Assembly (NCBI GenBank): GCA_016699575.1 | Contig: CP064979.1 | Location: 400,824 to 464,823, forward strand | DNA from: Flavobacteriales bacterium | Lineage (GTDB): Bacteria; Bacteroidota; Bacteroidia; Flavobacteriales_F; PHOS-HE28 | Direction: 5' to 3' | DNA: 64,000 nt | Shown here: piece after piece, positions 1 through 64,000 of the stretch | How positions within the stretch are numbered: the first letter of the stretch is position 1 | Layout of the letters: every line of letters starts with the position of its first letter | Made by a program: the position numbers and the translations under genes | Notes under the pieces: generated by a model | Database searches by the model: none | Told to the model about the DNA's origin: nothing | What the model saw: the letters and a program-made list of their open reading frames with translations, nothing else

Positions 1-284
1 TCGGCATCGACGAAAACGCGAGTGAGATGGCCACGAGCGGATTGACCGTTTCCGTGAACGGCGATGCCGCCAATTTGGTGCTGGAAGGATTGAACAACGA
101 TGACCTGCTCACGCTATCGCTGGTGGACATGGACGGCCGCACCGTCATGGAACGCGCGGCGAAGCCCGTTGGAAAGCGCCTTGCCGACACCATCATACTG
201 CGCGACCTGTCAAGCGGCGCCTATTTCGTGCGCCTGACGAAGAGCGGGTTCCAAAAGGTGCAACGCATTGTTGTAGCCCGATGA
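1..284 (+). CDS. C-terminal fragment of a T9SS-secreted protein (Por secretion C-terminal sorting domain); 5' end lies outside the window
   Basis: The translation ends ...DLSSGAYFVRLTKSGFQKVQRIVVAR, typical of a T9SS type-A C-terminal domain. The frame is open to the window start. Confidence 0.55.
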   Translation, partial: GIDENASEMATSGLTVSVNGDAANLVLEGLNNDDLLTLSLVDMDGRTVMERAAKPVGKRLADTIILRDLSSGAYFVRLTKSGFQKVQRIVVAR

Positions 285-619
285 GAGCGATCATCACCCT
301 CGTGGTCGCATCGGCCGCACTGATCGGTTGCCGCAAGCAACAAGCCGCAACGGACGCTCCCCCACCTCCACCACCGGCGGACATCACCGATTTCCAAACC
401 GGTGTGGTGACAACCGCATACGCGGACAATGGTTGTGCGCTGCTGGTCGAGATGGCCAACGCAGAGGGACCCAAGCTGCTCATCCCCATGGGGCTCGATG
501 AGAAGTTCGCGAAGCACGGGTTGAAACTGAAGTTCAAATTCACACCATCGCGCGCGCCGCAGGGTTCGTGCATGGAAGGCCGACCGGCGGTCCTTGAGGA
601 AGTGAGCATCCTGAAGTAA
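281..619 (+). CDS. small lipoprotein with a poly-proline linker, hypothetical
   Basis: N-terminus MRAIITLVVASAALIGC has a lipobox Cys and is followed by PPPPPP. The start overlaps the upstream stop (ATGA). Confidence 0.45.
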   Translation: MRAIITLVVASAALIGCRKQQAATDAPPPPPPADITDFQTGVVTTAYADNGCALLVEMANAEGPKLLIPMGLDEKFAKHGLKLKFKFTPSRAPQGSCMEGRPAVLEEVSILK

Positions 620-622
620 GGC

Positions 623-2323
623 ATGGAGGCCAGGACCGCTTCGCCGCCCGGGCAATGCGATGTGGTGGTGATCGGTGCAGGTATGGGCGGTCTCACGGCC
701 GCTGCGCTGCTCTCACGCGCAGGCTTGAGCGTGCAGGTGTTGGAGATGGACGCGCGGCCGGGCGGCTACCTCGCAGGCTTCCGCCGCAAGGATTTCCGGT
801 TCGACAGCGCTATCCACTGGCTGAACCAGCTCGGGCCGAAGGGCATTGTCACGCGGGTGTTCCAAGCCATCGGCAGTGATCATCCGAAGGCGGCAGCGCA
901 AACCCTCATCAAACGCTACAAAGGGCGTTCGTTCGACTACCTGCTCACCAACAGGCCCGATGATCTGAAGGCGCAACTCATCCGCGATTTCCCTGCCGAT
1001 CGCAGCGGCATCGAACGCTTCTTCCGCGACGCCGAACGATTGGGAAGGGCTTTCGATGGCATGGGCAGCTTCTTCCGAACGGAGGAATCGATGCTCCACT
1101 GTGAACGCCCTCTCCACATGATGAAGAAGTTGCGGTTCGCATTGCCCTTCATCCCCCACTTGCGCTACAGCGGCAGCACAGGCATCGATAAGGGGCTGCG
1201 CAAGTACTTCAGCGACGCACGCCTGCGCACGGTGTTCGCCAGCGAGATGGACATCCTCAGTTGCCTGGTGCCTGTGGCATGGGCGTACTACGGCGACTAC
1301 CAGATGCCGCCCATCGGCGGTAGCCAAGTGATGCCGGAATGGTTGTGCCATGTCATTGAGAAGTTGGGCAATACTGTTCACTACCACTGCCGTGTGACGG
1401 AAGTACAAGTGAACGATGGGCGCGCCGTTGGCGTGCGGCTGGCGCTACGTGGCGTGGAGCGCGAGATCCGCTGCAAGGCCGTGGTGGCTGCCTGCGATGT
1501 GGAAGCGCTCTACGAACGGATGCTGCCTTCCGCGGCCGTGCCGGAAAAGCTGAAAGCCAAGCTGCGCGAAGCCGAGCTCTATCCGAGCAGCATCACCGTG
1601 TCGCTGGGGCTCGATAAACCGGCGCAGGAACTGGGCTTCGGCGAGGAGATGATCTTCCTGTGCGATGAGTCCGTGCCGCGTGAGCGTCAATGCAGCGGCC
1701 AGCCGGAAGAGAGCGGCATCAGCATCCTGGCTCCATCACTTCGCGACCCATCGCTTGCCCCGGCCGGCTTGGGCACGCTCACACTGTACATCCCAGCCGA
1801 CTTCGATCTGCACGCGCAGTGGCGAACATCGGAGGGCGCAGAACGCGGGGATGCGTACGAAGCGCTGAAGAAGGACTACGCGGACCGATTGATCGCTCGT
1901 GTGGAGGAAAGCATCGCCCCGGGCCTGTCGAAACATGTTGTCTGGTGCGATGTGGCCACGCCCATCACGCACTGGCGCTACACGGGCAACCGCAACGGCA
2001 GCATCATGGGTGCGCGCCCGGGCAAGAAGAATTTCCAGCTGGGCATCGCGCATTACCGCACACCCGTGAAACACCTCTACCTCGGGGGCCACTGGGCCGA
2101 GCTTGGCGGTGGCGTACCCATCGCCACGCGTGCCGGGGCGAACGCGGCGCTCCTGGTGCTCTGCGATCTGAAGCACCCGGCGGCCAAACCCTTGGCCAGG
2201 TACATGGACGGCCGGATCGCACCAATGGACCTGGACAGGTCAGGGCATTTCAAACCTTACCCCGGCGACTGGGTGCGCGAAGCGACCCCGGCGGAGAAGA
2301 AGGCGGCCAGAGCGGGCACGTGA
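623..2323 (+). CDS. NAD(P)/FAD-dependent oxidoreductase, phytoene desaturase (CrtI) family
   Basis: N-terminal dinucleotide-binding motif VVVIGAGMGGLTAAALL....LE. About 560 aa with CrtI-like architecture. Paralog of the gene at 35070-36590. Confidence 0.75.
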   Translation: MEARTASPPGQCDVVVIGAGMGGLTAAALLSRAGLSVQVLEMDARPGGYLAGFRRKDFRFDSAIHWLNQLGPKGIVTRVFQAIGSDHPKAAAQTLIKRYKGRSFDYLLTNRPDDLKAQLIRDFPADRSGIERFFRDAERLGRAFDGMGSFFRTEESMLHCERPLHMMKKLRFALPFIPHLRYSGSTGIDKGLRKYFSDARLRTVFASEMDILSCLVPVAWAYYGDYQMPPIGGSQVMPEWLCHVIEKLGNTVHYHCRVTEVQVNDGRAVGVRLALRGVEREIRCKAVVAACDVEALYERMLPSAAVPEKLKAKLREAELYPSSITVSLGLDKPAQELGFGEEMIFLCDESVPRERQCSGQPEESGISILAPSLRDPSLAPAGLGTLTLYIPADFDLHAQWRTSEGAERGDAYEALKKDYADRLIARVEESIAPGLSKHVVWCDVATPITHWRYTGNRNGSIMGARPGKKNFQLGIAHYRTPVKHLYLGGHWAELGGGVPIATRAGANAALLVLCDLKHPAAKPLARYMDGRIAPMDLDRSGHFKPYPGDWVREATPAEKKAARAGT

Positions 2324-2353
2324 CCGTCCGCTTCCTTCCTGCATCTTCGCTGC

Positions 2354-3349
2354 ATGAAGAAGTCCGTTGTCCTTTCAGTGCTGCTGCTGGCCAGCACTTG
2401 GTCCGTTGCGCAGGATCGCATCATCATAGTGCCCAATTGGAACGTGGGCGATCAACGCCGCCTGCACTACACGGAGAAGACGTACGAGATGGAGAACGAC
2501 ACGGTGCGCATCGACACCCAAGAGGAATGGGACGCGAGCCTGAAAGTGACCAAGAGCACTGCCGCAGCCTTCATTGTGGAATTGGTGCATAAGGACGCCA
2601 CAATGCGCCAGCTCGAGGATTTCCACAACAAGATCGGATCGGCACCGAAGTACAAGGATCTCGTACTTCGTTACAAAGTGGACAAGAAGACCGGCAAGAC
2701 CGAACTGGAGAACTGGAAGGAGGCGCAGCAGTTCGTGCAGGGCGAGTTCGAGTTGATAGCGAAGGCGGTCGGCGAGGAAGACGCGGAAGCCGGGGCAGCG
2801 ATGGAGGCCATTCTCTCACCGCTCACTTCACTCCTGGACGATGAGGCCAAGGTGAAATCCTACTTCAATGACGAGCTCGGGTTCCTTACGAGTGCATACG
2901 GTCATGATCTGATGCAGCGGGACACCTTGCGCATCGTGGAAAAGGGCGAGAACCCGTTGCAACCCGGCGACAGTCTCTCCACAACCACTTTGATGACGAT
3001 CAGCAGCCATGACCTGGCGAAGCAGCGGATGGTGGTGCGGACCGAAGTCATCTTCGACATGAGCAAATTCGTGGAGATGATGAAGAGCATGATGGTGCAA
3101 ATGATCGAAGCCTTCGCCAAAGCCGATGCCAATAGCAAAGGCAAGGAGAAGGAGATCGCAGAAGCCAAGAAAAAGATGCAAGAGGCGATGGACAGCATGG
3201 AGATGTCGGTAAAGAACCAAACCCTCACCACCATCAACACGCTCACGTCGTGGCCGGTGAAAGTCGTTACCACGGCGCGCGTTACCGCGAAGGAACCTAG
3301 GAAGACAAGCCTGCGCACAGTGACGCGCACGGTTGACGTGCGAGAGTGA
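2354..3349 (+). CDS. secreted hypothetical protein with a Lys/Glu-rich C-terminal region
   Basis: Signal peptide MKKSVVLSVLLLASTWSVAQ. I recognise no conserved motif. Confidence 0.5.
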   Translation: MKKSVVLSVLLLASTWSVAQDRIIIVPNWNVGDQRRLHYTEKTYEMENDTVRIDTQEEWDASLKVTKSTAAAFIVELVHKDATMRQLEDFHNKIGSAPKYKDLVLRYKVDKKTGKTELENWKEAQQFVQGEFELIAKAVGEEDAEAGAAMEAILSPLTSLLDDEAKVKSYFNDELGFLTSAYGHDLMQRDTLRIVEKGENPLQPGDSLSTTTLMTISSHDLAKQRMVVRTEVIFDMSKFVEMMKSMMVQMIEAFAKADANSKGKEKEIAEAKKKMQEAMDSMEMSVKNQTLTTINTLTSWPVKVVTTARVTAKEPRKTSLRTVTRTVDVRE

Positions 3350-3444
3350 CGGGATCGAAAAGACGTTAAGTGCGGGCGGGGCGGCAATAAGTGCCGCCCC
3401 GCTGCTGTTGTGCACCAGTCCTTCACCGGCAAACCACTAATACC

Positions 3445-4191
3445 ATGCTGCACACCTCCGCCTTCTGGAAGTACCACTTCCAGCACAACCTCACCGTTCA
3501 ACGCGTCGACTGGTCCACCGCTCCGCAGCTTACGGATGCCGAGCGCGCCAACATCATCTACTCGCTGAAGGCGTGGCAACTGGGCGAGACCAGCGACGGC
3601 CGCCACCTGCTGGCCGCCACACGCAAGTACGCCGCGCGCATCGGCGATCCTGACTACGTGCAGGCGGTGGAACTCTTCATCAAGGAAGAGCAGAAGCACG
3701 GCGGCAACCTTGGCCGGTACATCGATGCCATCGGCGAGCAACGCACGCGCTCCGACTGGGGCGATACGCTGTTCCGTAAGGTGCGCTACTTCAACACCAG
3801 CATGGAGCTCTGGACCATCGCGGTGATCATCGTGGAAAGCGCGGCGCAAGTCTTCTACCAAGCCCTGCACGATGCCACGCACTGTCCGTTGCTCAGGAGC
3901 ATCTGCACCGACATCCTCGTCGATGAAGCGCACCACATCAAGTTCCAGAACGAGCGCCTGCACATCATCTTCCAGCGCAAGGGGTTCTACAACAAGGCGC
4001 TCTCCCTCCTGCTTTACTCCTTCCTGTTCTTCGGCACCATCCACGCCGTGTGGTGGGGCCACCGGCGAGCGCTCAAGGCTGGCGGCGTGGACCGCAAGAC
4101 CTTCATGCGGCGCATGTACTACAAGTTCTTCAGCAGCATGAAGTTCCTGCACGCGGCACCCGCGGCGGAAGAACGCGTGGCATTCGCCTGA
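3445..4191 (+). CDS. ferritin-like di-iron carboxylate protein (possible oxygenase or hydroxylase)
   Basis: Paired ExxH-type motifs (KEEQKH and DEAHH) plus additional Glu residues in predicted helices fit the four-helix di-iron ligand pattern. I took the start as MLHTSAFW rather than the upstream Cys-rich extension. Confidence 0.5.
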   Translation: MLHTSAFWKYHFQHNLTVQRVDWSTAPQLTDAERANIIYSLKAWQLGETSDGRHLLAATRKYAARIGDPDYVQAVELFIKEEQKHGGNLGRYIDAIGEQRTRSDWGDTLFRKVRYFNTSMELWTIAVIIVESAAQVFYQALHDATHCPLLRSICTDILVDEAHHIKFQNERLHIIFQRKGFYNKALSLLLYSFLFFGTIHAVWWGHRRALKAGGVDRKTFMRRMYYKFFSSMKFLHAAPAAEERVAFA

Positions 4192-4194
4192 TCG

Positions 4195-5418
4195 TCAGTT
4201 GCCGCCCTCCTCGAACCGCGCAGGTGCGGTGTTCACCGGGATCGCCTGCGGCACCATTGTCTCGTCGCGGAAGAAGTCGATGGCGTGGAGGTCGATGAGG
4301 TGCACGTCGGTGAAGTAGTGGTGCAGGATATCGGTGTACGTGCGCCCGCGCCGGGCCATGTGCATGGCGCCCTCCTGGCACAAGCCAACGCCGTGGCCGA
4401 AGCCCCGGCCTTCCATGACCACGCTATCCCCTTCCGGTCGGACGGAGAAGAGACCGCTGTTCAGTTTCCAATCGCTGCGCACCTGCACCACGGGAACGGC
4501 CGGGATGATGCCCGGTAGTTGAAGATTGCTTCTGTCCGCGGGAATGTTCACCGCGGCAGCGACCAGCGCACTGTCGTTGATGTTCACCTTCCACTTGCGG
4601 TGCAGGTAGCCGAGCCAATCGCTGCGGCTGATCGTTCGGGTCCAGGTGGCATGCGGTTCTGCCATGCAAAAGGTGTCGACTACCGAGCGCAGGTACGGTT
4701 CGCTCTTGCTCCACACGTTCTCGGCGTTCACCGTGGCCCCACCACAGTTGCTGTGGAAGGTCGCGTGGATGAGCTTGATACCGGCATCCACCAGCACCAT
4801 GTCTTCAGTAGCCGCCACGGCAGCAAGGATGTCCGCATTCTGCGTTCGACCTTGGTACACCTGGCAATGCACGGCGTCGCACACTTCGAAGCCATCGGGC
4901 AGGTGCTTGCGGATGTTGGTGGTGGCGTACGTGCGGCAGGTGACCGCCTGCAGTTTGTAGTACTCGGCGGTGTGGTCCTTGCCTGCTTCGCTTTGTATGA
5001 CACCCGCCGTGTAGTCTTCCATGCCCACATGGTTCGTGAGCGCCAAGCGCCCCCCCTTGGCATCAACGCGCAGGTGGCCCGGGTAGGTGCGCTCAGACAA
5101 CTTGCTATCGAGCACTTTCAACCGGAACGCGCTCTGCGGCACCTTCTGCACCAATTCGATCCATCCGGCAGTGAACGATGCCGCCAGCGACTTCGCCTGC
5201 AACTTGCCGTTCACCACTTCAACACGCAAACCATCGTTGGCCAAAAGTTCGCCCACGCGCCTCCCATCGGCCATGATGTTGTAGCCGCCGCCCGCGCTGA
5301 GCACCACGATGCGCTCAACGTTCTTATCGCGCAGGATGCCGACACGCACCGCCCGCTCCTGGCCTGCCGAACACAGGAAGAGCAGCACGAAAAGACTACT
5401 GAACAAGGCTTTGCCCAT
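4195..5418 (-). CDS. SpoIID/LytB domain protein (peptidoglycan-acting amidase enhancer-like)
   Basis: Signal peptide MGKALFSSLFVLLFLCSAG at the internal ATG at 5418. Conserved SpoIID-family stretches (FHSNCGG, YLRSV). The upstream in-frame extension to 5742 is Arg/Gly-rich noise that overlaps lpxB. Confidence 0.7.
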   Translation of the reverse strand: MGKALFSSLFVLLFLCSAGQERAVRVGILRDKNVERIVVLSAGGGYNIMADGRRVGELLANDGLRVEVVNGKLQAKSLAASFTAGWIELVQKVPQSAFRLKVLDSKLSERTYPGHLRVDAKGGRLALTNHVGMEDYTAGVIQSEAGKDHTAEYYKLQAVTCRTYATTNIRKHLPDGFEVCDAVHCQVYQGRTQNADILAAVAATEDMVLVDAGIKLIHATFHSNCGGATVNAENVWSKSEPYLRSVVDTFCMAEPHATWTRTISRSDWLGYLHRKWKVNINDSALVAAAVNIPADRSNLQLPGIIPAVPVVQVRSDWKLNSGLFSVRPEGDSVVMEGRGFGHGVGLCQEGAMHMARRGRTYTDILHHYFTDVHLIDLHAIDFFRDETMVPQAIPVNTAPARFEEGGN

Positions 5419-5453
5419 GGCGGGCCCGAAACTACCGGGGACGCCTGCGGGCC

Positions 5454-6566
5454 TCAGGCGGTGCTGTTCAGACTTTTCCACACGGCGCTGGCAACACGCG
5501 CTGATGCACCCGCACCTCCCAGCACATGCAGCAGGTCGGCCATGTCGCGGTGCATGTTGTGGCGGTAGTCCGCATCGTGCAATAGCTGGTCGAGCTCGGC
5601 CCGCAGCACGCGCTCCGTCATGTGCTCCTGTATCAGCTCCTGCACCACGGGTTTGTCCATGATGAGGTTCACCAGGCTGATGTACTTCACCTTTACCAGC
5701 CGCTTGGCCAGCCATACGTTCACCGCGCTGCCTTTGTAGCATACAGCTTCAGGAACGCCGAACAGGGCTGTCTCCAGGGTGGCGGTGCCGCTTGTCACCA
5801 GTGCAGCCTTCGACTTCCGCAGCACGCCGTACGTGTCGCCGACCACCAGCTCTGCGTTTGAGCCGCGCATCAATTGCTCATAAAAGCCTCGTGGCACACT
5901 GGGCGCCGCAGCCACCAGGAAATCGTAGCGCGGGAAGTGCTTGGCCGCCGCCAGCATCACCGGAAGCATGGTGCCGATCTCCTGCTTTCTGCTCCCGGGA
6001 AGCAAGGCTACGTACCGGGAATCTTCCTGGGGTATCTCACGCGGTGGGGCACCAGCGATCTCGTCCAGCAAGGGATGCCCGACGAAATCCACCTCCATGC
6101 CATAGCGCGCGTAGAAGTCCTTCTCGAAAGGCAGGATCGTGAACATGCGGTCCACAACCCTTTTGATGGTGTGCACGCGGCCTTTCTTCCATGCCCAGAT
6201 CTGTGGGCTGATGTAGTAGAACACTTTGATGCCCTGCTCGTGGGCCCACTCCGCAATGCGCAGGTTGAAGCCGGGGTAGTCGATGAGAAAGATCGCATCC
6301 GGCTTCCACTGGGCGATGTCCTCCTTGCAGAGGGACATGTTGCGCAGGATGGTGCGCAGGTTCATCACCACTTCGGCAAAGCCCATGAAAGCGAGCTCGC
6401 GGTAGTGCTTCACGATGTGCGCCCCTTCGGCCTGCATGCGGTCACCGCCCCACGCGCGCACATCCACCGAAGGTGCAATGGCGCGCAATGCCTTCAGGAA
6501 GTTGGCTCCGTGCAGGTCGCCGCTGGCCTCGCCGGCTATAACGTACAAACGTTTGGTCATAACCAA
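5454..6566 (-). CDS. lpxB: lipid-A-disaccharide synthase
   Basis: N-terminus LYVIAGEASGDLHGANFLKAL and a full-length GT19 family pattern. Confidence 0.9.
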   Translation of the reverse strand: MVMTKRLYVIAGEASGDLHGANFLKALRAIAPSVDVRAWGGDRMQAEGAHIVKHYRELAFMGFAEVVMNLRTILRNMSLCKEDIAQWKPDAIFLIDYPGFNLRIAEWAHEQGIKVFYYISPQIWAWKKGRVHTIKRVVDRMFTILPFEKDFYARYGMEVDFVGHPLLDEIAGAPPREIPQEDSRYVALLPGSRKQEIGTMLPVMLAAAKHFPRYDFLVAAAPSVPRGFYEQLMRGSNAELVVGDTYGVLRKSKAALVTSGTATLETALFGVPEAVCYKGSAVNVWLAKRLVKVKYISLVNLIMDKPVVQELIQEHMTERVLRAELDQLLHDADYRHNMHRDMADLLHVLGGAGASARVASAVWKSLNSTA

Positions 6567-6889
6567 CCGTGCTTAACCAACTGTTCGAAGATGATGGCCG
6601 GCACCACGTAGAGCGCATAGACGAGCATGGCGATGATCACTCCCCGCATGGCGTTCATCTGCCGCATACGGTCGAAGAAGAAGAACAAGAAAGCATCTGC
6701 TATCAGGCTCAGCGAAACGATCTGCGTCCGATAGACCGGCGTCCCGAGAAAGAGATCATTGACGAACCAGCCGATGTCGTGCTGTGGCCTGATGGCGGTG
6801 ACGTAGATGCCGCCATAGGCGAAGAACCCGAGCACCGGGAAGATCAGGCCGAGCGTGAAGCCCACACCGGTCCGATCAGTGGAGGGCAT
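6557..6889 (-). CDS. small integral membrane protein, hypothetical
   Basis: A 110 aa ORF with three hydrophobic segments. It overlaps both lpxB and surE by about 10-14 bp, so it is probably translationally coupled within the surE-lpxB operon. Confidence 0.45.
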   Translation of the reverse strand: MPSTDRTGVGFTLGLIFPVLGFFAYGGIYVTAIRPQHDIGWFVNDLFLGTPVYRTQIVSLSLIADAFLFFFFDRMRQMNAMRGVIIAMLVYALYVVPAIIFEQLVKHGWL

Positions 6890-7652
6890 GCTTCCATGTG
6901 TTCAGCTCGGCAATGGCATGGTGCGCCGTCATGTCGAACTGCACCGGCACCACGCTAGCAAACCCGTTGTTGACAGCCCACACATCAGTGTCCTCGCCTA
7001 GGTCTGCGTCCTTGAAGCGGCCCTTCAACCAGTAGTAGGCTTTGCCAGTGGGATCGCGGCGCATCTCGAAATCGTCTTCCCAGTTGCCCCAAGCTTGGCG
7101 GCACACGCGCAGTCCCTTGAGCGGTTGGCCCTCGTCCTTCGGTATGTTCACGTTGAGGCAGCTGCCCTTGGGCATGCCTTGCTGCATCACATTGCCGGTA
7201 ACGCTGCGGACGACCGGGCGCACGCGGGTGAAATCCGCGTCGATGCTGTGGTCCATGAGCGAGAAGCCGATGCTCGGGATGCCCTCCAATGCCCCTTCCA
7301 CCGCAGCGCTCATGGTGCCGCTGTACAGCACGTTGATACTGATGTTGCTTCCGTGGTTGATACCGCTCACCAACAGGGCTGGCTTCCCTTTGATGACCTC
7401 GTAGATGGCCAGCTTCACGCAATCGACCGGTGTTCCGCTGCACGCGTATGCTTCGACCCCCTCCGACATTTCCACCTTTTGGAGCCGCAGGTAACTGTGG
7501 ATGGTAATTGCATGGCCCATGGCGCTCTGGGGCTTGTCGGGAGCCACCACCAGGACACGACCGAAAGCCTTCATCTCCTCGGCCAGCGTGCGGATGCCCG
7601 TGGCGGTGATGCCATCGTCGTTGGTGACGAGAATGAGCGGTTGTTCTGCCAT
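6876..7652 (-). CDS. surE: 5'/3'-nucleotidase SurE
   Basis: N-terminus LILVTNDDGITATGIRTLAEE is a SurE signature. Confidence 0.9.
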   Translation of the reverse strand: MAEQPLILVTNDDGITATGIRTLAEEMKAFGRVLVVAPDKPQSAMGHAITIHSYLRLQKVEMSEGVEAYACSGTPVDCVKLAIYEVIKGKPALLVSGINHGSNISINVLYSGTMSAAVEGALEGIPSIGFSLMDHSIDADFTRVRPVVRSVTGNVMQQGMPKGSCLNVNIPKDEGQPLKGLRVCRQAWGNWEDDFEMRRDPTGKAYYWLKGRFKDADLGEDTDVWAVNNGFASVVPVQFDMTAHHAIAELNTWKHALH

Positions 7653-7818
7653 CGGGGCGCGAAGCTAGGTCCATGGGACCATGTGCTCATGTGTCCATGC
7701 TGCCATGTGGCCAATTGCCTCTTCACCAGGACTGGTCAGAACCACCATTGGCATCGCTTACCGAGCATTGCGAAGACGACTACCTTCACATTCAAACTCA
7801 AACATCATGTTAAAGATG

Positions 7819-7882
7819 TCAGTTCAGTCCAGCGCGTTCAGTCCAGCGCGTTCAGTCCAGCGCGTTCAGTCCAGCGCGTTCA
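7819..7882. repeat. tandem repeat, 14 bp unit (TCAGTCCAGCGCGT) x about 4.3 copies
   Basis: Perfect head-to-tail copies are visible in the sequence at 7824-7879, with partial copies at both ends. They lie in the intergenic region upstream of the CDS at 7935. Confidence 0.85.
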
Positions 7883-7934
7883 AGAAGCAAGTAGAAACCG
7901 TGACCGCCGACGAAGGCATTGGTGGCGGTCGATC

Positions 7935-8471
7935 ATGGCAGGGCTTGCTTTGCTCTGCCTCGCACCGGCAGCGCAGGCGGTAACGTACTCCTTCAACAAC
8001 CAAACACTGGCGACGTTCACGGCGCGCATCCAGTATTACACCTTCACCAACGTGCTGGTGAACTTTGGGCTGCTCACCGTACCACCGGGGCAGAACACCT
8101 TCACGTTACCGGCCAACTGCGATAGGATCTTCGGTGTTCGGGTGTACGCCCCTGCAGGTTGCGGAGGGCAAAGCACATTTTTCAAGTGCGCGCAAACGCA
8201 TCCACCGCCTATGTTTCCCCAGGTGCTAGCTGCCTGTGACACGTGCATCAGCATCCCGGACACCTTGGGCAACGTGCAGTACGTGGCGCACGATGGTCCC
8301 TACTGGATCAATACCATGGCCTGTCCGGCACTGAACCCTGGCGGCCCAGGCCCTTTCAAGATCTGCACAGACCACAGCACAGTCAATCAGGTTCTTGACT
8401 ACGGTCCCTGTTGCAACAACAAAGGCTGCCGGATTTCCGGCGCCGTGCCACCTAGCTGCGATTGCCCATGA
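7935..8471 (+). CDS. small secreted cysteine-rich protein (12 Cys in about 155 mature residues)
   Basis: Signal peptide MAGLALLCLAPAAQA. The long upstream extension in the ORF track (7095-) overlaps surE on the opposite strand and is spurious. The stop overlaps the next gene start (ATGA). Confidence 0.55.
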   Translation: MAGLALLCLAPAAQAVTYSFNNQTLATFTARIQYYTFTNVLVNFGLLTVPPGQNTFTLPANCDRIFGVRVYAPAGCGGQSTFFKCAQTHPPPMFPQVLAACDTCISIPDTLGNVQYVAHDGPYWINTMACPALNPGGPGPFKICTDHSTVNQVLDYGPCCNNKGCRISGAVPPSCDCP

Positions 8472-9889
8472 AAGCCTGGATCACATATCTGAACGCGATT
8501 GCGCTGCTATTGAGCGTTGTTGCACGCGCTCAAGCTCCCACCCTTTTCTACGCCCAGGAACAAACTCGCGACAGCGTACGCCTCGATTTCAGTCCAGGGC
8601 CGGTTGTGGTCGATTCCACAAACTTCACCGCTGGCATTCACGCCGGGTCCCATCTCTTGTGCGATCCTGCCACGGGCGATATACTGTTCGCCTCAACCAT
8701 TTCCGGCATCCTGGACGCCAATGGGACGACACTGCTCAATGGCAACACCGTCAACGGCGGCTTCGTCATACCACGACCATCGTCCATCTCGACCTACTAC
8801 GTATTAACCTGGACGTACGACAACCAGACCAATACGTTCGGCCTGGTGTATTCGGAGGTGGACTTGGCTGCGGAAGGTGGTACGGGAGCGGTGGTTTTGC
8901 CGTCAGCAAGGCCCTTGGCCGAGGGCCTCGGCATCCTCTTTTTCGGACTTTCCAGCCCCGATGGTTCGGCGCATTGGATTTTTGTAAGCAAGGTGAACAC
9001 GACTGAGTTGCTTCGCTTCAAGGTCAGCGCCCTCGACGGCTTCCAGGAAGAGCCGGACACAGTGCAGATCAGTGGCGTGGTGAACTTGGGAGGGGCCAAT
9101 GCTTCGGTATCCCATACGAACTCGAGGGTATCCATCATCAAGGCTGTGTCGAACGATGGAGTATTGGTGCTCGACGCGGACCCCTTCAACGGCACCTTGT
9201 CGAACCCTCGTTCAATCCTCGGCAGCGCAACCAGCTTGGACGGAGCCTCGGCGTTGAGCAGCAACGGCGAGGTGCTGTACGTGTCCAGTTCCGCTTACGG
9301 GTTGCCAAGGTTGTGGCAATACGACCTAACGCAATCTGATGAACAAAGCGTTATGGCCACTGAACTTGGGATTTCAGGATTAGACTCCGCCTTTGTCCTC
9401 CACACATACCCATTCCTCGGTTCTGATGGTCGTGTCTATATGACACATGACGATTGCGCGCAGGACGCCGCGAGTTTCATGTCCTACTTGGAATCCCCCA
9501 ATACTCTGGGACAAGGCTGTGGTGCGAACTGGCGGGCGATCGGTCTTGGACCGTCGTATGATACGCCATGCTCGTATCACCCCACCGTGTTCTGGCCGTA
9601 CATGGGTGCGGTTGGTATTGCGGAATGGAGTTCCGGAAGCGTCGCAACCTTGCAGGTGTTCCCATCCCCCGCTTCCAACGTCATCACCGTATCGCGCGGC
9701 TCGGCGCTGCGCGGCCCGGCACATCTGCACGTTTTGGATGAGCAAGGCCGGTTGGTGCACGACCAATCTTGGCCGAACGCCGTGCAAGCTGTTCCGCTCG
9801 ATGTGTCCACATGGGCAGTGGGGGTTTATCATCTGCGTGCCCTATCGGATGAAGGGCAAATGGCCACAGGGCGCTTTGCGGTGCAGTAA
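8462..9889 (+). CDS. T9SS C-terminal-domain cargo protein, hypothetical function
   Basis: N-terminal signal peptide. The C-terminal roughly 80 aa (VFPSPASNVITVS...GVYHLRALSDEGQMATGRFAVQ) resembles a Por secretion tail. Confidence 0.65.
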   Translation: MPMKAWITYLNAIALLLSVVARAQAPTLFYAQEQTRDSVRLDFSPGPVVVDSTNFTAGIHAGSHLLCDPATGDILFASTISGILDANGTTLLNGNTVNGGFVIPRPSSISTYYVLTWTYDNQTNTFGLVYSEVDLAAEGGTGAVVLPSARPLAEGLGILFFGLSSPDGSAHWIFVSKVNTTELLRFKVSALDGFQEEPDTVQISGVVNLGGANASVSHTNSRVSIIKAVSNDGVLVLDADPFNGTLSNPRSILGSATSLDGASALSSNGEVLYVSSSAYGLPRLWQYDLTQSDEQSVMATELGISGLDSAFVLHTYPFLGSDGRVYMTHDDCAQDAASFMSYLESPNTLGQGCGANWRAIGLGPSYDTPCSYHPTVFWPYMGAVGIAEWSSGSVATLQVFPSPASNVITVSRGSALRGPAHLHVLDEQGRLVHDQSWPNAVQAVPLDVSTWAVGVYHLRALSDEGQMATGRFAVQ

Positions 9890-9914
9890 AGCACCGATCG
9901 CAGAACGACCATGG

Positions 9915-9955
9915 AGGGGCCGTCCGGAGGGATCGGGCGGCCCTTCTGTTGTTTC
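9915..9955 (+). terminator. probable intrinsic terminator after the T9SS cargo gene
   Basis: GC hairpin GGGCCG...CGGCCC followed by TTCTGTTGTTTC. Confidence 0.4.
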
Positions 9956-10071
9956 GGACGGGTGTGGTCATGTGCTCCCTATGTACAATTGCCCGTTGAA
10001 CACCACATTCGCATCCCCATGGGCACGACATGTCCCGCCGAAGCGGGATGAGCGCATGGACACATGAGCAC

Positions 10072-10452
10072 ATGAAGAAGCCCATCCACCCGCCCGGTGC
10101 TGCCAAGCCGCTGGCACCCTACACTCCTGCGATCGAAACGAACGGCTTCGTGTTCCTGAGCGGACAGATCGCATTGAAGGGCGATAGCGGTGACCTGGCC
10201 ATGGGCAGTATCGAAGAGGAGACCACGCAGGTGATGGAGAACATCGGCCTGTTGCTCCGCGCAGCCGGGCTCGGTTACGACCACCTGGTGAAGGTGACCA
10301 TCTTCCTCAGCGACATGGCGCACTACCAAGCCGTGAACACCGTTTACGGATCGTATTTCAAGGCGGCGCCCCCCGCCCGTGAAGCCGTTGCGGTGAAAGG
10401 GCTACCACGCGGGGTGAACGTGGAGATCAGTGGGGTCGCAAGCCGGGACTGA
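10072..10452 (+). CDS. ridA: RidA family reactive-intermediate deaminase (YjgF/TdcF-like)
   Basis: PYTPAIETNGFVFLSGQIAL...VKVTIFL...REAVAV is a conserved RidA pattern. The product is about 126 aa from the internal Met. Confidence 0.85.
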   Translation: MKKPIHPPGAAKPLAPYTPAIETNGFVFLSGQIALKGDSGDLAMGSIEEETTQVMENIGLLLRAAGLGYDHLVKVTIFLSDMAHYQAVNTVYGSYFKAAPPAREAVAVKGLPRGVNVEISGVASRD

Positions 10453-10453
10453 A

Positions 10454-10825
10454 TCAGCGTTGCCGGTTCGTCTTGCGCCATCGGGCGTGCCCCCCTTTCA
10501 TGTCGACAACACGCCGGAATCCCTTCCTTTTCATACGTCGAGCGGCCAAGGGGCTGCGGTGACCGGTCTCGCAATACAGAAAGACCAGCTCATTGCGGTC
10601 CAAGTGCTCGACCATACGCCCGAACTTCAATGAGAAGTAGCTGTAGTTGACCGCCCCGTGCAGGTGCGACTTCCGATGCTCTGCCGGTGTCCGCACATCA
10701 ATGATGATGTGGTCGGCGTTGCCCTTCAGCATGGCTGCATATTCAGCAGGGCCAAGCTTCTCGTAGCTGAAATCGGGGGTGCTCCGCACCGAGAAGCAGC
10801 CCGGAAGAACCAAGAGTGCAGACAT
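10454..10825 (-). CDS. rhodanese-like domain lipoprotein (sulfurtransferase)
   Basis: Active-site loop CETGHRS and an N-terminal lipobox MSALLVLPGC. The longer ORF start at 10969 would overlap the neighbouring gene. Confidence 0.7.
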   Translation of the reverse strand: MSALLVLPGCFSVRSTPDFSYEKLGPAEYAAMLKGNADHIIIDVRTPAEHRKSHLHGAVNYSYFSLKFGRMVEHLDRNELVFLYCETGHRSPLAARRMKRKGFRRVVDMKGGHARWRKTNRQR

Positions 10826-10884
10826 GGCTCCAGCATGCAAGGGGTATCCCCGGCCAACCCAACCAAAGACCTTGTCCAGGCGGC

Positions 10885-11418
10885 TCAATTCAATCGTTTC
10901 AACTGGCTTCCGAATGCGGCTGTCATACCTACTGCCATGAGTGGACCGATAACGCCCAACTGGCTCCATGGCAACACCACCATGGGCAGGAAAATGCCGA
11001 TGATCTGGGCTGCAGCGTACGTATAGAAGCCGCTCCGTTTCGCCCGCCAGATACCGATGGTGCCCACCAGCCTGACAAGTGTGCGCATGAAGAGCAATCC
11101 CAGCAGCAGCGCGCCGCTCGCATGCAACAGCGGCAGCATGATATCCATCTGGGCCAGGTCTTCCTCCGGCATGCCGCTGCGCATGGGCCCCAAGGCTTCC
11201 TCCGCCTTCGCGGCGAACTCATCGTAGGGCATGCGCCCCACCGCGCTCATGGCCAGCCATCCGATGCCATAGACCAGCAGGAAAGCGCCCGTGTTGATAA
11301 AGCTCAGGATACCCAGAACGGAAATGACACCGGGGCGTTCGGAGCTCCCTGCTCCATCGGGCTGGTATTGTGCTGGCATGGGTCCGGTGTTGTGCGCAAA
11401 GTAACCCGGCAAAGCCAC
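10885..11418 (-). CDS. integral membrane protein, hypothetical
   Basis: Four or five hydrophobic helices. No motif recognised. Confidence 0.45.
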   Translation of the reverse strand: MALPGYFAHNTGPMPAQYQPDGAGSSERPGVISVLGILSFINTGAFLLVYGIGWLAMSAVGRMPYDEFAAKAEEALGPMRSGMPEEDLAQMDIMLPLLHASGALLLGLLFMRTLVRLVGTIGIWRAKRSGFYTYAAAQIIGIFLPMVVLPWSQLGVIGPLMAVGMTAAFGSQLKRLN

Positions 11419-11467
11419 TTCATTGAACGGCTACATTCGCCCCGCTCTTCGGGGCATCCAACAAAAC

Positions 11468-12856
11468 ATGAGCTACGACGTCATTGTTCTCGGCAGCGGC
11501 CCAGGCGGCTATGTGGCGGCCATCCGTGCCAGCCAACTCGGTTTGAAAACAGCGGTGGTGGAGCGCGAGGCGCTCGGCGGCATCTGCCTCAACTGGGGCT
11601 GCATCCCCACCAAGGCCCTGCTGAAGAGCGCGCAGGTGTTCGAGTACATCAATCACGCGAAGGACTACGGCATCACCGTTAGCGGCGGCAGCGCCGACAT
11701 GAAGGCCGTGGTGCAGCGCAGCCGCGATGTGGCCAAGGGCATGAGCAACGGCGTGCAGTTCTTGATGAAGAAGAACAAGATCGACGTGATCATGGGCACC
11801 GGCATGCTGCAGCCCGGCAAGAAGATCGAAGTGACCGGCGCCGACGGCAAGAAGCAAGTGGTGGAAGGCAAGCACATCATTATAGCTACCGGCGCCCGCA
11901 GCCGTGCTCTGCCCAACCTGCCGCAGGACGGCAAGAAGATCATCGGGTACCGCGAGGCCATGGTGCTGGCCGGGCAGCCCAAGAGCATGGTGGTGGTGGG
12001 CAGCGGTGCCATCGGCAGCGAGTTCGCCTACTTCTACAATGCCATGGGCACCAAGGTGACCTTGGTGGAGTTCATGCCGAACATCGTTCCGGTGGAAGAT
12101 GAGGAAGTGAGCAAGCAGTTGGAGAAGAGCTTCAAAAAGGCCGGCATCGAGGTGATGGTGAGCAGCGAGGTGACCAGCGTGGACACCAAGGGCAAAGGCT
12201 GCGTGGTAACCGTGAAGAACGCCGCTGGCGAGAAGAAGATCGAATGCGATGTGGTCCTGAGCGCCGTGGGCATCGCTGCCAACATCGAAGGGATCGGGCT
12301 GGAGGCCGTGGGCATCGTCACGGACAAAGGCAAGATCAAAGTGAACGAGTTCTATGCCACCAACATGCCGGGCTACTATGCCATCGGCGATGTGACACCA
12401 GGTCAGGCACTGGCACACGTGGCGAGCGCAGAAGGCATCATTTGCGTGGAGAAGATCGCGGGACAGAACCCGCACGCGCTGGACTACAACAACATCCCCG
12501 GCTGCACGTACTGCTCACCCGAAGTGGCGAGCGTGGGCATGACGGAGAAGCAGGCCAAGGAGAAAGGCCTTGCCATCAAGGTGGGCAAGTTCCCCTTCAC
12601 CGCCAGCGGCAAGGCCAGTGCGGGCGGCAACAAGGACGGCTTCGTGAAGCTCATCTTCGATGCCAAGTACGGCGAACTGCTGGGCGCGCACATGATCGGC
12701 GCGAACGTGACGGAAATGATCGCCGAGTGCGTGAGCATCCGCAAGCTGGAGACCACGGGCCACGAGATCATCAAGACCGTGCACCCGCACCCGACGATGA
12801 GCGAGGCCATCATGGAAGCGGCGGCCGCAGCGTACGGGGAGGTCATTCACTTGTGA
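11468..12856 (+). CDS. lpd: dihydrolipoyl dehydrogenase (E3 component)
   Basis: YDVIVLGSGPGGYVAAIRASQLG FAD motif, redox-active LNWGCIPTK disulfide motif, and a C-terminal HPHPT(M)SE interface motif. Confidence 0.9.
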   Translation: MSYDVIVLGSGPGGYVAAIRASQLGLKTAVVEREALGGICLNWGCIPTKALLKSAQVFEYINHAKDYGITVSGGSADMKAVVQRSRDVAKGMSNGVQFLMKKNKIDVIMGTGMLQPGKKIEVTGADGKKQVVEGKHIIIATGARSRALPNLPQDGKKIIGYREAMVLAGQPKSMVVVGSGAIGSEFAYFYNAMGTKVTLVEFMPNIVPVEDEEVSKQLEKSFKKAGIEVMVSSEVTSVDTKGKGCVVTVKNAAGEKKIECDVVLSAVGIAANIEGIGLEAVGIVTDKGKIKVNEFYATNMPGYYAIGDVTPGQALAHVASAEGIICVEKIAGQNPHALDYNNIPGCTYCSPEVASVGMTEKQAKEKGLAIKVGKFPFTASGKASAGGNKDGFVKLIFDAKYGELLGAHMIGANVTEMIAECVSIRKLETTGHEIIKTVHPHPTMSEAIMEAAAAAYGEVIHL

Positions 12857-12861
12857 AGTGG

Positions 12862-12930
12862 AAAGCTGGAAGTTGGAATAGCGAGCGCACCGACTTTCAG
12901 CTTTCCACTTTCTCTTTTCAGCTTTCGTTC
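12862..12930 (+). terminator. hairpin plus T-rich tract after lpd
   Basis: AAGTGGAAAGCTG ... CAGCTTTCCACTT is a 13 bp stem with a loop of about 25 nt, followed by TTCTCTTTTCAGCTTTCG. Confidence 0.4.
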
Positions 12931-14823
12931 ATGTGCGGCATCGCCGGAGACTTCACCTACGCAGGAAGCGATCCAAATTCGGCTGAACGCGTCCGCGCTG
13001 CGCTGACCTGTCTCGCGCACCGCGGGCCTGATGATGAAGGTGTTTACCAGGAGGGCAGCTGCGTGCTCGGCCAACGGCGCCTCAGCATCATCGACACGAG
13101 CAGTGCCGGGCATCAACCGTTCACCGACAATGGCGGCCCCGCCTCGGCGGGCAAGCGCTACACCATCACCTTCAACGGCGAGGTCTTCAACTACAAAGAG
13201 CTCCGTGCAGGCCTGGAAGCACAAGGCCACAGCTTCCGCAGCCACAGCGACACGGAAGTAGCGCTGCGCCTCTACACGCAGAAAGGACCTGCCTTCCTGC
13301 ACGACCTCAACGGATTCTTCGCGCTGGCGATCCACGACAAGGAAACCGACGAGCTCTTCATTGCCCGCGACCGCTACGGTGTGAAGCCGTTGCTGTACAC
13401 TGAGCACGAAGGCCACTTCCTTTTCGCAAGTGAACTGCGCGCATTGATGGCCATGGGTATACCAAGGAACGTCGATGGAACATCCGTCCACCAGTACTTC
13501 GACCTGCAGTTCATTCCCGCGCCGGACAGCGCGTTGCTCGGTGTGCACAAGCTCATGCCCGGGGAGCGCGCGACCGTGAACGCGCATGGCCTCCGCAAGG
13601 AACGTTGGTACGATCTGCAGAAGGCGGCACGCGCGCCCGGTCCAAGGAAAGACATCAAGAGCGATCTTTTCTCCCTGCTCGATGAGGCCGTGAAGCTCAG
13701 GCTCATTGCCGATGTTCCGGTGGGCACCTTCCTGAGCGGCGGTTTGGACAGCAGCATCGTAAGCGCCTTGGCAAAGCGGCACCACCGCGATCTGCGCACG
13801 TTCAGCATCGGATTCCCCGAAGAGCACTACTTCGATGAAACCGAACATGCCGAGCGCACCGCCGCGCACATCGGTAGCGAGCATACCACCTTCAAGCTCA
13901 CACGGGACGATCTGGCCGAGGCCTATCCGCGCTTGCTCGCCAACATCGACGAACCGTTCGCTGACAGTTCGGCCCTCCCCTCCTTCATCCTGTGCGAGCG
14001 CACCAAGCAGAATGTCACGGTTGCATTGAGCGGCGACGGGGCTGATGAGGTTTTCGGCGGATACCGGAAGCACCAAGCAGAGTTGCGCATGCGCGCGCCG
14101 GGCATGGTAGAGCGGGTCGTGCACATGCTTGGGCCGTTGTGGTCCGCAGTGCCACGGTCCCGCAACAACCTTGTGTCCGATACCGCGCGCAAACTGCACC
14201 GCTTCGCGGAACTCGCCGGGCACACGGCGGCCGAGCGCTGGTGGCGCCTGGCCGCGCAAGGGGCCGAAGCCCGAGAGCAACACTTGCTTGCCTTGCCCAT
14301 GGATGAAAGGGCCTTCGCCGCAAGGAAACAAGCCTTGACAGGTGCGTTGACCGGCGCCGGCGACATGAACGATTTCCTTCTTGCCGATCTGCAAAGCGTG
14401 CTACCGGACAACATGCTGCACAAAGTGGACCTCACGAGCATGGCCCATGCACTTGAGGTGAGGACACCTTTCCTCGACCGTCGCGTTGTTGAACTCGCCT
14501 TCTCCCGTCCGGCTTCGATGAAATTCAGCCGGGGAAGAGGCAAACAACTGCTCCGCGACACGTTCGGGCATCTTCTTCCGTTGTCAACGAACACGCGCCG
14601 TAAGCAAGGCTTCGATGTGCCCTTGCGCGATCTGTTCCTGGGCCCTCTGACCGGTCTGGTGGCGGAACTGACCGCTCCCGACCTCCTGCGCTCAGCAGGC
14701 ATGGACCCTTCAAAGGCCCATGCGCTCAAGGGCCGACTTGCTTCGACAGACCCGGGCGAGTCGCAGGCAACCGTGCACGCGCTGCTCGTCTACGTATCGT
14801 GGTGGAAAAGATGGATGGTCTGA
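12931..14823 (+). CDS. asnB: asparagine synthase (glutamine-hydrolysing) family amidotransferase, linked to the exopolysaccharide locus
   Basis: N-terminal MCGIAG Ntn glutamine amidotransferase start and a SGGLDSS PP-loop. The 229-codon upstream extension in the ORF track overlaps lpd and is spurious. Confidence 0.85.
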   Translation: MCGIAGDFTYAGSDPNSAERVRAALTCLAHRGPDDEGVYQEGSCVLGQRRLSIIDTSSAGHQPFTDNGGPASAGKRYTITFNGEVFNYKELRAGLEAQGHSFRSHSDTEVALRLYTQKGPAFLHDLNGFFALAIHDKETDELFIARDRYGVKPLLYTEHEGHFLFASELRALMAMGIPRNVDGTSVHQYFDLQFIPAPDSALLGVHKLMPGERATVNAHGLRKERWYDLQKAARAPGPRKDIKSDLFSLLDEAVKLRLIADVPVGTFLSGGLDSSIVSALAKRHHRDLRTFSIGFPEEHYFDETEHAERTAAHIGSEHTTFKLTRDDLAEAYPRLLANIDEPFADSSALPSFILCERTKQNVTVALSGDGADEVFGGYRKHQAELRMRAPGMVERVVHMLGPLWSAVPRSRNNLVSDTARKLHRFAELAGHTAAERWWRLAAQGAEAREQHLLALPMDERAFAARKQALTGALTGAGDMNDFLLADLQSVLPDNMLHKVDLTSMAHALEVRTPFLDRRVVELAFSRPASMKFSRGRGKQLLRDTFGHLLPLSTNTRRKQGFDVPLRDLFLGPLTGLVAELTAPDLLRSAGMDPSKAHALKGRLASTDPGESQATVHALLVYVSWWKRWMV

Positions 14824-14908
14824 GACCGTTCGATGAGAGGCCAACCCGGTAAGTTCGCGTCCCTTAACAAACAAGGCCGTGGCCTTGGCGAAGGCTGTTC
14901 AGCGCAAA

Positions 14909-16135
14909 ATGCCCCGCGTACTCCGCATCATCAACCGGTTCAACTTGGGAGGGCCCACGCACAATGTGGCCTACCTGAGCAAGTACCTCGCACCGGAGTT
15001 TGAAACACTGCTCGTTGGCGGCAAGTGGGGGGAGAACGAGGAAGGCAGCCAGCACATCCTCGACAACCTGGACCTGAAGCCGGTCTTCCTGCCTGAAATG
15101 CAGCGGGAGGTGGCGCCTTGGCGGGATCGGGCGGCCTATCGGCGCATCAAGAAGATCATCCAGGATTTCAAGCCGGACATCGTGCACACGCACGCCGCGA
15201 AAGCCGGGGCCGTTGGCCGCATGGCAGCCGCCGACCTCGGGGTGCCCGTGATCGTGCACACCTTCCATGGGCACGTGTTCCACAGCTATTTCGGTGCTGT
15301 GCGGACAGCGCTCTACAAGAACATTGAACGGTTCCTCGCCAAACGCAGCACACGCATCGTGGCCATCAGCGAGCGGCAGAAACAGGAACTGGTGGAAGAG
15401 CACCGGATCTGCCCTGCGGAAAAGGTCACTGTCATCCCGCTCGGTTTCGATCTCTCACGTTTCCAGGACGAGCAATCGGCCAAACGCAAGTTGTTCCGCA
15501 AGGTTTACGGTGTGGATGATGACGAAGTAGCCATCGGCATCGTAGGCCGTTTGGTGCCGGTGAAGAACCACGACCTCTTCCTGGGAGCATTGCGCAATGT
15601 GCAGGAGCGCACCGGAAAGCGGGTCCGCGCTTTCATCGTCGGCGACGGCGAGGAGCGCGAGCGGCTGGAACAGAAGGTGGGTGAAATGGGATTGAGCATG
15701 GCCAAGGGCCCGTACTTCAACGGACACGGTTTCGGTCATGGCGTCAACGGCAAACCAGTGGTTCCAAAGGCCACGGTAACCTTCACCAGTTGGATCAAGG
15801 AGATCGACATCGTGAACGCCGGTGTGGACGTGGTGGCCCTCACCTCATTGAACGAAGGGACCCCTGTCAGCCTGATCGAAGCCCAAGCGAGCAACCGACC
15901 GATCGTAAGCACCCGGGTGGGCGGTATTGAGAACGTAGTGCTGCCCGGCAAAACAGCGCTCTTGAGCGCCAGCCAGGACGAACACGGCCTGAGCGAGAAT
16001 CTGCTACGGGTGGTGGAGGACGAGCATTTGCGCAGCACAATGAGCAGCGCCGGCTGGCAGCACGTAAAAGCCCGTTACCACTACAGCCGACTGGTGGAAG
16101 ACACGGCCGCCATGTACAGGCATTTGCTCGCCTGA
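14909..16135 (+). CDS. glycosyltransferase family 4 (GT-B, RfaB-like)
   Basis: N-terminal LRIINRFNLGGPTHNVAYLSKYL and a C-terminal EGTPVSLIEAQASNRPIVSTRVGG (E-x7-E-type GT4 motif). Confidence 0.8.
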   Translation: MPRVLRIINRFNLGGPTHNVAYLSKYLAPEFETLLVGGKWGENEEGSQHILDNLDLKPVFLPEMQREVAPWRDRAAYRRIKKIIQDFKPDIVHTHAAKAGAVGRMAAADLGVPVIVHTFHGHVFHSYFGAVRTALYKNIERFLAKRSTRIVAISERQKQELVEEHRICPAEKVTVIPLGFDLSRFQDEQSAKRKLFRKVYGVDDDEVAIGIVGRLVPVKNHDLFLGALRNVQERTGKRVRAFIVGDGEERERLEQKVGEMGLSMAKGPYFNGHGFGHGVNGKPVVPKATVTFTSWIKEIDIVNAGVDVVALTSLNEGTPVSLIEAQASNRPIVSTRVGGIENVVLPGKTALLSASQDEHGLSENLLRVVEDEHLRSTMSSAGWQHVKARYHYSRLVEDTAAMYRHLLA

Positions 16136-16187
16136 TCCGGGCGGCGGGGATGGTTACTTTTGGCCGCCTTGCAAAGAGGCTATCCGC

Positions 16188-16964
16188 ATGAAAGGAAGTT
16201 GGAGGGTTGGTACGGCCATGGCAGCACTGGTGCTTCTGGCAACCGGATGCACCGTGAACCGGGACATCATGTTCAAAACACCGGTCGATTACGCCTTTGA
16301 TCAGCTGCCCGATTCCGCGCCGCCGACGTTCGAGATACAACCGAACGACAACCTGCAGTTCCGCCTGTTCGCCAATGGTGGTTTCCGCATGATCGACTTC
16401 GTTTCTGACGAAGGGGCCAATGCCATGACGGTTCAGCGTATGACCTTCACCTACGTTGTGGAGCACGATGGCATGGTGAAGCTTCCCATCATCGGACGGG
16501 TCCCGATCGCCGGTCTCACCCTGCGCCAAGCTGAGATGATGCTGGAGGACAAGTACAGCGCCTCCTACAAGGATCCTTTCGTGCAATTGCAGGTTTCGAA
16601 CCGGCGGGTCGTTGTGTTCAATGGTGGCGGTGGGTCGGCCAAAGTGATAGCCATCGAGAACAACAACCCGACGCTCTTGGAGGTATTGGGAATGGCGGGT
16701 GGATTGGACGCTAGGGGCAATGCCCACAAGGTGAAGGTCTTCCGGCGCAAGGACGGGCAATCGGGGCGCCATATCTACCAGTTCGACCTCTCCGACATCA
16801 ACGGGCTTCCTTACGGCGACATGATCATGCAAGGCGATGATGTTATTTATGTGCAACCCAATCCGGACATTGCACGAGAGGTGCTGCAGGACCTCACGCC
16901 CGTCATATCACTGCTCACCAGTGTGGTGCTGGTCATCGGCATTGTCAACGGCCTGAGCAGATGA
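16188..16964 (+). CDS. wza: polysaccharide export outer-membrane protein (Wza/BexD family)
   Basis: Lipoprotein signal ...LLATGC. Poly_export/SLBB-like segments, and its position immediately upstream of the Wzc-like gene. Confidence 0.75.
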   Translation: MKGSWRVGTAMAALVLLATGCTVNRDIMFKTPVDYAFDQLPDSAPPTFEIQPNDNLQFRLFANGGFRMIDFVSDEGANAMTVQRMTFTYVVEHDGMVKLPIIGRVPIAGLTLRQAEMMLEDKYSASYKDPFVQLQVSNRRVVVFNGGGGSAKVIAIENNNPTLLEVLGMAGGLDARGNAHKVKVFRRKDGQSGRHIYQFDLSDINGLPYGDMIMQGDDVIYVQPNPDIAREVLQDLTPVISLLTSVVLVIGIVNGLSR

Positions 16965-19426
16965 TCAACGAGGACATCAGCCAGCGGAACCTCAATTTCG
17001 AGAGCTACCGCGAGCGGATCACGAACTTCAGCAATGAGTTCGAGCTTGGCTTGTTCCTGTACATTTTCAAGCGTTCCTCGATCTGGATCGGCATGTGCCT
17101 TTTGCTGGCCGGCACGGCCGCGTTCCTGTACATGCGCTACACCCCCAAGAGCTACGAGAGCAAGGCGTTGATGCAATTCCAGCAGAGCAACACCGCCCAG
17201 CAAGTGCTGAACGTGGACCAGTTCCTGGAAGCGCAGAACCTTACGGCCGATGTGGAACTGCTCCACTCGAGGTTCTTTCTACTGCGCGCCCTGAAACGCA
17301 TCCCCATGGAGGTGAGCTATTTCTCGAAGGGCAGCATCCTGACGAACGAGCTCTATGTGGGCAGCCCGCTGGTCCTCGAAGACCTTCAAGTACTGGACGA
17401 GCGGATCCGTGAGACCCCCATCGGCATTACATCGGCAGGTACCGGAACCGCGGAACTATCCTATACCCTTGACAAGGAAGTGGATCGGACGGTGATGAAC
17501 GGAACGCGGATAACAACCCCGCACTTCACCGCCACTGTGCGTTTGGACGGCCCCGGCCTTGACGCCAAGTTGGCCGCCGGTGATCAGCTCTACCTGAAAG
17601 TGAACAACGCGCAGTCCTTGGCCGGGAAGCTTGCCGGCCAGGTCGGCGTGCGGATCGTGGATCCGCATGCCAAAACCGTGGCGGTAACGTGCGTGGACAA
17701 CAACGAGTACATAGCCCGCGACGTGGTGAAAGCCATTATCGAGGAATTCGCCGAGTACGATGTTGAACGTCGCCGCGAAAGTTCCGAGAGCATCCTTCGG
17801 TTCATCGCGTCACAAAAAGACACGGTGTTCAATGAACTGCGCAAGAACGAGTTCGACCTGAAGTACCTGCAGACCACCAACAGGGTGAGCGACAAATCCG
17901 GCCTCACAGCGATCTATTTGAGCAGGCAGGAGGACTACGAGAACAAGATGGCCGAGGTGCGCATAGAGGAGAACCTGTTGAGCGAGATCGAGCGAGCCAC
18001 GCTGGCCCAGGACGCATCTGTTGATGTACACCACCTTATACCCCTGCTGGTGGGCACCCCGTACGCACAAACGTTCGATGAACTGATCCGCCACCTCAGG
18101 GCCATGTTGGCCGAACGCGACCTTATGGCCACGGAGGCCACTCCGAGCCACACCGGGTTGAAAGCCTTGGACGACCGGATCCAGGTGCAACGGACCATGA
18201 TCATCGAGAGCGTGGCGCACATGCGCGAGCGTTTCGCCCGCCGTAAAGCCCAATACGAACAGCAGCTCAGCGAATTCGAGCGCCAATTCCTCGCACTTCC
18301 TGAAAAAGAGCTCGAGTTCGCCCGGCTCTCGCGGCTCTACAACATCAACGAGAAATACTACACGCAGTTGCTCGAGAAGGACATCGAATACCGTATCAGC
18401 CGGGCCGGTTTCGTTTCGGGCAACAGGACTTTGGAAGAACCCGAACTGGCCAAGGCGGCAGTGGCCCCCGATGGCCGCTTGGTGTACGTCTCCTACCTGA
18501 GCGTCGGGGCGGTGATCGCGCTGTTGATCATCCTGGTCCGGTACATTCTCCACGACAACATCACGTCCCTGTTCGACATCGCCAAGCAGTCCCAAGCGTC
18601 CATCGGGATCCTGGGTATGATCCCGAAGTACAAGAAGGAGATCCCCATCAGCCAATTGCTGGTGGACAAGAACCCGAAGAGCCTGATCGCGGAGAGCTTC
18701 AGGACCATTAGGACCAATCTGCAGTTCGTCGACAATACCACGGGATCGAAGATCATCGCCATCACCAGCACGATCAGTGGCGAGGGCAAGACCTTCGTGG
18801 CCATCAACCTTGCCGGCATCATCAGCTTCAGCGGCAAGCGTGTTATCGTGCTCGACCTTGACATGCGCAAACCGAAGATCCACCTCGGCTTCGGCGTGGA
18901 GAACATCCGGGGCATGAGCACCCTGCTTATCGGGAAGGATGCCTTGGAGAATTGCATCAACCACAGCACGATCCCCGGCCTCGACTTCATTACCGCCGGC
19001 CCCATACCGCCGAACCCCTCGGAGCTCATCATCAGTGATATCATGGGCCAGCTCCTCGATCGCCTCAAAGGCATGTACGACATCATCCTCATCGACAACC
19101 CACCCGTGGGCCTTGTTACCGACGGCCTGGCCATGATCCAGAAGGCGGACTACCCGATCTACATCTTCAGGAGCGACTACAGCAAGAAACAGTTCGTGCA
19201 GAACGTGGACCGGATGATCAACGAGAACAAGATCACCAAGATGAGCGCCATCCTGAACGGCGTGGACATCGACCGCAACAAGTACGGCTACAATTATGGT
19301 TACGGTTACGGCTATGGCTACGGTTACGGCTATGGGTACGGTGGGTATTACGAGGACCGAGGCAAGGACCAAGACTCGGTGAAGCTCCCGTTCGGCCTGG
19401 GGAACCGCAAGAAGAAGGGTGCATGA
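16961..19426 (+). CDS. wzc: polysaccharide co-polymerase / BY tyrosine autokinase (Wzc/GumC family) with a Gly-Tyr repeat tail
   Basis: N-terminal TM and coiled-coil Wzz region. Walker A ITSTISGEGKT, Walker A' VLDLDMRKP, Walker B IILIDNPPV. C-terminal YGYNYGYGYGYGYGYGYGYGGYY. Confidence 0.8.
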   Translation: MINEDISQRNLNFESYRERITNFSNEFELGLFLYIFKRSSIWIGMCLLLAGTAAFLYMRYTPKSYESKALMQFQQSNTAQQVLNVDQFLEAQNLTADVELLHSRFFLLRALKRIPMEVSYFSKGSILTNELYVGSPLVLEDLQVLDERIRETPIGITSAGTGTAELSYTLDKEVDRTVMNGTRITTPHFTATVRLDGPGLDAKLAAGDQLYLKVNNAQSLAGKLAGQVGVRIVDPHAKTVAVTCVDNNEYIARDVVKAIIEEFAEYDVERRRESSESILRFIASQKDTVFNELRKNEFDLKYLQTTNRVSDKSGLTAIYLSRQEDYENKMAEVRIEENLLSEIERATLAQDASVDVHHLIPLLVGTPYAQTFDELIRHLRAMLAERDLMATEATPSHTGLKALDDRIQVQRTMIIESVAHMRERFARRKAQYEQQLSEFERQFLALPEKELEFARLSRLYNINEKYYTQLLEKDIEYRISRAGFVSGNRTLEEPELAKAAVAPDGRLVYVSYLSVGAVIALLIILVRYILHDNITSLFDIAKQSQASIGILGMIPKYKKEIPISQLLVDKNPKSLIAESFRTIRTNLQFVDNTTGSKIIAITSTISGEGKTFVAINLAGIISFSGKRVIVLDLDMRKPKIHLGFGVENIRGMSTLLIGKDALENCINHSTIPGLDFITAGPIPPNPSELIISDIMGQLLDRLKGMYDIILIDNPPVGLVTDGLAMIQKADYPIYIFRSDYSKKQFVQNVDRMINENKITKMSAILNGVDIDRNKYGYNYGYGYGYGYGYGYGYGGYYEDRGKDQDSVKLPFGLGNRKKKGA

Positions 19427-19974
19427 CCGTTGAGACCACCCCCCTGCACGGGCTGCTCGTTCTCGTCCCGAGGATCTTCAGTGACGACCGCGGATGGTTC
19501 TTTGAATCGTTCAACGCCCGTGGCTTCATGGAGCGCACCGGCGTTGAGCCCCATTTCGTCCAGGACAACGAAAGCCGATCGGCCGCGAACGTGCTCCGAG
19601 GCCTCCACATCCAAGCCGAACCGCACAGTCAAGGAAAATTGGTGCGCGTGGTCTGTGGTGCGGTGCTCGACGTGTGCGTTGATGTCCGACCTGGTAGCCC
19701 AACGTTCGGGCGGCACTTCGCCATGCGCCTGGACGGCCGGGAAAAGAAAATGCTTTGGATACCCGAAGGTTTCGCACACGGTTTCCTCTCCTTGGAGGAA
19801 GGAACGGTGTTCAACTACAAATGCACCCGGTTCTTCAACCCTGCGAGCGAACGGACCATACTCTGGAACGACCCGGCCCTTGGTATCGCGTGGGGCGTGG
19901 ATGCTCCCATGGTCAGCGATAAGGACCGCAAAGGAATCCCGTTGCAGGAATACGCAGCAACAGTGCACGCCTGA
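19423..19974 (+). CDS. rfbC: dTDP-4-dehydrorhamnose 3,5-epimerase
   Basis: Cupin motifs RGLHIQ....QGKLVRVVCGAVLDVCVD and WIPEGFAHGF. Confidence 0.9.
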   Translation: MTVETTPLHGLLVLVPRIFSDDRGWFFESFNARGFMERTGVEPHFVQDNESRSAANVLRGLHIQAEPHSQGKLVRVVCGAVLDVCVDVRPGSPTFGRHFAMRLDGREKKMLWIPEGFAHGFLSLEEGTVFNYKCTRFFNPASERTILWNDPALGIAWGVDAPMVSDKDRKGIPLQEYAATVHA

Positions 19975-19977
19975 GCC

Positions 19978-21057
19978 ATGTACAGCGGCAGCCAGCTCTT
20001 CCTCATCCTAGCCGGGCTCTTTTTCGCTGCACTGGCGTTCAGTCTTCTGGTGAATTCGGTTTTCATGCGTTTTGCGAAGACGCTTGGCCTGCGTGAAACG
20101 AAAGTGCAGCACACGCGCTGGAGCAGTGCGAGCAAGCCGGCCTTCGGCGGGATCGGCTTCTTCATCGTTTTCCTCGGGGCTTTTTCGTTCTACAGTGCGC
20201 TGTTCCCAGGGCACGGCGGACCGCTGCAGCCTGAACTGCTCGGGTTGTTGGCGGCTACTGCACTGGGCTTTCTCATGGGCCTTGCAGATGATGCCTACAA
20301 TACGCGCCCCCTGCTCAAGTTCAGCGTTCAGGTCGCCTGCGGGATCATCCTCATCACCTCAGGCTCGTGCATCCATATGTTCGACGCGGCCTGGGCCAAC
20401 TGGCTGCTTACCATTCTTTGGACCGTGGGCATGATGAACAGCATCAATATGCTGGACAACATGGACGCCATCACCACCACCGTCAGCCTGTTCATCGTGG
20501 CAGCGGCCATCACCGTGCTGCACTTCCAGGAACGCGATGAAAGCGTGCACATGGTGATATGCGTGGGCGTGCTGGCCAGCTTGTGCGGTTTCCTTTTCTA
20601 CAACTGGCACCCAAGCCGCATGTTCATGGGCGATACCGGCAGCCAGTTCCTGGGCGTCTTCCTTGCATGGACCGGGGTTCAGTGCTTCTGGAACCCAGGG
20701 CCTGACCAAGGGCACCCTGACGCTTTGCGGCAGGCATTTTCGGCGTTGATCGTCTTCCTTTTGCCCATTGTGGATACGACGGTCGTCACCATCAACCGCA
20801 TCGGCCGTGGGTCCTCCCCGTTCATTGGCGGCAAGGACCACACGACCCATCATTTGGGCTACGCCGGATTGAGCGACCCACAGGTAGCCATGGTCTTTGC
20901 TGGACTTTCGGCGGTGAACTTATTGTTGGCGTTCGTTGTTGTTCGGTTCATTCCGGTTTGGATGCCGCTGCACAGCGCGATCTTCGCCACATACGCCGTG
21001 GTGGTTTTCCTCACGCTCTTCTTCTTCACCCGTCGCACCAAGCCTCCATTGGAATGA
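19978..21057 (+). CDS. wecA: undecaprenyl-phosphate sugar-1-phosphate transferase (WecA/MraY-like GT4 family)
   Basis: Multi-pass membrane protein with DDxxN-like ADDAYN, NSINMLDNMD and MGDTGSQFLG motifs. Confidence 0.8.
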   Translation: MYSGSQLFLILAGLFFAALAFSLLVNSVFMRFAKTLGLRETKVQHTRWSSASKPAFGGIGFFIVFLGAFSFYSALFPGHGGPLQPELLGLLAATALGFLMGLADDAYNTRPLLKFSVQVACGIILITSGSCIHMFDAAWANWLLTILWTVGMMNSINMLDNMDAITTTVSLFIVAAAITVLHFQERDESVHMVICVGVLASLCGFLFYNWHPSRMFMGDTGSQFLGVFLAWTGVQCFWNPGPDQGHPDALRQAFSALIVFLLPIVDTTVVTINRIGRGSSPFIGGKDHTTHHLGYAGLSDPQVAMVFAGLSAVNLLLAFVVVRFIPVWMPLHSAIFATYAVVVFLTLFFFTRRTKPPLE

Positions 21058-22013
21058 ACGTGTTGATGCGCATCTCGGTCAAATCGCTCACTTGGCTCAT
21101 GCTCATGGCTGCCGGGGCATTGACCATCCATGTGCTGGCGTTCTCCTGCACTCCGGTCGGCACGGACGAGGACCACCGTCGGCTTTTCAATGACAACTAC
21201 AAGATCTTCTCGCTCACCCTGCCGGACAACATCGACTTCTGCGGCGAGAAAGTGCCCATGGAATTACTCGACGTACGCGAGCGTCTCGACCGCGAGCTGC
21301 TCGTGAACACCTACTGGCAGAGCAACAGCCTATTGGCCCACAAACGTGCAGCACGTTGGTTCCCGGTCATTGAAGCCGTGCTGGCCAGGGAGGGCGTGCC
21401 CGACGACGTAAAGTACCTCTCCTTGATCGAGAGCGGGCTTACCAACGCCGTGTCGCCCATGGGCGCCACGGGTTTCTGGCAGTTCATGAGAGAGACCGCG
21501 CCTAAATACGGCCTTGAGGTCAGCGCCGAGGTGGACGAGCGTTATCACGTGGTCAAGAGCACCGAAGCCGCGTGCAAGTACCTGAAGGAGAACCACGCCA
21601 AATACGGTTCCTGGAGCATGGCCGCGGCCGCCTACAATCTGGGTCCCGGGGGACTCGACAAACAAGTGGGAAGGCAGAAGAACAGCGATTACTTCGCGCT
21701 GCTGCTGCCGGACGAAACTTCTCGGTACGTGTTCCGCATCCTGGCCGCCAAGGAGATCATCCGCGACCCGGCGCGCTACGGGTTCCACCTGCGGCAAAAA
21801 GACCTATATCGGCCCTACCGGACACGCACTGTAACCGTAACAGGTGCCGTGGAGGACCTGGCCGACTTCGCTATCCGGCAAGGGACCGATTACAAGACAT
21901 TGAAACTGTTGAACCCCTGGTTGCGCGACGCGAAGTTGACCAACGCCAAGGGCAAGACCTACGAGGTGCTGTTGCCCGCGGAGGATTTCGACACAGCGAA
22001 CGACGACGAGTGA
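21054..22013 (+). CDS. lytic transglycosylase domain protein (SLT/MltD-like)
   Basis: Signal peptide. SLT catalytic region [24 protein letters not shown]...AAAYNLG. The start overlaps the wecA stop (ATGA). Confidence 0.7.
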
Positions 22014-24892
22014 GCAAGAAGGCAGCGGCCGCGCGGAAACCAAGCGCCAAAGGCCAGGAGAACGGGCTGGAACATGCACCCGTGGAGCAGGAGTACGTTG
22101 AAGTGCTCGGTGCCCGCGTGCACAATCTCAAGAACATAGATGTTCGCATCCCGCGCGAAAAGCTCACCGTGATCACAGGTCTCAGTGGAAGCGGCAAGAG
22201 CAGCTTGGCCTTCGACACACTGCACGCCGAGGGACAACGCCGTTACATCGAGACGTTCAACGCCTACGCGCGCCAGTTCCTCGGTGGCATCGAACGGCCG
22301 GACGTGGACCTGATCACAGGGCTCAGCCCGGTCATCGCCATCGAGCAGAAGACCATCAGTCGCAACCCCCGGAGCACGGTGGGTACGATCACGGAGATCT
22401 ACGACCTGCTGCGCCTGCTGTACGCGCGCGTCGGCGAGGCCTACAGTTACGTCAGCGGTGAACGCATGGTGCGCTACACCGATGCACAGATCACCGACCT
22501 CATCCTGCACGACTTCAACGGCCACGACATCCAGGTGCTGGCCCCGCTCGTGCGCGGGCGCAAGGGCCACTACCGGGAGCTGTTCGAACAGTTGCTGCGG
22601 CAAGGTTTCCTGAAGGCACGGGTGGACGGGTCGTTGATGGACCTGAGCACCCGACCGCGGCTCGATCGCTACAAAGTCCACGACATTGAACTTGTCGTTG
22701 ATCGCTTCCGCGTAAAAGAGGACGCGCGAAAACGCGTTGCAGACAGCTGCAACACCGCGTTGAAGTACGGGAAGGGCAACCTTATTGTACTCGATACCGT
22801 GGGCAACAATGTGCGCTACCTCAGTCGGCACCTCATGTGCCCGACCACCGGCATCGCCTATGAGGAGCCCGAACCGAACCTGTTCAGCTTCAACAGCCCC
22901 TATGGTGCTTGTCCACGTTGCAGCGGGTTGGGACAGGTCACGGCTGTCGCATTGGACAAGATCGTTCCCGACCGCCGCAAGAGCATCAAGAAAGGTGCGA
23001 TCGTCCCATTGGGAGCCTTCAAGTCCAGCTGGGTGTTCAAGCAGGTGGAGGCCGTGCTGAGCAATTTCGGCCACGACCTCGATACGCCTGTCGAGGAAAT
23101 GGACGATGCCGTACTGGCCGCATTGCTCAACGGTATGGACGAGCCACTGCGCGTAAGCAGCAATATTGGCCTGAGCGATCGCACGGTACAGTTCGAAGGG
23201 ATCATACCCTACATCCTGGAGCAGGCCGAGGAAGGCCCGAAAACCGCACAGAAGTGGGCGGAAGGCTTCACGCACATGATCGCCTGTCCGGAGTGCAACG
23301 GGGCCCGCCTGAAGAAGACCGCACTGCATTTCAGGATCGGCGGGAAGAACGTGAGCGAAGTGGCGCAATTGAGCATTGCGGACCTGCATGCCCACTTCAA
23401 GCAATTGGGCGGAAGTTTGGAAGGGAACGCGGCGGTTATCGCCCACGACATCCTGAAGGAAGTGACCGCACGCAGCGGGTTCCTGCTCGATGTGGGACTG
23501 GATTACCTGACCTTGGACCGCAGCGCGCGCACGCTGAGCGGCGGCGAGGCGCAACGCATCCGGTTGGCCACGCAGATCGGTGCGCAGCTCACCGGTGTGC
23601 TCTACATCCTCGATGAACCCAGCATCGGGTTGCATCAGCGCGACAACCAACGGCTCATCAATAGTCTGCGGCAGTTGCGGGATGGCGGCAACACGGTGAT
23701 CGTCGTGGAGCACGACAAGGAGATGATGCTCAGCAGCGACCACATCATCGACATCGGGCCGGGAGCAGGCGAGCACGGTGGCCGCATCGTGGCCGAGGGC
23801 TCGCCAAAGACCCTGTTGGCCGACGACAGTGAAACGGCGCAGTACCTGCGAGGTGATAAGACCGTACCCGTGCCGAAGCAACGGCGCCAGGGTTCAGGCA
23901 AGAGATTGGTCCTGCGCGGTGCGAGCGGCAACAATCTAAAGGACGTGGACATCGAACTGCCGCTGGGCAAGTTCATCTGCATCACGGGGGTGAGCGGCAG
24001 CGGCAAGAGCTCGCTCATCGGCGACACGCTCTACCCGATCCTGAGCAAGCATTTCTACCGCAGCGACATGAAGCCGCTGCCGTACAAAAAGGTTGAAGGG
24101 CTCGAGCACATCGACAAGGTCATCGAAGTGGACCAAAGCCCGATCGGCCGCAGCCCGCGCAGCAACCCGGCCACCTACATCGGGCTCTTCGACCACATCC
24201 GCACGCTGTACGCCAACCTGCCCAGTGCCAAGATCCGCGGATACAAGAACGGCCGCTTCAGCTTCAACACCTCCGGAGGCCGTTGCGAAACCTGCAAAGG
24301 GGCCGGGGTGCGCACCATCGGCATGAACTTCCTGCCCGATGTGCACGTGCCTTGCGAAACGTGCCGCGGCAAGCGCTACGACCGCGAGACCCTTGAAGTC
24401 CGTTTCAAGGGCAAGAGCATCAGCGATGTGCTGGACATGAGCGTGGAGGACGCGCATGCGATCTTCAGCGATGTGCCGCAGATCGCACTGAAGTTGCGCA
24501 CGCTGCTCGATGTAGGGCTCTCTTACTTGCGCTTGGGGCAAAGCAGCACCACCCTCAGCGGCGGCGAGGCCCAACGCATCAAACTGGCCACCGAGCTCAG
24601 CAAGCGCGATACGGGCAACACGTTCTACATCCTCGACGAGCCGACCACCGGACTGCACTTCGAAGACGTTCGACAGCTCATCGGCGTGCTGAACCGGCTG
24701 GTGGACCACGGCAACACGGTCCTGGTCATCGAGCACAACCTCGACATCATCAAGACAGCTGACCACGTGGTGGACATGGGGCCCGAAGGCGGGTCAGGTG
24801 GTGGACGCATCACTGCGCGCGGCACACCGGAGGAAGTCGCGTTGATGGGAAAGGGCCATACGGCAGGTTTCCTGGAACAGGAACTGGCCTGA
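22010..24892 (+). CDS. uvrA: excinuclease ABC subunit A
   Basis: Two ABC modules ([18 protein letters not shown]; LSGGEAQR x2), zinc-finger Cys clusters, and UvrA-specific insertions. I chose a GTG start overlapping the upstream stop. The longer ORF-track start at 21572 is an in-frame extension over the previous gene. Confidence 0.93.
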
Positions 24893-24988
24893 CGGGTTGT
24901 AAGCAGCTCCCTGTGGGTTAATGCGCGATCGCGCGCCAATGTGCTGCCCCTGCTGGTATTCCTTCGCGTTACATCCGAGCATTGGACC

Positions 24989-25735
24989 ATGGCGAAGCAG
25001 AAGACCCCCGCGAAGCAACAACACGTCGATGAAGGTGAGCGCCGTATCCAGCGCGCCTTCAAGCGCAAGGGCTGGAGCGAAGTGAAGGCCAACGACAGCT
25101 GGGCGATCTTCAAGATCATGAGCGAATTCGTGGAGGGCTTCGCTGCCATGCAACGCATCCGCCCTTGCGTGAGCGTGTTCGGCAGTGCGCGCACCGCGGA
25201 GGACAAGGCCGAATACAAGATGGCGGAAGAGGTCGGGTTCCTGCTCACCAAACGCGGTTACGGTGTCATCACCGGCGGGGGTCCAGGCATCATGGAAGCG
25301 GCCAACAAGGGTGCCAAACGCGGCGGTGGCACCAGCGTTGGGCTCAACATCGAACTGCCCTTCGAGCAGCAGCCCAATCCGTACATCGACAAAGAGAAGA
25401 GCATCAACTTCGACTACTTCTTCGTGCGCAAGGTGATGTTCATCAAGTACAGCCAGGGCTTCATCGTGATGCCCGGGGGCTTCGGCACGCTCGACGAACT
25501 GTTCGAGGCGCTCACGCTCATCCAAACACAGAAGATCGGTCGGTTCCCCATCATCCTCGTTGGCACGAAATATTGGCAGGGCCTGCTGGAATGGATCAAG
25601 ACCGTGATGGGCGAAAAGCACAAGAACATCAACCCCGCGGACATGGAACTGTTCAGCGTGGTGGATACCGCCGAACAAGCCGTGGACGCCATCGACAAGT
25701 TCTACAGCAAATACATGCTACGGCCCAATTTCTGA
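24989..25735 (+). CDS. LOG family (TIGR00730) nucleotide hydrolase-like protein
   Basis: VFGSART...GGGPGIMEAANKGA...PGGFGTLDELFE are canonical LOG motifs. Confidence 0.85.
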   Translation: MAKQKTPAKQQHVDEGERRIQRAFKRKGWSEVKANDSWAIFKIMSEFVEGFAAMQRIRPCVSVFGSARTAEDKAEYKMAEEVGFLLTKRGYGVITGGGPGIMEAANKGAKRGGGTSVGLNIELPFEQQPNPYIDKEKSINFDYFFVRKVMFIKYSQGFIVMPGGFGTLDELFEALTLIQTQKIGRFPIILVGTKYWQGLLEWIKTVMGEKHKNINPADMELFSVVDTAEQAVDAIDKFYSKYMLRPNF

Positions 25736-25882
25736 GCCTGCGACAGGCGTCTTCGCCATCAACACGAGCCTGTTCGCTTTACCGTTTTCCCCTTGCCTGA
25801 CGCGCCGGGGGGGGCGGGTAGCTTCGTCGCCATCAATGTACGCGCAGGTGCGCGTGCGCAGCGTCAACGAAACCAGCGGCCC

Positions 25883-27334
25883 ATGAGCAATCTCCTCGTC
25901 ATCGTCAATTTGATCGGCCTGTTCTTCATCGACCTTTTCATGCAGAGCGGCATCAACATCACCCACGACCTGCCCTCGACCATGCAGCCGGGCAGCCAGG
26001 TGAAGGTGACGATGAACGTGGAGAAAGGAGCCTTGGGCGGCTTCGCGAAACTGCAGATCGACCTGCCCGAAGGCATGACCGCGACGCTCGTCGACGGAAA
26101 AGGGGCTTCGTTCACCTTCGATGACCAGAAAGCCAAGTTCATCTGGATGAGCCTGCCCATGGCAGCTTCCTTCAGGGTCAGTTTCACGCTGACCGCTTCG
26201 GCCACAGTGAGCGGCAAAATGCCCATCAGCGGTCGCTTCAGCTACATCGAAGACAATGAGCGCAAGACACAGGAGCTGCCTCCCACGGTGGTCGACTTGG
26301 GCGGTGGATCCGCCGTAGCACAAGAAGCCCTTCCGCCGGTTGCCGCACCAGCCACGGAAGTGGTCGAACCAGTTGAGGAAACCGCATCGGCGGAGCCCGT
26401 GGACACGACGCCCATCGACGCCCCGGCCATAACCATCACCGATGCCCCGATGATCCCGGCCAGCCAGGGTGCCGGCAACGTGAGCGCCACGCGCACCATT
26501 ACAATGGTGAGCGAAACCGAACTGCTGGTGGAAGTGTTGGTCAACAAGGGAAGCATCCGTGGTTTCGGCAAACTGCAGGAGTCGCTTCCCGCAGGCTTCA
26601 CTGCCATGGAGAAGAACAACGCAGAAGCCATTTTCACCGCCCAGGACCGGATCGTGAAGTTCGTTTGGCTCAACCTGCCCGCGAGCAACGAAGTGAAGGT
26701 GACCTACAAGCTGCGCAGCAATGCGACCGTGCCCGGCGACCACCAAGTGAACGGGGAGTTCGGCTATCTGTTGAACGACGAAACCCAAAAAGCCACCCTG
26801 GGCAGCACGCGCTTTGCCATTGGTGCCGATGCATGGGCTGCTCATCAAGCCCAGTTGAAGGCGAAGGAACTGGAGGCCTTGGTCATCAACGCGAACTCGC
26901 AGGATGCCAGCGACACCGAGATGGACCGCACCGCGCAAGAAAGTGCTTCGCAGCCCGGTGAACCCAACAACAGCGCAGCGGCCACCAGGATGGAAGACCC
27001 CGTGGCACAACGTCCGGCCAGGCAGAACATCCCCGCTCCCGAGACGGGTATTACCTACAAAGTCCAGATCACTGCCGCGCACCGGGAGGTAGGCAGCGCG
27101 TATTTCGCCGGGCGCCACCGCTACAACGGGGACTTCGGCATTGAGCGCCACGAGGGCTGGATCAAGTACACGACAGGACGCCATGCCGAGTACCGTCAGG
27201 CCCGCGACCAGCGCCAAGCCTTCGTTTCCGCAGGGCACAACTTCCCCGGACCTTTCGTTACGGCCTACAACAACGGCGAGCGCATCACCGTGCAGGAAGC
27301 ACTGATGATCACCCGCCAGAACTGGGTGCAGTAA
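25883..27334 (+). CDS. membrane-anchored hypothetical protein with a C-terminal SPOR-like domain
   Basis: N-terminal TM helix MSNLLVIVNLIGLFFIDLF. An internal Pro/Ala/Thr-rich linker. The C-terminal roughly 80 aa begins YKVQITAAH..., similar to SPOR peptidoglycan-binding repeats. Confidence 0.45.
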   Translation: MSNLLVIVNLIGLFFIDLFMQSGINITHDLPSTMQPGSQVKVTMNVEKGALGGFAKLQIDLPEGMTATLVDGKGASFTFDDQKAKFIWMSLPMAASFRVSFTLTASATVSGKMPISGRFSYIEDNERKTQELPPTVVDLGGGSAVAQEALPPVAAPATEVVEPVEETASAEPVDTTPIDAPAITITDAPMIPASQGAGNVSATRTITMVSETELLVEVLVNKGSIRGFGKLQESLPAGFTAMEKNNAEAIFTAQDRIVKFVWLNLPASNEVKVTYKLRSNATVPGDHQVNGEFGYLLNDETQKATLGSTRFAIGADAWAAHQAQLKAKELEALVINANSQDASDTEMDRTAQESASQPGEPNNSAAATRMEDPVAQRPARQNIPAPETGITYKVQITAAHREVGSAYFAGRHRYNGDFGIERHEGWIKYTTGRHAEYRQARDQRQAFVSAGHNFPGPFVTAYNNGERITVQEALMITRQNWVQ

Positions 27335-27364
27335 CGGCTTCGGCCCGGCGGCTATATTTCGACC

Positions 27365-29416
27365 ATGCCGCCACGCCTACCCTTCCGCTCTCTTCTGTTG
27401 GCCGCGTGCGTTGCGATGGGCGCAACCACGGTGCACGCGCAGGAGGACACCACCGCTTCCTTCAAGTTCAGGCCCACGTTCAGTGTGGGGGCCGGGATGT
27501 TCTCCTTCTTCGGGGACATCGGGGGCAACCACGATGGCTACAGCCCATTGGTAACCCGTCTTGCGTATGAACTGCGAGCCAGCACGGCACTGACCCCTTG
27601 GCTTGAGGGCGGGTTGTTCGCTGTGCACGGCCGCCTCGGCGCCAACGAGCGCAGCCTTTCCCGGAACCTGAACTTCGAGAGCCGTGTGACCATGGGCGGC
27701 CTCATGCTCACGTACAACTTCAAACACCTGGTGAAGCCGACAGCCAAGGTGACGCCCTATCTGAGCGTAGGCTTCGAGAGCTTGGAATTCCTGAGCAAGA
27801 CCGATAGGATGGACCGCGAGGGCCGGGTGTACCACTACTGGAGCGATGGCACTATCCGCGACATCGACGAACAAGCCTCCAACGCTTCGGATGCCGTTGT
27901 GATCCAGCGCGACTACGACCATGAGAGCGATATCCGCGAACTTGACATGGACGGGTTCGGGCAGTACACCGAACGCACGTGGGCCGTTCCTGTTGGTTTC
28001 GGAGCGCGCATGGACCTTGGCTCGGGACTCGACCTCCGCTTGGGTGCACAGATCCATTGGACCTTCACCGACCTTATTGACGGTGTTACGGACGAGAGCG
28101 TGGAGGGCCGCACGGGCGACTCGCGCAACGACCGTATCCTCTACAGCAACTTCACCATCGGCTATGCCATACCGCTGGAGCGCAAGAAGCGCACGAGCAG
28201 CAAGGGCGGCATCGACATCTCGCCGGAGGACATGCAAGCGTTCGTTGCCGATGCGGACCAGGACGGCGATGGCGTGAACGATTTCAAGGACCTCTGCCCG
28301 GGCACGCCCGCTGGCACCAAGGTGGACCAGAACGGCTGCCCGCTCGATTCCGACCTGGACGGCGTGCCCGACCACCTCGATCTGGAAGCCGGCACCACCG
28401 CCGGTGCCCCGGTGGACGCGAACGGGGTGGCCATTACCGATGACGCCTTCCTGAAAAGCTGGCTGAACTTCAAAGACAGCGGCAACGTGAACATCGTGAC
28501 AAGCCGGGTGGAGAGCGTCGGCCCTCGCCGCAGCACCCCGCAGCCCAAGCAGCGCGTGTATGTGGTGCAGGTGGGCAGTGAAGTTGAAGGCATCACTGAA
28601 GCCCAAATGCAGCAACTGCTCAGCATCCCCGATCTGCGCACGGTGGAGCACGGCGATACCATCAGTTTCGTGGTGGGCGGCTACGATGCGCTGCCCGAGG
28701 CCATCCGCCGCCAGATGCAACTGAAGAACGCCGGAGTGAACGGCAAGGTGGTGGCGCAGGACGGCGATGCGCTGGTGAACATCGACGACCAGGTAGCAGC
28801 GGCCACGGCAGGTGTTGGATCGCCTGAGGCCACCACGTCCGGTCCTGCGATCGTACGCGTGCAGTTGGGCGCGTTCAAACAAAAGCTGAGCAAGGACATT
28901 TTCGCTGGCATCGAAGACCTGGTGGTGCTGAAAGGCGATGATGGATTGACGCGCTACTACACCGGAACATTCTCCGATGTGAACCCCGCCGCGGCGCTCA
29001 AAGTGGACATGCTGACGCGCGGGTTCGAGGGTGCTTTCCTCGTGGCGTTCAAGGACGGCAAGCGGGTCTCGTTGAAAGAGGCGGGGGCCAAGCTCACGGA
29101 ACCGGAAGACCTGTCGGCCATGCCCAAAGGAGCCATCAACAAGGAAATGCTGCGGTACCGTGTGCAGCTCGGCACATTCGCAGGCAACGTGCCCAGTGAT
29201 GTGATGAGCAAGTACATCGAGATGGGCAACGTGGAACCCGTGACAAGTCCGGACGCAGTGCGTTACTACTACGGCTCGTTCAAGTCGCGTGCGGAGGCCG
29301 ATGATGCGCTGAAAGCCATCAAGGAGAAAGGGCTTGCGGATGCGTTCCTGGTAGGCGCTGTTGGCAACCGACTGGTGAGCGCGGAGGACGTGGACCGGTT
29401 GTTCGCTGAGCCCTGA
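27365..29416 (+). CDS. outer-membrane protein with thrombospondin type-3 calcium-binding repeats and three C-terminal SPOR-like domains
   Basis: Signal peptide. N-terminal beta-barrel-like region. DADQDGDGVNDFKDLCPGTPAG...DSDLDGVPD TSP3 repeats. VRVQLGAFK..., YRVQLGTFAG..., YVVQVGSE... SPOR-type repeats. Confidence 0.6.
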   Translation: MPPRLPFRSLLLAACVAMGATTVHAQEDTTASFKFRPTFSVGAGMFSFFGDIGGNHDGYSPLVTRLAYELRASTALTPWLEGGLFAVHGRLGANERSLSRNLNFESRVTMGGLMLTYNFKHLVKPTAKVTPYLSVGFESLEFLSKTDRMDREGRVYHYWSDGTIRDIDEQASNASDAVVIQRDYDHESDIRELDMDGFGQYTERTWAVPVGFGARMDLGSGLDLRLGAQIHWTFTDLIDGVTDESVEGRTGDSRNDRILYSNFTIGYAIPLERKKRTSSKGGIDISPEDMQAFVADADQDGDGVNDFKDLCPGTPAGTKVDQNGCPLDSDLDGVPDHLDLEAGTTAGAPVDANGVAITDDAFLKSWLNFKDSGNVNIVTSRVESVGPRRSTPQPKQRVYVVQVGSEVEGITEAQMQQLLSIPDLRTVEHGDTISFVVGGYDALPEAIRRQMQLKNAGVNGKVVAQDGDALVNIDDQVAAATAGVGSPEATTSGPAIVRVQLGAFKQKLSKDIFAGIEDLVVLKGDDGLTRYYTGTFSDVNPAAALKVDMLTRGFEGAFLVAFKDGKRVSLKEAGAKLTEPEDLSAMPKGAINKEMLRYRVQLGTFAGNVPSDVMSKYIEMGNVEPVTSPDAVRYYYGSFKSRAEADDALKAIKEKGLADAFLVGAVGNRLVSAEDVDRLFAEP

Positions 29417-29430
29417 GGCGACCGCCTCAA

Positions 29431-29465
29431 CGAAGAAGGGCGGCCCATGGAGCCGCCCTTCTTCG
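29431..29465. terminator. bidirectional intrinsic terminator between convergent genes
   Basis: Perfect 13 bp stem CGAAGAAGGGCGG/CCGCCCTTCTTCG with an 8 nt loop. Confidence 0.6.
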
Positions 29466-29476
29466 TTCCGCGCATG

Positions 29477-31135
29477 CTAACGCTGGACCACTACAGGCTG
29501 GACGGCCTGAACGACCCCATCGCTCCGCAGTTCAACAAGGTAGGCTCCGTCGGCCAGGTCGCTCACATCAACGCTCACCGGCCCACGGGAAGACACGGCA
29601 CGAAGCTTCAGCAGGCGGCCCGACATGTCGATCAGACGGACCTCATCAAGCTCTACGACGCCTTGCACCGTGATGTTGATGAGATCGTGTGCCGGGTTGG
29701 GGTAGAGCAGAAAAAGCCCAGCTCCGGCATTCTCCTCCACACTGTAGATGCCGCACGGGTTGTAGGTCCCGTCCAAGGTGGTGGCGCCGCTGTTCGTGGG
29801 ATCGAGCCAAACGTGCAGTTCTTCGTTGGCCGGGTTGGGGTTCTGAGCACCCCAGTGATAGCTCATCTTGCCGAAATAGTCCTGCACCGTTGGGCCTGTG
29901 CCATTGCCACAACCGTTCACCGTGCAACAAGACCCGCCACCGGTGAGCGTGCCGACGATGCGGTGGTTCTGGTTGAAAATGGGTGATCCGCTGCTACCGC
30001 CCTCGGTTACGCCCCAACCGTTCGTTGTCGCCACCCAGGTCACCCGCCAATGTGCCCCGCTCGCGTTCCACCACGTACCACTGAGCAGATTGCTGGAATA
30101 GGTGCTGATCTTCTTCTCGTCACCGGCGGGATGGTGTACGCACACCCCGGCGGTGCTCGTGCCTCCGGACGCGTCCCACCCGTTGAAGTACGGAAAGAAG
30201 TTGGCGGGTACCTGGTTATTGGCTTCCACGAGAAGGAAATCACTGCCGTTCGTGGCCCCCCCACAGTTGCTGTCGGCGCGCCGGGCACAACCTGTCATCA
30301 CCTTGTTGGCCAGCGCAACCCCGGTTCCGCAGCCACTGCGTTGGTAGCGGAAGTAGAACTTGTAGTTGTTGAAGTTCGCATCTGTGCTGTTCAAGCCGCA
30401 GTGCAGCGCCGTTAGGAAAAATGGTTTGCAATCCAGAGCAGTGTTGTTGACCAGTGATCCGCTGCACCAGCCGAGACCACCGGGTTCCACAACGCTGATC
30501 CGCACAACACCGTCCCGCTCCTGTTCCCATGCATTGCCCTCGGGGCACTCCACATCCACTTCGCAAGCATCGGCCTTGGCCGCGCCAACGAACCTGTAGG
30601 CATGCCCAACGCCGGTGATCACGAAATGCCCCTGACCGGTCACAACAGCAGGCTCGTAGTACTCGACGATGGAGCGCGGCCCCATGATCTGCGCGGTGGT
30701 GAACTGCCCGCTCGAATGGTTGTTGTACGAGGTGAACCCGCCCAACAGCTCTTCCGTCGTGGGTGAGTAAACGTGCAAAACCGCTCCCGCGGGAAGCGCA
30801 AAATCCTCGAAGAAGAGTTCCGTGGCCAAGGCACCGGGGCTCTCAATGGCAGTTCGCCAAACGCGATCACCGTTGGGCAATGGGGTCCATTGGCCATCGG
30901 TCAGCGGGGCGATGGAAACCGGCAAGATCCGCCCGTAGAGCGGCAGACTTCCTTCCGCAGCGCGCTGGTCGTCTTCAATGGCTACTTGAGCGGCATCCAG
31001 CCCCACGGTGCCAAGAAGAGGCACATTGTTGAAGGACCAACCATGGCGCTTCGAAAATGGCGTTCCACCAACGCTCTCTTGGCCAATGGCCGCAGTAACC
31101 AAAACGACAAGGAGTACTGTAACAAGGCATCGCAT
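29477..31135 (-). CDS. S1-family (trypsin-like) serine endopeptidase with a T9SS C-terminal sorting domain
   Basis: Catalytic-triad contexts TALHCG (His) and GGSSGSPIF (Ser). C-terminal YPNPAHDLINITV...YLVELRSDGVVQAVQPVVVQR Por secretion tail. Signal peptide MRCLVTVLLVVLV (start is approximate). Confidence 0.7.
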   Translation of the reverse strand: MRCLVTVLLVVLVTAAIGQESVGGTPFSKRHGWSFNNVPLLGTVGLDAAQVAIEDDQRAAEGSLPLYGRILPVSIAPLTDGQWTPLPNGDRVWRTAIESPGALATELFFEDFALPAGAVLHVYSPTTEELLGGFTSYNNHSSGQFTTAQIMGPRSIVEYYEPAVVTGQGHFVITGVGHAYRFVGAAKADACEVDVECPEGNAWEQERDGVVRISVVEPGGLGWCSGSLVNNTALDCKPFFLTALHCGLNSTDANFNNYKFYFRYQRSGCGTGVALANKVMTGCARRADSNCGGATNGSDFLLVEANNQVPANFFPYFNGWDASGGTSTAGVCVHHPAGDEKKISTYSSNLLSGTWWNASGAHWRVTWVATTNGWGVTEGGSSGSPIFNQNHRIVGTLTGGGSCCTVNGCGNGTGPTVQDYFGKMSYHWGAQNPNPANEELHVWLDPTNSGATTLDGTYNPCGIYSVEENAGAGLFLLYPNPAHDLINITVQGVVELDEVRLIDMSGRLLKLRAVSSRGPVSVDVSDLADGAYLVELRSDGVVQAVQPVVVQR

Positions 31136-31182
31136 AGTGACCGGGGTTTGCATCGGCGCTAATGTAGAAGGGCTCAACATGG

Positions 31183-34100
31183 TTGTCAGGCGACCTGCGC
31201 GCCCTTTCTTCGCAGCCCATGCCCACCACGTCCTCCCGGCTCCACGCCGTGTTGCGCCGCTACCGTTGGTGGGTGTTCGTCCTTGCCATGGGTTGGACAG
31301 GGACGGCGGGGTGGATAGCCAGCAGCCTGAAGCTGGAGGAAGACCTCTTCCAAGCGCTGCCGCGGGACAAAACCATGGAGCGCTACCGGGCGCTGCTGGA
31401 GTCCTCGGGCAATGCCGATCGCATCGCCATCGGGTTCACCGCCGATTCGTTGCAGTTGGACAGCGCCTTCGCTGCAGCCGACCGATTTGAGGCATCTGTT
31501 TCGGATGCAGAACTGCCTGTGGTGGTCTCGTCCGGCCCGGACCTCGGCCAGGTGGATGCGCTCATCGACGGCCTACTGGCGCGCCTGCCCGCCATGGCGG
31601 ATAGTGCAGCTGTGGAGCGGTTCGCAGCCAGTGACAGCGCCGCCTTGAACGCCATCCTGGCGAAGGCATTGGAGCATCTCTCCTCCCCTTCCGGCATGCT
31701 TTCGGAACCGCTGGTCTTGGGCGACCCGGCCGGTCTGCTCGGAGAAAAGCTGAGCGTTCTCAAGAGCCTTGGTGGCATGGGCGGCCTCACCGTGGTCGAC
31801 GGCCGCTTCGTTGCGCGGGACAACCGCACGGTGTTCGTGCTGGTAGCACCGGACAGTGCTGTGCGGGGCACGCCTGCCGAACGCGCGCTCGTAAACACAC
31901 TCGATTCGTTGAGCGCCGCGGAAAAGGGAGCCACGCAGCCGAGCATGTTCGGAGCACTTCCGGTGAGCATGCGCAACGCAGAGCGCATTGCCGCCGATAG
32001 CCGCAGCACCACGCTCATCTCGCTGGTGCTGGCCCTGGTGCTCGTCGTCTGGTACTTCCGCAGGGCAACTGCGCCGTTGCTCATCCTGCTTCCACCTGCG
32101 TTCGGAGCGGTGAACGCGCTCGCAGGCATGGCGTTGATCCAGGGATCGGTGAGCGCCATCTCCTTGGGTGCCGGTGCGGCGCTGCTCGGAATCGCAATGG
32201 CCTACGGCTTCCACTTCCTGACGCACCTGCGGCACAACGGCAGCGTGGTTAAGGCACTGGAAGAAACGGCAGGTCCGCTCCTCCTCGGCTGCTTCACCAC
32301 CGTGCTGGCGTTCCTTGGCCTGCGCCTGCTCGACAGCCAGTTGCTGAAGGACCTCGGCCTGCTGAGCGCTCTGATGCTGGGGAGCACGGCGCTGTTCGTT
32401 CTGATCGTGCTGCCGTTGATGGTGAAGGACCGCCCGCCGATCCGGCCTAACGATCAACATGCAGCAACGAACAGTGCGTTCGCCAAGGTGCGCAAATGGG
32501 CCATCGTTCCCGTGCTCGTCATCACGGCCATCCTGCTGCCGTGGGCCGATGAAGCCACCTTCGATGATGAGCCTGAGCACCTGGGTTGGATGCCGCCGGA
32601 CATGCGCCGAGCGAACGACCTGCTCTTCGGGAGTGAGCGCGATACACGTACCGTGTTCATCGTTGCTGAAGGCGCCAACGAGGAAGAAGCACGGGCCGCG
32701 TTGGAGCGCGCCGGCAACGCACTGCGCAAGGGTTCACCGGCCATTGCCCAGAACCTCTTCCTCCCCACGGACCTGCAACCGTCCAACGCAACCGTGAAGA
32801 AGAAGCTGGACCACTGGATGTCCCGTTTCGGCAACGCACGCGGCTTGCCGTTGTCCAAACGATTGGAAGAGGCTGCGGAACGACAGGGCTTCACACCAGC
32901 GGCGTTCCATGGCTTTACGCACTGGCTGAACGGGATGCCCAACACCGCCGCCTTGTGGGAACCCATGCCGATCCCTGATGGCCTGCCCGGTGCGACCCCC
33001 GTCGTTGAGAAAGACGGTACCGCGCTGGTGAGCGGATTGCTGCGGTGCGGACCGAGAGAACTGGCCGAGGTGAACGCAACACTGGCTGCGCTCAACCGCA
33101 CGGGAACCGCCAAGGTTGAAGCACTGGACCGCAGCATCATGGGCGAGCGCATGAAGGCCATTGCCCAACGCGACCTTGGAAAAACACTGCTGTTCACCTC
33201 GGTGCTGGTGTTCATCACCTTGCTGATCTCATACGGGCGCATCGAACTCGCGCTCATCACCTTCCTGCCCATGGCCCTGGGCTGGGTATGGATCCTGGGC
33301 ATCTGCGGGCTCTTCGGCATCCCGTTCAACATGGTGAACATCCTGATCTGCACGTTCATCTTCGGGCTGGGCGACGACTACTGCATCTTCACCAGCGACG
33401 GTGTGCTGGAGCGCTACAAGACGGGCAAGGACCATACGCGCGCCAATCGCGATGCCGTCATCCTCACCGGCATCACCACCTTGCTCGGCACCGGCGCGTT
33501 GCTTTTCGCGGAGCACCCGGCCCTGCGTTCCATCGCCACGCTTTCCGTGGTTGGCATGCTCTGTATCCTGGTGATCGCGCTCACCGTGCAGCCGTGGCTA
33601 TACCGCACGTTCATCACCGGTCGCGCCGCGAAGGGCCGATACCCGTTCACTGCGAAGAGCCTGTTCGTTTCGGTGTTCGCCTTCCTCTACTTTCTGTTCG
33701 GCTGCATCCTGCTGGTGGGCCTGTTCCCGGTGCTGCGCATCATGCCGTTCAAATTGATGGCGAAGCGCAAGTTCTACGGTCGCATCATCATGCTCTTCAC
33801 CCGCAGCCTCGTTTACATCATGATGAACGTGAGGAAGGACATCCGTTCGTTCCGCGCGCAGGTGGAGGAACGGCCGAGCATCGTTGTTGCCAACCACGCG
33901 GGCTTCATCGACATCCTGGTGATGCTGATGGTGCACCCGCGCATGCTGATGATGACCAACCGCTGGGTGTGGAACTCGCCCTTCTTCGGTGCTGTGGTAC
34001 GCTTCATGGGCTTCCTGCGCAGCGAAGACACCACCGACGAGAACGTGAAGAACGCGGCCCAGGCCCTGAAGGACGGATTCTCCATCACCGTCTTCCCGGA

Positions 34101-35073
34101 GGGCACACGCAGCGTAACGGGCAAGCTCAACCGCTTCCACAAGGGTTCGTTCTGGCTGGCCGAGGAACTGCAGGCGCCGATGGTGCCCGTGGTTCTGCAC
34201 GGGGTGGGCCACGCGATGCAGAAAGGCGACTGGCTGCTGAAGGACGCCAGCATGGCCATGCGCGCACAGCCGACAATCGAGTGGAACGACGCGCGCTACG
34301 GCAAGGGCCACCGCGAGCGCACCAAGGCCATCAGCGCGGAGTTCAAGGCGGCGTACAACGAATTGCGGATCGAACGCGAAACGCCATGCTATTGGCGCGA
34401 GAAGCTCATCCGCACCTTCCTCTTCAAAGGCCCGGTGCTGGAATGGTACGTGCGCATCAAGAGCCGCATCGACACCGACCTGCACGAGCGGATCCACGCG
34501 CTGGTGCCGTGCGAGGCCAGCGTGGTGGACCTGGGCTGCGGATACGGCATGCTCGGCTACCTGCTGCACTGGAGCAGCGAAGACCGAAGGATCCTGGGCG
34601 TGGACCACGATGCTGCGAAAGTCGATGTGGCGCAGAACGGCTTCTCGCGTGGCGAAGCCCTGCAGTTCGTTCAAGCCGACCTGAGCTCGTTCATCCCACC
34701 GGCCGCTGATGCGTTCATCCTGAAGGACGTGCTCCACTACATGCCCAAGGAAGAACAGGCGGTTCTCCTGAAGCGGTGCAGCGGTGCACTGAACGCCGGC
34801 GGCATGATCCTCGTCCGCGACGGGTTCGCCGATGACGACAGCGCCCACGCCCGGACACGCACCACGGAACTCTTCTCCACACGACTGTTCGGCTTCAACA
34901 AAACGAAGGGGGCGCTGCATTTCCTTCGGCGCGCCGAACTGGAGACCATGGCCGCAGCGAACGGGCTTGTGTGCGAATGGACCGGTGACAGTGACGTGAC
35001 ATCCAACGAACTTGTGATCTTGCGACCCCATCCCCAACCCTTCCCCGGTGGAGAAGGGAGCTTGCGAACATGA
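31183..35073 (+). CDS. tripartite fusion protein: MMPL/RND-like exporter (two TM bundles) + lysophospholipid (PlsC-like) acyltransferase + class I SAM-dependent methyltransferase
   Basis: Residues about 1-800 carry two clusters of about 6 TM helices separated by large soluble loops (MMPL architecture). About 860-1050 carry the HX4D motif ANHAGFID and FPEGTRS. About 1110-1296 carry methyltransferase motif I VVDLGCGYGMLG. It is one uninterrupted 1296-codon frame. Confidence 0.7.
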   Translation: MSGDLRALSSQPMPTTSSRLHAVLRRYRWWVFVLAMGWTGTAGWIASSLKLEEDLFQALPRDKTMERYRALLESSGNADRIAIGFTADSLQLDSAFAAADRFEASVSDAELPVVVSSGPDLGQVDALIDGLLARLPAMADSAAVERFAASDSAALNAILAKALEHLSSPSGMLSEPLVLGDPAGLLGEKLSVLKSLGGMGGLTVVDGRFVARDNRTVFVLVAPDSAVRGTPAERALVNTLDSLSAAEKGATQPSMFGALPVSMRNAERIAADSRSTTLISLVLALVLVVWYFRRATAPLLILLPPAFGAVNALAGMALIQGSVSAISLGAGAALLGIAMAYGFHFLTHLRHNGSVVKALEETAGPLLLGCFTTVLAFLGLRLLDSQLLKDLGLLSALMLGSTALFVLIVLPLMVKDRPPIRPNDQHAATNSAFAKVRKWAIVPVLVITAILLPWADEATFDDEPEHLGWMPPDMRRANDLLFGSERDTRTVFIVAEGANEEEARAALERAGNALRKGSPAIAQNLFLPTDLQPSNATVKKKLDHWMSRFGNARGLPLSKRLEEAAERQGFTPAAFHGFTHWLNGMPNTAALWEPMPIPDGLPGATPVVEKDGTALVSGLLRCGPRELAEVNATLAALNRTGTAKVEALDRSIMGERMKAIAQRDLGKTLLFTSVLVFITLLISYGRIELALITFLPMALGWVWILGICGLFGIPFNMVNILICTFIFGLGDDYCIFTSDGVLERYKTGKDHTRANRDAVILTGITTLLGTGALLFAEHPALRSIATLSVVGMLCILVIALTVQPWLYRTFITGRAAKGRYPFTAKSLFVSVFAFLYFLFGCILLVGLFPVLRIMPFKLMAKRKFYGRIIMLFTRSLVYIMMNVRKDIRSFRAQVEERPSIVVANHAGFIDILVMLMVHPRMLMMTNRWVWNSPFFGAVVRFMGFLRSEDTTDENVKNAAQALKDGFSITVFPEGTRSVTGKLNRFHKGSFWLAEELQAPMVPVVLHGVGHAMQKGDWLLKDASMAMRAQPTIEWNDARYGKGHRERTKAISAEFKAAYNELRIERETPCYWREKLIRTFLFKGPVLEWYVRIKSRIDTDLHERIHALVPCEASVVDLGCGYGMLGYLLHWSSEDRRILGVDHDAAKVDVAQNGFSRGEALQFVQADLSSFIPPAADAFILKDVLHYMPKEEQAVLLKRCSGALNAGGMILVRDGFADDDSAHARTRTTELFSTRLFGFNKTKGALHFLRRAELETMAAANGLVCEWTGDSDVTSNELVILRPHPQPFPGGEGSLRT

Positions 35074-36590
35074 ACGATCGGAAATTCGATGTGGTAGTGA
35101 TAGGCGCAGGCCTTGGCGGACTGGAGGTGGCCTACACCCTGGCCAACGAGGGCATGAGCGTGTGCGTGCTGGAGAAGAACCAGCAGTTAGGCGGCAGCCT
35201 TCAGGTCTTCAGCCGCGAGAAGACCATCTTCGATACGGGCGTGCATTACATCGGTGGCCTGCTGCCCGGCCAGAACCTGCACCGCTACCTCAGCTTCTTC
35301 GGCATCATGGACAAGCTGAAGCTGCAGCGGATGGACATGGACGGGTACGACCTGTGCAGCATGGAGGGCGACCCCAACGAGTACCCGCACGCGCAGGGCT
35401 ACGACAACTTCATCCGCCGCTTGGTGGAGTACTTCCCGGCCGAGAAAGCCGGTATCACGCGCTACACCGAGGAGATCAAACGGATGTGCGGCAAGTTCCC
35501 GCTGTACAACCTGGAGGACACCGACACGCAGGAATGGAAGGATGATGATCTGGGGCTGAACGCGAAGGACTTCATCGCCACCATGGTGAAGGACCCCACG
35601 TTGCGCAACGTGCTGGGCGGCAGCAGCGCGCTCTATGCCGGCGACGGCCGCTACTCACCGTTCTACGTGCATGCCCTGGTGACGAACACGTATATCGAAA
35701 GCTCGTGGCGTTGCATTGACGGGGGCTCGCAGATCGCCAAGCACCTCACGCACAATGCGCGGGAGAAAGGTGCCACGGTGATCGCGCGCAAAGAGGTTTG
35801 CGGCTTCGACTTCCACGGCAACGACATCAGTGCGGTGCGTACCACCGATGGCGATGTGTTCGAGTGCAAGCAGGTCATCGCGAACATCCATCCGGCCACC
35901 CTACTGGGCATGATCGGCCCGGGCCACATCCGGCCGGCCTACCGCAACCGCCTCACATCATTGCGCAACACACCGGGCAGCTTCACGGTTCACGCCGTGA
36001 TGAAGCCCGGCACCTTCCCCTACCTCAACCACAACTACTACCACATGATCGGCACCGACGTGTGGGATGCGGTGCGTTACGATCGGGTGAACTACCCCAA
36101 CAGCTACATGCTGAGCACGCCCAAGAGCACGCGCGGCGGCGACCATGCCGATGCCATCACCATCATGTGCTACATGGACTACGATGAGGTGGCGCAGTGG
36201 GCTGACAGCCACAACACCATCGTGCGGCCCGGCAAGCGCGGCGATGACTACGAGGCGTTCAAGCGGAAGAAGGAGGAACAGGTGCTGAACGTGGTGGAGC
36301 GCAAATTCCCCGGCATCAAGAGCTGCATCCAGAGCGTGCACAGCAACACGCCCCTCTCCTTCCGCGATTTCATCGGCAGCCCCGACGGCAACATGTACGG
36401 CATCATGAAGGACCACAGCGACCCGCTGCGCACCTTCATCCCGCCGCGCACCAAGATCCCGAACCTCCTGCTCACCGGCCAGAACATAAACCTGCACGGC
36501 ATCCTGGGCGTTACCGTGAGCAGCATCGTCACCGCCAGCGAACTGGTGGGCAAAAGCCACCTGCTGAAGAAAGTACGCGCGGCGAGCTGA
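35070..36590 (+). CDS. NAD(P)/FAD-dependent oxidoreductase, phytoene desaturase (CrtI) family
   Basis: VVVIGAGLGGLEVAYTLANEGMSVCVLE dinucleotide-binding fold. The start overlaps the fusion-protein stop (ATGA). Paralog of the gene at 623-2323. Confidence 0.78.
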   Translation: MNDRKFDVVVIGAGLGGLEVAYTLANEGMSVCVLEKNQQLGGSLQVFSREKTIFDTGVHYIGGLLPGQNLHRYLSFFGIMDKLKLQRMDMDGYDLCSMEGDPNEYPHAQGYDNFIRRLVEYFPAEKAGITRYTEEIKRMCGKFPLYNLEDTDTQEWKDDDLGLNAKDFIATMVKDPTLRNVLGGSSALYAGDGRYSPFYVHALVTNTYIESSWRCIDGGSQIAKHLTHNAREKGATVIARKEVCGFDFHGNDISAVRTTDGDVFECKQVIANIHPATLLGMIGPGHIRPAYRNRLTSLRNTPGSFTVHAVMKPGTFPYLNHNYYHMIGTDVWDAVRYDRVNYPNSYMLSTPKSTRGGDHADAITIMCYMDYDEVAQWADSHNTIVRPGKRGDDYEAFKRKKEEQVLNVVERKFPGIKSCIQSVHSNTPLSFRDFIGSPDGNMYGIMKDHSDPLRTFIPPRTKIPNLLLTGQNINLHGILGVTVSSIVTASELVGKSHLLKKVRAAS

Positions 36591-36593
36591 GCG

Positions 36594-37511
36594 TTACTCC
36601 ACGATGGGGATCAGGCCCCGCACACCCATATCGGTGACCACATCGAAGGCGGGCGCACCGGGCTCGTACAGGCCATCGCCGTTGTCCTGCCACTCGAAGC
36701 TGTTGTTGGTGGAGAGGGAAACCGTGATGACCACGTCCTGCGTCTCAGCTCCGGTGATGACGAGCGGTTGCGCGAATTCCCCGGTGACCACGCACGAGCC
36801 CGCCGGGATCGGTGACGTGGAGGCCAAAGGATTCGGGACGGTGGTGGCACCTGCTGGTGCTTGACCGGTCACGGGGGCGGTGGGCACGATCGGATCGATG
36901 ACCTCGAACGCCCAGAATCCCTGCAGCCTGTCGTCGTTCACCGTTACGGACTGCTGGTGCACCACGAATGAACTGATGTAGGTGTTGTAACCGATGAACG
37001 AAGCCACGGTGCCTTCCAGGTCGTAAGTGCCCGTGCCGAACTGGGTGTCGGTGTAACGGAAGTCGATGTCGTAGTTCTGGTAGGCCAAGGACACGCGCAG
37101 CCATTCGTAGGTGCCAGCATCCAGATCGCTCAACGGCACGCTCAGGAACACCTCTCCGTCGCCCGCCTTCACGCTCTGGTTGAAGTCAATGGCGGTGGCG
37201 CCGCCAGCGCTGGTCTCGGCTGCGTGGTAAACAACAGCACCACTGCCCAAGGCCGTCCAAGCGGTCGGAGCGAACTCGACATAGTGCGCGCTCATCTTGT
37301 TGAAGCGGGGGTTTTGTGCAGCATGGCCCGCCGGAATGGTGCTGGTTTGCCCGAGGTTGTCCAAGCGCACCTGGGTGCTATCGAACTTGAACTTCAGCAC
37401 GAGGTTGGGGCCGCTTGGGCCTGGCGACGGCGCAGGTGCGGGGTCCTCCTCCTTCTTGCAGGAGGTAAGCACGGCCGCTACAGCGAGGGCGGCGAGAAGG
37501 GCAGTACGCAT
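36594..37511 (-). CDS. lipoprotein, hypothetical
   Basis: MRTALLAALAVAAVLTSC lipobox, then a Pro/Ala-rich linker. The longer ORF start at 37802 would run through the MarR promoter region. Confidence 0.5.
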   Translation of the reverse strand: MRTALLAALAVAAVLTSCKKEEDPAPAPSPGPSGPNLVLKFKFDSTQVRLDNLGQTSTIPAGHAAQNPRFNKMSAHYVEFAPTAWTALGSGAVVYHAAETSAGGATAIDFNQSVKAGDGEVFLSVPLSDLDAGTYEWLRVSLAYQNYDIDFRYTDTQFGTGTYDLEGTVASFIGYNTYISSFVVHQQSVTVNDDRLQGFWAFEVIDPIVPTAPVTGQAPAGATTVPNPLASTSPIPAGSCVVTGEFAQPLVITGAETQDVVITVSLSTNNSFEWQDNGDGLYEPGAPAFDVVTDMGVRGLIPIVE

Positions 37512-37572
37512 GGTAGGTGGAAGTCTGGTCCGCAAAGAACGCATGAGCCCTTGAAGAAATTTCCCACCATAG

Positions 37573-37584
37573 TATGCATGCATA
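37573..37584. promoter_or_regulatory. palindromic operator candidate TATGCATGCATA upstream of the MarR gene
   Basis: Perfect 12 bp palindrome 46 bp upstream of the MarR start codon. A near-identical TTATGCGTGCATAA lies upstream of the acyl-CoA dehydrogenase gene at 53373. Confidence 0.5.
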
Positions 37585-37618
37585 ACAAATGCGGATACCT
37601 TGGGGGCCAAGTCAACCG

Positions 37619-38053
37619 GGGATGAAGCCTGAAGAGACGATCGACTTTCCGATCCGCCGTGTGTGGAGCCGGATTTCACGCATCTACAACACCGAGGCGG
37701 CCAAGTACGGTGGCAGCATGGCCGTGGGCCAGATCCTGCTGAACATCGAGCCGGAGGGCACGCCCAGCACCAAGCTTGGTCCCAAGATGGGCATGGAGGC
37801 ACGCAGCCTTGTGCGCACGTTGCAGGCCATGGAGGACGAAGGATTGATCAAGCGCATCGCCGACAAGAGCGACAAGCGCGTGGTGCGCATCCACCTCACT
37901 GCGAAGGGCAAGCAGATGCGCGACGTGAGCCGCAACACCGTGATCAGATTCAACGAGGCGGTGCAGAGCCGTTTCACGACGGCGCAACTGAACAACTTCC
38001 GGCAGGTGATGTCGGAACTGGACCATATTCTCGAACACGAACAACTTTTCTGA
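37619..38053 (+). CDS. MarR family transcriptional regulator
   Basis: Winged-HTH pattern typical of MarR (...MAVGQILLNIEP...LVRTLQAMEDEGLIKRIADKSDKRVVRIHLTAKGK). Confidence 0.8.
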   Translation, partial: GMKPEETIDFPIRRVWSRISRIYNTEAAKYGGSMAVGQILLNIEPEGTPSTKLGPKMGMEARSLVRTLQAMEDEGLIKRIADKSDKRVVRIHLTAKGKQMRDVSRNTVIRFNEAVQSRFTTAQLNNFRQVMSELDHILEHEQLF

Positions 38054-38056
38054 TAC

Positions 38057-38150
38057 TCACCACAGAGGCACAGAGGACACCGAGAAGAACAAGATGAACA
38101 CCGTTGCTCATCAATCGCATTCCTCCGTGCCCTCTGTGCCTCTGTGGTGA
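38057..38150 (+). promoter_or_regulatory. 20 bp perfect inverted repeat (long hairpin) in the fadB leader, enclosing an 18-codon ORF
   Basis: TCACCACAGAGGCACAGAGG ... CCTCTGTGCCTCTGTGGTGA are exact reverse complements with a 54 nt loop. The loop holds ATG...TGA encoding MNTVAHQSHSSVPSVPLW. Confidence 0.6.
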
Positions 38151-38165
38151 AGCATTCACACACAC

Positions 38166-40544
38166 ATGAGCAAACGAAACATCCGCAAAGTCGCCGTGCT
38201 CGGCAGCGGCGTCATGGGCAGCCGCATTGCCTGCCACTTCGCGAACACCGGCACCGAAGTGCTGCTGCTCGACATTCCAGCCAAGGAAGGTCCGCGCAAC
38301 AAGATCGTGGACGACGCACTCGCCGCCGCGATCAAGAGCAGTCCGGCGCCCCTGTACGATGCACGCTTCGCCAAGCGCATCAGCACCGGCAACTTCGACG
38401 ACGACCTGCCCAAGATCAAGGACTGCGACTGGATCATCGAGGTCGTGATCGAGCGGCTCGACATCAAGCAGCAACTGCTGGAGAAGGTGGAGAAGCACCG
38501 TACACCGGGCACGCTCATCACCACCAACACCAGCGGCATCCCGATCCACGCCATCAGCGCGGGCCGAAGCGACGACTTCCGCAGGCACTTCTGCGGCACG
38601 CACTTCTTCAACCCGCCGCGCTACCTGCCGCTGCTGGAGCTGATCCCCGGTCCGGACACCGACCCCGCGGTGCTCGCCTTCCTGGAGGACTACGGCCAGC
38701 GCATCCTTGGCAAGGTCACGGTGATGGCCAAGGACACGCCCGCCTTCGTGGCCAACCGCATCGGCGTGTTCGGCATCATGGACGTGTTCCACCTCGTCAC
38801 CGACATGGGCCTTACGGTGGAGGAAGTGGACCGCCTCACCGGCCCCGTGATCGGCCACCCGAAGAGCGCCACCTTCCGCACCGCCGACGTGGTGGGCCTC
38901 GACACGCTGGTGAAAGTCGCGCAGGGCGTGAAGGACAACTGCCCGCACGACGAGCGCAACAGCCTCTTCAGCATTCCGGAGTACCTGCAGCAGATGGTGG
39001 AGAAGAACATGCTCGGCAGCAAGACCGGCAAGGGCTTCTTCTTCAAGGACCGCAACTCACCCAAGGGCGAGATCCTCTCCCTCGACCTGAAGACGCTGGA
39101 GTACAAGCCACAGGTGAAGCCCAAGTTCGCCACGCTGGACGCGGCGAAAAAGGTGGATGACCTGCGCGAGCGCCTCAAACTGGTGTACAACGGCACCGAC
39201 AAGGCCGGCGAATTCTACCGCCGTTCGTTCCAGGCGATGTTCGCATACGTGAGCCACCGCATCCCCGAGATCAGCGACGAGCTGTACAAGATCGACGACG
39301 GCATGCGCGCCGGCTTCGGCTGGGAGGCGGGTCCGTTCGAGACCTGGGACGCCATCGGAGTGCAACAAGTGAAAGATGAAATAGGAAAGCTGAAAGCTGA
39401 AAGTGGAAATGCGCTGACCATCGCGCCATGGGTGGATGAGATGCTTGCGGCTGGTCATACTTCGTTCTACAAAGTGGAGCAGGGCCAACGCCTTTACTAC
39501 GATGTCGCGAGCAAGAGCTACAAGCCGGTGCCACGCGCGGAAGGCTTGATCGTTCTCAACGAATTGCCAGAAAGCAGCATCGTGTGGAAGAACAGCGCCG
39601 CCACCGTGCGTCACCTCAGCGATGGCATCCTGAGCGTGAGCTGGACGAGCAAGATGAACACCATCGGCGCGGAGGTGATCCAGGGCCTCAACAAAGCCAT
39701 CGACCTCGCCGAGCAGGGCTACAAAGGCCTGGTGGTCTACAACGACGGCGCCAACTTCAGCGCGGGCGCCAACGTGGGCATGATCTTCATGATGGCCGTG
39801 GAGCAGGAGTACGACGACCTGGAGATGGCCGTGCGCACCTTCCAGAACACCATGATGCGCATGCGCTACAGCAGCATCCCCGTGGTGGCGGCCCCGCACC
39901 AACTGTGCCTGGGCGGCGGCACCGAGCTCTGCCTGCACGCGGACAAGGTGGTGGCGCACGCCGAGACCTACATGGGCCTGGTGGAATTCGGCGTGGGCGT
40001 GATCCCCGGCGGCGGCGGCACCAAGGAATTCGCCCTGCGCCTCGCCGACGAGCTGAAGGAGGGCGACATCCGCATCAACGCCATGCGCGAGCGCTTCCTC
40101 ACCATCGGCCAGGCCAAGGTGGCCACCAGCGGGCACGAGGCTTTCACGTTAGGCTACTTGCGTCGCGGCCAGGACGAGGTCATTGTCAGCCGCGCCCACC
40201 AGCTGGCCTACGCCAAGGCCTGCGCGCTGGAGCTGTGGAACAAGGGCTACACCAAGCCCGCACCGCGTAAGGACATCAAGGTGCTCGGCCAGGAAGGCCT
40301 CGGCATCGTGTACGTGGGCGCCAACAGCATGCTCAGCGGCAACTACATCAGCCAGCACGATGCGCTGATCAGCGAGAAGCTGGGCTATGTGCTATGCGGG
40401 GGTGACCTGAGCGAGGCTACGGAGGTCTCCGAGCAATACCTGCTGGACCTGGAGCGGAAAGCCTTCGTGGAGCTGTGTATGCAGCGGAAGACGCTCGAGA
40501 GACTTCAGTCGATCATTACTACGGGGAAAGTGTTGCGGAATTGA
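38166..40544 (+). CDS. fadB: bifunctional 3-hydroxyacyl-CoA dehydrogenase / enoyl-CoA hydratase (HCDH N-terminal, ECH C-terminal)
   Basis: N-terminal KVAVLGSGVMGSRIA Rossmann motif and HFFNPP. C-terminal crotonase fold VAAPHQLCLGGGTELCLHAD. About 792 aa. Confidence 0.9.
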   Translation: MSKRNIRKVAVLGSGVMGSRIACHFANTGTEVLLLDIPAKEGPRNKIVDDALAAAIKSSPAPLYDARFAKRISTGNFDDDLPKIKDCDWIIEVVIERLDIKQQLLEKVEKHRTPGTLITTNTSGIPIHAISAGRSDDFRRHFCGTHFFNPPRYLPLLELIPGPDTDPAVLAFLEDYGQRILGKVTVMAKDTPAFVANRIGVFGIMDVFHLVTDMGLTVEEVDRLTGPVIGHPKSATFRTADVVGLDTLVKVAQGVKDNCPHDERNSLFSIPEYLQQMVEKNMLGSKTGKGFFFKDRNSPKGEILSLDLKTLEYKPQVKPKFATLDAAKKVDDLRERLKLVYNGTDKAGEFYRRSFQAMFAYVSHRIPEISDELYKIDDGMRAGFGWEAGPFETWDAIGVQQVKDEIGKLKAESGNALTIAPWVDEMLAAGHTSFYKVEQGQRLYYDVASKSYKPVPRAEGLIVLNELPESSIVWKNSAATVRHLSDGILSVSWTSKMNTIGAEVIQGLNKAIDLAEQGYKGLVVYNDGANFSAGANVGMIFMMAVEQEYDDLEMAVRTFQNTMMRMRYSSIPVVAAPHQLCLGGGTELCLHADKVVAHAETYMGLVEFGVGVIPGGGGTKEFALRLADELKEGDIRINAMRERFLTIGQAKVATSGHEAFTLGYLRRGQDEVIVSRAHQLAYAKACALELWNKGYTKPAPRKDIKVLGQEGLGIVYVGANSMLSGNYISQHDALISEKLGYVLCGGDLSEATEVSEQYLLDLERKAFVELCMQRKTLERLQSIITTGKVLRN

Positions 40545-40600
40545 ACCGACAAAACGACGATCCCGTGTCACACGCGTTCAGCTATAAGCTCGCCAAGATG

Positions 40601-41059
40601 AAAGGTGGTCTTGGTCACTATGGTGAGATCACAGTGGTGGTTGAAGCTAGACTTGCGGATGAGCCGACTATTGTAGAGGCATACAGCGGAACAGGATGGG
40701 AAAGGCAAGGATATGCGCACACTATACCGGACAAGGGTTTCGATGATTGGAAATCGGCGATCCGAATGGGCATCGAATATGCTCTTCGTCGCTTGGAGGA
40801 ACAGAGCATCCGCGTTACAGTGAAAGAAGCCACTGGCTTGATCACTGACACGAACGCGACAATACTTGCCTATGCAGCGTCAAGAGCCCTCTTGGAGAAT
40901 CTTCCCAACCTGGAATCTCAGACGGAAAAGGACCGATTCGAGCAGCTTGTTTTCAGCAGTTTCAACTATGAAGACAGCGCCCAATTGGACCTGGAGCAGT
41001 TCCAGTTAATAGGCCAACTCAGGCCGAAGTCACCATATAGGGTTCAGGCAAATGGCTAA
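40601..41059 (+). CDS. hypothetical protein (island gene A)
   Basis: 152 aa from the MKGGLGHYGE Met. Local GC is about 50% against a host figure above 60%. No motif recognised. An alternative start at 40475 would overlap fadB. Confidence 0.4.
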   Translation, partial: KGGLGHYGEITVVVEARLADEPTIVEAYSGTGWERQGYAHTIPDKGFDDWKSAIRMGIEYALRRLEEQSIRVTVKEATGLITDTNATILAYAASRALLENLPNLESQTEKDRFEQLVFSSFNYEDSAQLDLEQFQLIGQLRPKSPYRVQANG

Positions 41060-41086
41060 GCATAGCCAGCAATATCATCTCATCGG

Positions 41087-41235
41087 TTGGGGCGTGCCGG
41101 CTCGCCCTTCGGCTCCGCAGAGCCGCGCTCAGGGTCTCGCCGTCGCGCTTGGAGTTCAGCCCGGGCTCGGACCCGGGCCTACAAGTCCTCGCGCGGATTA
41201 CCGCGCTGTGGGCTTTCCGCTGCAATCGCTCACGC
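41087..41235. repeat. intergenic repeat element, copy A (TTGGGGCGTGCC...hairpin...CGCGGATTACCGCG...GGCTTTCCGCTG)
   Basis: Shares a 12-mer and a roughly 60 nt 3' module with copy B at 46639-46740. The ATTA-loop hairpin shows compensatory changes between the two copies. Confidence 0.55.
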
Positions 41236-41239
41236 ATGA

Positions 41240-41488
41240 GTGCAAGCACGTGAACCTATGATTGACTTCGACCTAAATCGAACATGGGTCTCATTCACAT
41301 GTCCATCGTGTGCCTATATGGATGAAGTTCAGGTCGTGGATGTACGCTCAGAGAAGACCATATTCTGCCACAACTGTAAGTCCTCGATCCGACTCGTCGA
41401 CGGTGATGCTTCCGTGCACACCGGAGTTCGCGACATCAACGACTCCATGACTGACCTATTGAATACGTTCAAAAAGCTCGGACGCTGA
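41240..41488 (+). CDS. small C4 zinc-ribbon protein (island gene B)
   Basis: CPSC...(21 aa)...CHNC. 82 aa. The stop overlaps the next start (ATGA). Confidence 0.45.
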   Translation: MQAREPMIDFDLNRTWVSFTCPSCAYMDEVQVVDVRSEKTIFCHNCKSSIRLVDGDASVHTGVRDINDSMTDLLNTFKKLGR

Positions 41489-42450
41489 TGTACTACAATC
41501 ACAATCTCAGAACCAACCTACAGGAGTGGAAGAATCGCGTTCAGCGCGCTTCAACAAGCAACTTCGGATACCAGATAGACCTGTTGCTGAAGCACATTCA
41601 AGAGGAGCCTGCACTCAATGCGCTCATGGTTGAAGCCGCTCAGCAATTCCCGCATGAGGACGAGCACTTGCAGGAACGAATAAATCTCTATGACTCCAGT
41701 CAGCACATTCCATTCTCTGGACAAGCGGATCGCGCAGCTTTTTCCCAAGCTCTCTTGCATTGGATCATTAGGGAACATGGTGTCGAGTCCGTACCGCATA
41801 TGACCTTATTCATAGGAAGAAAGGATGTCCTCGGAGGAATAGTAGAAGACTGCGTGTCTCCAATTCTGGACTACTTACATGACCGCTTAGACAAGTCTAG
41901 TTCCACGTTGTACCTGCTTGAGAAATACAAGCGTCGGACGGAGTGGTTCATGAAGGACTCTCTCAGAACACGATATCTGTTGGCTGAGAAAGAATACGAG
42001 AAAATCTTCGAGGATGACCTGCGACTATTCCTGTTTGACCAAGGAATCGACTATCCCTTCTCAACCCCTAGTAGTCCTTCTGGCAGAGCTGACGTTGTCG
42101 GCGCTATTGACACCTCGGATCCGCTTGTTGTCGAAATCAAGATTTTCGACCGAAGCAAGAGCTATGGGAAGGATCGTGTACGAAGTGGTCTTGCTCAGGT
42201 CATGAAGTACGTAAATGACTACAACAAGGACTTTGGCTACCTAGTCATCTTCAATGCCGACAACGCTGAATTGCACTTTCAACTCGAAGACATCAGCAAG
42301 GCCTTCCCACCGATGCTTGTCTATAACAACAAGCGATACTTCTTCATAGTGGTCAACATCGGTGAGCATGTTGCAGCTAGCAAAGTCGGCAAGCAAGAGG
42401 TGATTGAACTGTCAACAGATTTCCTGGTATCCAAAGCAGAACTCGCGTGA
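41488..42450 (+). CDS. hypothetical protein with a C-terminal PD-(D/E)xK nuclease-like motif (island gene C)
   Basis: GRADVVGAIDTSDPLVVEIKIFD...GLAQVMKY...GYLVIFN fits a D...(D/E)xK restriction-endonuclease-fold core. The N-terminal roughly 190 aa has no recognisable motif. Low GC. Confidence 0.45.
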   Translation: MYYNHNLRTNLQEWKNRVQRASTSNFGYQIDLLLKHIQEEPALNALMVEAAQQFPHEDEHLQERINLYDSSQHIPFSGQADRAAFSQALLHWIIREHGVESVPHMTLFIGRKDVLGGIVEDCVSPILDYLHDRLDKSSSTLYLLEKYKRRTEWFMKDSLRTRYLLAEKEYEKIFEDDLRLFLFDQGIDYPFSTPSSPSGRADVVGAIDTSDPLVVEIKIFDRSKSYGKDRVRSGLAQVMKYVNDYNKDFGYLVIFNADNAELHFQLEDISKAFPPMLVYNNKRYFFIVVNIGEHVAASKVGKQEVIELSTDFLVSKAELA

Positions 42451-42601
42451 GGGAGAGCAGCGGAAAGCTCGGAGGCCTGTCATCAGGCCGAGGACCTGCC
42501 TGTCCGGCAGGCAGGCTTGCAGCGGATAGCCCGACGGCGCTGCTCTTGTGCGCCGGCACGCCCAACACTTCGACAAGTTCGGTGTGACGACCACCAAGCC
42601 A

Positions 42602-43444
42602 ATGAAAAAGCGCGCGATCACCGTCAAAGGCATCCCCGTCACCGTTGTGGAGCGGAACGAGCAGGACTACATCTCGCTCACCGACATGGTGCAGGGCTTC
42701 GAGGGCGGCAGCGCGCTGATCGAGCAATGGTTGCGCAACAAGGACACGGTGCTCTTCCTGGGTGTGTGGGAGCAGCTGAACAACCCGGCGTTCAATTCCC
42801 TCGAATTCGAGGGAATTGGGAACGCGGCCGGCCGCAACAGTTTCTACCTGTCGGTGAAGAAGTGGATCGACGCCACCGGTGCGATCGGGCTGCACGCGCG
42901 CGCTGGCGGACATGGCGGCACGTATGCGCACAAGGACATCGCCTTCGAGTTCGGTTCGTGGTTGAGCCCAGAGTTCAAGCTGTACCTGATCAAGGAGTTC
43001 CAACGGCTGAAGGAAGCGGAGGCCAGCAACCAGTCGCTGGAATGGAACCTGCAGCGCACTCTGGCCAAGGTCAACTACCGGATCCACACGGATGCCATCA
43101 AGGAGCATTTGATCCCACCGGTGCTCAGCAAGGCGCGCATCAGCGGGGTGTACGCTACCGAAGCCGACCTGCTGAACGTAGCCCTGTTCGGCCTCACCGC
43201 TTCCGAGTGGAAACGGGCCAACCCATCACTTGCCGGCAACATGCGCGACCGCGCCACACTGGAACAACTGGTCGTGCTTTCCAACCTGGAGAGCATCAAC
43301 GCCGTGATGATCCAGCAGGGCCTCGGATCAGCGGAGCGCCTGCAACAACTGAACACGACCGCCATCGGACAGATGAGATCGCTCACCGCAGGTCGCGCAG
43401 CGGACAAGCTGCTGGCGGCCGGCAAGAAGAAACCAAAGAACTAA
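42602..43444 (+). CDS. KilA-N domain protein
   Basis: KRAITVKGIPVTVVERNEQDYISLTDMVQG is a typical KilA-N N-terminal DNA-binding domain. The C-terminal half is of unknown function. Confidence 0.65.
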   Translation: MKKRAITVKGIPVTVVERNEQDYISLTDMVQGFEGGSALIEQWLRNKDTVLFLGVWEQLNNPAFNSLEFEGIGNAAGRNSFYLSVKKWIDATGAIGLHARAGGHGGTYAHKDIAFEFGSWLSPEFKLYLIKEFQRLKEAEASNQSLEWNLQRTLAKVNYRIHTDAIKEHLIPPVLSKARISGVYATEADLLNVALFGLTASEWKRANPSLAGNMRDRATLEQLVVLSNLESINAVMIQQGLGSAERLQQLNTTAIGQMRSLTAGRAADKLLAAGKKKPKN

Positions 43445-43450
43445 GACCCC

Positions 43451-43618
43451 ATGAACGCATACATCATCGCCGGTTTCCGCAGCGCAGTGGGCAAAGCGCC
43501 CTGCCATCGGCAGGCAGGCGCACGCAAATTCCGTTTCACGCGTCCGGATGACCTGGCCGCGCACGTGGTGAACCACCTGGTGGGTTCGGCGCCCCATAAA
43601 CCACACCCAACCACCTGA
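43451..43618 (+). pseudogene. truncated duplicate of the thiolase 5' end (first roughly 45 codons, then a frameshifted tail)
   Basis: ATGAACGCATACAT...GTGGTGAACCACCTGGTGGG is about 90% identical to 45441-45565. It contains a 22 bp insertion and terminates after 55 codons. Confidence 0.7.
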
Positions 43619-43637
43619 CTTTCAGCACGAAACTACA

Positions 43638-43672
43638 TTTGTAACACTTTCGTATACATTTGTGTTACAAAA
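43638..43672. promoter_or_regulatory. AT-rich inverted repeat TTTGTAACAC-N15-GTGTTACAAA upstream of AbiEi (candidate autoregulatory operator)
   Basis: 10 bp perfect inverted repeat seen in the sequence about 70 bp upstream of the antitoxin start. AbiEi antitoxins are known to bind inverted repeats in their own promoters. Confidence 0.45.
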
Positions 43673-43741
43673 CAGGCCCCGATACGCCTTCGCGCTGCCC
43701 TCGCACAGCAACCCACCTAAACACACGCTTCGGCGCACAAC

Positions 43742-44374
43742 GTGAAACGCCCCTCGGTAGAAAAGCTGGTACTGGCGCGCATGGAAGAGCGTGGCCGTGG
43801 CAGCGTGCTCACCCCCAAGGATTTCTGCGACCTGGGTGGGCGCAGCGCGGTGGCCGTGGCCTTGCACCGGCTGGTGAAGAAGGAGGTGGTGCGCAACATC
43901 GGCAACGGCTTGTACTTCTTCCCGGAGCTGGGCGGGATGTTCGGGGAGTCGATAGCGGGTACCTACGAGATCGTCGCCGCCATTGCCAAGCGCGATGGGA
44001 TCACGATACGCGAGACACATGCTTACGCGTCCAACATCACGGGCATAAGCACCCAGGTGCCTACGCGTGTTGCCTTTCAAACCGATGGTCGTTCCCGAAA
44101 GATCCGTTTGAAGCCCATGATACCGGGCGGACGTGCGAATGAGATCATTCTCCGACGCACCAGTTCGCGCTACATGCGGGCGCGCACCGAGGTGGGCTAC
44201 TTGGTGATCCAGGGCCTGCGTGACTACGGTCGAAAGAACATCGGTAAGGAGGAATATGCCGAGCTGCTCAGACGGCTGCCCCCTCACGGAAAAGAGGATC
44301 TGAAAAAGGACCTGGACATCGCCCCGGTCTGGATCGCGGACATCATGCGTCGATTGATCGCTGAAGCACCATGA
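43742..44374 (+). CDS. abiEi: AbiEi-family antitoxin / transcriptional regulator (type IV toxin-antitoxin)
   Basis: N-terminal wHTH-like region, about 200 aa, 4 bp overlap with the downstream nucleotidyltransferase gene. GTG start (alternative ATG at 43781). Confidence 0.65.
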   Translation: MKRPSVEKLVLARMEERGRGSVLTPKDFCDLGGRSAVAVALHRLVKKEVVRNIGNGLYFFPELGGMFGESIAGTYEIVAAIAKRDGITIRETHAYASNITGISTQVPTRVAFQTDGRSRKIRLKPMIPGGRANEIILRRTSSRYMRARTEVGYLVIQGLRDYGRKNIGKEEYAELLRRLPPHGKEDLKKDLDIAPVWIADIMRRLIAEAP

Positions 44375-45444
44375 GCGCGCATCCATTCCTCCATTTACCG
44401 GAAGCACGGCAACGTTCATTGCTTATTCGTGCCAACAATCTACTCCCCCTCGCGATATCCAGTATCGAGAAGGATGTCTACGTCTGCCTCTTTCTGGAGA
44501 AAGTGATGGCACTTCCTGGCATCGGCGAGCATCTCACGTTCAAAGGCGGCACGTCACTCTCCAAGGCGCACAAGATCACGGACCGTTTCTCCGAGGATGT
44601 GGATCTGGTAGTTGATCGCCATGTGCTTGGTCTCGCGGAAGATGGCATCCCCGGCGGACATCATTCTCCGAGGCAACAGAAGGAGCGCGCAAAGAAGATC
44701 GCGAAAGCCTGTCGAACATGGGCTGCAAATACACTCATTCCCGCCTTACGCACTTCCCTCGCAACTGAACTGCGCAATGGCTCATGGAGCCTCGACCTGA
44801 ACGCCGACAGCGATAACCATGAGACAGTGCTCTCATTCGGCTATCCCAAGCTTTTCGTACCGGACGGCGAGTACATCCTGGACCATGTGAAGGTGGACCT
44901 CGTGGCGAAGGCCGATGCTTGGCCAAGCACAACGATACCTGTGTGCGCTTACGTACATGAGCTCTTCACGGAAGAGTTCGGCGATGGTTCATTCCCAGTC
45001 CGCACACTGGAAGCTGAACGCACGTTGATCGAAAAAGCACTGTTGCTTCACGAAGTTCTGGTCCAGCGTCCGGATGGTCCACGTCGTCGATTGGCGCGGC
45101 ACTACTTCGACCTGTACTTCCTCCATCGCGCCGGTGCAACAACAAAAGCCATCGCCCGAGCTGACCTGTATCCTGCTGTCGTTCAACAGCGCAGCATCTA
45201 CTACCGCTATCCCGGAGTGGACTACGATGCGCTATTGACAGAAGGCTTCAGCATCATTCCGCAAGGCGCGGCACGTGCTGCTTGGCATAGCGACTACGAC
45301 GGCATGCAGAGCGATATGTTCTATGGAAACGTGCCAGCCTTCGACGACATCATGACCGCCATGGAACAGTTCCAAGCAACGTTCCGCGAGCATCTTCAAC
45401 AAACGACATCAGCGCCGAGCAGTCGGCAACACGAACACCCATGA
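44371..45444 (+). CDS. abiEii: AbiEii/AbiGii-family nucleotidyltransferase toxin (DUF1814)
   Basis: KGGTSLSKAHKITDRFSEDVDLVV matches the GGT(A/S)L...R.SED(I/V)D pol-beta-like nucleotidyltransferase core of AbiEii. Confidence 0.75.
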   Translation: MSAHPFLHLPEARQRSLLIRANNLLPLAISSIEKDVYVCLFLEKVMALPGIGEHLTFKGGTSLSKAHKITDRFSEDVDLVVDRHVLGLAEDGIPGGHHSPRQQKERAKKIAKACRTWAANTLIPALRTSLATELRNGSWSLDLNADSDNHETVLSFGYPKLFVPDGEYILDHVKVDLVAKADAWPSTTIPVCAYVHELFTEEFGDGSFPVRTLEAERTLIEKALLLHEVLVQRPDGPRRRLARHYFDLYFLHRAGATTKAIARADLYPAVVQQRSIYYRYPGVDYDALLTEGFSIIPQGAARAAWHSDYDGMQSDMFYGNVPAFDDIMTAMEQFQATFREHLQQTTSAPSSRQHEHP

Positions 45445-46616
45445 ACGCATACATAATCTCCGGTTTCCGTTCCGCCGTAGGCAAAGCGCCCCGCGGCAAA
45501 TTCCGTTTCACGCGTCCGGATGACCTGGCCGCGCACGTGGTGAACCACCTGGTGGGCTCGGTGCCCGGGCTGGAGCGCGACCGCATCGACGATGTGATCG
45601 TGGGCAACGCCACGCCCGAGGCCGAGCAGGGCCTGAACATCGGCCGCATGATCAGCCTGATGGGCCTGAACACCGACAAGGTGCCGGGCATGACGGTGAA
45701 CCGCTACTGCAGCAGCGGCAGCGAGACCATCGCCATTGCCGCGGCCAAGATCCACAGCGGGCAGGCCGACGTGATCGTGGCGGGCGGCGTGGAGTGCATG
45801 AGCCCGATCCCCTTCGGCGGCTGGCGCATCGTGCCGAACGCCAAGGTGGGCAAGGCGCAGCCCACGTACTACTGGGGCATGGGCCTCACCGCCGAGGCCG
45901 TGGCGCGCGACTTCAAGGTGAGCCGGGAGGACCAGGACGCCTTCAGCCTGCGCAGCCACGAGAAGGCGCTGGCCGCGATCAGCTCCGGCAAGTTCAAAGA
46001 CGAGATCGTGCCCTACACCGTGGAGCGCGTGTACCTGGACGCGAAGGAGAAGCGCCAAGTGGAGCAATACGTGGTGGACACCGATGAAGGTCCGCGCGCG
46101 AGCACCCTGGAGGCGCTGGCTAAGCTGAAGCCCGTGTTCGACGCGAAGGGCAGCGTGACGGCAGGCAACGCCAGCCAGACGAGCGATGGCGCGGCCTTCG
46201 TGCTGGTAGTGAGCGAGCGCATGCTGAAGCAGCTCAATGTGAAGCCGATCGCGCGCCTGCTCTCCTACCATGTGGCCGGGGTGGAGCCGCGCATCATGGG
46301 CATCGGTCCGGTGGCGGCAGTGCCGAAGGCGCTGGAGAAGGCCGGGCTGAAGCTGAGCGACATCGGGCTGTTCGAGCTGAACGAGGCCTTCGCGAGCCAA
46401 TCGCTGGCGGTGGTGCGCGAGCTGGGCATCGACCCGGAGATCGTGAACGTGAACGGCGGCGCGATCGCGCTGGGGCATCCGTTGGGGTGCACGGGCGCGA
46501 AGCTGAGCGTGCAGTTGTTCAATGAGATGCGGCGGCGGAAGCAGAAGTATGGGGTGGTGACGATGTGCGTGGGGACGGGGCAGGGGGCGGCGAGTGTGTT
46601 TGAGTTGTTGAATTGA
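45441..46616 (+). CDS. fadA: acetyl-CoA C-acyltransferase (thiolase II)
   Basis: NRYCSSGSETIA (active-site Cys), ...GNASQTSDGAA..., and C-terminal NVNGGAIALGHPLGCTGA. Confidence 0.9.
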   Translation: MNAYIISGFRSAVGKAPRGKFRFTRPDDLAAHVVNHLVGSVPGLERDRIDDVIVGNATPEAEQGLNIGRMISLMGLNTDKVPGMTVNRYCSSGSETIAIAAAKIHSGQADVIVAGGVECMSPIPFGGWRIVPNAKVGKAQPTYYWGMGLTAEAVARDFKVSREDQDAFSLRSHEKALAAISSGKFKDEIVPYTVERVYLDAKEKRQVEQYVVDTDEGPRASTLEALAKLKPVFDAKGSVTAGNASQTSDGAAFVLVVSERMLKQLNVKPIARLLSYHVAGVEPRIMGIGPVAAVPKALEKAGLKLSDIGLFELNEAFASQSLAVVRELGIDPEIVNVNGGAIALGHPLGCTGAKLSVQLFNEMRRRKQKYGVVTMCVGTGQGAASVFELLN

Positions 46617-46638
46617 TGGAGCAGAAGCGGGATAGTGT

Positions 46639-46740
46639 TTGGGGCGTGCCCCCGCCTCAAATGCAGGCGGGGTCCGGCTTTCCGCTGTACTCCTCGCACG
46701 GATTACCGTGCTGCGGGGTGCCGCTCCAATCCGTCACGCG
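46639..46740. repeat. intergenic repeat element, copy B, with a terminator-like hairpin
   Basis: TTGGGGCGTGCC + CCCGCCT-CAAATGC-AGGCGGG hairpin + CGCACGGATTACCGTGCTG module, lying between convergent genes. Confidence 0.55.
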
Positions 46741-46766
46741 AATACCTATCCGGAACAACCCGGAGT

Positions 46767-47573
46767 TTACTGCAAATTAGCAGCAGCGTTCATCAATTTC
46801 GCCTGAAGCTTCGAGAAACGGCCAAGTTGTTCAGCGGTAAGATTGCTACCAGCGTTCTGCAACTTCGACTGAAGTTCTGTCGCGTTCTCCATCATCGCTG
46901 GATATTCAGCGATTGCTGAAGCATCACCGTTCTTGGCGGCTTTCGCAAGTTTGATGTAGTCATCAACGTACTGCTCATAGCTCGTCAGAATGTCGTCCCA
47001 ATCTTCATCGCCCGTAAGAGCAATGTCACCACTCGACTCAGAATCGCCGGAAGATGTAATTGGACTTGTGTCCTGCTCTTCCATTGACGATGACAACTTC
47101 ACCTTCTTGGCCTTACCCGGATTCTTTTCCAGTTCGGTATTTCCACTAAGTGAAAATTCCAACCATGCGGTCTCATTTGCTCCGAGTGAAAGAGCCTTCT
47201 CGAATGGCTCATAGCCATACTTCTCCAAGTTCGTAGCCAATGGCAAATCTCCTTCTCCCAACATATCAGCAGCGATGCACCACTGGTACTTCTTCCCAGC
47301 CCCAACGCCACATACCTGTGCATCATTGGCATCGAATGGCAGAGGCTCGTCCGTTCGCTTTATTTCCACTAGGAGCTTGGTGCCGAAGATCTCTTCACTA
47401 ACCTTAAGCACTGCCTTTGTCACGATATAGCTCTCCGACAACGTTCCAGACATTGTTTGCTCGACTTCGAGCGGAAAGTCCCCGGCTTGCTTTTTATCGG
47501 GATCGGAACTTCCTCCACAGGAAACAGCAAGGGCGGAAACAAGAAGGGCGGCGGACGGCAGCAAGAACTTCAT
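46767..47573 (-). CDS. lipoprotein, hypothetical (lower GC)
   Basis: MKFLLPSAALLVSALAVSCGG lipobox. Acidic Ser/Asp/Glu-rich middle. About 50% GC. Confidence 0.5.
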   Translation of the reverse strand: MKFLLPSAALLVSALAVSCGGSSDPDKKQAGDFPLEVEQTMSGTLSESYIVTKAVLKVSEEIFGTKLLVEIKRTDEPLPFDANDAQVCGVGAGKKYQWCIAADMLGEGDLPLATNLEKYGYEPFEKALSLGANETAWLEFSLSGNTELEKNPGKAKKVKLSSSMEEQDTSPITSSGDSESSGDIALTGDEDWDDILTSYEQYVDDYIKLAKAAKNGDASAIAEYPAMMENATELQSKLQNAGSNLTAEQLGRFSKLQAKLMNAAANLQ

Positions 47574-47741
47574 GGATGGATTGTTAACTGGTTCGCACGA
47601 AAATATGGGAAGTCGTTCACACAATCACTACAAGGGCACAGACGTAGCTTTGAGAAGCTTGCAAACCACCAGTGAATCACGGCAATCCATCCGTACGTCG
47701 TCCAAAGCGCGTTGACGAAGAAGCCATCACTCGTTGAGACC

Positions 47742-48650
47742 ATGACCACCCTTTCACGTACCTGTCGCGCTCTGGCCTGCGCATCAATGATCGCTTGTCA
47801 AACGCCCTCGCCGAGTAGCAGCACATCACCCCACGAGATCCACACCGCCGACTACGACCTGATCATCCCCGCCGAGCAGAAAGCCCTGCTGATCCTCTTT
47901 CCCTGCTTCAGTTGCGCCGCGACGGATACACGAGCGGAGTCGCGCATCGCGGACACGGCCGCGGCGAACGGCATCGCGGTGCTGATGCTGAACTTCAACC
48001 GGCACATCCTGATGAGCGAGGCCGAGCAGCAGGAGGTGATCGGCACGATCGCGGGCGCGGTAGCGGCGCACGGCGTGGATGCGTCGAACACGGTCATCGG
48101 CGGCTTCTCCTCCGGCGGCAACGTGAGCGTGCTGCTGGCGAAGGCGCTGCTGCGATCGACCGATCCGCCGGTGCAGCTGAAAGGCGTGTTCGCCGTGGAC
48201 AGTCCGCTGGACCTGGTGCACCTGTACGAATGCTCGCAGCGCGACCTGGCGAAGACCAGCTTCCCCGAATACAAGGACGAGGCGCGCTACCTGATCGCGT
48301 TCCTGGACAGCGCCCTCGGCTCGCCCACGGACAATCTGTCCAACTACGAACGCGCCGCTCCCCTGCTCAACTCGTCCGCGAGCGTGGCGCCGCTGAAGGA
48401 CCAGCCCATCCGCTTCTACACCGAGCCGGATACGGCCTGGTGGCGCACCCACCGCGACGATGTCTACGAAGAGCTGAACGCCTTTGGGTTGAAGCGCATC
48501 CACGATACACTGGTAGCGGTGGGGAATACGCGGGCGGAGTACATCACCACCGAGGGGCGGGGCGTGCAGCATGGGAACAGGCATCCGCACGCGTGGTCGA
48601 TCGTGGATGAGCAGGAGTTGGTGCGGTGGATCGAGGGGTTGGTGGAGTGA
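47742..48650 (+). CDS. alpha/beta hydrolase (esterase/lipase-like) lipoprotein
   Basis: GFSSGG nucleophile elbow (GxSxG) and a dienelactone-hydrolase-like layout. N-terminal lipobox ...ACASMIAC. Confidence 0.55.
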   Translation: MTTLSRTCRALACASMIACQTPSPSSSTSPHEIHTADYDLIIPAEQKALLILFPCFSCAATDTRAESRIADTAAANGIAVLMLNFNRHILMSEAEQQEVIGTIAGAVAAHGVDASNTVIGGFSSGGNVSVLLAKALLRSTDPPVQLKGVFAVDSPLDLVHLYECSQRDLAKTSFPEYKDEARYLIAFLDSALGSPTDNLSNYERAAPLLNSSASVAPLKDQPIRFYTEPDTAWWRTHRDDVYEELNAFGLKRIHDTLVAVGNTRAEYITTEGRGVQHGNRHPHAWSIVDEQELVRWIEGLVE

Positions 48651-48756
48651 GGCGCTCCACCTTTCGCCTTCCTGTTGTATGTTGTGGAATGCCAAGCGAC
48701 GAGGAACTCGTCAACGGCCAAGACCAATCCTTCGCTAAAGCTTCGGCTTGCAAATC

Positions 48757-49611
48757 ATGAGCGCCCTGCTTCCTTCCTCCACCCTCTTTGAACAGCACCA
48801 GATCCGCAGACTCTACGATGAAGCCACAGAGAAGTGGTGGTTCTCGGTGATCGACATCGTCGGAGCCCTGATCGATCAGCCCGACTACCAAGCTGCGCGC
48901 AACTACTGGAAGGTGCTGAAGCACAGGCTGGCCCAAGAGGGAAGTCAACTGGTTACAGATTGTAACCGGTTGAAGTTGCCCGCTGATGATGGCAAGATGC
49001 GGGATACGGATGTGGCCAAAGCCGAAACGCTACTACGACTGGTCCAGTCGGTGCCCAGCCCGAAGGCCGAACCCATCAAACTCTGGCTGGCGAAGGTGGG
49101 GTACGAGCGCATGCAAGAAATGGCCGACCCGAGCTTGGGCCTTGACCGCGCCCGCGAGCTATGGCGCAAGCACGGCCGCAGCGAGAAGTGGATCCAGCAG
49201 CGGATGATGGGCCAGGAGACGCGCAACAAGCTGACGGACTATTGGAAAGAGCACGACATCAAGGAAGGTGAAGAGTTCGCGATCCTCACCAACATCATTC
49301 ACCAGGAATGGAGTGGTGTGACGGTGAAGGACCACAAGGCGATCAAGGGCCTGAAGACCCAGAACCTCCGCGACCACATGACCGAAGCCGAACTGATCTT
49401 CACGGCGCTGGCGGAGATGAGCACCCGGCAGATCGCGGAGACCGAGCAGGCCAAGGGCATGCCGAAGAACAAGGTGGCGGCACGCAAAGGCGGCGGGATC
49501 GCGAAGAAGGCGCGGCTGGAGTTGGAGGAGAAGACCGGAAGGCCGGTGGTGTCGGGGAGCAATTTCTTGCCGCCGAAGAAGAAACAGGTCACAAAAGGCA
49601 AAAGGAAATGA
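48757..49611 (+). CDS. Bro-N domain protein (DNA-damage-inducible protein D-like, phage antirepressor-type N-terminus)
   Basis: LFEQHQIRRLYDEATEKWWFSVIDIVGAL is a Bro-N/DinD-like N-terminal domain. Lys-rich C-terminus. Confidence 0.55.
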   Translation: MSALLPSSTLFEQHQIRRLYDEATEKWWFSVIDIVGALIDQPDYQAARNYWKVLKHRLAQEGSQLVTDCNRLKLPADDGKMRDTDVAKAETLLRLVQSVPSPKAEPIKLWLAKVGYERMQEMADPSLGLDRARELWRKHGRSEKWIQQRMMGQETRNKLTDYWKEHDIKEGEEFAILTNIIHQEWSGVTVKDHKAIKGLKTQNLRDHMTEAELIFTALAEMSTRQIAETEQAKGMPKNKVAARKGGGIAKKARLELEEKTGRPVVSGSNFLPPKKKQVTKGKRK

Positions 49612-50738
49612 AAGGAACCCGCACGGTCATTTGTCAAACCCTCGGAACGCTGCTCCTCCTCTCCTGCAACGGCCAACCCGCGAGCAAGGCACCGGTGCTG
49701 ATCATGAACGATACGGTTAAGATCCCGACCGAATGGTTCCTGAAACTCGACTACCCAGAGCAACTGTGCCACTGGGTGCGCAACATGCACCAGGACAAGA
49801 GCGGCACGCTGTGGTTCGGCACCAACCACTACGGGCTGATCCGATACGCGAACGATACGCTGGAGTACCTCGCTGATAGTGCCGGCATCACCTCTGGTCG
49901 CATCAACGGGATCGTGGAAGGCGCGGACGGCATCCTGTGGGTCGCTACGGTTGGTGAAGGGCTGTTCAATTACGATCCCTCAGCTCGCCATTCCGCACGT
50001 CACGGCTTCAGTCAGTTGACCACGAAGGATGGCCTGTTGCACAACGACATCTGGAGCATGACCATGGGCCGCGATGGCGTGTTGTTGATCGGGACGATGA
50101 ATGGCATATGCACGTTTGACGGTCGCACCTTCACAACGATCGATCTGCCAGCATCCACAGCGGTGGACTCCTTGGTCCAATTATCGCCCACCCGCATCAC
50201 ATGCATCCTGGAGGACAGCCATGGCAAGATCTGGTTCGGGCGAGATGGTGATGGGCTCTTCGTAATCGACCCGAAGGAGACCGGATCGCCCGGAACGTTC
50301 AAGCACTACACCGTTGAGGATGGCCTACCCGACAACAGCGTCTCCGGCCTGATGGAGGACAGCAAGGGTCGGTTGTGGATCGGTACCAACTTCAGTGGCG
50401 TGAGCCTCTTCGATCCTTCCGCCGTAACGGAGAAAGGGAACAACGCGTTCACCAACTTCACGAAGGACGGCGTGATCCAAGGGATCGAAGCGGGTGCGTT
50501 CCACGAAGACCGGTCTGGGCACATCTGGTTCGCCGCGGAGCACCAGGGTGTTTTCCGCTACGATGGGACGAGCTTCACTAACTACGGCCCCAAGGACGGC
50601 TTGAGCTCAGGCGGGATCCTATCCATCATGGAAGACCGGGAAGGTCGTTTCTGGTTCGGTGGTTTCGGTGGGCTCTTCCGGTTCGACCGGAAGACCGAGC
50701 GGTTCACGCCGGTTGGGAAGCAGGGACCGTGGAACTAG
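49608..50738 (+). CDS. lipoprotein made of two-component-regulator propeller (Reg_prop) repeats, with no kinase domain
   Basis: Seven or more repeats of the type G(L/I)W(F/I)GT..G(L/V)..(F/Y)D. Lipobox LLLLSCNG. Stands alone, with no Y_Y_Y/HisKA/HATPase domains. Confidence 0.55.
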   Translation: MKGTRTVICQTLGTLLLLSCNGQPASKAPVLIMNDTVKIPTEWFLKLDYPEQLCHWVRNMHQDKSGTLWFGTNHYGLIRYANDTLEYLADSAGITSGRINGIVEGADGILWVATVGEGLFNYDPSARHSARHGFSQLTTKDGLLHNDIWSMTMGRDGVLLIGTMNGICTFDGRTFTTIDLPASTAVDSLVQLSPTRITCILEDSHGKIWFGRDGDGLFVIDPKETGSPGTFKHYTVEDGLPDNSVSGLMEDSKGRLWIGTNFSGVSLFDPSAVTEKGNNAFTNFTKDGVIQGIEAGAFHEDRSGHIWFAAEHQGVFRYDGTSFTNYGPKDGLSSGGILSIMEDREGRFWFGGFGGLFRFDRKTERFTPVGKQGPWN

Positions 50739-51361
50739 GACGAGGGATCATGAACAACGCACGAACACCCAGCTCCTTGAAGTCGGCGACCAAAGTTCGA
50801 TCCGCCAATGCGAATTCGCGCAAGCGGGAAGGAGCGCACATGCACATACCGTTCGCCCTCGCACAAGGCTCTTCGCAGCAGGACCACTTCAGTTACCTGC
50901 ACTTCACTTCGGGTACCGAACAGCGGGAGACTTTCCCAAGCACGCTCGAATTGCGCGGGCTTCAAACCAGCCGCGATGGTGAGGTACGGGTGCTCGGTCT
51001 CGCGGATGGCATCACGCAAGGCCTCGTTGGCCATCAGCGCCGCAACGATAGGTGTACGCACCTTGGCGATGGCGTCCTTCTGTACCGGGTCGATGTAGAT
51101 GGTGCGCTTGTCGGGGAAGCGGGTGATGCCGTCGTAGTGCAAGGTAAAGCTGCGCTTACCCTTCGAGCCGAGGGCGATGGCTTGGATGATGGCAGATCCG
51201 TGCTCGGCTGGCAGATCGAGGAAGCACAGCGTGATGTGCGGCGGCGTGTTGCGCCCGCTGAAGGAACCGACGCGCTCGTGCAACACGGTGCGCCGGCGGT
51301 CCACTTTGGCTGCAAGCGCCAGGGATGGAAGGATGGTGAGGAGATAGCGGTGTTTCATCAT
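50735..51361 (-). CDS. 2H phosphoesterase superfamily protein (LigT/2'-5' RNA ligase-like), paralog 1
   Basis: Two H-x-(T/S)-x motifs: PPHITLCF and HPYLTIAAG. Confidence 0.65.
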   Translation of the reverse strand: MMKHRYLLTILPSLALAAKVDRRRTVLHERVGSFSGRNTPPHITLCFLDLPAEHGSAIIQAIALGSKGKRSFTLHYDGITRFPDKRTIYIDPVQKDAIAKVRTPIVAALMANEALRDAIRETEHPYLTIAAGLKPAQFERAWESLPLFGTRSEVQVTEVVLLRRALCEGERYVHVRSFPLARIRIGGSNFGRRLQGAGCSCVVHDPSS

Positions 51362-51559
51362 TCCAAAGTTCCATAACGAGTGTGGTCCCGGCCCGCATTG
51401 CCGACCTGAAAGCGCTACGGCACAGCTCAGGCTTCCACCATCCTTGTGCGGGATCCATGGGCGTGCAATGCTTCCTTTGATCCGGCGGCGATCAGGTCCC
51501 TCGCGCTACTTTGTCCGACCGATCCCAAGCCCACGGACCGGCGGATAACCCAGCGCTCT

Positions 51560-52771
51560 ATGGATGCCTATGACGTACTGACCTTCCTCAGCGGGCTGAT
51601 CATCTTCAGCTACCTCTTCGATCTCTTCGCGAAGCGGACGCGCGTACCCTCGGTACTGCTGTTGTTGGCAACAGGCATGGGACTACGGGCGGTGGCGGAT
51701 TACTGGGGCTTTCAAGCGTTCGATGTGAACCGCATTCTGCCGGCACTGGGCAACGTGGGCCTGATCCTCATCGTGTTCGAAGGTGCGTTGGACCTGACCT
51801 ATACACCGTCCAAACGGCCCCTGATCCGCAAGGCGTTCCTGTCCTCGTTGTTCCTTCTGCTCTTGACGACGGCCGGGATCGCGTACCTCCTGTTCTTGCT
51901 CACAGCGGCCCCATTGACAGCCTGCGTGGCCAATGCAGTACCCCTGAGCGTGGTGAGTTCCGCGGTGGCCATTCCATCAGCGCGTGGCTTGCCCGAGCAC
52001 GAACGCGAGTTCGTGGTGTACGAGTCCTCCTTCTCGGACATCCTGGGCATCATCCTGTTCAACTTTTTGGTCTCCAACGAAACGTTCGGTGCCGTGGCCT
52101 TCGGTCATTTGGGCCTCGAAATAGTCGGTGTGCTTGCGTTGAGCGCTGTATTCTCCATCGCCCTGCTCTGGTTGCTCGGCCGCATCACGCACCACGTCAA
52201 GTTCTTCCTGATCCTCGCCATCCTCATCCTGGTGTACGCGGTCGGCAAACAATTCCATCTGTCGTCGTTGGTAGTGATCCTCGCCTTCGGCATGTTCCTC
52301 TCCAACGCGGACCAAATGCCGTTCGACTGGTTCCGGCAACGCTTCCTTTACCCTGGCTTCCACAAGGACCTGGAACAATTCCATTCCCTCTCCAACGAGA
52401 GCGCCTTCCTGATCCGCACCTTCTTCTTCGTGTTGTTCGGCTTCAGCGTGGTGGCCGGTGCGTTGATCGACACCCAGGCAGCTATGCTTTGCGGGGTGTT
52501 GTTATTGGCGATCTATCTCATCCGTCCGCTCTTCATCCGGCTAGCGGTGGGCATGCGCTCCGCAGCGGTGATGTTCATCACCCCGCGCGGGCTCATCAGC
52601 ATCCTGTTGTTCTTCTCGCTACCGGCCTCATTGCGCATACCCGAGGTGGATACCCCGCTGCTTTTCATGGTGGTGCTGGCCACATGCTTGATCATGGCCA
52701 TCGGGTTGATCGCCAGCGGAACGAGCCTCCCGCTCGTGGAGAACGGGAACGGGAACGATCAAGCGAAGTAA
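51560..52771 (+). CDS. monovalent cation:proton antiporter (CPA family)
   Basis: About 11-12 TM helices and a Na_H_Exchanger-like pattern (LLLATGMGLR, ILIVFEGALDL). Confidence 0.7.
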   Translation: MDAYDVLTFLSGLIIFSYLFDLFAKRTRVPSVLLLLATGMGLRAVADYWGFQAFDVNRILPALGNVGLILIVFEGALDLTYTPSKRPLIRKAFLSSLFLLLLTTAGIAYLLFLLTAAPLTACVANAVPLSVVSSAVAIPSARGLPEHEREFVVYESSFSDILGIILFNFLVSNETFGAVAFGHLGLEIVGVLALSAVFSIALLWLLGRITHHVKFFLILAILILVYAVGKQFHLSSLVVILAFGMFLSNADQMPFDWFRQRFLYPGFHKDLEQFHSLSNESAFLIRTFFFVLFGFSVVAGALIDTQAAMLCGVLLLAIYLIRPLFIRLAVGMRSAAVMFITPRGLISILLFFSLPASLRIPEVDTPLLFMVVLATCLIMAIGLIASGTSLPLVENGNGNDQAK

Positions 52772-52789
52772 GAGGCCGACGCGCTGTTC

Positions 52790-53335
52790 TCACCGCAACT
52801 GGAAGCTCCGCACCAGCCCGTACCGCTCGCCGGGCAGCAGCACCCGCTTGAGCAGCACGACCTCGGTCACGTGCTCCGCGCTGGTGTACGTGTGCGGCGC
52901 GAGCAGGTCCCAGGCCGCATCGAACTGGTGGGGTTTCTGTCCGGCTGCGAGGGTCAGGTGCGGGTGATCGGTCTCGCGAACGGCCGCGTGCAAGCGGGGA
53001 TCGGCGGTGAGGGCCGCAACGATGGGCGTGCGCACCACGGCGATGGCCTCCTTCTCCACCGGGTCGATGTAGGTGGTGCGCTTGTCGGGGAAATGGGTAA
53101 TGCCGTGGTAGTGTAGGGTGAAGCCCGGTTGACCGGTCACACCTCTGGAGATGGCATCAATGATGGCGGGCTCATGCGCGGCGGGCAGGTCCAGGAAGCA
53201 GAGGGTGATGTGCGGTGGGTTGTGGCGGCCGTTGAAGGAGCCGATGCGGGCGTGGAGCGCGGTGCGCAGGCGCTCCACCTCGGCGGCCAGGGCCGGGGCG
53301 GGCAGGATGGCGAGGAGGAAGCGGTGGAGCGCCAT
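52790..53335 (-). CDS. 2H phosphoesterase superfamily protein (LigT-like), paralog 2
   Basis: PPHITLCF and HPHLTLAAG. About 65% identical by eye to paralog 1 over the first roughly 170 aa. Confidence 0.65.
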   Translation of the reverse strand: MALHRFLLAILPAPALAAEVERLRTALHARIGSFNGRHNPPHITLCFLDLPAAHEPAIIDAISRGVTGQPGFTLHYHGITHFPDKRTTYIDPVEKEAIAVVRTPIVAALTADPRLHAAVRETDHPHLTLAAGQKPHQFDAAWDLLAPHTYTSAEHVTEVVLLKRVLLPGERYGLVRSFQLR

Positions 53336-53372
53336 GAGCGGTCAAACTTCACCATGACCGCTTGGAAATTTA

Positions 53373-53386
53373 TTATGCGTGCATAA
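53373..53386. promoter_or_regulatory. operator candidate TTATGC-GT-GCATAA upstream of the acyl-CoA dehydrogenase gene
   Basis: Same TATGC-N2-GCATA(AC) dyad as the site at 37573 upstream of MarR. It lies in the divergent promoter region. Confidence 0.45.
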
Positions 53387-53467
53387 CTTTAACCCGAAGC
53401 AACCGTAGAACATCAGGGGCATTTCGATCATCTGATCGTCCGATCCCTGATCAACTGATCGACACCC

Positions 53468-55258
53468 ATGAGCACCGATACGAAAAAAGCCCTGCAGGGC
53501 GGCGAGTTCCTGATCCGCGATAGCGAGCCCAAGGACATCTTCATCCCGGAGGAGTTCAACGAAGAACAGGGCATGATCGCCCAGACGGCCACGGATTTCC
53601 TGGCCGCCGAGGTGTGGCCGCACCTGGATCGCATCGACAGCATGGAGGAAGGGCTGATGCCCAAGATCCTGGAGAAGGCCGGCGAGCTGGGCCTGCTGGG
53701 CATCTCGATCCCCGAGGACTACGGCGGCTTCGGCAAGGACTTCGTGACCGGCATGCTGGTGACGGAGAAGACCGGCGCGGGGCACAGCTACAGCGTGGCG
53801 ATGGCGGCGCACACGGGCATCGGCACACTGCCCCTGCTCTACTACGGCAACGCCGAGCAGAAGGCGAAGTACGTGCCCAAGCTGGCCACCGGCGAGTGGA
53901 AAGCGTGCTATTGCCTGACCGAGCCCGGCAGCGGCAGCGACGCGAACAGCGGCAAGACCAAGGCCGTGCTGAGCCCCGACGGCAAGCACTACTTGATCAA
54001 CGGCCAGAAGATGTGGATCACGAACGGCGGCTTCGCCGATGTGTTCACGGTCTTCGCGAAGATCGATGACGATGAGAACCTCAGCGCATTCATCGTGGAG
54101 AAGGACTTCGGCGGCATCACGCTGAACCCCGAGGAGAAGAAGATGGGCATCAAGGGCAGCAGCACGCGCCAGGTGTTCTTCAACGACTGCAAGGTGCCGG
54201 TGGAGAACATGCTGAGCGAGCGGCAGAACGGCTTCAAGATCGCGGTGAACATCCTGAACATCGGCCGCATCAAATTGGCCGGTGCGGCACTGGGCGGTGC
54301 GAAGGCCGTGGTGGACCAGAGCGTGAAGTACGCCAACGAGCGCATCCAGTTCGGCAAACCGATCAGCGCGTTCGGTGCGATCCGCCAAAAGCTCGCCGAT
54401 CAAGCGACCTATTGCTACGTGGTGGAGAGCGCCACCTACCGCTGCAGTCAGGACATGGAGAACGCCATCGAGGCCCTGGAGGCCGGCGGCGCGGACCACG
54501 CCAAGGCGCTGCTGAAGGGCGTGGAGCAATACGCGGCCGAAGCCGCCATTCTGAAGGTGGCCGGCAGCGAATGCCTCGACTATGTGTGCGACGAGGGCGT
54601 GCAGATCTATGGTGGCATGGGCTACAGCGCCGAGAGCCCCGTGGAGCGCGCCTACCGCGACAGCCGCATCAACCGGATCTTCGAGGGCACCAATGAGATC
54701 AACCGCATGCTCACGGTGGACATGCTGCTGAAGCGTGCGATGAAAGGCCAGCTCGACCTGATGGGTCCCGCGCAGAACGTGGCCGCAGAGCTGATGGGCA
54801 TCCCCGACATGCCGGAGCCGGAGGAGTCACTGCTCGCCGATGAGAAACGCATGGTGGCCAACTTCAAGAAGGCCGTGCTATTGGCCGCCGGTGGCGCCGC
54901 GCAGAAGCTGGGCATGGACCTCGCGAAGCACCAGGAGACCTTGATGCACATCGCCGACATGGTGATCGATACCTACCTGGCCGAGAGCGTGCTACTAAGG
55001 ACGATGAAGCTCGCCGACCTGAAGGGTGCGGCGAACGTGCAAGAGCAGATCGCGATGTGCCAGCTCTACATCCATGACGCCGCCGACCGCATCCACAAGT
55101 GGGCCAAAGAGGCGGTATGCAACTTCGCTGAAGGTGATGAGCAACGTGCCATGCTGATGGGAGCGAAGCGCTTCGCGAAGAACACACCGATCAATACGGC
55201 GGAACTACGCAAGGCGATCGCGAAGAAGTTGATCGCCGAGGGGAAGTACTGCTACTGA
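53468..55258 (+). CDS. acyl-CoA dehydrogenase (long form with a C-terminal extension)
   Basis: ACAD N-terminal, middle and C-terminal domains (YCLTEPGSGSDA, KMWITNGG, YGGMGYS). Confidence 0.88.
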   Translation: MSTDTKKALQGGEFLIRDSEPKDIFIPEEFNEEQGMIAQTATDFLAAEVWPHLDRIDSMEEGLMPKILEKAGELGLLGISIPEDYGGFGKDFVTGMLVTEKTGAGHSYSVAMAAHTGIGTLPLLYYGNAEQKAKYVPKLATGEWKACYCLTEPGSGSDANSGKTKAVLSPDGKHYLINGQKMWITNGGFADVFTVFAKIDDDENLSAFIVEKDFGGITLNPEEKKMGIKGSSTRQVFFNDCKVPVENMLSERQNGFKIAVNILNIGRIKLAGAALGGAKAVVDQSVKYANERIQFGKPISAFGAIRQKLADQATYCYVVESATYRCSQDMENAIEALEAGGADHAKALLKGVEQYAAEAAILKVAGSECLDYVCDEGVQIYGGMGYSAESPVERAYRDSRINRIFEGTNEINRMLTVDMLLKRAMKGQLDLMGPAQNVAAELMGIPDMPEPEESLLADEKRMVANFKKAVLLAAGGAAQKLGMDLAKHQETLMHIADMVIDTYLAESVLLRTMKLADLKGAANVQEQIAMCQLYIHDAADRIHKWAKEAVCNFAEGDEQRAMLMGAKRFAKNTPINTAELRKAIAKKLIAEGKYCY

Positions 55259-55343
55259 AAGCCGGCGCACAGGCCCACGTCACTGACCGGTCGAATGACC
55301 AGCGTCAGCTTTTCCGTGCCATCTTCACGGCAGCTTCACGCCC

Positions 55344-55730
55344 ATGGACGCAACGTTGTTCTACAAGGAGCTTGGCCGCTTGCTGTACGCCATCGCCGCC
55401 GCCGACGGGAAGGTGACCCGCAAGGAAGTGGACACCGTGAAGTGGGTGGTGAAGGACATGCTGGTGCCCGTGGAAGCCGGCACTGACCACCACGGCACGG
55501 ACCAGGCTTTCATCACGGAGTTCGAGTTCGATACGCTCCTGGAACGGACGGCCAGTTCCGAAGAGGCGTATGCCTCCTTTACGGCCTACATGGACCTGCA
55601 CCGGCACCACCTGCCGAAGGAGCGCCGCGAGCTGATCTACAACTGTGCGGAGTCAGTGGCCCACGCGATGCATGGCGTCAATTCGAAGGAATTGCCGCTG
55701 CTCATCGACCTGCACCTGCTGCTGGGCTGA
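55344..55730 (+). CDS. TerB-like / DUF-type small cytosolic protein, hypothetical
   Basis: 128 aa helical protein LYAIAAADGKVTRKEVDTVK..., reminiscent of the TerB/DjlA N-terminal domain. Low certainty. Confidence 0.4.
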   Translation: MDATLFYKELGRLLYAIAAADGKVTRKEVDTVKWVVKDMLVPVEAGTDHHGTDQAFITEFEFDTLLERTASSEEAYASFTAYMDLHRHHLPKERRELIYNCAESVAHAMHGVNSKELPLLIDLHLLLG

Positions 55731-57744
55731 GCTGTCCGGTCATCGCGACCAGGTCATCCATGCTGGTGTCCTCGTCAAGGGAAAGGCACGGCACCGCCAC
55801 AACGCCATCGGTCTTGCGCAGGTGCTTGCCTTCCACCATCGCCACGTTGCCGGCATCGTCGGACAGGATCAACCAATCCATGCGGCCCGGCGCTACGCCG
55901 AGGCTCTGTTCCTCGCCACCGTTGCCCCAGATGGTCACCACCGCATTGCGCCCGCTGCTGATGGCATAGGCCGATGTCCATTTGAACGGCTGGCCCTTCT
56001 CGTCCTCGAACCGCGCGATCATCTGTTGCACACGGTCGTAGCTGATGAGCCGGTCGATGTTGCACAAGCCGAAGCCGCTTGCCCAAAGCGATTGCTGTAG
56101 GCCCTGGTTGCCCCGCTTCATCATACCGGCCATCATGCGCGCGTGTTCCCGCACGGCGTGGGCATGGAAGTCCGGGCGTTCGATGTCGGCTTCGGTGGCG
56201 GTCATAATGGGTTTCGCGCTGCTGTACGCGTACTGGCGGTGCTGCTGGTCTTCAGTGCGGATCTGTTTCGCGCGTATGGCCATGCGGTCATCAAACTGCC
56301 GTTCGCGGAGAGCGAGGGCTTTGTCGTATTCCCCCAGACAAGCGCTAAGACCACCGGCATCCTTCAGGCTGGCTTCGGCCAGTTCGGCATCCACGGGCAG
56401 ATCGATCCACTGCCCGCGGTCCTTCAGGCGGATGGTGAGCTGGCCGGTCTTGTCGTCGTGCACCAAACGCACGTCCTGGTAGTAGTGCCTGCGCGAGAAC
56501 TGCTTGCTCAATTCCTTGCGGGTGAGCGGTCCATCGTAGGCCCAGTGCATCTTCTTGGGAAAGGCGCGCCATTCCTTATGCTCGATCGCGGAGCTGTGCC
56601 AGCGCAGGCGGAAGCCTTGCTTCATGTGGTACGTCTGCCGCCCAGGAAGAAGCTCGATGGAGATGGCCACCCGGCTCCAACCCGGAGGAACGATATTGCC
56701 CTTGCGGCGGGCGTACGGCTTGGTGCCCGGCGTGCATGCAGTCGTCCCGCAGTAGTTCTCCTGTTCGGTGCGCTCAGCGAAACGCGACGTGTCCCGATCC
56801 CGATCGCGCCAGCGGTAGTTGTATCGGTCCATGTAGCGCGCCACGGCCGCTGATGTCCCGGCAGTGGTCGTGCTGTCCACGGCGAACGGCCCATTGTCCA
56901 CCCAACCACCGGTGCTTTCATCGATGGTCCAGGTCTTGAAGTCCGGTGCGACTTCCACCGCGGGCGGGAGGTCGTATTCGATGCGCTCGCCCTGTGCCAA
57001 CTGCAAGGTGCGGCCGCCCTGCGTGGCCAGCAGCTCCACCATGTAGGCGCTTTCCATGTGCTCCACCCCGCTCGCGGTGCGCACGTGCATGGGGATACCG
57101 CTGGCCACGGTCTGCCAGGGATCGGTGAAGGCGCGGAACGCAAGGTCCACCTGGCCTTGCACGGGCTTGCCGTCCGCATCGACGATGGCACCCGCATTGA
57201 TGCGCGCGGTCACACCCTCGGCCGTGGTCCAGCAGACCGGCTGCGAGGCATCCACCGCCGTGCGCTGGAACCGCACGGCAGCACCCGGGATCAGTGGTTG
57301 GTACAACGAGGTGCTCTTTTCCAGGGCATCACCACCAAAACCCACCCACTCCACTTCCACGCGGCGGTTCACCAGAACGTCGTCGCTTTCGGATGCCTGC
57401 AGCAGCGGCGCCTGCTCGCCCTGCCAGGCAAGCTCGAAGACAACACCCGGCGCGCATGCCTGCAACGCTGCACGCACGGCCTCGGTGCGTCGCTGGCTCA
57501 AGTCGATGTTGTATTCCTTGCTGCCCCGCGCATCGGTGTGGCCCATCAAGACCACGCGTTCGGGCGCATCGGTGGCAATGCGGGCGCAGAGATCATTGAT
57601 CAGCGCTCCTGCCTCGGCATCGATGTGCCAAGAGGCCGTCGCGAAGTTGATGGTAGCACGGCCGGAGCTGCCGGTAGCTGAGCCTTGCGCGGCGGCGGCA
57701 ACGGCCAGCGCACAGACTGCGGAGAATGTGATGGTGCGGAACAT
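55702..57744 (-). CDS. OmpA-family protein (N-terminal OmpA-like peptidoglycan-binding domain, large C-terminal domain of unknown function)
   Basis: Signal peptide MFRTITFSAVCALAVAAAAQG, then VVLMGHTDARGSKEYNIDLSQRRTEAVRAAL (OmpA_C motif) near the N-terminus. Confidence 0.65.
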   Translation of the reverse strand: MFRTITFSAVCALAVAAAAQGSATGSSGRATINFATASWHIDAEAGALINDLCARIATDAPERVVLMGHTDARGSKEYNIDLSQRRTEAVRAALQACAPGVVFELAWQGEQAPLLQASESDDVLVNRRVEVEWVGFGGDALEKSTSLYQPLIPGAAVRFQRTAVDASQPVCWTTAEGVTARINAGAIVDADGKPVQGQVDLAFRAFTDPWQTVASGIPMHVRTASGVEHMESAYMVELLATQGGRTLQLAQGERIEYDLPPAVEVAPDFKTWTIDESTGGWVDNGPFAVDSTTTAGTSAAVARYMDRYNYRWRDRDRDTSRFAERTEQENYCGTTACTPGTKPYARRKGNIVPPGWSRVAISIELLPGRQTYHMKQGFRLRWHSSAIEHKEWRAFPKKMHWAYDGPLTRKELSKQFSRRHYYQDVRLVHDDKTGQLTIRLKDRGQWIDLPVDAELAEASLKDAGGLSACLGEYDKALALRERQFDDRMAIRAKQIRTEDQQHRQYAYSSAKPIMTATEADIERPDFHAHAVREHARMMAGMMKRGNQGLQQSLWASGFGLCNIDRLISYDRVQQMIARFEDEKGQPFKWTSAYAISSGRNAVVTIWGNGGEEQSLGVAPGRMDWLILSDDAGNVAMVEGKHLRKTDGVVAVPCLSLDEDTSMDDLVAMTGQLSPAAGAGR

Positions 57745-57895
57745 GGCTTGGGGCTGTTGGTGGCGTTGGGGCTATAGAACTCCACGGCCCTAGCGATCCG
57801 TATGCCGGGCATTCAGGTCGGTGGCCGAACAGTTCCATGCCTTGAATGCCGACCCCTGGAAAAGGTGACCCGCACCAACGCGCATCTTCGCGCCG

Positions 57896-59098
57896 ATGCA
57901 CCCGCGCGAGATCCGCATTGCCGAATACACCTACCAGCTACCGGAGGAACGGATCGCACAAGCACCCCTTCCCGACCGCGATGCCAGCAAACTGCTCGTG
58001 CTGCGCGAAGGCCGCATCACTGATCGGCTCTTCCGGGACCTGTCCGACGAACTGCCCCCAGGCGCTCTGTTGGTGCTGAACGAAACCAAGGTGGTGCATG
58101 CGCGACTGGTCTTCCACAGGCCCACCGGTGCGCGCATCGAAGTGCTCTGCTTGTCGCCCCGCGACGGCATTCCTGTGGAAAGCGCGCTCGCCCAGAAAAG
58201 CATCAGCGAATGGCAATGCTTCATCGGCAACGCGAAACGGTGGAAGGAAGGCGAAGTGCTGCGACTCCAAGCGAACGGGATCGAACTCAGTGCGGAACGC
58301 GTGGATCAGGAAGTGGTCCGGTTCCATTGGAGCGGCACCATCACGTTCGCTGAAGTGTTGCTGAAGGTGGGGCACGTACCCCTTCCACCCTACATGAAAC
58401 GCGCCGATGAGCCCGACGATCGCGAGCGGTACAACACCGTTTTCGCCCGGAACGAAGGATCCGTGGCAGCGCCGACCGCAAGCCTGCACTTCACACCGGA
58501 AGTTCTTGGTTCGTTGCAGAGGAAGTACATCGGCTTAGCCCGCTTGACCCTTCACGTAGGCGCCGGGACCTTCCTGCCGGTGAAGAGCGAACGCATGGAC
58601 GGCCATGCTATGCACGCCGAAGAGGTACGGATCCCGCTTGGGGCCTTGGAGCAAGTGCGTGCGCAGATGGGCAAAGCTCCCATCGTGGTGGTGGGCACCA
58701 CAGCGTTGCGCACATTGGAGAGCGTGTACTGGCACGGTGTGGAACTGATGAACGGTAAGCGAACGGATGCGATGGACGTGCCGCAGTGGGCACCCTACAC
58801 AGATGAAGCGTACCTACCAACGGCGTCGGAAGCGCTCGATGCCGTCATAGCGCAGCTGAAGGCGAACGGTGGCTCAACGCTCACCGGCCGTACGCAGATC
58901 CTCATCGCACCGGGTTACCACTTCCGCTTCGCCGATGCGCTCGTCACCAACTTCCACCAACCGCAGAGCACATTGATCCTTTTGGTCGCGGCCTTCGTGG
59001 GAGAGCAGTGGCGCACGGTGTACACGCACGCCATGGCCCATGGCTACAGGTTCCTGAGCTACGGCGATGGATCACTCCTGTGGAGGAACCGCGGTTGA
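57896..59098 (+). CDS. queA: S-adenosylmethionine:tRNA ribosyltransferase-isomerase
   Basis: Y.LPEE.IAQ.P...R..SKLLVL and VGAGTF.P motifs typical of QueA. About 400 aa. Confidence 0.9.
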   Translation: MHPREIRIAEYTYQLPEERIAQAPLPDRDASKLLVLREGRITDRLFRDLSDELPPGALLVLNETKVVHARLVFHRPTGARIEVLCLSPRDGIPVESALAQKSISEWQCFIGNAKRWKEGEVLRLQANGIELSAERVDQEVVRFHWSGTITFAEVLLKVGHVPLPPYMKRADEPDDRERYNTVFARNEGSVAAPTASLHFTPEVLGSLQRKYIGLARLTLHVGAGTFLPVKSERMDGHAMHAEEVRIPLGALEQVRAQMGKAPIVVVGTTALRTLESVYWHGVELMNGKRTDAMDVPQWAPYTDEAYLPTASEALDAVIAQLKANGGSTLTGRTQILIAPGYHFRFADALVTNFHQPQSTLILLVAAFVGEQWRTVYTHAMAHGYRFLSYGDGSLLWRNRG

Positions 59099-59980
59099 TC
59101 ACGACAACGTCTCCTCCGCGTTGCGTGCGATCACCTTGCTGAGCCGGTCCATGGGCAGGTCGTTCGTGTCCTCGCCGAACGGATCCTCGATCTCCTCCGC
59201 GATGAGTTCAAGGCTGCCGAGCACGTAGAAGATGAACATCACCACCGGTACGGCGATCCATCCGAGCGAGAAGACATAGCCCAATGGCAGTGTGAGCACG
59301 TAGAGCACGATGAACTTCTTGATGAAACTGGTGTAGCTCCAAGGGATAGGTGTGTTCTTGATGCGCTCGCAGGCACCGCAGATATCGAGGAACGCGTTCA
59401 TGTCCGTGAGCAAGGCCAATTGCTGCATGTCGCTGATCTTTTTCTCGGCCACCAACCGTTGTACCCGGCGCTGCATAAGGCTCACCACTTGCGTGGGCAC
59501 GTGCTTGCTGCGATCGAAGTCGGGGATCTCGGGATGCGGCGCCGAATCGAGCTCGAGCCTGGTTTTCTCCTGCAACAGGTGCGTGCGCAGTTCACCGGCG
59601 AACATGCCAATGCACTTGGCGAAGAAAGAACGTGTGCCATGGTCCACAGGGTCAACGAGCGCATCGAGCTTCACGGCCAGGTTCCGGCTCACGTTCACCA
59701 AACTGCCCCACAGCTTGCGCCCCTCCCACCAACGATCGTAGGCCGTATTCGTGCGGAACACCAGCAGTAGACCGATGACCACGCCCAACAAGCTGTGCAT
59801 GGTGGGCAGGTTCTTCACCCGGCTGTCGTCGCCGAGCTTCAGCCACACCAGGTCGACATAGGCCACCGCCGCGCTGAACAGGCCGACACCGACCACGAAC
59901 GGCAGCATCTTCCTGAACGTGTCGGCTTTGTGGAACTGGATGACGGGCTTGAGCCAGTTGCGGGTATCGTAAGCGCGCAT
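59099..59980 (-). CDS. bestrophin-family (YneE/UPF0187) putative anion channel
   Basis: About 293 aa from MRAYDTRNWLKP. Hydrophobic segments and bestrophin-like length and pattern. The upstream in-frame extension is Cys/Pro-rich noise. Confidence 0.6.
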   Translation of the reverse strand: MRAYDTRNWLKPVIQFHKADTFRKMLPFVVGVGLFSAAVAYVDLVWLKLGDDSRVKNLPTMHSLLGVVIGLLLVFRTNTAYDRWWEGRKLWGSLVNVSRNLAVKLDALVDPVDHGTRSFFAKCIGMFAGELRTHLLQEKTRLELDSAPHPEIPDFDRSKHVPTQVVSLMQRRVQRLVAEKKISDMQQLALLTDMNAFLDICGACERIKNTPIPWSYTSFIKKFIVLYVLTLPLGYVFSLGWIAVPVVMFIFYVLGSLELIAEEIEDPFGEDTNDLPMDRLSKVIARNAEETLS

Positions 59981-60131
59981 GGTGCACAGGCAGGTTGGGG
60001 CCGCGCAAAGATGCCGCTCCGGAAGTCGCGGAAAACAGCCCCGGCTCTCCACAGGACGACGTTGGCTACACGGGGAACACCGTTGGGCAGGCCGCTCCGG
60101 CCCCGGGTAGTTTAGCGCATTCACTATGCGC

Positions 60132-63100
60132 ATGCAGAAGATGCTACGAGCACTGTTGGGGGGGGCCGCACTATTGGTACTTGGATCGGCACATGGGCAA
60201 TGCACGGCCAATGCCGGTCCGCCCAACGTGAACATCTGCGCCGGGGGGCCGCAGCAACTGAACGGCTCGGCCAACGGTGGCCAGCCGCCGTACACCTACC
60301 AATGGGCTCCTGCGGCCGGACTGAGCAACCCGAACATTGCCAACCCCATCTGCACCGCCACCACCACGACCACCTATACGCTCACCGTAACCGATGACAA
60401 CGGTGTGCAATGCACCGATGACATCACGGTGACCGTACTTCCCACGGCTGACGCGACGCTCACCAGCAGCAATGCGCTCTTCACGGTGTTCAACGGCGTG
60501 CCCACGTTCTACAAGTGCTCCGCGAACCCCAGCTCTTTGTACTTCTTCGACTTCGGTGGATCGGCCACCGCAGGTGCATCGCATACCATCAACTGGGGTG
60601 ACGGCTCGCCCAACTACACGGCGACAGGGAACACTTGGCCCACACAATCGCACACCTACAACCAAGGGATCTACACGATCACGTACACGATCACGCAGGG
60701 CAACGGCTGCAACGACACGCAGACGTACAGCGTGTTCCTGGGAACGAACCCGGCCGGTGCCTTGGTGAACCCCGGCAGTACGAACGGCTGCGGTCCTCTC
60801 ACGCTCACCTTCCCCATCGTTGGATGGACCACCAACACGCCCGGCACCATCTACACGGTGACGTTCAACGACGGCACGCCACCGATCGTGTACAGCCATC
60901 CGCCCCCGGCGTCCATCACACACACCTTCGCCATCGGTAGTTGCGGCACCACCAGCACCGACGGCATCAACACCTACACGAACAGCTTCTCGGCCAACAT
61001 CCTCATCGAGAACCCGTGCGGAACAAGCGGCAGTACCGTGCTGCCCATCACGGTGAGCCTTGCCGGTCAGAGCGGCTTCACCATCAGCCCGAACGACACG
61101 GCCTGCGTGGCGACCACCGTGACGTTCACGAGCACGAGCACGGGCAACGAGATACAAGGGGCCGTGTGCGACCTCACCCCTGCCCTGCTCTGGAGCATCG
61201 CACCCGCCGCAGGCTGGACGATCAGCAGCGGATCGCTCGGCAATAACAATGGCTTCATTGGTCCCACCTACGATCCCAGCAGCTGGCTCACCGGCAGCCA
61301 ATCGCTCGGTATCAACTTCAACACGCCGGGCACGTACGCCGTAACGCTCGTCACGGGCAACTCATGCGGCGGTGACACACTTGTGCAGTCCGTCTGCATC
61401 GAAAGCCCGCCGGTGCCAGCGTTCACGATGAACCCGGTGCTGGGCTGCGCACCCTTGCTGAGCCTTACGGACAACACCAGCACCAGCCCGAACAGTTGCT
61501 TGACCCGCTATCAGTGGAACGCTGTCTTCAATGGTGCACCGTGCGGTGGCGCTGGTACATGGAACTACGCGGGCGGCACCTCGGCCACCAGCTTCGAACC
61601 GCAGTTCAATTTCACCAGTCCGGGAAACTACACGGTGACGCTGCAAGCGATCAACTCGTGCGGCACCTTCCCTGTGAACCAGTCCGTCACCGTTGGTTCG
61701 CCGCCGCAAGTGGTGCTGAACCCGTTGCCGCAGATCTGCGAAGGCCAGAGCGTGACACCGTCCGCGACGTTCACGCCGTGCGGCAACCCCATCACCAGCT
61801 ACAACTGGACGATGACAGGCGGCAATCCGGCCACCGCAAACACGCAGAACCCCGGTAGCATCACCTACAACACGGCTGGCAGCTTCACGGTGACCGCGAG
61901 CGCAACCAACTCGTGCGGCACCGCCAGTGACAGCGAACCGATCACCGTCATCGATACGCCACCCGCGCCCACGGTGCTGCCAGCAGCGATCACCTTGTGC
62001 GCAGGCCAGACCTTGAACCTGAATGCCACCACCGTGCCCGGCGCCACATTGAGTTGGACAGGTCCCGGAGGATGGAGCGCGAGCGGTGGCACGCCGAGCA
62101 TCGCGAACATCACCGTCGGCCAGGGAGGCATTTACACTGTCACCTCAACATTGAACGGGTGCACCGGACCGAGCAGCACGGTATCCGTGACCGTGAACAC
62201 CGCGCCTGCGATCAACATCGCCGTGAGCGACCCCGTGATCTGCGTGGGCGATGCGGTGACGTTGACGGCCAGCGGCAGCAGCAACTACACCTGGACGGCC
62301 AATGGTGCACCCGCCGGGAGCGGCACCACCATCAACGTTTCCCCAACGGTGAACACGACCTATGTGCTCACGGCGACGCCGGGGGGCGGCTGCCCCGGCA
62401 CGGCGAGCACCTTGGTGCAAGTGAACCCCTTGCCCGCAGTGAACGCCGGACCCGACGTAACCCTTTGCGATCAACCCATCGGTGTTCAGCTGGTTGGTTT
62501 CTCGCCTGCCGGTGGTACTTGGAGCGGTAGTCCGAACGTGACTTCCGGCGGCCTCTTCACCCCGAACGGTGCGGGCACGTTCAACCTTACCTACACCTAC
62601 ACCGATGCCAACGGCTGCGTGAACAGCGATCAGATCACCGTGACGGTGAACCCGCTGGGCGCTCCCGCGAACGCGGGTCCGGATGAAACGCTCTGCGTTG
62701 GTGATCCTGCGTTGCAACTGCCGCTCACACCGGGCGGTGGCACTTGGAGCGGCAGTCCGAACGTGACGGCCGGCGGTCTCTTCACGCCGATCACAGCAGG
62801 CAGCTTCGTGCTTACCTACACCGTTGGTGCTGGCACCTGCCAAACGACCGATGCCATGACGGTAACCGTGAACGCGCTGCCCGTGGTGAACGCAGGCCTC
62901 GATCAGACCGCATGCACGAACGGAGCGACGATCACCTTGAACGGAACGCCAGTTGGTGGCACCTGGACCGGACCGGGCCTAACAGGCAGCACATGGGATC
63001 CCGCAACCGCTCCGCTCGGCGCGAACAACCTCACCTACACATACTCCAACGCGAACGGTTGCACGGCGAGCGATGCGATCATGATCACTCTGTTCGCCGC

Positions 63101-64000
63101 GCCGGTAGTTGATGCAGCAGGGCCTTGGACCTTGTGCGATCAGCCGGGCAGCACGCAACTCACGGGTGCGTTGCCGGTGGGCGGCACCTGGAGCGGTCCC
63201 TTCATCACACTTGCTGGCAGTTTCGGCGGTAGTGGCGTGGGCTCGTTCACCGTGTACTACAACTACACGGATGCGAACGGGTGCAGTGGCATCGACAGCA
63301 CGGTGATCGATGTGGTGCCCGTGCAGAACCCCGCGAACGCCGGTCCTGACGAACACGTTTGCGAGGGCGATCCTCCTTTCGGCTTGGCCAGCATGCCTCC
63401 CGGGGGCACATGGAGCGGCAGCATCTACGTGGCCGCAAATGGAACGTTCACGCCGAGCGTTGCGGGAACGTACGTCCTCACCTACTCCGTCGGCAACGGG
63501 AGTTGTTTGACAAGCGACCAGATGGTGGTGACGGTGGACCCTCCACCGACAGTGACCGCGGGCAATCCTGCGAGCTTCTGCGTTGATGATGCGGCCACGC
63601 AGTTGAACGGTACACCGGCAGGCGGCACTTGGAGCGGCACCGGGGTCGCGCCCGGCGGAAGTTTCGACCCCGCCCTTGCGGGAGTTGGTCAACACACGCT
63701 CACCTACAGCTACACCTCGCCGATCGGCTGTTTCAACAGCGCCACCGTGGTATTGACCGTTAACCCGCTGCCCGTAGTGGATGCGGGTCCTCCGATCGTC
63801 TTCTGCGACCAGCCCTTCCCGCAGCAGATCACCTCCGGCACACCGGTGGGCGGCACGTGGTCAGGACCGAACGTCACCGCAGGCGGTTCGTTCACCCCGA
63901 ACGGCGTCGGTACGTTCTCGCTCACCTACACCTACACCGACGCGAACGGTTGCACCAACAGCGACAACCTGCAGGTGGATGTTGTGCCGATCGTGAACCC
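60132..64000 (+). CDS. giant cell-surface adhesin with tandem PKD-like and SprB-type repeat domains; 3' end lies outside the window
   Basis: Signal peptide MQKMLRALLGGAALLVLGSAHGQ. More than 12 tandem modules of about 75-80 aa of the form GPD..C......G.P.GGTWSG......FTP...G.F.LTYTYTDANGC..SD...V.V.P.P. PKD-like AINSCG/ATNSCG motifs. The frame is open to the window end. It does not appear in the ORF track because it has no stop inside the window. Confidence 0.75.
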   Translation, partial: MQKMLRALLGGAALLVLGSAHGQCTANAGPPNVNICAGGPQQLNGSANGGQPPYTYQWAPAAGLSNPNIANPICTATTTTTYTLTVTDDNGVQCTDDITVTVLPTADATLTSSNALFTVFNGVPTFYKCSANPSSLYFFDFGGSATAGASHTINWGDGSPNYTATGNTWPTQSHTYNQGIYTITYTITQGNGCNDTQTYSVFLGTNPAGALVNPGSTNGCGPLTLTFPIVGWTTNTPGTIYTVTFNDGTPPIVYSHPPPASITHTFAIGSCGTTSTDGINTYTNSFSANILIENPCGTSGSTVLPITVSLAGQSGFTISPNDTACVATTVTFTSTSTGNEIQGAVCDLTPALLWSIAPAAGWTISSGSLGNNNGFIGPTYDPSSWLTGSQSLGINFNTPGTYAVTLVTGNSCGGDTLVQSVCIESPPVPAFTMNPVLGCAPLLSLTDNTSTSPNSCLTRYQWNAVFNGAPCGGAGTWNYAGGTSATSFEPQFNFTSPGNYTVTLQAINSCGTFPVNQSVTVGSPPQVVLNPLPQICEGQSVTPSATFTPCGNPITSYNWTMTGGNPATANTQNPGSITYNTAGSFTVTASATNSCGTASDSEPITVIDTPPAPTVLPAAITLCAGQTLNLNATTVPGATLSWTGPGGWSASGGTPSIANITVGQGGIYTVTSTLNGCTGPSSTVSVTVNTAPAINIAVSDPVICVGDAVTLTASGSSNYTWTANGAPAGSGTTINVSPTVNTTYVLTATPGGGCPGTASTLVQVNPLPAVNAGPDVTLCDQPIGVQLVGFSPAGGTWSGSPNVTSGGLFTPNGAGTFNLTYTYTDANGCVNSDQITVTVNPLGAPANAGPDETLCVGDPALQLPLTPGGGTWSGSPNVTAGGLFTPITAGSFVLTYTVGAGTCQTTDAMTVTVNALPVVNAGLDQTACTNGATITLNGTPVGGTWTGPGLTGSTWDPATAPLGANNLTYTYSNANGCTASDAIMITLFAAPVVDAAGPWTLCDQPGSTQLTGALPVGGTWSGPFITLAGSFGGSGVGSFTVYYNYTDANGCSGIDSTVIDVVPVQNPANAGPDEHVCEGDPPFGLASMPPGGTWSGSIYVAANGTFTPSVAGTYVLTYSVGNGSCLTSDQMVVTVDPPPTVTAGNPASFCVDDAATQLNGTPAGGTWSGTGVAPGGSFDPALAGVGQHTLTYSYTSPIGCFNSATVVLTVNPLPVVDAGPPIVFCDQPFPQQITSGTPVGGTWSGPNVTAGGSFTPNGVGTFSLTYTYTDANGCTNSDNLQVDVVPIVN

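Follow-up and report, generated by a model that had tools for sequence, protein, structure and literature searches.

A conserved, mobile gene pair in a Flavobacteriales hotspot as a candidate nuclease-based defence or toxin–antitoxin module

In the window, by which we mean the whole 64,000-nt stretch of DNA analysed here, we identified two overlapping genes, B and C, that constitute a conserved, horizontally mobile gene pair. The adjacent gene A is an unrelated neighbour and not part of the B-C module. The uncharacterised family to which they belong is located in hotspots of anti-phage defence, which makes B and C a credible candidate for a new defence or toxin–antitoxin (TA) module. On balance, we lean slightly towards reading B-C as a self-contained, horizontally transferred, nuclease-based module of two genes acting in defence or as a TA system, with A unrelated to it. 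The analysis documents the two-gene unit with its conservation, its mobility, its invariant motif, and its defence-type neighbourhoods. We infer that C acts as a nuclease, that B and C form a complex, and that they serve against phages or in addiction, the anti-phage function being suggested by genomic context.

Genes and composition of the island

Three co-directional ORFs were confirmed at 40.5–42.45 kb of the window, as a preliminary description had reported, and the KilA-N and AbiE genes that it placed beside them were found immediately downstream. The features of the region are listed below.

40565–41059, plus strand: gene A, 164 aa from GTG; separate lineage-restricted gene adjoining the 3′ end of fadB
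41173–41235, minus strand: left boundary of the B-C cassette, GC-rich Flavo-1-like repeat
41258–41488, plus strand: gene B, 76 aa, a zinc ribbon and then a C-terminal helix; small conserved partner of C
41488–42450, plus strand: gene C, 320 aa, probable effector; no family match, homologues of about 320 aa
41488–41982, plus strand: N-terminal domain of C, all-helical, residues 1–165
41983–42447, plus strand: C-terminal domain of C, residues 166–320, putative RecB-like PD-(D/E)xK nuclease domain
42091–42210, plus strand: putative catalytic core of C, with five residues invariant in 59/59 homologues (D202, 42091–42093; E216, 42133–42135; K218, 42139–42141; Q237, 42196–42198; Y241, 42208–42210)
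42445–42507, plus strand: right boundary of the B-C cassette, GC-rich Flavo-1-like repeat
42548–43444, plus strand: KilA-N gene, independent neighbouring cassette; Pfam KilA-N and PADLOC PDC-S22
43742–45444, plus strand: AbiEi (43742–44374) and AbiEii (44371–45444), type IV TA/abortive-infection pair

The GC content and GC3 of the three genes are strongly atypical for the host. GC was 50.0% in A, 48.9% in B, and 47.7% in C, against 60.5% for the window, in agreement with the low GC described earlier, and GC3 was 53–60%, against 88–91% in the fadB-like and thiolase genes on either side. Purifying selection acts on A, B, and C alike, with dN/dS values of 0.15 for A, 0.09 for B (against the relative L072), and 0.03–0.12 for C. 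The tight packing attributed to the trio held for B and C, which overlap by 1 nt, and failed for A and B, which are separated by a GC-rich (65.7%), repeat-bearing spacer of 198 bp. The B/C junction had been given as an ATGA start–stop overlap; it reads TGATG, with the stop codon at 41486–41488 and the start codon at 41488–41490, although a 4-nt overlap does occur in many homologous loci. The most probable start codon of gene A is the GTG at 40565, and not 40601; conservation reaches into the additional N-terminal residues, and a relative has GTG (Val) in place of the internal ATG. A promoter and terminator scan of the island returned nothing useful, the sigma-70 consensus being unsuited to Bacteroidota.

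Conservation of B-C and separation of gene A

Homologues of C numbered 457 in a database clustered at 90%, with 893 representatives at 50% identity, all of about 320 aa. Among the loci that could be assessed, which came from at least eight phyla, 53 of 62 had B immediately before C; a locus was counted when a tblastn homologue of B ended 0–10 nt before the start of C or overlapped it. The pair was found in Bacteroidota, Actinomycetota, Bacillota, Chloroflexota, Proteobacteria, and one archaeon. Across loci the junction was typically −4, −1, or 0 nt, the usual overlap being 1 or 4 nt, and most loci thus have a small, adjacent, and translationally coupled partner gene, as a type II TA module would. 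About 15% of C loci lacked B, and no other cluster of neighbouring genes occurred in more than 8 of the 62 loci.

The neighbourhood search suggested earlier for the whole trio thus supported B-C and detached A from it: tblastn found A at none of the 64 C-bearing loci. Only five homologues of A were detected, all in Flavobacteriales MAGs or metagenomes. Within the same hotspot between fadB and thiolase genes, the relatives L066–L069 have A but lack B-C, and the reverse holds for L072. The model first proposed, in which A, B, and C form a single three-gene defence cassette, agrees with their co-directional and adjacent arrangement and their shared low GC in the window. However, the zero co-occurrence, the confinement of A to one lineage, the split hotspot variants, and the spacer between A and B all speak against it. 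As a conserved unit the cassette is already refuted, since only B and C occur together elsewhere; we rejected A as a third component and regard the three-gene model as highly improbable.

Sequence features of the C and B proteins

The D...E-I-K core that had been noted in C was recovered as GRAD...EIK, and a conservation check showed that it is part of a longer invariant pattern. D202, E216, K218, Q237, and Y241 were identical in 59/59 full-length homologues, down to about 30% identity, and in alignment A1. Their arrangement (D202, 13 residues, E216-x-K218, and Q237-xxx-Y241) is the RecB-like pattern D...ExK...QxxxY. A QxxxY motif III after the ExK strand defines the RecB-like subgroup of PD-(D/E)xK nucleases, and both of its residues, Q237 and Y241, are present in every one of the 59 homologues. 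The segment preceding the aspartate, QGIDYPFSTPxSxSGR, is also invariant and is unique to C. Two homologues are named 'PD-(D/E)XK nuclease superfamily protein' and 'Restriction endonuclease' in UniRef.

Profile and structure searches gave no significant match to C, and the structure searches did not confirm the fold, whose core in the PD-(D/E)xK superfamily is alpha-beta-beta-beta-alpha-beta. Pfam matches to the family were weak, with PDDEXK_3 at E 0.07–0.12 in 3 of 31 members and HSDR_N at E 0.1 in 1 of 31, and were located over the ExK strand and helix. A PDB profile search returned no match at E ≤ 10. An hhalign comparison with HsdR N-termini placed D...ExK in register without significance (E 0.09, probability 0.6%). 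The AF2 model of C had a pLDDT of 80.6. Helices form a bundle in the N-terminal domain, which has no homology to DNA readers, and none of the modification-reader domains PUA, SRA, wH, or DUF3427 was detected in C. We rejected a HEPN assignment for this domain because it lacks the Rx4-6H motif.

The CxxC...CxxC zinc ribbon ascribed to B was confirmed as CPSC...CHNC, and two CxxC motifs were likewise found in the ORFs upstream of C homologues. Matches of B to known families, the YnfU, DUF7836, and Elf1 zinc ribbons, were all sub-threshold. A search with B alone gave two matches, a figure that reflects the word-index limit for a 76-aa query and is uninformative about other partners. In two Bacillota loci (L056 and L058), an unrelated 86-aa protein takes the place of B.

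The preliminary description had considered the architecture unlike any named system, and our model searches agreed, as neither gene was matched by a model in Pfam, NCBIfam, PHROGs, or PADLOC-DB v2. Against PADLOC-DB v2.0.0, C matched no family at E ≤ 1 and B gave chance-level matches of 13 bits only. As a positive control, the neighbouring KilA-N and AbiE genes were matched strongly in the same search.

Neighbourhoods and mobility of the family

The neighbourhoods of B-C homologues are variable and rich in defence and mobile-element genes. Families of these two kinds headed the lists of 224 nearest neighbours, an uncontrolled tally of counts pooled over the two genes closest to the pair in either direction. 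The commonest families were N6_Mtase/HsdM, AAA_15 with OLD-TOPRIM (GajA/AriA/Old), UvrD, Eco57I, MmeI, phage integrases, Schlafen/AlbA_2, Hypoth_Ymh, and GmrSD. Many neighbours were housekeeping genes, and some loci had no others. In eight loci (L010, L021, L028, L029, L032, L035, L043, and L061), type I R-M genes adjoined the pair or hsdS and hsdR enclosed it, the latter placement being seen in three of them.

Members of the family were found on plasmids of Streptomyces, Kitasatospora, and Polaromonas, one B-C pair being at 3524–4722 of the Streptomyces phaeoluteigriseus plasmid NZ_CP099470.1, and one Olleya genome carries two copies. As to a phage origin, tblastn gave no match among 50,697 phage records. 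We also considered B-C as a transposon-like unit with inverted repeats of its own and rejected this as a general feature; flanking inverted repeats are present in the window but were missing elsewhere, except for short matches at one or two loci.

Proposed function and alternative explanations

In the mechanism that we propose, C would be the effector, its C-terminal domain acting as a RecB-like nuclease of PD-(D/E)xK type that is presumably Mg2+-dependent. The conserved helical domain of 165 residues probably regulates, oligomerises, or senses. B, translationally coupled to C, would bind it and either keep the nuclease inactive, as an antitoxin does, or provide nucleic-acid recognition. Entry of a phage or plasmid would then release the nuclease or direct it to cut DNA.

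Several other explanations must be weighed against this proposal. B-C could be a plain type II TA (addiction) pair, with C as nuclease toxin and B as zinc-ribbon antitoxin, that keeps mobile DNA stable without any dedicated function against phages. The small upstream gene overlapping a larger enzyme gene fits such a pair, as does the patchy, mobile distribution that includes plasmids and integrase-adjoining loci, and the replacement of B in the two Bacillota loci resembles antitoxin swapping. A place inside type I R-M operons, and near Abi, OLD, and Gabija-type genes, is nevertheless more typical of defence, though TA modules gather there too. The toxicity of C is putative, and TA and defence roles are not mutually exclusive. 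We consider the pure addiction reading rather unlikely. C might instead be a restriction enzyme acting alone, of Type IV (modification-dependent) or orphan Type II, that would cut foreign DNA directly, with B as its DNA-binding or controller subunit. The invariant D...ExK...QxxxY residues, the R-M-rich neighbourhood of the family, and the UniRef name of one homologue are consistent with this, but the missing reader domains and the character of the helical bundle weigh against it, and no methyltransferase is conserved beside B-C. For this last reason a classical Type II R-M system was ruled out altogether; the methyltransferases near B-C belong to separate systems, being type I HsdM or Eco57I/MmeI enzymes, and no neighbour cluster recurs at more than 8 of the 62 loci. 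We consider a solitary enzyme unlikely.

A part in housekeeping or in the maintenance of mobile elements (DNA repair, recombination, or element transfer), with no role in conflict, appears quite improbable. RecB-like motifs do occur in repair nucleases as well, and the loci with housekeeping neighbours only would suit such a part. The patchy occurrence across phyla, the atypical composition, and the hotspot location argue otherwise, as do the two copies in Olleya, the lack of matches in phage genomes, and the absence of a conserved repair or transfer partner.

Comparison with known systems

The order and spacing of the motifs in C (D, ExK, and QxxxY) are the same as in PD-(D/E)xK domains of the RecB family and HsdR type. 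Unlike those proteins, C has no helicase or ATPase and is fused to a family-specific helical domain. In Shedu, SduA is a DUF4263 PD-(D/E)xK nuclease with a variable N-terminal sensor domain, encoded by a single gene whereas B-C has two, and C gave no DUF4263/SduA match in Pfam or PADLOC. MqsA/MqsR is a type II TA pair with a zinc-binding antitoxin. B-C resembles TA pairs with zinc antitoxins in that a small gene for a zinc-binding protein lies immediately upstream of, and overlaps, an enzyme gene, and in its mobile and patchy occurrence. Unlike MqsA, B has neither an HTH domain nor MqsA homology, and unlike small RNases of MqsR type, C is a two-domain putative nuclease of 320 aa.

The prrC gene of EcoprrI lies between hsdS and hsdR, as B-C does in some loci. 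PrrC/RloC-type and HEC systems are embedded in type I R-M operons, where B-C is so placed or adjoining in the eight loci described. In contrast to them, most B-C loci lie outside R-M operons, there is no sequence relation, and C is a putative DNase rather than an anticodon nuclease; the PADLOC library, which includes HEC models, gave no match to C and only marginal, non-HEC matches to B. In a 'guilt-by-embedding' preprint, the R-M-embedded genes that were tested proved mostly to be true defences (bioRxiv 10.1101/2024.01.29.577857). If validated, B-C would allow the prediction of defence genes by their position inside type I R-M operons to be tested once more, and would enlarge the prokaryotic immune repertoire by a compact (~1.2 kb) nuclease system of two genes.

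We found no description of the pair in the literature, our search covering publications apart from the supplementary candidate lists of large screens. The family comprises about 900 sequence clusters from at least eight phyla and an archaeon, yet has no model in the four libraries searched. Uncharacterised defence candidates that contain nucleases are numerous, and we regard B-C as a solid lead rather than a surprise.

Cassette exchange in the fadB–thiolase hotspot

In the window, the B-C pair shares its hotspot with the KilA-N gene and the AbiE genes, which are likewise exchangeable cassettes; their proteins are unrelated to B and C, and they do not co-occur with the pair elsewhere, no KilA-N gene being found near other C homologues. 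The KilA-N gene, which probably starts at ATG 42602, matched Pfam KilA-N at E 1.8e-19 and the PADLOC candidate PDC-S22 at E 3e-125. The AbiE pair is bracketed by direct repeats of the thiolase 5′ end (43448–43594 and 45438–45566).

B-C is flanked by an inverted repeat (41173–41235 and 42445–42507) of 63 nt with 71% complementarity. The stretch 41179–41235 recurs with 100% identity downstream of the L066 thiolase gene, in a copy that scored 38.8 bits for Rfam Flavo-1, and positions 42443–42492 match a copy after gene A in L069 at 90%. The window repeats are Flavo-1-like elements of the host. L072 has its B-C cassette at this hotspot too, but between other neighbouring genes; nucleotide identity with the window is 79.5% over 41204–42483, and the homology begins and ends at these two positions. 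The cassette would have landed in a variable hotspot and apparently been exchanged via the flanking Flavo-1-like repeats.

A bolder interpretation, which we regard as doubtful, is that B-C represents a new and widespread bacterial and archaeal anti-phage system, in which the helical domain and the zinc ribbon would control a divergent RecB-like nuclease by a form of sensing not seen in any characterised system, and that the Flavobacteriales cassettes are shuffled by recombination at structured Flavo-1-like repeats. If that were true, the orphan Flavo-1 'RNA motif' would have a function, either in delimiting cassettes or as a site of recombination. The cassettes observed in the hotspot were A, B-C, KilA-N/PDC-S22, divergent AbiE alleles, and a Schlafen/AlbA_2-like ATPase, and the hotspot thereby illustrates how small defence cassettes are swapped between close relatives.

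Gene layout of the region

The region is bordered by a fadB-like gene and a thiolase gene, both assigned by Pfam labels from syntenic relatives, and contains the following features (window coordinates).

38166–40544, fadB/fadJ-like 3-hydroxyacyl-CoA dehydrogenase gene, left border
40565 (most likely GTG start), gene A, 164 aa, co-directional with B, C, KilA-N and AbiE
41258–41488, gene B, 76 aa
41488–42450, gene C, 320 aa
42548–43444, KilA-N gene, matching PADLOC PDC-S22 and PHROG 2657
43448–43594, duplicate of the thiolase 5′ end, about 147–150 nt
43742–44374, AbiEi
44371–45444, AbiEii
45441–46616, thiolase gene, right border

The three co-directional ORFs of the preliminary description were all present, and all are real genes, with dN/dS values of 0.15 for A, 0.09 for B and 0.03–0.12 for C. 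Their GC content (50.0%, 48.9% and 47.7%, respectively) is below the 60.5% of the whole window, and their GC3 is 53–60% against 88–91% in the core genes on both sides; the reported low GC therefore holds. The gene boundaries needed revision. The B/C junction, reported as an ATGA overlap, reads TGATG, so that the B stop and the C start have one base in common. A and B, described as tightly packed, are set apart by a 198-bp GC-rich (65.7%) spacer made of repeat sequence. Gene A, previously placed from 40601, most likely starts at GTG 40565, as indicated by the 164-aa annotated length of an identical NCBI protein from a Flavobacteriales MAG (QQR87013.1) and by an N-terminal extension kept in a relative whose internal ATG reads GTG. 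Upstream, between a MarR-family gene and the fadB-like gene, we also observed a 28-nt inverted repeat (38057–38084 / 38123–38150; 93% complementary, 38-nt spacer), which could be an operator or terminator.

Genes B and C form the conserved unit

Gene C had 457 homologues in a 90%-clustered database, and a profile search gave 893 representatives at 50% identity (640 with E ≤ 1e-10), nearly all of about 320 aa and covering both domains. A pattern scan restricted to one genome per species yielded 64 loci carrying C. In 53 of these, tblastn placed a B homologue directly ahead of C; on reading the ORFs, the gene preceding C encoded 63–108 aa with two CxxC motifs and either stopped 0–10 nt short of the C start or overlapped it, typically by 4 or 1 nt. 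Gene A had no tblastn match in any of the 64 loci, and its only five homologues all came from the same lineage. All-against-all clustering of 789 ORFs from these loci produced only two large clusters, C (n = 63) and B (n = 49), with eight members in the third-largest. The proposal that A, B and C make up one cassette is thus refuted as a conserved unit.

In two Bacillota loci (Parageobacillus, L056 4386–4646; Anoxybacteroides, L058 5683–5943), the gene ahead of C encodes an 86-aa protein without cysteines in place of the zinc-ribbon B, with an adjoining tyrosine integrase; this protein may be a swapped partner of C. The chromosome of Olleya sp. R77988 carries two B–C copies (L008, 2663152–2676102; L022, 529912–542862) with identical B sequences and short repeats beside at least one copy.

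Cassette exchange at the fadB–thiolase hotspot

We compared the gap between the fadB-like and thiolase genes in related contigs. L066–L068 hold A, a repeat and AbiEi/AbiEii, with neither B–C nor KilA-N. L069 holds a further gene, a second copy of the fadB 3′ end, A and a Schlafen/AlbA_2–HATPase_c_4 protein (631 aa, 6633–8528) where the window has B–C, KilA-N and AbiE. L072, the closest B–C relative (83% amino acid identity in B), holds a different 109-aa gene, a repeat, B–C (79.5% nucleotide identity to window 41204–42483) and a different downstream gene. From these contents, the transferable unit is the 1.28-kb B–C cassette, which shares one hotspot with the separate cassettes A, KilA-N and AbiE. 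In L072, gene C is broken into two overlapping ORFs of 150 and 178 aa (992–1941), so that it is a frameshifted pseudogene there or was wrongly assembled.

The reported KilA-N and AbiE neighbours were confirmed. The adjoining KilA-N protein matched the PADLOC candidate single-gene system PDC-S22 (E 3e-125) as well as PHROG 2657 (‘transcriptional regulator’), and its true start is likely ATG 42602. It accompanied B–C in one metagenome contig (L073, 100% identical) but in no further locus, L072 included. Beyond it, AbiEi/AbiEii lie between direct repeats of about 147 nt (43448–43594 and 45438–45566; 86–97% identity) formed by duplication of the thiolase 5′ end, the upstream copy of which is a defunct remnant of 55 codons. 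L069 shows a similar duplication of the fadB 3′ end (74-aa ORF, 5756–5980). AbiE occupies the same position in the window (43742–45444) and L066 (7084–8755) with 68% identity over an alignable 458 nt only, between flanks of 86–95% identity; on sequence comparison, this divergence suggests that one allele of a defence cassette has replaced another.

A GC-rich multi-hairpin repeat marks the cassette junctions.

41100–41235, window, plus strand
42445–42540, window, minus strand (inverted)
46620–46745, window, plus strand
6547–6643, 8762–8872 and 10534–10736, L066, same repeat type
6538–6587 and 8542–8648, L069, same repeat type
651–748, L072, same repeat type

The three window copies fall within 6 kb, all at hotspot cassette junctions, with none in the other 58 kb of the 64-kb window. 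They score 32.8 bits (33.3–38.8 bits in relatives) against the Flavo-1 RNA motif, slightly short of the 42 bits that Rfam sets as gathering threshold; this motif of unknown function was first described in PMC2864571. Both ends of the B–C homology block shared with L072 lie inside such repeats, and the duplicated thiolase and fadB ends also border cassettes. We infer that cassettes were exchanged through recombination at repeats and core-gene ends, and the repeats may be recombination boundaries rather than sRNA genes. Flanking repeats of this kind were absent from homologous loci in other taxa, and therefore belong to the hotspot rather than to B–C.

Predicted properties of the B and C proteins

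Gene B encodes a zinc ribbon, as initially described (W-x-x-x-x-C-P-x-C ... C-H-N-C-K), and then a helix whose C-terminus is basic; all its family matches were sub-threshold (YnfU, 24.7 bits with a cut-off of 36; DUF7836; Elf1-type ribbons). For gene C, the proposed nuclease motif was upheld across 59 full-length homologues with identities as low as about 30%, in which D202, E216 and K218 were invariant together with E171, Q185, G186, P190, S192, G199, Y226, Q237 and Y241. The motif order, an acidic-residue helix, D, 13 residues, ExK and a QxxxY helix, is the one that RecB-family and HsdR-type PD-(D/E)xK nucleases have. Among 31 aligned homologues scanned for families, we detected only PDDEXK_3 in three (E ≥ 0.067) and HSDR_N in one (E 0.1), and hhalign brought D...ExK into register with the nuclease motif in the HsdR of type I enzymes encoded nearby, at a statistically unsupported level.

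The full-length AlphaFold2 model (pLDDT 80.6) showed an all-helical domain at residues 1–165, including one 50-residue helix, and an alpha/beta C-terminal domain. Residues 190–208 (YPFSTPxSxSGRAD) had the highest conservation yet a pLDDT below 50, and a domain-only model was no better there. Foldseek gave no match in the PDB below E 0.16. C is thus a predicted nuclease, well supported by its motifs, although structure comparison gave no confirmation. The N-terminal domain bore only generic likeness to HPt and HEPN-like bundles and contained no Rx4-6H motif.

Distribution and possible function of B–C

Hosts of the 64 loci were mostly Bacteroidota, with others in Ignavibacteria, Leptospirales, Nostoc, Actinomycetota (several Streptomyces), Bacillota, Chloroflexota, Proteobacteria and a Nitrososphaera archaeon. 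The pair is plasmid-borne in Streptomyces, Kitasatospora and Polaromonas, and a Streptomyces phaeoluteigriseus plasmid has B and C annotated as overlapping hypothetical proteins; the C family was found in no phage genome searched. Neighbours were nearly all locus-specific. Type I restriction-modification genes (HsdM, HsdS, HsdR) lay within three genes of B–C in eight loci (L010, L021, L028, L029, L032, L035, L043 and L061), with B–C directly after hsdS in L028, L029 and L035 and hsdR downstream in L028 and L029. Other recurrent defence-type families include AAA_15 with OLD-TOPRIM proteins matching GajA, AriA and Old, UvrD helicases, Eco57I and MmeI enzymes, Schlafen/AlbA_2, DUF4238, Hypoth_Ymh, GmrSD and a KAP NTPase; among mobile-element genes, tyrosine integrases and a resolvase recur. 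In a Draconibacterium locus, the pair is surrounded by HEPN_Cthe2314, AAA_13 and WapI genes. Such surroundings are what a defence or conflict gene would be expected to have. Enrichment near defence genes is only suggestive, since it was judged from family counts pooled over the two genes closest to the pair on each side, without a background control. Downstream of B–C in L043, a 1404-aa HsdR-cluster protein (7905–12116) has an N-terminal stretch (FKGGTALSK...RFSEDIDLVV) that, by eye in an alignment, reads like an AbiEii-type nucleotidyltransferase motif.

We lean slightly towards reading B–C as a two-gene nuclease-based defence or toxin–antitoxin module. B would bind C, a putative metal-dependent nuclease, and either B or the helical domain of C would keep C inactive, or target it, until infection or element loss. 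An antitoxin-like role for B is a tentative proposal, favoured by the small gene upstream of C and its replacement by the unrelated 86-aa protein in Bacillota. The pair is translationally coupled and mobile, has invariant nuclease-type residues and lies in defence-type neighbourhoods. Besides the refuted three-gene model, the alternatives are a pure addiction toxin–antitoxin system, C acting on its own as a Type IV or orphan restriction enzyme, and a housekeeping function for B–C.

Defence islands are already known to combine a nuclease effector with a small partner, and B–C is a good candidate for experimental testing. In agreement with the claim that it matches no named system, C had no match in Pfam, NCBIfam, PHROGs or PADLOC-DB v2, and we found no database model or paper describing the pair. 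NCBI names family members of C hypothetical proteins, and two members carry the UniRef automatic names PD-(D/E)xK nuclease and restriction endonuclease.

Follow-up and report, generated by a model that had tools for sequence, protein, structure and literature searches.

What is the structured repeat that lies at the edges of a low-GC island in this Flavobacteriales genome, a small RNA gene or a dispersed repeat, and why does it lie there? A sequence-only reading of the window (the whole stretch of DNA analysed, 64,000 nucleotides) had described a small family of two copies, A and B, sharing a head, boxes and a tail, and had proposed a REP/MITE-like element or a small RNA under selection for structure. 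The shared parts held up in the window sequence. Both copies start with TTGGGGCGTGCC, an exact 12-mer with two occurrences in the window where shuffles predict 0.05 (none of 100 shuffles had two or more), and a GC-rich hairpin comes after it; both contain GGCTTTCCGCTG and terminate in ...AATC..TCACGC. Their ATTA-loop stems, CGCGCGG/CCGCGCTG in copy A and CGCACGG/CCGTGCTG in copy B, differ by one compensatory G-C to A-T double change, as had been claimed, and relatives carry more compensated versions (GGCCGG/CCGGCC, GCCCTG/CAGGGC and GCGCTG/CAGCGC). The idea of a two-copy family did not survive: the family is a known one, Flavo-1, and is phylum-wide, and a third, inverted copy in the window (copy C), which the earlier reading had missed, is the key to the local architecture (Table 1).

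Table 1. Features of the fadB-thiolase region, in window coordinates
Feature	Position	Strand	Remarks
fadB-like gene, 3-hydroxyacyl-CoA dehydrogenase / enoyl-CoA hydratase	38166-40544	+	core gene; left border of hotspot
Variable segment 1	40545-41086	+	between fadB-like stop and copy A; ORF end 41059; GC 0.51
Copy A (E1)	41087-41235	+	covariance model match; head GGGGCGTGCC; 'CG-type' core GTCGCGC...ATCGCTC
Cargo between A and C	41240-42450	+	GC 0.48; two ORFs
Zn-ribbon-like ORF, 82 aa	41240-41488	+	cargo ORF 1
320-aa ORF	41488-42450	+	cargo ORF 2; some homologues named PD-(D/E)XK nuclease or restriction endonuclease
Copy C (E2)	42445-42567	-	'G-type' core GTCGGGCTAT...CTCTCCCTCACGC; inverted relative to A
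KilA-N domain protein	42602-43444	+	KilA-N 1.5e-19; PADLOC candidate PDC-S22, 2.6e-125
Duplicated thiolase 5' fragment	43447-43594	+	71 nt, 97% identity to 45496-45566
AbiEi + AbiEii, abortive-infection / toxin-antitoxin pair	43742-45444	+	AbiEi 43742-44374; AbiEii 44371-45444
Thiolase	45441-46616	+	core gene; element heads on both sides in relatives
Copy B	46639-46740	+	'C-type' core GTCCGGC...ATCCGTC
Copy B, head	46641-46650		
Copy B, P2 hairpin	46650-46672		
Copy B, box 1	46673-46690		
Copy B, ATTA-loop hairpin	46691-46718		
Copy B, box 2 and tail	46719-46739		
Variable segment 3, DUF6591 gene	46767-47624	-	GC ~0.49; directly past copy B tail

A covariance model, a check suggested with the original observation, was trained with copies B and C in the set and copy A left out. 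It detected copy A in the window at 28.4 bits (E = 1e-5) and scored copies B and C, its own training members, at 76.8 and 70 bits. Copy A is a variant in which GGAGTTCA and an extra hairpin stand in place of part of box 1, as they also do at three related loci (L053, L128 and L132). After its head come the P2 hairpin, which is long, box 1 in degenerate form (GCGCTTGGAGTTCA and the extra hairpin GCCCGGG/CCCGGGC), the ATTA-loop hairpin and finally box 2, GGGCTTTCCGCTGCAATCGCTCACGC. All three copies have orthologues: copy A is 98% identical over 100 nt to the copy in L053, copy B has 98 nt identical at the orthologous site in L083, and the orthologue of copy C is kept in L137 together with the KilA-N start. 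The window's three copies show three different compensated cores (GGGC/CCCT, CGGC/CCGT and GCGC/TCGC).

Copies A, B and C are GC-rich members of Flavo-1. This RNA motif was described by Weinberg et al. 2010 (PMC2864571; Rfam RF01705) in Bacteroidota, mainly Flavobacteria, and a few Spirochaetes; it has been in Rfam since 2010, filed as "Gene; sRNA", with its function unexplained. An Rfam scan of the window at gathering thresholds gave no match. In E-value mode Flavo-1 was the sole meaningful Rfam match for copies B (32.8 bits, E 4e-4) and C (20.1 bits), both on the opposite strand and both aligned to model positions 1-76, while copy A was not detected by the Rfam model. All three stand under the Flavo-1 gathering score of 42 bits. 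AT-rich Flavobacterium elements, retrieved by a head/box-1 pattern, score 50.9-60.2 bits with the same model at identical coordinates, above this cut-off; the shortfall in the window is therefore divergence inside one family, caused by GC-rich copies with longer or extra hairpins. The likeness extends to the taxonomic range and to the anatomy: a long irregular hairpin with two facing AGCGGAA(A/U)AGCC boxes, symmetric internal loops and covariation, in which the box sequences on Rfam's strand (AGCGGAAAGCC and AGCGGAUAGCC) are the same as those of Flavo-1.

Among 120 matches to the head/box-1 pattern, 66 were full elements. By record title these were mostly from Bacteroidota (Flavobacteriales, Chitinophagaceae, Saprospiraceae, Sphingobacteriaceae, Cytophagales and Bacteroidales), with two Spirochaetes MAGs and a few MAGs labelled as other phyla; the nearest relatives of the window were Flavobacteriales MAGs. 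A phage association was rejected, since 50,697 phage records gave no BLAST match to the element and only two of nine pattern matches in 2.9 M viral contigs were true elements. Searching the literature by element sequence strings returned nothing relevant.

One strand of the element, which measures ~80-170 nt, folds into a three-way junction. An invariant closing stem (GCGUG/CACGC) joins a P2 hairpin of free sequence to a long irregular stem, where the near-identical boxes GGGCUAUCCGCUGCAAG and GGGCUUUCCGCUNCUAUCCC lie face to face under a variable distal hairpin as cap. In an alignment of 62 family members from across Bacteroidota, 96.9% of cells at paired positions could pair, vs 82.4% in shuffles, and the covariation score was 0.357 vs 0.094, a value matched by 0 of 500 shuffles; slid controls were 28-58% paired, and RNAalifold independently recovered the same helices with covariation. 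Pairs covary even within the "conserved" boxes (G-C 46 / C-G 8 / A-U 6 for one, A-U 37 / U-A 18 / G-C 3 for another). The proposed selection on structure is borne out at the level of the family. Single-sequence folds were set aside as evidence, being weak alone: their margin over shuffles was small (z between -0.95 and -3.5). The P2, core and P4 modules occur in every combination among the copies.

The window locus and ~130 related copies give a fuller anatomy of Flavo-1, with its invariant head, closing stem and three-way junction. Rfam's 76-nt model has no counterpart of the invariant head GGGCGTGCC and, for most copies, covers P2 incompletely or not at all, so the closing stem and the junction are not represented in it. 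Our analysis also questions the annotated strand, on mixed evidence. Wobble pairs favour the strand of the sequence-only reading, opposite to Rfam's, by 71 vs 10 cells, which are not independent events (38 of those cells are a single site); seven C-A cells in an internal loop are wobble-compatible on Rfam's strand only.

The interval between the fadB-like gene and thiolase is a defence-gene hotspot in the present Flavobacteriales lineage, and copies are fixed at its borders, where inverted pairs bracket cargo that has repeatedly been exchanged. As first described, copy A lies within the low-GC insert, copy B sits between convergent genes (23 nt past the thiolase stop, with the opposing gene's stop 27 nt away), and both are at borders of variable low-GC DNA. 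Copy C turns its tail toward the cargo and its head toward the KilA-N gene, which starts 35 nt past that head. The low-GC cargo of the window, a Zn-ribbon and nuclease-like pair, is bracketed by inverted elements with their tails inward, and its stop TGA sits in the reverse complement of the copy C tail (GCGTGA). On the far side of the KilA-N gene, the AbiEii stop overlaps the thiolase start.

The same E1(+)...E2(-) arrangement is kept in eight orthologous loci (L053, L017, L124, L128, L130, L137, L138 and L149), where unrelated DNA of low GC (0.44-0.55) fills the space between the tails; cargo at the hotspot includes AbiE, PD-Lambda-5, a HerA-like ATPase, RHS-repeat lipoproteins and orphan ORFs. 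Heads face core genes and tails (CACGC-GRARTG) face variable cargo, and on either side homology between genomes breaks off no more than a few nucleotides from the tail. Cargo ORFs begin ~5-50 nt past the E1 tail and end ~0-45 nt short of the E2 tail, in which the stop codon sometimes falls; the start codon of thiolase or KilA-N follows 22-78 nt after the E2 head. Pair members are 0.45-3.4 kb apart with genes in between, and 9 of 11 pairs are CG-left/G-right, the G-type never standing on the left. The slot after thiolase carries C-, CG- or G-type cores depending on the genome. The outer segments vary too. Variable segment 1, whose ORF has no Pfam match, shows 92.6% identity with L124 in a single alignment that takes in the fadB-like gene as well, and differs in L053 and L017; the position of variable segment 3 holds other DNA in L083 and L003, with synteny back at ~47690. 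Flavo-1 is now linked to the exact borders of exchangeable defence cargo in a conserved hotspot. Such a position beside interchangeable defence genes speaks for a structured, dispersed repeat over a gene for a small RNA.

The cargo has 457 homologues across Bacteroidota at ~50% identity, some of them named PD-(D/E)XK nuclease or restriction endonuclease in their source records, and at three of four loci examined the homologue is preceded by a 73-74-aa gene and lies in a defence island. Four homologues of the 320-aa protein elsewhere have no flanking elements, on which ground we rejected an element travelling with this cargo. All-against-all BLASTP of ORFs around 80 elements found only orthologous housekeeping genes and no recurrent neighbour protein family. 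Both results support an element that is probably not part of the cargo's own vehicle.

The rule that variable DNA always lies at the tail was rejected. Among seven independent orthologous comparisons five agreed, one was reversed and one was conserved on both sides, so that variable DNA at the tail is a trend only; the variable side is the head in the L012/L022 comparison, and the L064 pair brackets housekeeping genes. Two Saprospiraceae pairs (L077) bracket orphan genes in the same way as the hotspot pairs, with housekeeping genes between the pairs. Most hotspot pairs derive from one or two ancestral arrangements, and the orientation of tails toward cargo therefore rests on few independent cases.

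On balance, we read the element as a REP/BIME-like dispersed intergenic structured repeat that marks recombination boundaries, and not as a stand-alone sRNA gene, with a confidence somewhat better than even. Of the original REP/MITE-like label, the dispersed REP-like repeat stands and the strict MITE falls: the element ends are complementary over 5 bp only (GCGTG/CACGC), and no target-site duplication appears beside any of 63 copies or 8 pairs. Copies are intergenic, occur in all four orientations relative to neighbouring genes (18, 14, 8 and 6) and often lie at most about 50 nt from stop codons. They are also numerous, with three in the 64 kb window, up to five in 8 kb (L077) and ~12 additional copies in ~0.5 Mb of Bacteroidota loci that had been fetched for another copy. 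BIMEs combine Y and Z REPs, and REPs are associated with recombination and insertion hot spots. The Flavo-1 element resembles the REP/BIME repeats of Proteobacteria as a short, structured, multi-copy intergenic repeat near gene ends, in either orientation, of mosaic composition and with inverted pairs of two different types. It differs in being larger, a three-way junction vs a single imperfect palindrome; in carrying the head GGGCGTGCC and neither a GT[AG]G (GTAG) nor a CGTC tag; and in the spacing of its pairs around genes vs the tens of bp of REPs. Its unpaired sequence is conserved across the whole phylum, which is unusual for REPs and expected of a functional RNA. A further point against the REP reading is that REP systems have RAYT transposases, and no trans-acting factor was found at the loci. 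A motif search for a RAYT link turned up no ORF of the HUH/Y1 kind among six-frame translations of the window and 120 genome loci, and none of the REPs listed for Bacteroidetes RAYT subclass 2.6 (supplementary table, PMC6006769) contain the element's motifs.

Under the REP/BIME-like reading, the conserved junction and boxes would form a recognition surface for a putative conserved factor acting on the folded single strand. The repeats may then serve as recombination boundaries, or as portable homology around accessory cassettes. Directly oriented copies would be lost by deletion, leaving inverted pairs and solo copies. If the link to cargo borders is causal, it would explain how small defence cassettes dock in Bacteroidota without linked integrases and would offer a sequence handle for locating defence hotspots. 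Even without a causal link, Flavo-1 deserves a new description as a REP-like repeat, a change that matters to genome annotation.

The Rfam filing implies an RNA instead: an sRNA gene, or a cis-acting UTR module bound by a conserved RNA-binding protein or RNase through its conserved loops, with a self-cleaving ribozyme as a further possibility. We consider this unlikely. Strong covariation with conserved unpaired nucleotides in the junction and internal loops is a functional-RNA signature, the wobble asymmetry points to one particular strand that folds, and many copies lie close to stop codons. In F. psychrophilum, some Flavo-1 matches coincide with 5' transcribed regions, but matches in the same transcriptome are reported as sense, antisense or outside transcripts (PMC9723704). 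The genomic distribution does not support the sRNA-gene type. The four orientations are unbiased, inverted pairs would place opposite strands in any read-through transcript, and the strand favoured by wobble pairs is not the one that Rfam models. Apart from a short T-run the flanks are featureless, lacking both a terminator and the -33/-7 promoter motif of Bacteroidota. A stand-alone small RNA gene, with its own promoter, terminator and constant strand, is unsupported. The Rfam scan gave no match to hammerhead-like or other known ribozyme cores.

The precision of the cargo borders invites comparison with cassette capture, in which a recombinase encoded elsewhere would insert or exchange promoterless cassettes between left (CG/C-type) and right (G-type) copies, as at integron attC sites or rAID-1 repeats. 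At least eight unrelated cargos end precisely at tails, their ORFs filling the inter-tail space; the pairs are heterotypic, the cargo is co-oriented with the fad operon, and cargo homologues elsewhere lack elements. Integron-like arrays exist in the phylum: in Bacteroidales, rAID-1 repeats separate orphan immunity genes and have a XerD-family recombinase upstream (Ross et al. 2019, 10.1101/471110). Compared with rAID-1 by its description, and with attC, the element shares structural constraint, variable sequence between conserved parts with pairing kept, and a position bordering accessory or defence genes that are compact, low in GC and apparently promoterless. It departs from them in lacking a nearby recombinase, whether integrase or XerD-like, and in its inverted copies, where integron sites are direct, most copies being solo, outside arrays and beside ordinary genes; it also has no R/L box (GTTRRRY) organisation and no RYYYAAC at the tail. 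Multi-gene cargos (L149 and L130) contain no internal sites, the thiolase-end duplications point to homologous recombination as an insertion route, and the hotspot pairs probably share ancestry and therefore represent few independent events. Such a system looks improbable here. No more probable, in our estimate, is its broadest form, in which Flavo-1-type elements would be the cis sites of a Bacteroidota-wide docking of accessory genes: the folded junction would be recognised by a recombinase encoded elsewhere, inverted left- and right-type copies would define a slot, and promoterless defence cassettes would be exchanged precisely at the tails (CACGC-GRARTG), making the system functionally comparable to integrons and built differently.

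We give similarly little credence to a classical MITE that is still jumping and whose position at island borders is incidental. Like MITEs, the element is small, non-coding and multi-copy with lineage-specific subfamilies (in MAG JAKAOA01, for instance, one P2 hairpin is common to four copies); it is present on conjugative plasmids of Bacteroides, and a T-run adjoins the head in many copies. It has no terminal inverted repeats beyond the 5 bp noted above and no cognate transposase linked at the loci, and orthologous loci yielded no clean pair of filled and empty sites (copy B is missing from L053, though the DNA downstream there is unrelated). An anciently conserved, phylum-wide core with variable hairpins is the opposite of what a young MITE burst would show, and orthologous copies persist across species (L013/L075, L110/L112 and the thiolase clade).

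Transcriptional punctuation, meaning an outward promoter, insulator or terminator shielding the fad genes from inserted DNA, is highly improbable: a -33/-7-like arrangement is readable on the opposite strand (box 1 as CTTG and, ~21 nt downstream, a P2 loop that is often TGCATTTG or TGCTTTTG, one mismatch from the Bacteroidota -7 motif TAnnTTTG) and the E2 heads lie close upstream of start codons, but the P2 loops lack conservation in the family as a whole, neither strand has a U-tract after the structure, and the gene orientation that an outward promoter would serve shows no enrichment past the head (24 vs 22).

Elements can also be mistaken for coding sequence. On the Bacteroides conjugative plasmid p5482, which carries a copy scoring 68.7 bits, BT_RS24285 is one of the spurious "hypothetical proteins" (...GFPLQSLTR...) called across elements.

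Copies A and B, the two repeats picked out by the sequence-only reading, proved to be real and match in sequence what it had described. Both open with TTGGGGCGTGCC, a 12-mer found exactly twice in the window (0.05 expected) and followed by a GC-rich hairpin; they have GGCTTTCCGCTG in common and end in AATC..TCACGC. The ATTA-loop stem does co-vary, with CGCGCGG/CCGCGCTG in A and CGCACGG/CCGTGCTG in B one compensated pair apart. A repeat search of the window recovered a third copy, C, on the minus strand, inverted relative to A and 1.2 kb from it. Three kinds of core, all compensated, are present: G-type in C (GTCGGGC...CCCTC), C-type in B (GTCCGGC...CCGTC) and CG-type in A (GTCGCGC...TCGCTC). 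Copy A is a variant in which GGAGTTCA and an extra hairpin replace part of box 1, a module also seen in three comparison loci (L053, L128 and L132). A covariance model of the element trained without A recovered it at 28.4 bits (E 1e-5), and A is 98% identical over 100 nt to its orthologue in L053, compared with 86% for the fadB-like gene.

Copies A, B and C are new, divergent members of the already known Flavo-1 family. A default Rfam scan of the window gave no match; once E-value reporting was used, Flavo-1 (RF01705) was the sole meaningful match, at 32.8 bits (E 4e-4) for B and 20.1 bits for C against a gathering score of 42, both on the strand opposite to that of the sequence-only reading. 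Scanning one genome per species for GGGCGTGCC-N10-40-GGCTNTCCGCTG gave at least 120 loci. The complete element was present in 66 of the 120 matches listed, the remaining ones lying inside genes of other phyla and lacking the element's tail (its 3' end, CACGC). By record title, hosts of complete elements are mostly Flavobacteriales, Chitinophagaceae, Saprospiraceae, Sphingobacteriaceae, Cytophagales and Bacteroidales, with two Spirochaetes MAGs and a handful of MAGs that bear the label of another phylum. Because the same elements in five AT-rich Flavobacterium/Flavobacteriaceae loci exceed the Flavo-1 gathering score (50.9-60.2 bits), the window copies are divergent GC-rich members. Both family identity and fold are well supported. 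Conjugative plasmids of Bacteroides carry the element too (p5482 among them, at 68.7 bits); phages essentially lack it. On p5482 of B. thetaiotaomicron (NC_004703.1; L121 3950-4300), a 'hypothetical protein' CDS, BT_RS24285, is annotated across it; many Bacteroidota annotations probably contain spurious ORFs caused by the element, with peptides such as GFPLQSLTR or GLSAASPR.

The consensus of a 62-sequence alignment reads TTT-GGGCGTGCC-(hairpin P2)-GTCGGGCTATCCGCTGCAAGTCC-(distal hairpin)-GGGCTTTCCGCTnCTATCCCTCACGC-GRA, for which RNAalifold predicts three parts: a closing stem GCGUG/CACGC, the first hairpin P2, and a long stem in which two boxes are opposed. Selection on structure, earlier proposed from two copies, is borne out in these sequences: 96.9% of cells are paired against 82.4% in shuffles, and the covariation score of 0.357 (0.094 in shuffles) was reached by 0 of 500 shuffles. 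Sliding the partners by 1-3 columns as a control left 28-58% of cells paired. The closing stem is uninformative for covariation because it is invariant; two covarying pairs fall within the "conserved" boxes (G-C 46, C-G 8, A-U 6; and A-U 37, U-A 18, G-C 3). Single-sequence folding, which had been suggested as a check, was unhelpful (z -0.95 to -3.5). The 76-nt Rfam model spans the long stem, ends within or just before P2, and includes neither the head (the 5' end, the element's most invariant block) nor the head-tail pairing. Some copies have CCCTGAGCGGAGTCGAAGGGT in front of the head (L053 2940-2990; L017, reverse complement, 2520-2570; L083 3350-3395; L074; L045), a sequence resembling a degenerate tail of the element together with the 3' flank that normally follows it (CCCTCACGC-GGAGTGCG). 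Such a tail-linker-head junction points to either earlier tandem copies or an intermediate with joined ends.

Moderate evidence places the fold on the strand on which the elements were first read, in conflict with Rfam's strand. Across 19 predicted pairs, wobble cells number 55 on the former and 3 on the latter; the internal loop adds 7 G-U and 9 U-G cells in the same direction, along with 7 C-A cells that are wobble on Rfam's strand alone. The totals are 71 and 10, with 38 cells coming from one site and cells not being independent events.

The sequence-only reading had offered a REP/MITE-like element or a small RNA, and its REP-like part stands: by distribution, a REP/BIME-like dispersed structured repeat fits better than an RNA gene. 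No protein family recurs beside the elements, no HUH/Y1 ORF was found in the loci examined, and the REPs published for Bacteroidetes RAYT subclass 2.6 differ in sequence from the element, observations that also count against a stand-alone sRNA gene and a classical MITE. The sRNA gene is further opposed by mixed orientations: among 46 copies lying cleanly between two called genes, out of 74 examined, all four arrangements relative to the flanking genes are occupied (18, 14, 8 and 6). The flanks, where a short T-run precedes the head and purines follow the tail, hold no -33/-7 promoter or terminator, and in the F. psychrophilum transcriptome Flavo-1 matches lie in sense or antisense orientation or outside transcribed regions (PMC9723704). 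A classical MITE is opposed by inverted termini of at most 5 bp and flanks free of target duplication. The nearest analogues are REP/BIME and, on the functional side, integron attC sites or the rAID-1 repetitive intergenic sequences of Bacteroidales (10.1101/471110); where tested, defining features of both were absent from the element.

The elements had also been placed near island boundaries, and this extends to relatives, where the tails of E1 and E2 (the counterparts of A and C) likewise border variable low-GC cargo. Orthologous fadB-thiolase regions were found among the fetched loci by BLAST of the window, and 80 further loci came from scanning metagenomes with the thiolase protein; by covariance model, elements are confined to the clade with thiolase at least 84% identical. 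The order that recurs is fadB - variable - E1(+) - cargo - E2(-) - (KilA-N) - thiolase - B(+) - variable, with heads toward core genes and tails toward cargo. In the window, GC falls from ~0.65 to ~0.48-0.51 in the segments adjoining elements.

Features of the fadB-thiolase hotspot in the window, and cargo and thiolase-end duplicates in comparison loci
Feature	Locus	Position	Strand	Details
fadB-like gene	window	38166-40544		gene calls and domain scans
Low-GC ORF	window	ends 41059		between fadB-like gene and A
Copy A (E1)	window	41087-41235	+	
Cargo: Zn-ribbon ORF, 320-aa nuclease-like ORF	window	41240-42450		GC 0.48; between A and C
Copy C (E2)	window	42445-42567	-	
KilA-N protein	window	42602-43444		PADLOC PDC-S22
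Thiolase 5' duplicate	window	43447-43594		148 nt; duplicates 45439-45586; between KilA-N gene and AbiEi/AbiEii
AbiEi/AbiEii	window			between thiolase 5' duplicate and thiolase
Thiolase	window	45441-46616		
Copy B	window	46639-46740	+	after thiolase
DUF6591 gene	window		-	GC about 0.49; beyond B
Core genes	window	from about 47.7 kb		
Cargo: RHS-repeat lipoproteins	L053, L149, L137			L137: second pair, downstream of thiolase
Cargo: HerA/DUF87 ATPase	L017			
Cargo: AbiEi/AbiEii	L124			
Cargo: PD-Lambda-5 A+B	L130			
Cargo: small orphan ORFs	L128, L133, L137			
Thiolase 3' duplicate	L124	6694-6894		
Thiolase 3' duplicate	L122	8644-8763		
Thiolase 3' duplicate	L128	6301-6424		
Thiolase 3' duplicate	L138	8227-8411		

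DNA between E1 and E2 is unrelated among genomes and low in GC throughout (0.44-0.55), and in alignments inter-genome similarity ends no more than a few nt past CACGC-GRARTG on both sides. Cargo ORFs almost fill the space between the tails; in the window and L017 the cargo ORF stops at the TGA within GCGTGA, which is the tail in reverse complement. The pairs are heterotypic, a CG- or C-type left copy facing a G-type right copy in 10 of 11, and those at the hotspot probably go back to one or two arrangements in an ancestor. Elsewhere, a Saprospiraceae MAG (L077) has two independent pairs, each bracketing a single orphan gene, with MazG, aminotransferase and deoxynucleoside kinase located between them; the L064 pair is an exception, bracketing housekeeping genes. 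In seven independent orthologous comparisons the variable side was the tail in five and the head in one, both sides being conserved in the other. One well-sampled hotspot and two pairs elsewhere suggest a role at cargo borders, as recombination boundary, portable homology or docking site; this association and the strand question are worth follow-up. The L003 hotspot (reverse complement, about 690-1075, fadB-like to thiolase) is without elements and holds instead a single 23S rRNA-intervening-sequence (four-helix-bundle) protein gene (PF05635, E 3.7e-36).

The slot directly after thiolase holds a C-type, CG-type or G-like element depending on the genome. Every combination of P2, core and distal-hairpin modules is seen, which indicates conversion or replacement among copies. 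Direct orientation of neighbouring copies is rare (about 2 of the 11 adjacent pairs that are roughly independent), as expected if direct-repeat recombination deletes intervening DNA. Duplicated thiolase ends beside inserts, a 5' fragment in the window and 3' fragments in four relatives, are a signature of homology-driven insertion, and suggest that cassettes reach the hotspot through integration, either homology-driven (Campbell-like) or gene-end-targeting, that brings a replacement gene end.

Across Bacteroidota, 457 homologues share about 50% identity with the 320-aa cargo protein. The four loci examined (L202, L203, L204 and L205) are defence islands, having CBASS, Patatin, TIR, OLD/UvrD and AbiEii genes nearby, and in three of them the homologue directly follows a 73-74-aa gene. 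Since none of the four has flanking elements, the elements belong to the site, not the cargo. The window's own pair, an 82-aa Zn-ribbon-like ORF and the 320-aa ORF, had no Pfam or PADLOC match and is a candidate uncharacterised two-gene defence system; some sources name the 320-aa family PD-(D/E)XK nuclease or restriction endonuclease. The KilA-N protein matches its PADLOC candidate defence family almost end to end (E 2.6e-125), and its gene is kept beside E2 in L137.

Other repeats were seen in the window. Just upstream of the fadB-like start, an inverted repeat (38057-38150; 28-nt arms, 93% complementary, 38-nt spacer) contains (CACAGAGG)x2, has a related palindrome in L122, and may serve the fad operon as an operator or regulatory hairpin. 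In an intergenic-looking stretch (7822-7877) the 14-mer GTTCAGTCCAGCGC is repeated in tandem, with four identical copies; a Spirochaetes locus (L070, 1331-1343) has the similar GTTCAGTCCAGCG after the tail of its element. Short-period pyrimidine-rich low-complexity runs recur (CTTTCAGCTTTC..., CACTTTT x5, CTTTCTG x2), at 12893-12926 and 39370-39409 in the window, one of them inside the fadB-like ORF, and in element 5' flanks of L064, L067, L012 and L004. At 62400-64000, tandem domain repeats of ~222 bp (74 aa; …GGTWSG…LTYTYTDANGC…) in a large ORF running off the window end are typical of a Bacteroidota cell-surface or gliding-type repeat protein.

Follow-up and report, generated by a model that had tools for sequence, protein, structure and literature searches.

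How did a toxin-antitoxin pair come to lie between two copies of the start of a metabolic gene? The preliminary description of this Flavobacteriales locus took it for the footprint of site-specific integration at the 5′ end of a gene. The locus was analysed within the window (the whole 64 kb stretch of DNA) and compared with about 95 related loci from Flavobacteriales MAGs. The sequence comparison suggests that the arrangement is the scar of ordinary recombination in a busy defence hotspot, rather than the footprint of a self-integrating element.

Anatomy of the direct repeat

The intact gene (45441–46616, + strand) encodes a 391-aa acetyl-CoA acyltransferase (thiolase, fadA-like) that matches Pfam Thiolase_N from profile position 2 (2e-63) and the complete Thiolase_C profile (6.6e-50); it is the homologous anchor of the locus. 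Its start is present twice in direct orientation. The right copy (45438–45566, +) is the functional start and extends from 3 nt upstream of the ATG, where the repeat begins, through the first 126 nt of the gene. The left copy (43448–43594, +) is a displaced remnant spanning nt −3 to +126 and carrying a small insert; it opens a 55-codon ORF (43451–43618) that cannot be a thiolase. An insertion adjoining the thiolase 5′ end, with an intact gene on the right and a dead remnant on the left, had been recognised correctly. Pairwise alignment matches ~118 of 129 bases, in line with the ~90% identity over ~125 bp first reported. Exactly two occurrences of a 34-nt core of the repeat are found in the 64 kb window and none in 100 shuffles, and self-BLAST of the window recovers the repeat with E=2e-35.

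The two copies are unevenly diverged. The first 57 nt are 86% identical (49/57) and the last 71 nt are 97% identical (69/71), so that 8 of 57 versus 2 of 71 positions differ (Fisher p=0.023). The earlier statement that the last ~75 bp are identical is thus a slight overstatement; the longest perfect run is 61 nt (43524–43584). Also missed was a tiny palindromic insert in the left copy (CCCTGCC-ATC-GGCAGG-CAGGC; 43499–43519, +), found by alignment and palindrome search. Here 22 nt (43502–43523), including the palindrome CCTGCC-ATC-GGCAGG, replace the CGCG of the right copy, a net gain of 18 nt; the predicted fold is unexceptional (z=−1.1 versus shuffles). The two copies are different pre-existing alleles that both segregate among relatives, as with a Ser codon that is AGC in one and TCC in the other.

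The repeats flank a discrete unit of 1.85 kb, and ORF and domain content bear out that it holds only a leader with an inverted repeat, AbiEi and AbiEii. The window is probably MAG-derived, and repeats of 60–130 nt break short-read assemblies, such that an assembly or binning error could in principle produce a false duplication. The copies differ in sequence and by the 18-nt insert, however, and at least 10 further assemblies, long-read MAGs among them, have this arrangement too, making an artefact exceedingly improbable. In an independent short-read assembly (SRR11674035, L087) the sequence 43555–45525 is reproduced with 100% identity, giving the same unit with the same bounding repeat, and the assembly breaks exactly 30 nt inside both copies of the 61-nt perfect repeat, where a k=31 graph would be expected to break; this unitig corresponds to one repeat period, and any repeat-bounded chromosomal segment would yield an identical unitig.

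The AbiE cassette

AbiE is a type IV toxin-antitoxin and abortive-infection system composed of the repressor-antitoxin AbiEi and the DUF1814 nucleotidyltransferase AbiEii. In the known system the two genes are co-transcribed, AbiEi autorepresses through inverted repeats in the promoter and neutralises a bacteriostatic toxin, and phage infection is aborted. The window encodes an intact pair in the order antitoxin then toxin: an AbiEi-type antitoxin/repressor (43742–44374, +; Pfam DUF6088 1.6e-29; PADLOC AbiEi 5.6e-44) and an AbiEii nucleotidyltransferase toxin (44371–45444, +; Pfam AbiEii PF08843 2.5e-37, covering profile positions 2–237 of 238; PADLOC AbiEii 2.1e-80). The AbiEii translation contains GGT and DxD-type motifs (FKGGTSL and EDVDLVVD). 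The AbiEi stop and AbiEii start overlap in ATGA (44371–44374). The AbiEii TGA likewise overlaps the thiolase ATG (ATGA), and thiolase would therefore still be producible by read-through and translational coupling. The preceding leader (43595–43741, +) is conserved in every AbiE locus of the same type and is 90–100% identical across lineages. It carries the conserved left end CATAAACCACACCCAACCACCTGAC and an inverted repeat with 10-nt arms, TTTGTAACAC (43638–43647) and GTGTTACAAA (43662–43671), separated by TACATTTG. This inverted repeat is kept in all loci, including those of an AbiE type of 50% identity, and is the presumed AbiEi operator.

The overlapping genes, their order, the inverted repeat upstream of the antitoxin gene and the nucleotidyltransferase motifs all resemble the known AbiE system. 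The window module differs in that its antitoxin belongs to the DUF6088 branch, its defence role is putative, and it is confined to a single intra-operon position on the chromosome, where it translationally abuts a housekeeping gene. Relatives of AbiEii, with identities from 91% down to 50–55%, are all upstream of this same thiolase wherever the context is readable; the best relatives on plasmids or phages are at most 34% identical.

The ends of the cassette are conserved in all lineages, with a divergent middle. Against locus L088, the window is 88–100% identical per 100 nt from 43595 to 45295 but only 72–83% identical from 45295 to 45495. The pattern is reversed against locus L002, with 91–99% identity at 45295–45495 and only 58–81% in the AbiE body. 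By these identities the window cassette reads as a mosaic of two lineages.

A variable locus between fadB and the thiolase gene

The upstream core gene bounding the locus is a fadB-like 3-hydroxyacyl-CoA dehydrogenase/enoyl-CoA hydratase (38166–40544, +; Pfam 3HCDH_N, 3HCDH and ECH_1). Three further sets of genes lie between it and the left thiolase-start copy. The first is orf194 (40475–41059, +, from the ORF list), cargo of unknown function without a match to Pfam or PADLOC; its true start is probably downstream of 40544, and a 91% identical copy occupies the same place in a relative (L019). The second is a cargo pair, orf82 (zinc-ribbon-like) and orf320 (41240–42450, +), situated between an inverted pair of Flavo-1-like repeats and with a GC content of 48–50% versus ~60–65% in the flanks. 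The third encodes a KilA-N domain protein (42548–43444, +; Pfam KilA-N 1.8e-19; PADLOC candidate PDC-S22 3e-125), likely starting at the ATG at ~42603 and ending 6 nt ahead of the left copy. In four relatives (L011, L028, L039, L020) the KilA-N gene adjoins an intact thiolase gene, an analogue of the empty site.

The fadB–thiolase spacer is only 8–22 nt in eight relatives (L032, L049, L064, L074, L075, L077, L079, L080) and reaches 8,001 nt at its longest. Its cargo includes AbiE, KilA-N/PDC-S22, 23S_rRNA_IVP four-helix-bundle genes and XamI- and AlwI-type RM systems, as well as SLFN/AlbA_2, AAA_14–DUF4143, putAbiC, HNH_2 and D12 MTase genes, and the genes are co-oriented in all spacer ORF clusters with family support. 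The locus thus has constant core-gene flanks and variable, defence-enriched content, without mobile-element hallmarks. This hotspot lies inside the fadB–thiolase (beta-oxidation) operon of a high-GC group of Flavobacteriales, and the AbiEi/AbiEii pair is probably one cassette of a lineage-wide defence hotspot, with no recombinase among the genes scanned.

Core defence hotspots lacking mobile-element hallmarks are described as cDHS in Pseudomonas aeruginosa, where transfer by homologous recombination in the flanks has been proposed (PMC10250203), and hotspots bounded by conserved core genes and likewise without such hallmarks are described in E. coli (PMC10121019). The fadB–thiolase locus is similar in its constant core flanks, its very variable, defence-rich content and its lack of a recombinase. 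It differs in being inside a metabolic operon, in having co-oriented cargo that is often start/stop-coupled to the downstream gene, and in flanks that leave duplicated gene-end remnants.

The variation extends into the thiolase gene. The window thiolase is 99% identical to those of L001 and L002, and among close relatives nt 1–60 diverge by 8–23%, compared with 0–4% for nt 61–400. Third-codon-position diversity in 15 close relatives is 0.25–0.42 over nt 1–90, 0.01–0.12 over nt 150–480 and 0.34–0.53 in the last 60 nt. The start allele is not tightly linked to cassette type. The segregating alleles and the diverged first 60 nt make it plausible that the insert supplied a replacement gene start, as had been suggested.

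Thiolase-end remnants in related genomes

Remnants of the thiolase start recur in relatives, all share at least the first 29 nt of the gene, a very well conserved stretch, and end at different points. They end at about nt 29 (L017, L029) or about nt 52 (L092) before IVP cassettes, at nt 77 before AbiE (L010, L012, L044, L052, L082, L083, L086, L092), at about nt 80 before a 35-codon uORF (L024, L040, L043, L070, L088), at nt 95 before KilA-N (L020), and at nt 126 in the window, L084 and L095. A fixed att core was rejected on these end points. In four of the loci (L024, L040, L043, L070) the remnant and the full gene are only 17 nt apart, such that the repeat is present without an insertion, an observation that the preliminary description had itself named as refuting its reading.

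Nt 126 is the joint of AbiE and also of an unrelated cassette, a 205-aa ORF in L095, and nt 52–57 is joined by three different inserts. Such recurrence may indicate favoured break sites instead of illegitimate joining at random. A 63-nt deletion could have turned the nt-126 joint into the nt-77 joint, at which CC is shared (2 nt, a length compatible with chance), and AbiE may therefore record a single founding event. An identical remnant–AbiE joint has at least four distinct contexts upstream of it, namely KilA-N, three leaders that differ from one another and another ORF, and exchange points therefore appear to lie in or at the remnant.

The AbiE pair occurs in other genomes both with the thiolase fragment and, in L002, L030, L085 and L088, without it. 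The remnant-free cassettes read ...CCC/TCC|(T)GCAAACCACACCCAACCACCTGACC, and the window reads ...GCGCCC|CATAAACCACACCCAACCACCTGAC. CC(C) is common to thiolase nt 124–126 and the sequence left of GCAAACC in the remnant-free cassettes, and the window join is therefore placed at this microhomology; its 2–3 nt are of a length compatible with chance. At least 13 loci carry mirror-image remnants of the thiolase 3′ end behind inserts that are short or long, and three loci carry remnants of the fadB 3′ end.

The ends of genes, most often the 3′ ends of tRNA or tmRNA genes, are integration targets of genomic islands and prophages, whose att duplication leaves the target gene whole. For gene-end integration PMC10250203 cites Williams 2002 (its ref. 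26). The window insert is similar in lying between direct repeats derived from a gene end, one of which keeps the gene intact; gene-end islands need an integrase, a fixed crossover core and a constant repeat length, none of which is seen at the window locus. The insert is a toxin-antitoxin unit without a recombinase, as initially noted: Pfam and PADLOC identify the pair, and no recombinase is found among the genes at 31–58 kb of the window (~12 kb around) and no tRNA in this region. Nor is an integrase or transposase found among 20 scanned spacer proteins of relatives.

A small integrative element (CIME- or satellite-like) might nonetheless be mobilised by a recombinase acting in trans, with an att site in the first ~30 nt of the thiolase gene and an attP carrying a replacement start. 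It would account for a discrete unit between direct repeats, for the conserved 29 nt common to all remnants, for the different 5′ alleles of the two copies and for the many AbiEii homologues on contigs of ~1.9–2.4 kb, which imply that assemblies break at flanking repeats. But similarity of the left copy extends variably (29–126 nt) past the common core, which is unexpected for an element-derived attL arm; the cassette also occurs without a remnant and, in the contexts recovered, never elsewhere, be it a different locus, a plasmid or a phage; it is internally mosaic, and 3′-end remnants of two genes repeat the pattern. Such an element is therefore improbable, and the original proposal of site-specific integration is not sustained.

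Origin of the duplicated start

We favour, with moderate confidence, an explanation in which an old gene start was displaced by homology-facilitated illegitimate recombination and later acted as a homology arm. The left copy would be the recipient's old thiolase start, pushed upstream by an incoming segment that extended from just left of the AbiE operator, through AbiE, into the thiolase gene. The right border would have formed by homologous recombination inside the thiolase gene; the right copy runs on into the gene, and the AbiEii 3′ end and thiolase start match L002, with the AbiE body matching L088. The left border would be an illegitimate join at the 2–3-nt CC(C) microhomology past thiolase nt 126. 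Recombination of this type characteristically has a short GC-rich microhomology at its non-homologous border, and it presupposes RecA and uptake of foreign DNA by competence or transduction. The same product would be expected from Campbell-type insertion of a circularised fragment. Remnant and intact gene would then constitute two homology arms, and the cassette, or its variable middle alone, could be swapped between genomes by homologous recombination irrespective of the upstream content, with AbiE retaining its own operator and promoter region. The anatomy, the varied remnant end points, the differing alleles, the mosaic cassette, the confinement to one locus and the lack of a recombinase are seen in the sequences. 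How the events followed one another, which type of recombination acted and how DNA entered these uncultured bacteria are inferred from end products rather than observed directly, and the expression and defence functions are presumed.

Homology-facilitated illegitimate recombination has been proposed for the T6SS effector-immunity arrays of Vibrio cholerae and for Rhs/CDI orphan modules; there homologous recombination takes place in the anchor and an illegitimate join closes the opposite side, the former end survives as an orphan, and repeated rounds generate arrays (PMC5361080). The window locus would share the conserved anchor, the illegitimate join opposite it and a displaced old end in which part of the conserved sequence persists. 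What is pushed aside in the T6SS and Rhs/CDI loci is a functional toxin tip or immunity gene, whereas here it is the start or end of a housekeeping gene, without evident function of its own, and the fadB–thiolase locus shows displacement at both 5′ and 3′ ends.

A topologically identical product would arise without any import, from an in situ tandem duplication or unequal sister-chromatid exchange of AbiE plus thiolase nt 1–126, followed by loss or replacement of the upstream AbiE and drift of the repeat; a recent duplication, or gene conversion, might have left the 61-nt perfect stretch behind. Such an origin sits poorly with the uneven divergence (14% and then 3%; p=0.023) and with differences that are alternative alleles known from other lineages, one of them a Ser codon switch that takes two steps. 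Moreover, the four relatives in which KilA-N adjoins an intact thiolase imply that the left copy resembles the resident start of a KilA-N–thiolase genome, and the AbiE body and 3′ end come from different lineages. Duplication in place is consequently considered unlikely, and displacement of a resident start by an incoming segment is preferred.

Flavo-1-like repeats and palindromes

Flavo-1-like repeats, hotspot-restricted in the context sampled, and tiny palindromic inserts fall outside the displacement explanation. The window contains three such repeats: at 41131–41240 (+; nhmmer profile E=2e-22, and alignment), at 42441–42573 (−; nhmmer E=3e-19), and at 46632–46748 (+), 16 nt past the thiolase stop (nhmmer 1.2e-21; Rfam RF01705 at 32.8 bits, short of the gathering score of 42). 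All three lie in or beside the hotspot, as do 101 of 103 copies, a more than 100-fold concentration that refers to ~85 kb of distinct sampled context and not to whole genomes. Their polarity is fixed, with the GGGCGTGCC end toward the core gene and the CTCACGCG end toward the cargo. Every (+) copy in the fadB–thiolase spacer comes after ATGAACGC, the first 8 nt of the thiolase gene, and copies past the thiolase stop carry TGATGGAGC... in its place.

These ~110-nt repeats, which form inverted pairs around cargo, could be recombination or break sites of an unrecognised cassette-exchange process, and the 18–30-nt CCTGCC..GGCAGGCAGG palindromes may have the same role. Repeats, palindromes or both would then be sites for a trans-acting enzyme, in the manner of integrons or mobile insertion cassettes, with the thiolase-start duplications as long target duplications. 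We regard such a dedicated system as doubtful. Its appeal lies in the concentration, polarity and ATGAACGC context of the repeats, in the palindromes at remnants of both thiolase ends and in the joints recurring at nt 52–57 and nt 126. No enzyme has been identified, however, the hotspot restriction is drawn from ~85 kb of distinct context, and the repeats enclose blocks of genes and not every single cassette, leaving AbiE, KilA-N and IVP outside the inverted pairs. The AbiE joints show microhomology only, the palindromes fold no better than shuffles, and the repeats could merely travel with hotspot DNA and serve as extra homology arms. Were cassette exchange the correct reading, the duplicated gene starts and ends would be a signature of the mechanism and not chance scars, Flavobacteriales would gain an integron-like stacking of co-oriented, translationally coupled defence genes within an operon, and the orphan Rfam motif Flavo-1 would gain a function.

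The cassettes resemble those of integrons in being mostly promoter-dependent, co-oriented and stacked at one site with structured repeats at some borders. AbiE has its own operator region, joints here vary by cassette and the Flavo-1-like repeats are without attC features; an integron has intI, attI and an attC at the 3′ end of each cassette, and none of these was found. The palindromes occur at or in remnants of both thiolase ends and also in-frame in Bro-N genes, and in the window one (42495–42522) is located within the (−) Flavo-1-like repeat, with a predicted fold of −20 kcal/mol (z=−1.9).

Duplicated thiolase start

The first part of the fadA-like thiolase gene (45441–46616) is present as two direct copies at 43448–43594 and 45438–45566, each running from 3 nt ahead of the ATG as far as thiolase nt 126. 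The copies are 86% identical over their first 57 nt and 97% identical over their last 71 nt, and self-BLAST of the window recovers the repeat with E=2e-35, confirming the duplication noted in the preliminary description; the last ~75 bp that it gave as identical are highly similar, with perfect identity over 61 nt only (43524–43584). Within the left copy, 22 nt (43502–43523) replace CGCG of the right copy for a net gain of 18 nt and carry the palindrome CCTGCC-ATC-GGCAGG. In the 64 kb, a 34-nt core of the repeat is found at exactly two positions, and shuffled sequences lack it altogether; comparison of the 64-kb window with itself shows no second gene-end duplication of this kind.

The right copy heads the intact thiolase and the left copy is a displaced remnant heading a 55-codon ORF, in agreement with its earlier description as dead. 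As also described, the only genes between the copies are the AbiEi (DUF6088) and AbiEii toxin-antitoxin pair, accompanied by a leader that contains an inverted repeat of 10 nt. An ATGA is shared by the end of AbiEi and the start of AbiEii, and the stop codon of AbiEii overlaps the thiolase ATG. An independent short-read assembly of this segment (L087; related loci are designated L001–L095) is 100% identical to 43555–45525 and stops 30 nt into either copy of the perfect repeat, which is what a k=31 graph predicts. The duplication is thus real and not an artefact of the window assembly.

A defence-gene hotspot within a beta-oxidation operon

Scanning with the thiolase protein and taking one genome per species yielded 80 loci, nearly all from Flavobacteriales metagenome-assembled genomes of activated sludge and fresh water, with thiolase identities from 99% to 76%. 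The gap between fadB and thiolase is 8–22 nt in eight loci and extends up to 8,001 nt in the others. Its content varies by genome and includes AbiE, KilA-N, four-helix-bundle '23S rRNA IVP' genes, XamI-type and AlwI-type restriction-modification systems, SLFN/AlbA_2, AAA_14-DUF4143 ATPases, putAbiC, HNH_2, D12 methylase, and genes without assigned function; every ORF cluster of the spacer that has family support is encoded on the operon strand, and no recombinase was found among the spacer proteins scanned. In the window, three cargo ORFs and a KilA-N gene lie between the fadB-like gene (38166–40544) and the left copy, with GC content dipping to 48–50% across 41.2–42.4 kb. The KilA-N gene (42548–43444; PADLOC candidate PDC-S22, 3e-125) ends 6 nt before the left copy, and a Bro-N gene (48748–49611; PADLOC PDC-S13, 1e-121) is located downstream of thiolase; both protein types recur beside thiolase in many relatives. 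KilA-N was considered as a self-mobile gene and rejected because evidence was lacking, the gene being single-copy at each locus with no extra copies and no other duplicated gene starts.

The fadB–thiolase spacer represents a hotspot for defence genes lying within a beta-oxidation operon. The AbiE module belongs to a known kind of system, and its setting is a new variation on known phenomena, namely a recombinase-free hotspot within an operon where displaced ends of housekeeping genes form the borders of the defence cassettes. For the question of how defence genes reach and move between integrase-free chromosomal hotspots, this locus is an unusually legible record, with a single intra-operon site that is empty, singly occupied or stacked across dozens of related genomes, individual events marked by displaced gene-start or gene-end remnants, and mosaic breakpoints clearly visible.

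Remnant end points and joints

Cassettes of several kinds have a thiolase-start remnant on their left, and the end points of these remnants differ. They end at ~nt 29 (L017, L029) or ~nt 52 (L092) before a four-helix-bundle gene, at nt 95 before KilA-N (L020), at nt 77 before AbiE (L010, L012, L044, L052, L082, L083, L086, L092), and at nt 126 before AbiE (the window, L084) or a 205-aa ORF (L095). In a further group (L024, L040, L043, L070, L088) the remnant ends at ~nt 80 and is followed, with no cassette, by 17 nt and the full thiolase; the same ~nt-80 remnant sits between AbiEii and thiolase in L010, L012 and L088. This remnant, with its palindrome, constitutes a conserved 35-codon uORF (L010 4834–4941, L012 4039–4146, L024 1756–1863, L040 9894–10001, L043 and L070 10001–10108, L088 8077–8187) whose TGA overlaps the real thiolase ATG, and at these loci the functional thiolase begins with a recoded allele that shares only ~79% identity with the remnant.

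AbiE cassettes also occur free of remnants (L002, L030, L041, L085, L088), and at these loci their conserved left end, ...GCAAACCACACCCAACCACCTGACC, comes after a Flavo-1-like repeat, a ~110-nt sequence resembling Rfam RF01705. The window joint between remnant and cassette reads GCGCCC|CATAAACCACACCC..., with CC(C) common to thiolase nt 124–126 and the remnant-free cassettes. A 63-nt deletion could have turned the nt-126 joint into the nt-77 joint; independent events were therefore counted by cassette class and not by AbiE joints. One remnant–AbiE joint occurs behind KilA-N, three different leaders and another ORF, indicating exchanges at or in the remnant.

Unrelated inserts reuse thiolase nt 126 and nt 52–57. 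The former is the left joint of two unrelated cassettes (window 45564–45569, L084 ~875, L095 ~2079), and the intact window copy reads CCC|GGG at this position, a SmaI-type palindrome; one idea is that the nt-126 joint might have originated from a restriction break in this RM-rich hotspot.

Mirror-image remnants are found at the other ends of the core genes. At least 13 loci have a thiolase 3′-end remnant downstream of the intact gene, past short or long inserts (e.g. L005 11636–11769; L012 5765–5899 and 6503–6616; L026 11223–11375; L027 11146–11412; L030 11619–11669 and 12320–12490; L043 11262–11528; L088 9842–9991; L095 4338–4415), and three have a fadB 3′-end remnant downstream of intact fadB (L020 642–836, L021 7308–7520, L042 1847–2041). 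Such remnants are predicted by recombination anchored in the adjacent core gene and not by a mechanism specific to the thiolase start.

Alleles and mosaicism

Several sequence patterns speak for homologous recombination at the locus. The two window copies differ at 8 of 57 and then 2 of 71 positions (Fisher p=0.023), and these differences are alternative alleles that both segregate in relatives (e.g. AGC versus TCC for one serine). Among 15 close relatives, third-position diversity in thiolase is 0.25–0.42 at nt 1–90, 0.01–0.12 at nt 150–480, and 0.34–0.53 in the last 60 nt. No clean linkage of thiolase-start allele to upstream cassette type was seen, the pattern being mosaic and the automatic upstream-neighbour labels noisy, and this comparison is used only to show that each of the two alleles segregates.

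Compared per 100 nt, the window cassette is 88–100% identical to L088 over 43595–45295 and 72–83% over 45295–45495, whereas it is 91–99% identical to L002 over 45295–45495 and only 58–81% in the AbiE body. The cassette ends (leader and AbiEi N-terminus; AbiEii tail and thiolase start) are near-identical in all lineages and the middle is divergent. Where the contigs of AbiEii relatives were read (91%, 85% and 55% identity), the gene was in every case located upstream of this thiolase, and a search of plasmid and phage records gave only distant relatives (≤34% identity).

Proposed recombination anchored in core genes

The absence of a recombinase from the unit, as first described, holds, with no recombinase or transposase among the window genes at 31–58 kb; the site-specific integration proposed alongside it is not supported. 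No tRNA or tmRNA gene usable as an integration target was found, there is no fixed core, and the similarity between remnant and thiolase is of variable length. Remnant-free cassettes, confinement to a single locus and the same pattern at 3′ ends also argue against it, and the repeat occurs with no insertion in L024, L040, L043 and L070, an arrangement that the preliminary description had itself set against its reading. Excision of the unit is conceivable, and a circle would have the junction AbiEii end–thiolase nt 1–126–CATAAACC; L087 corresponds to one repeat period, and a repeat-bounded chromosomal segment would give the same.

From the anatomy of the locus and the patterns across the population we infer homology-facilitated illegitimate recombination, a process already put forward to explain T6SS effector-immunity arrays and Rhs orphans (PMC5361080). 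The donor would have been a genome with AbiE directly 5′ of thiolase, a segment of which replaced part of a KilA-N–thiolase genome through a homologous right-hand crossover within thiolase and an illegitimate left-hand join past thiolase nt 126. The resident start would thereby be kept as the remnant and the donor start placed on the functional thiolase. Campbell-type insertion of a circularised fragment would lead to the same product. Following such homology-facilitated illegitimate recombination, ordinary recombination could use remnant and thiolase as its two homology arms, which fits the movement by homologous recombination in flanks proposed for core defence hotspots (PMC10250203). If so, duplicating a short part of a conserved gene would suffice for a defence module to be carried between genomes by ordinary homologous recombination, irrespective of the genes upstream of it. 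In practice, population comparison is needed before direct repeats around a toxin-antitoxin pair are called att sites.

Expression and stability of the cassette

The stop/start overlap shows how the housekeeping operon tolerates cargo. No plus-strand terminator was found between AbiE and thiolase, and the ATGA overlap would allow translational coupling into thiolase. Expression of AbiE probably starts from the operator region that the cassette itself carries. A scan for sigma-70-type promoters, which does not cover those of Bacteroidota, gave none, and the Bacteroidota pattern TTTG-N17-21-TAnnTTTG has no match; the AbiE operator contains TAnnTTTG with TTTG only 13 nt upstream, and no -33/-7 promoter is claimed. 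Speculatively, deletion across the 61-nt identical stretch, which lies 3′ of the palindrome, would add six residues to thiolase, an outcome that would bear on cassette stability.

Flavo-1-like repeats and small palindromes

The window contains three Flavo-1-like repeats, two in forward orientation (41131–41240 and 46632–46748) and one in reverse (42441–42573), and no others. Searching the region and the entire window against Rfam gives a single, sub-threshold match to Flavo-1 (RF01705; 46667–46744), a motif with no assigned function (PMC9723704); miRNA-type Rfam matches were dismissed as noise. Across loci with up to 10 kb of flank per side, 75 of the copies detected with the repeat profile lie between fadB and thiolase, another 26 in the 3 kb that follow thiolase, and two elsewhere, placing 101 of 103 in the hotspot. 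Inverted pairs bracket cargo blocks (e.g. L026 6790–6889/9865–9966, L041 3587–3688/7056–7156, L044 2109–2217/7107–7206), always with the GGGCGTGCC end towards the core gene. In the fadB–thiolase spacer, forward copies follow the sequence ATGAACGC GGTGAAGCATAGTGG, whose first part, ATGAACGC, equals thiolase nt 1–8. Three readings of the repeat are conceivable: a unit bounded by TIRs and flanked by an 8-nt target duplication, a remnant in decay, or nothing more than an additional homology arm. Its box pattern has no matches in IMG/VR viral contigs.

Tiny palindromic inserts of 18–30 nt, with the form CCTGCC-N3-6-GGCAGGCAGG or the variant CCCGC...GCGGGACAGG, are located in thiolase-start remnants, at or in 3′-end remnants, inside Flavo-1-like repeats and, apparently in-frame, within otherwise continuous Bro-N genes (window 43499–43519 and 42495–42522; L010 2992, 3015 and 4883; L024 1805; L043 10050; L026 11209; L001 14521; L027 13513; L040 12176; L063 2049). 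The insert of L052 is a different one, 30 nt long and 4 nt off the usual site. A structural RNA role for the palindrome is not supported, because GC-matched shuffled sequences fold equally well.

That the hotspot has a dedicated cassette mechanism guided by repeats seems improbable; the reading is kept open by the confinement and fixed polarity of the Flavo-1-like repeats, by the palindromic inserts themselves, and by the reuse of nt 126 and nt 52–57 by unrelated inserts. The repeats and palindromes provide concrete leads towards such a mechanism.

Variation to the right of thiolase

An acyl-CoA dehydrogenase gene (53468–55258), presumably the operon partner of thiolase, lies ~6.8 kb away from it. 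The intervening genes (46616–53468) are mixed, including DUF6591, hydrolase, Bro-N, Reg_prop, antiporter and LigT genes, which makes this a second variable zone. A 420-nt direct repeat with 75% identity (50934–51352 and 52908–53326) apparently corresponds to two minus-strand LigT/2′-5′ RNA ligase-like paralogues around a Na+/H+ exchanger gene (51446–52771). Short direct repeats of 88–98 nt with 78–82% identity are present near the window end (62510–62822 and 63867–63964).
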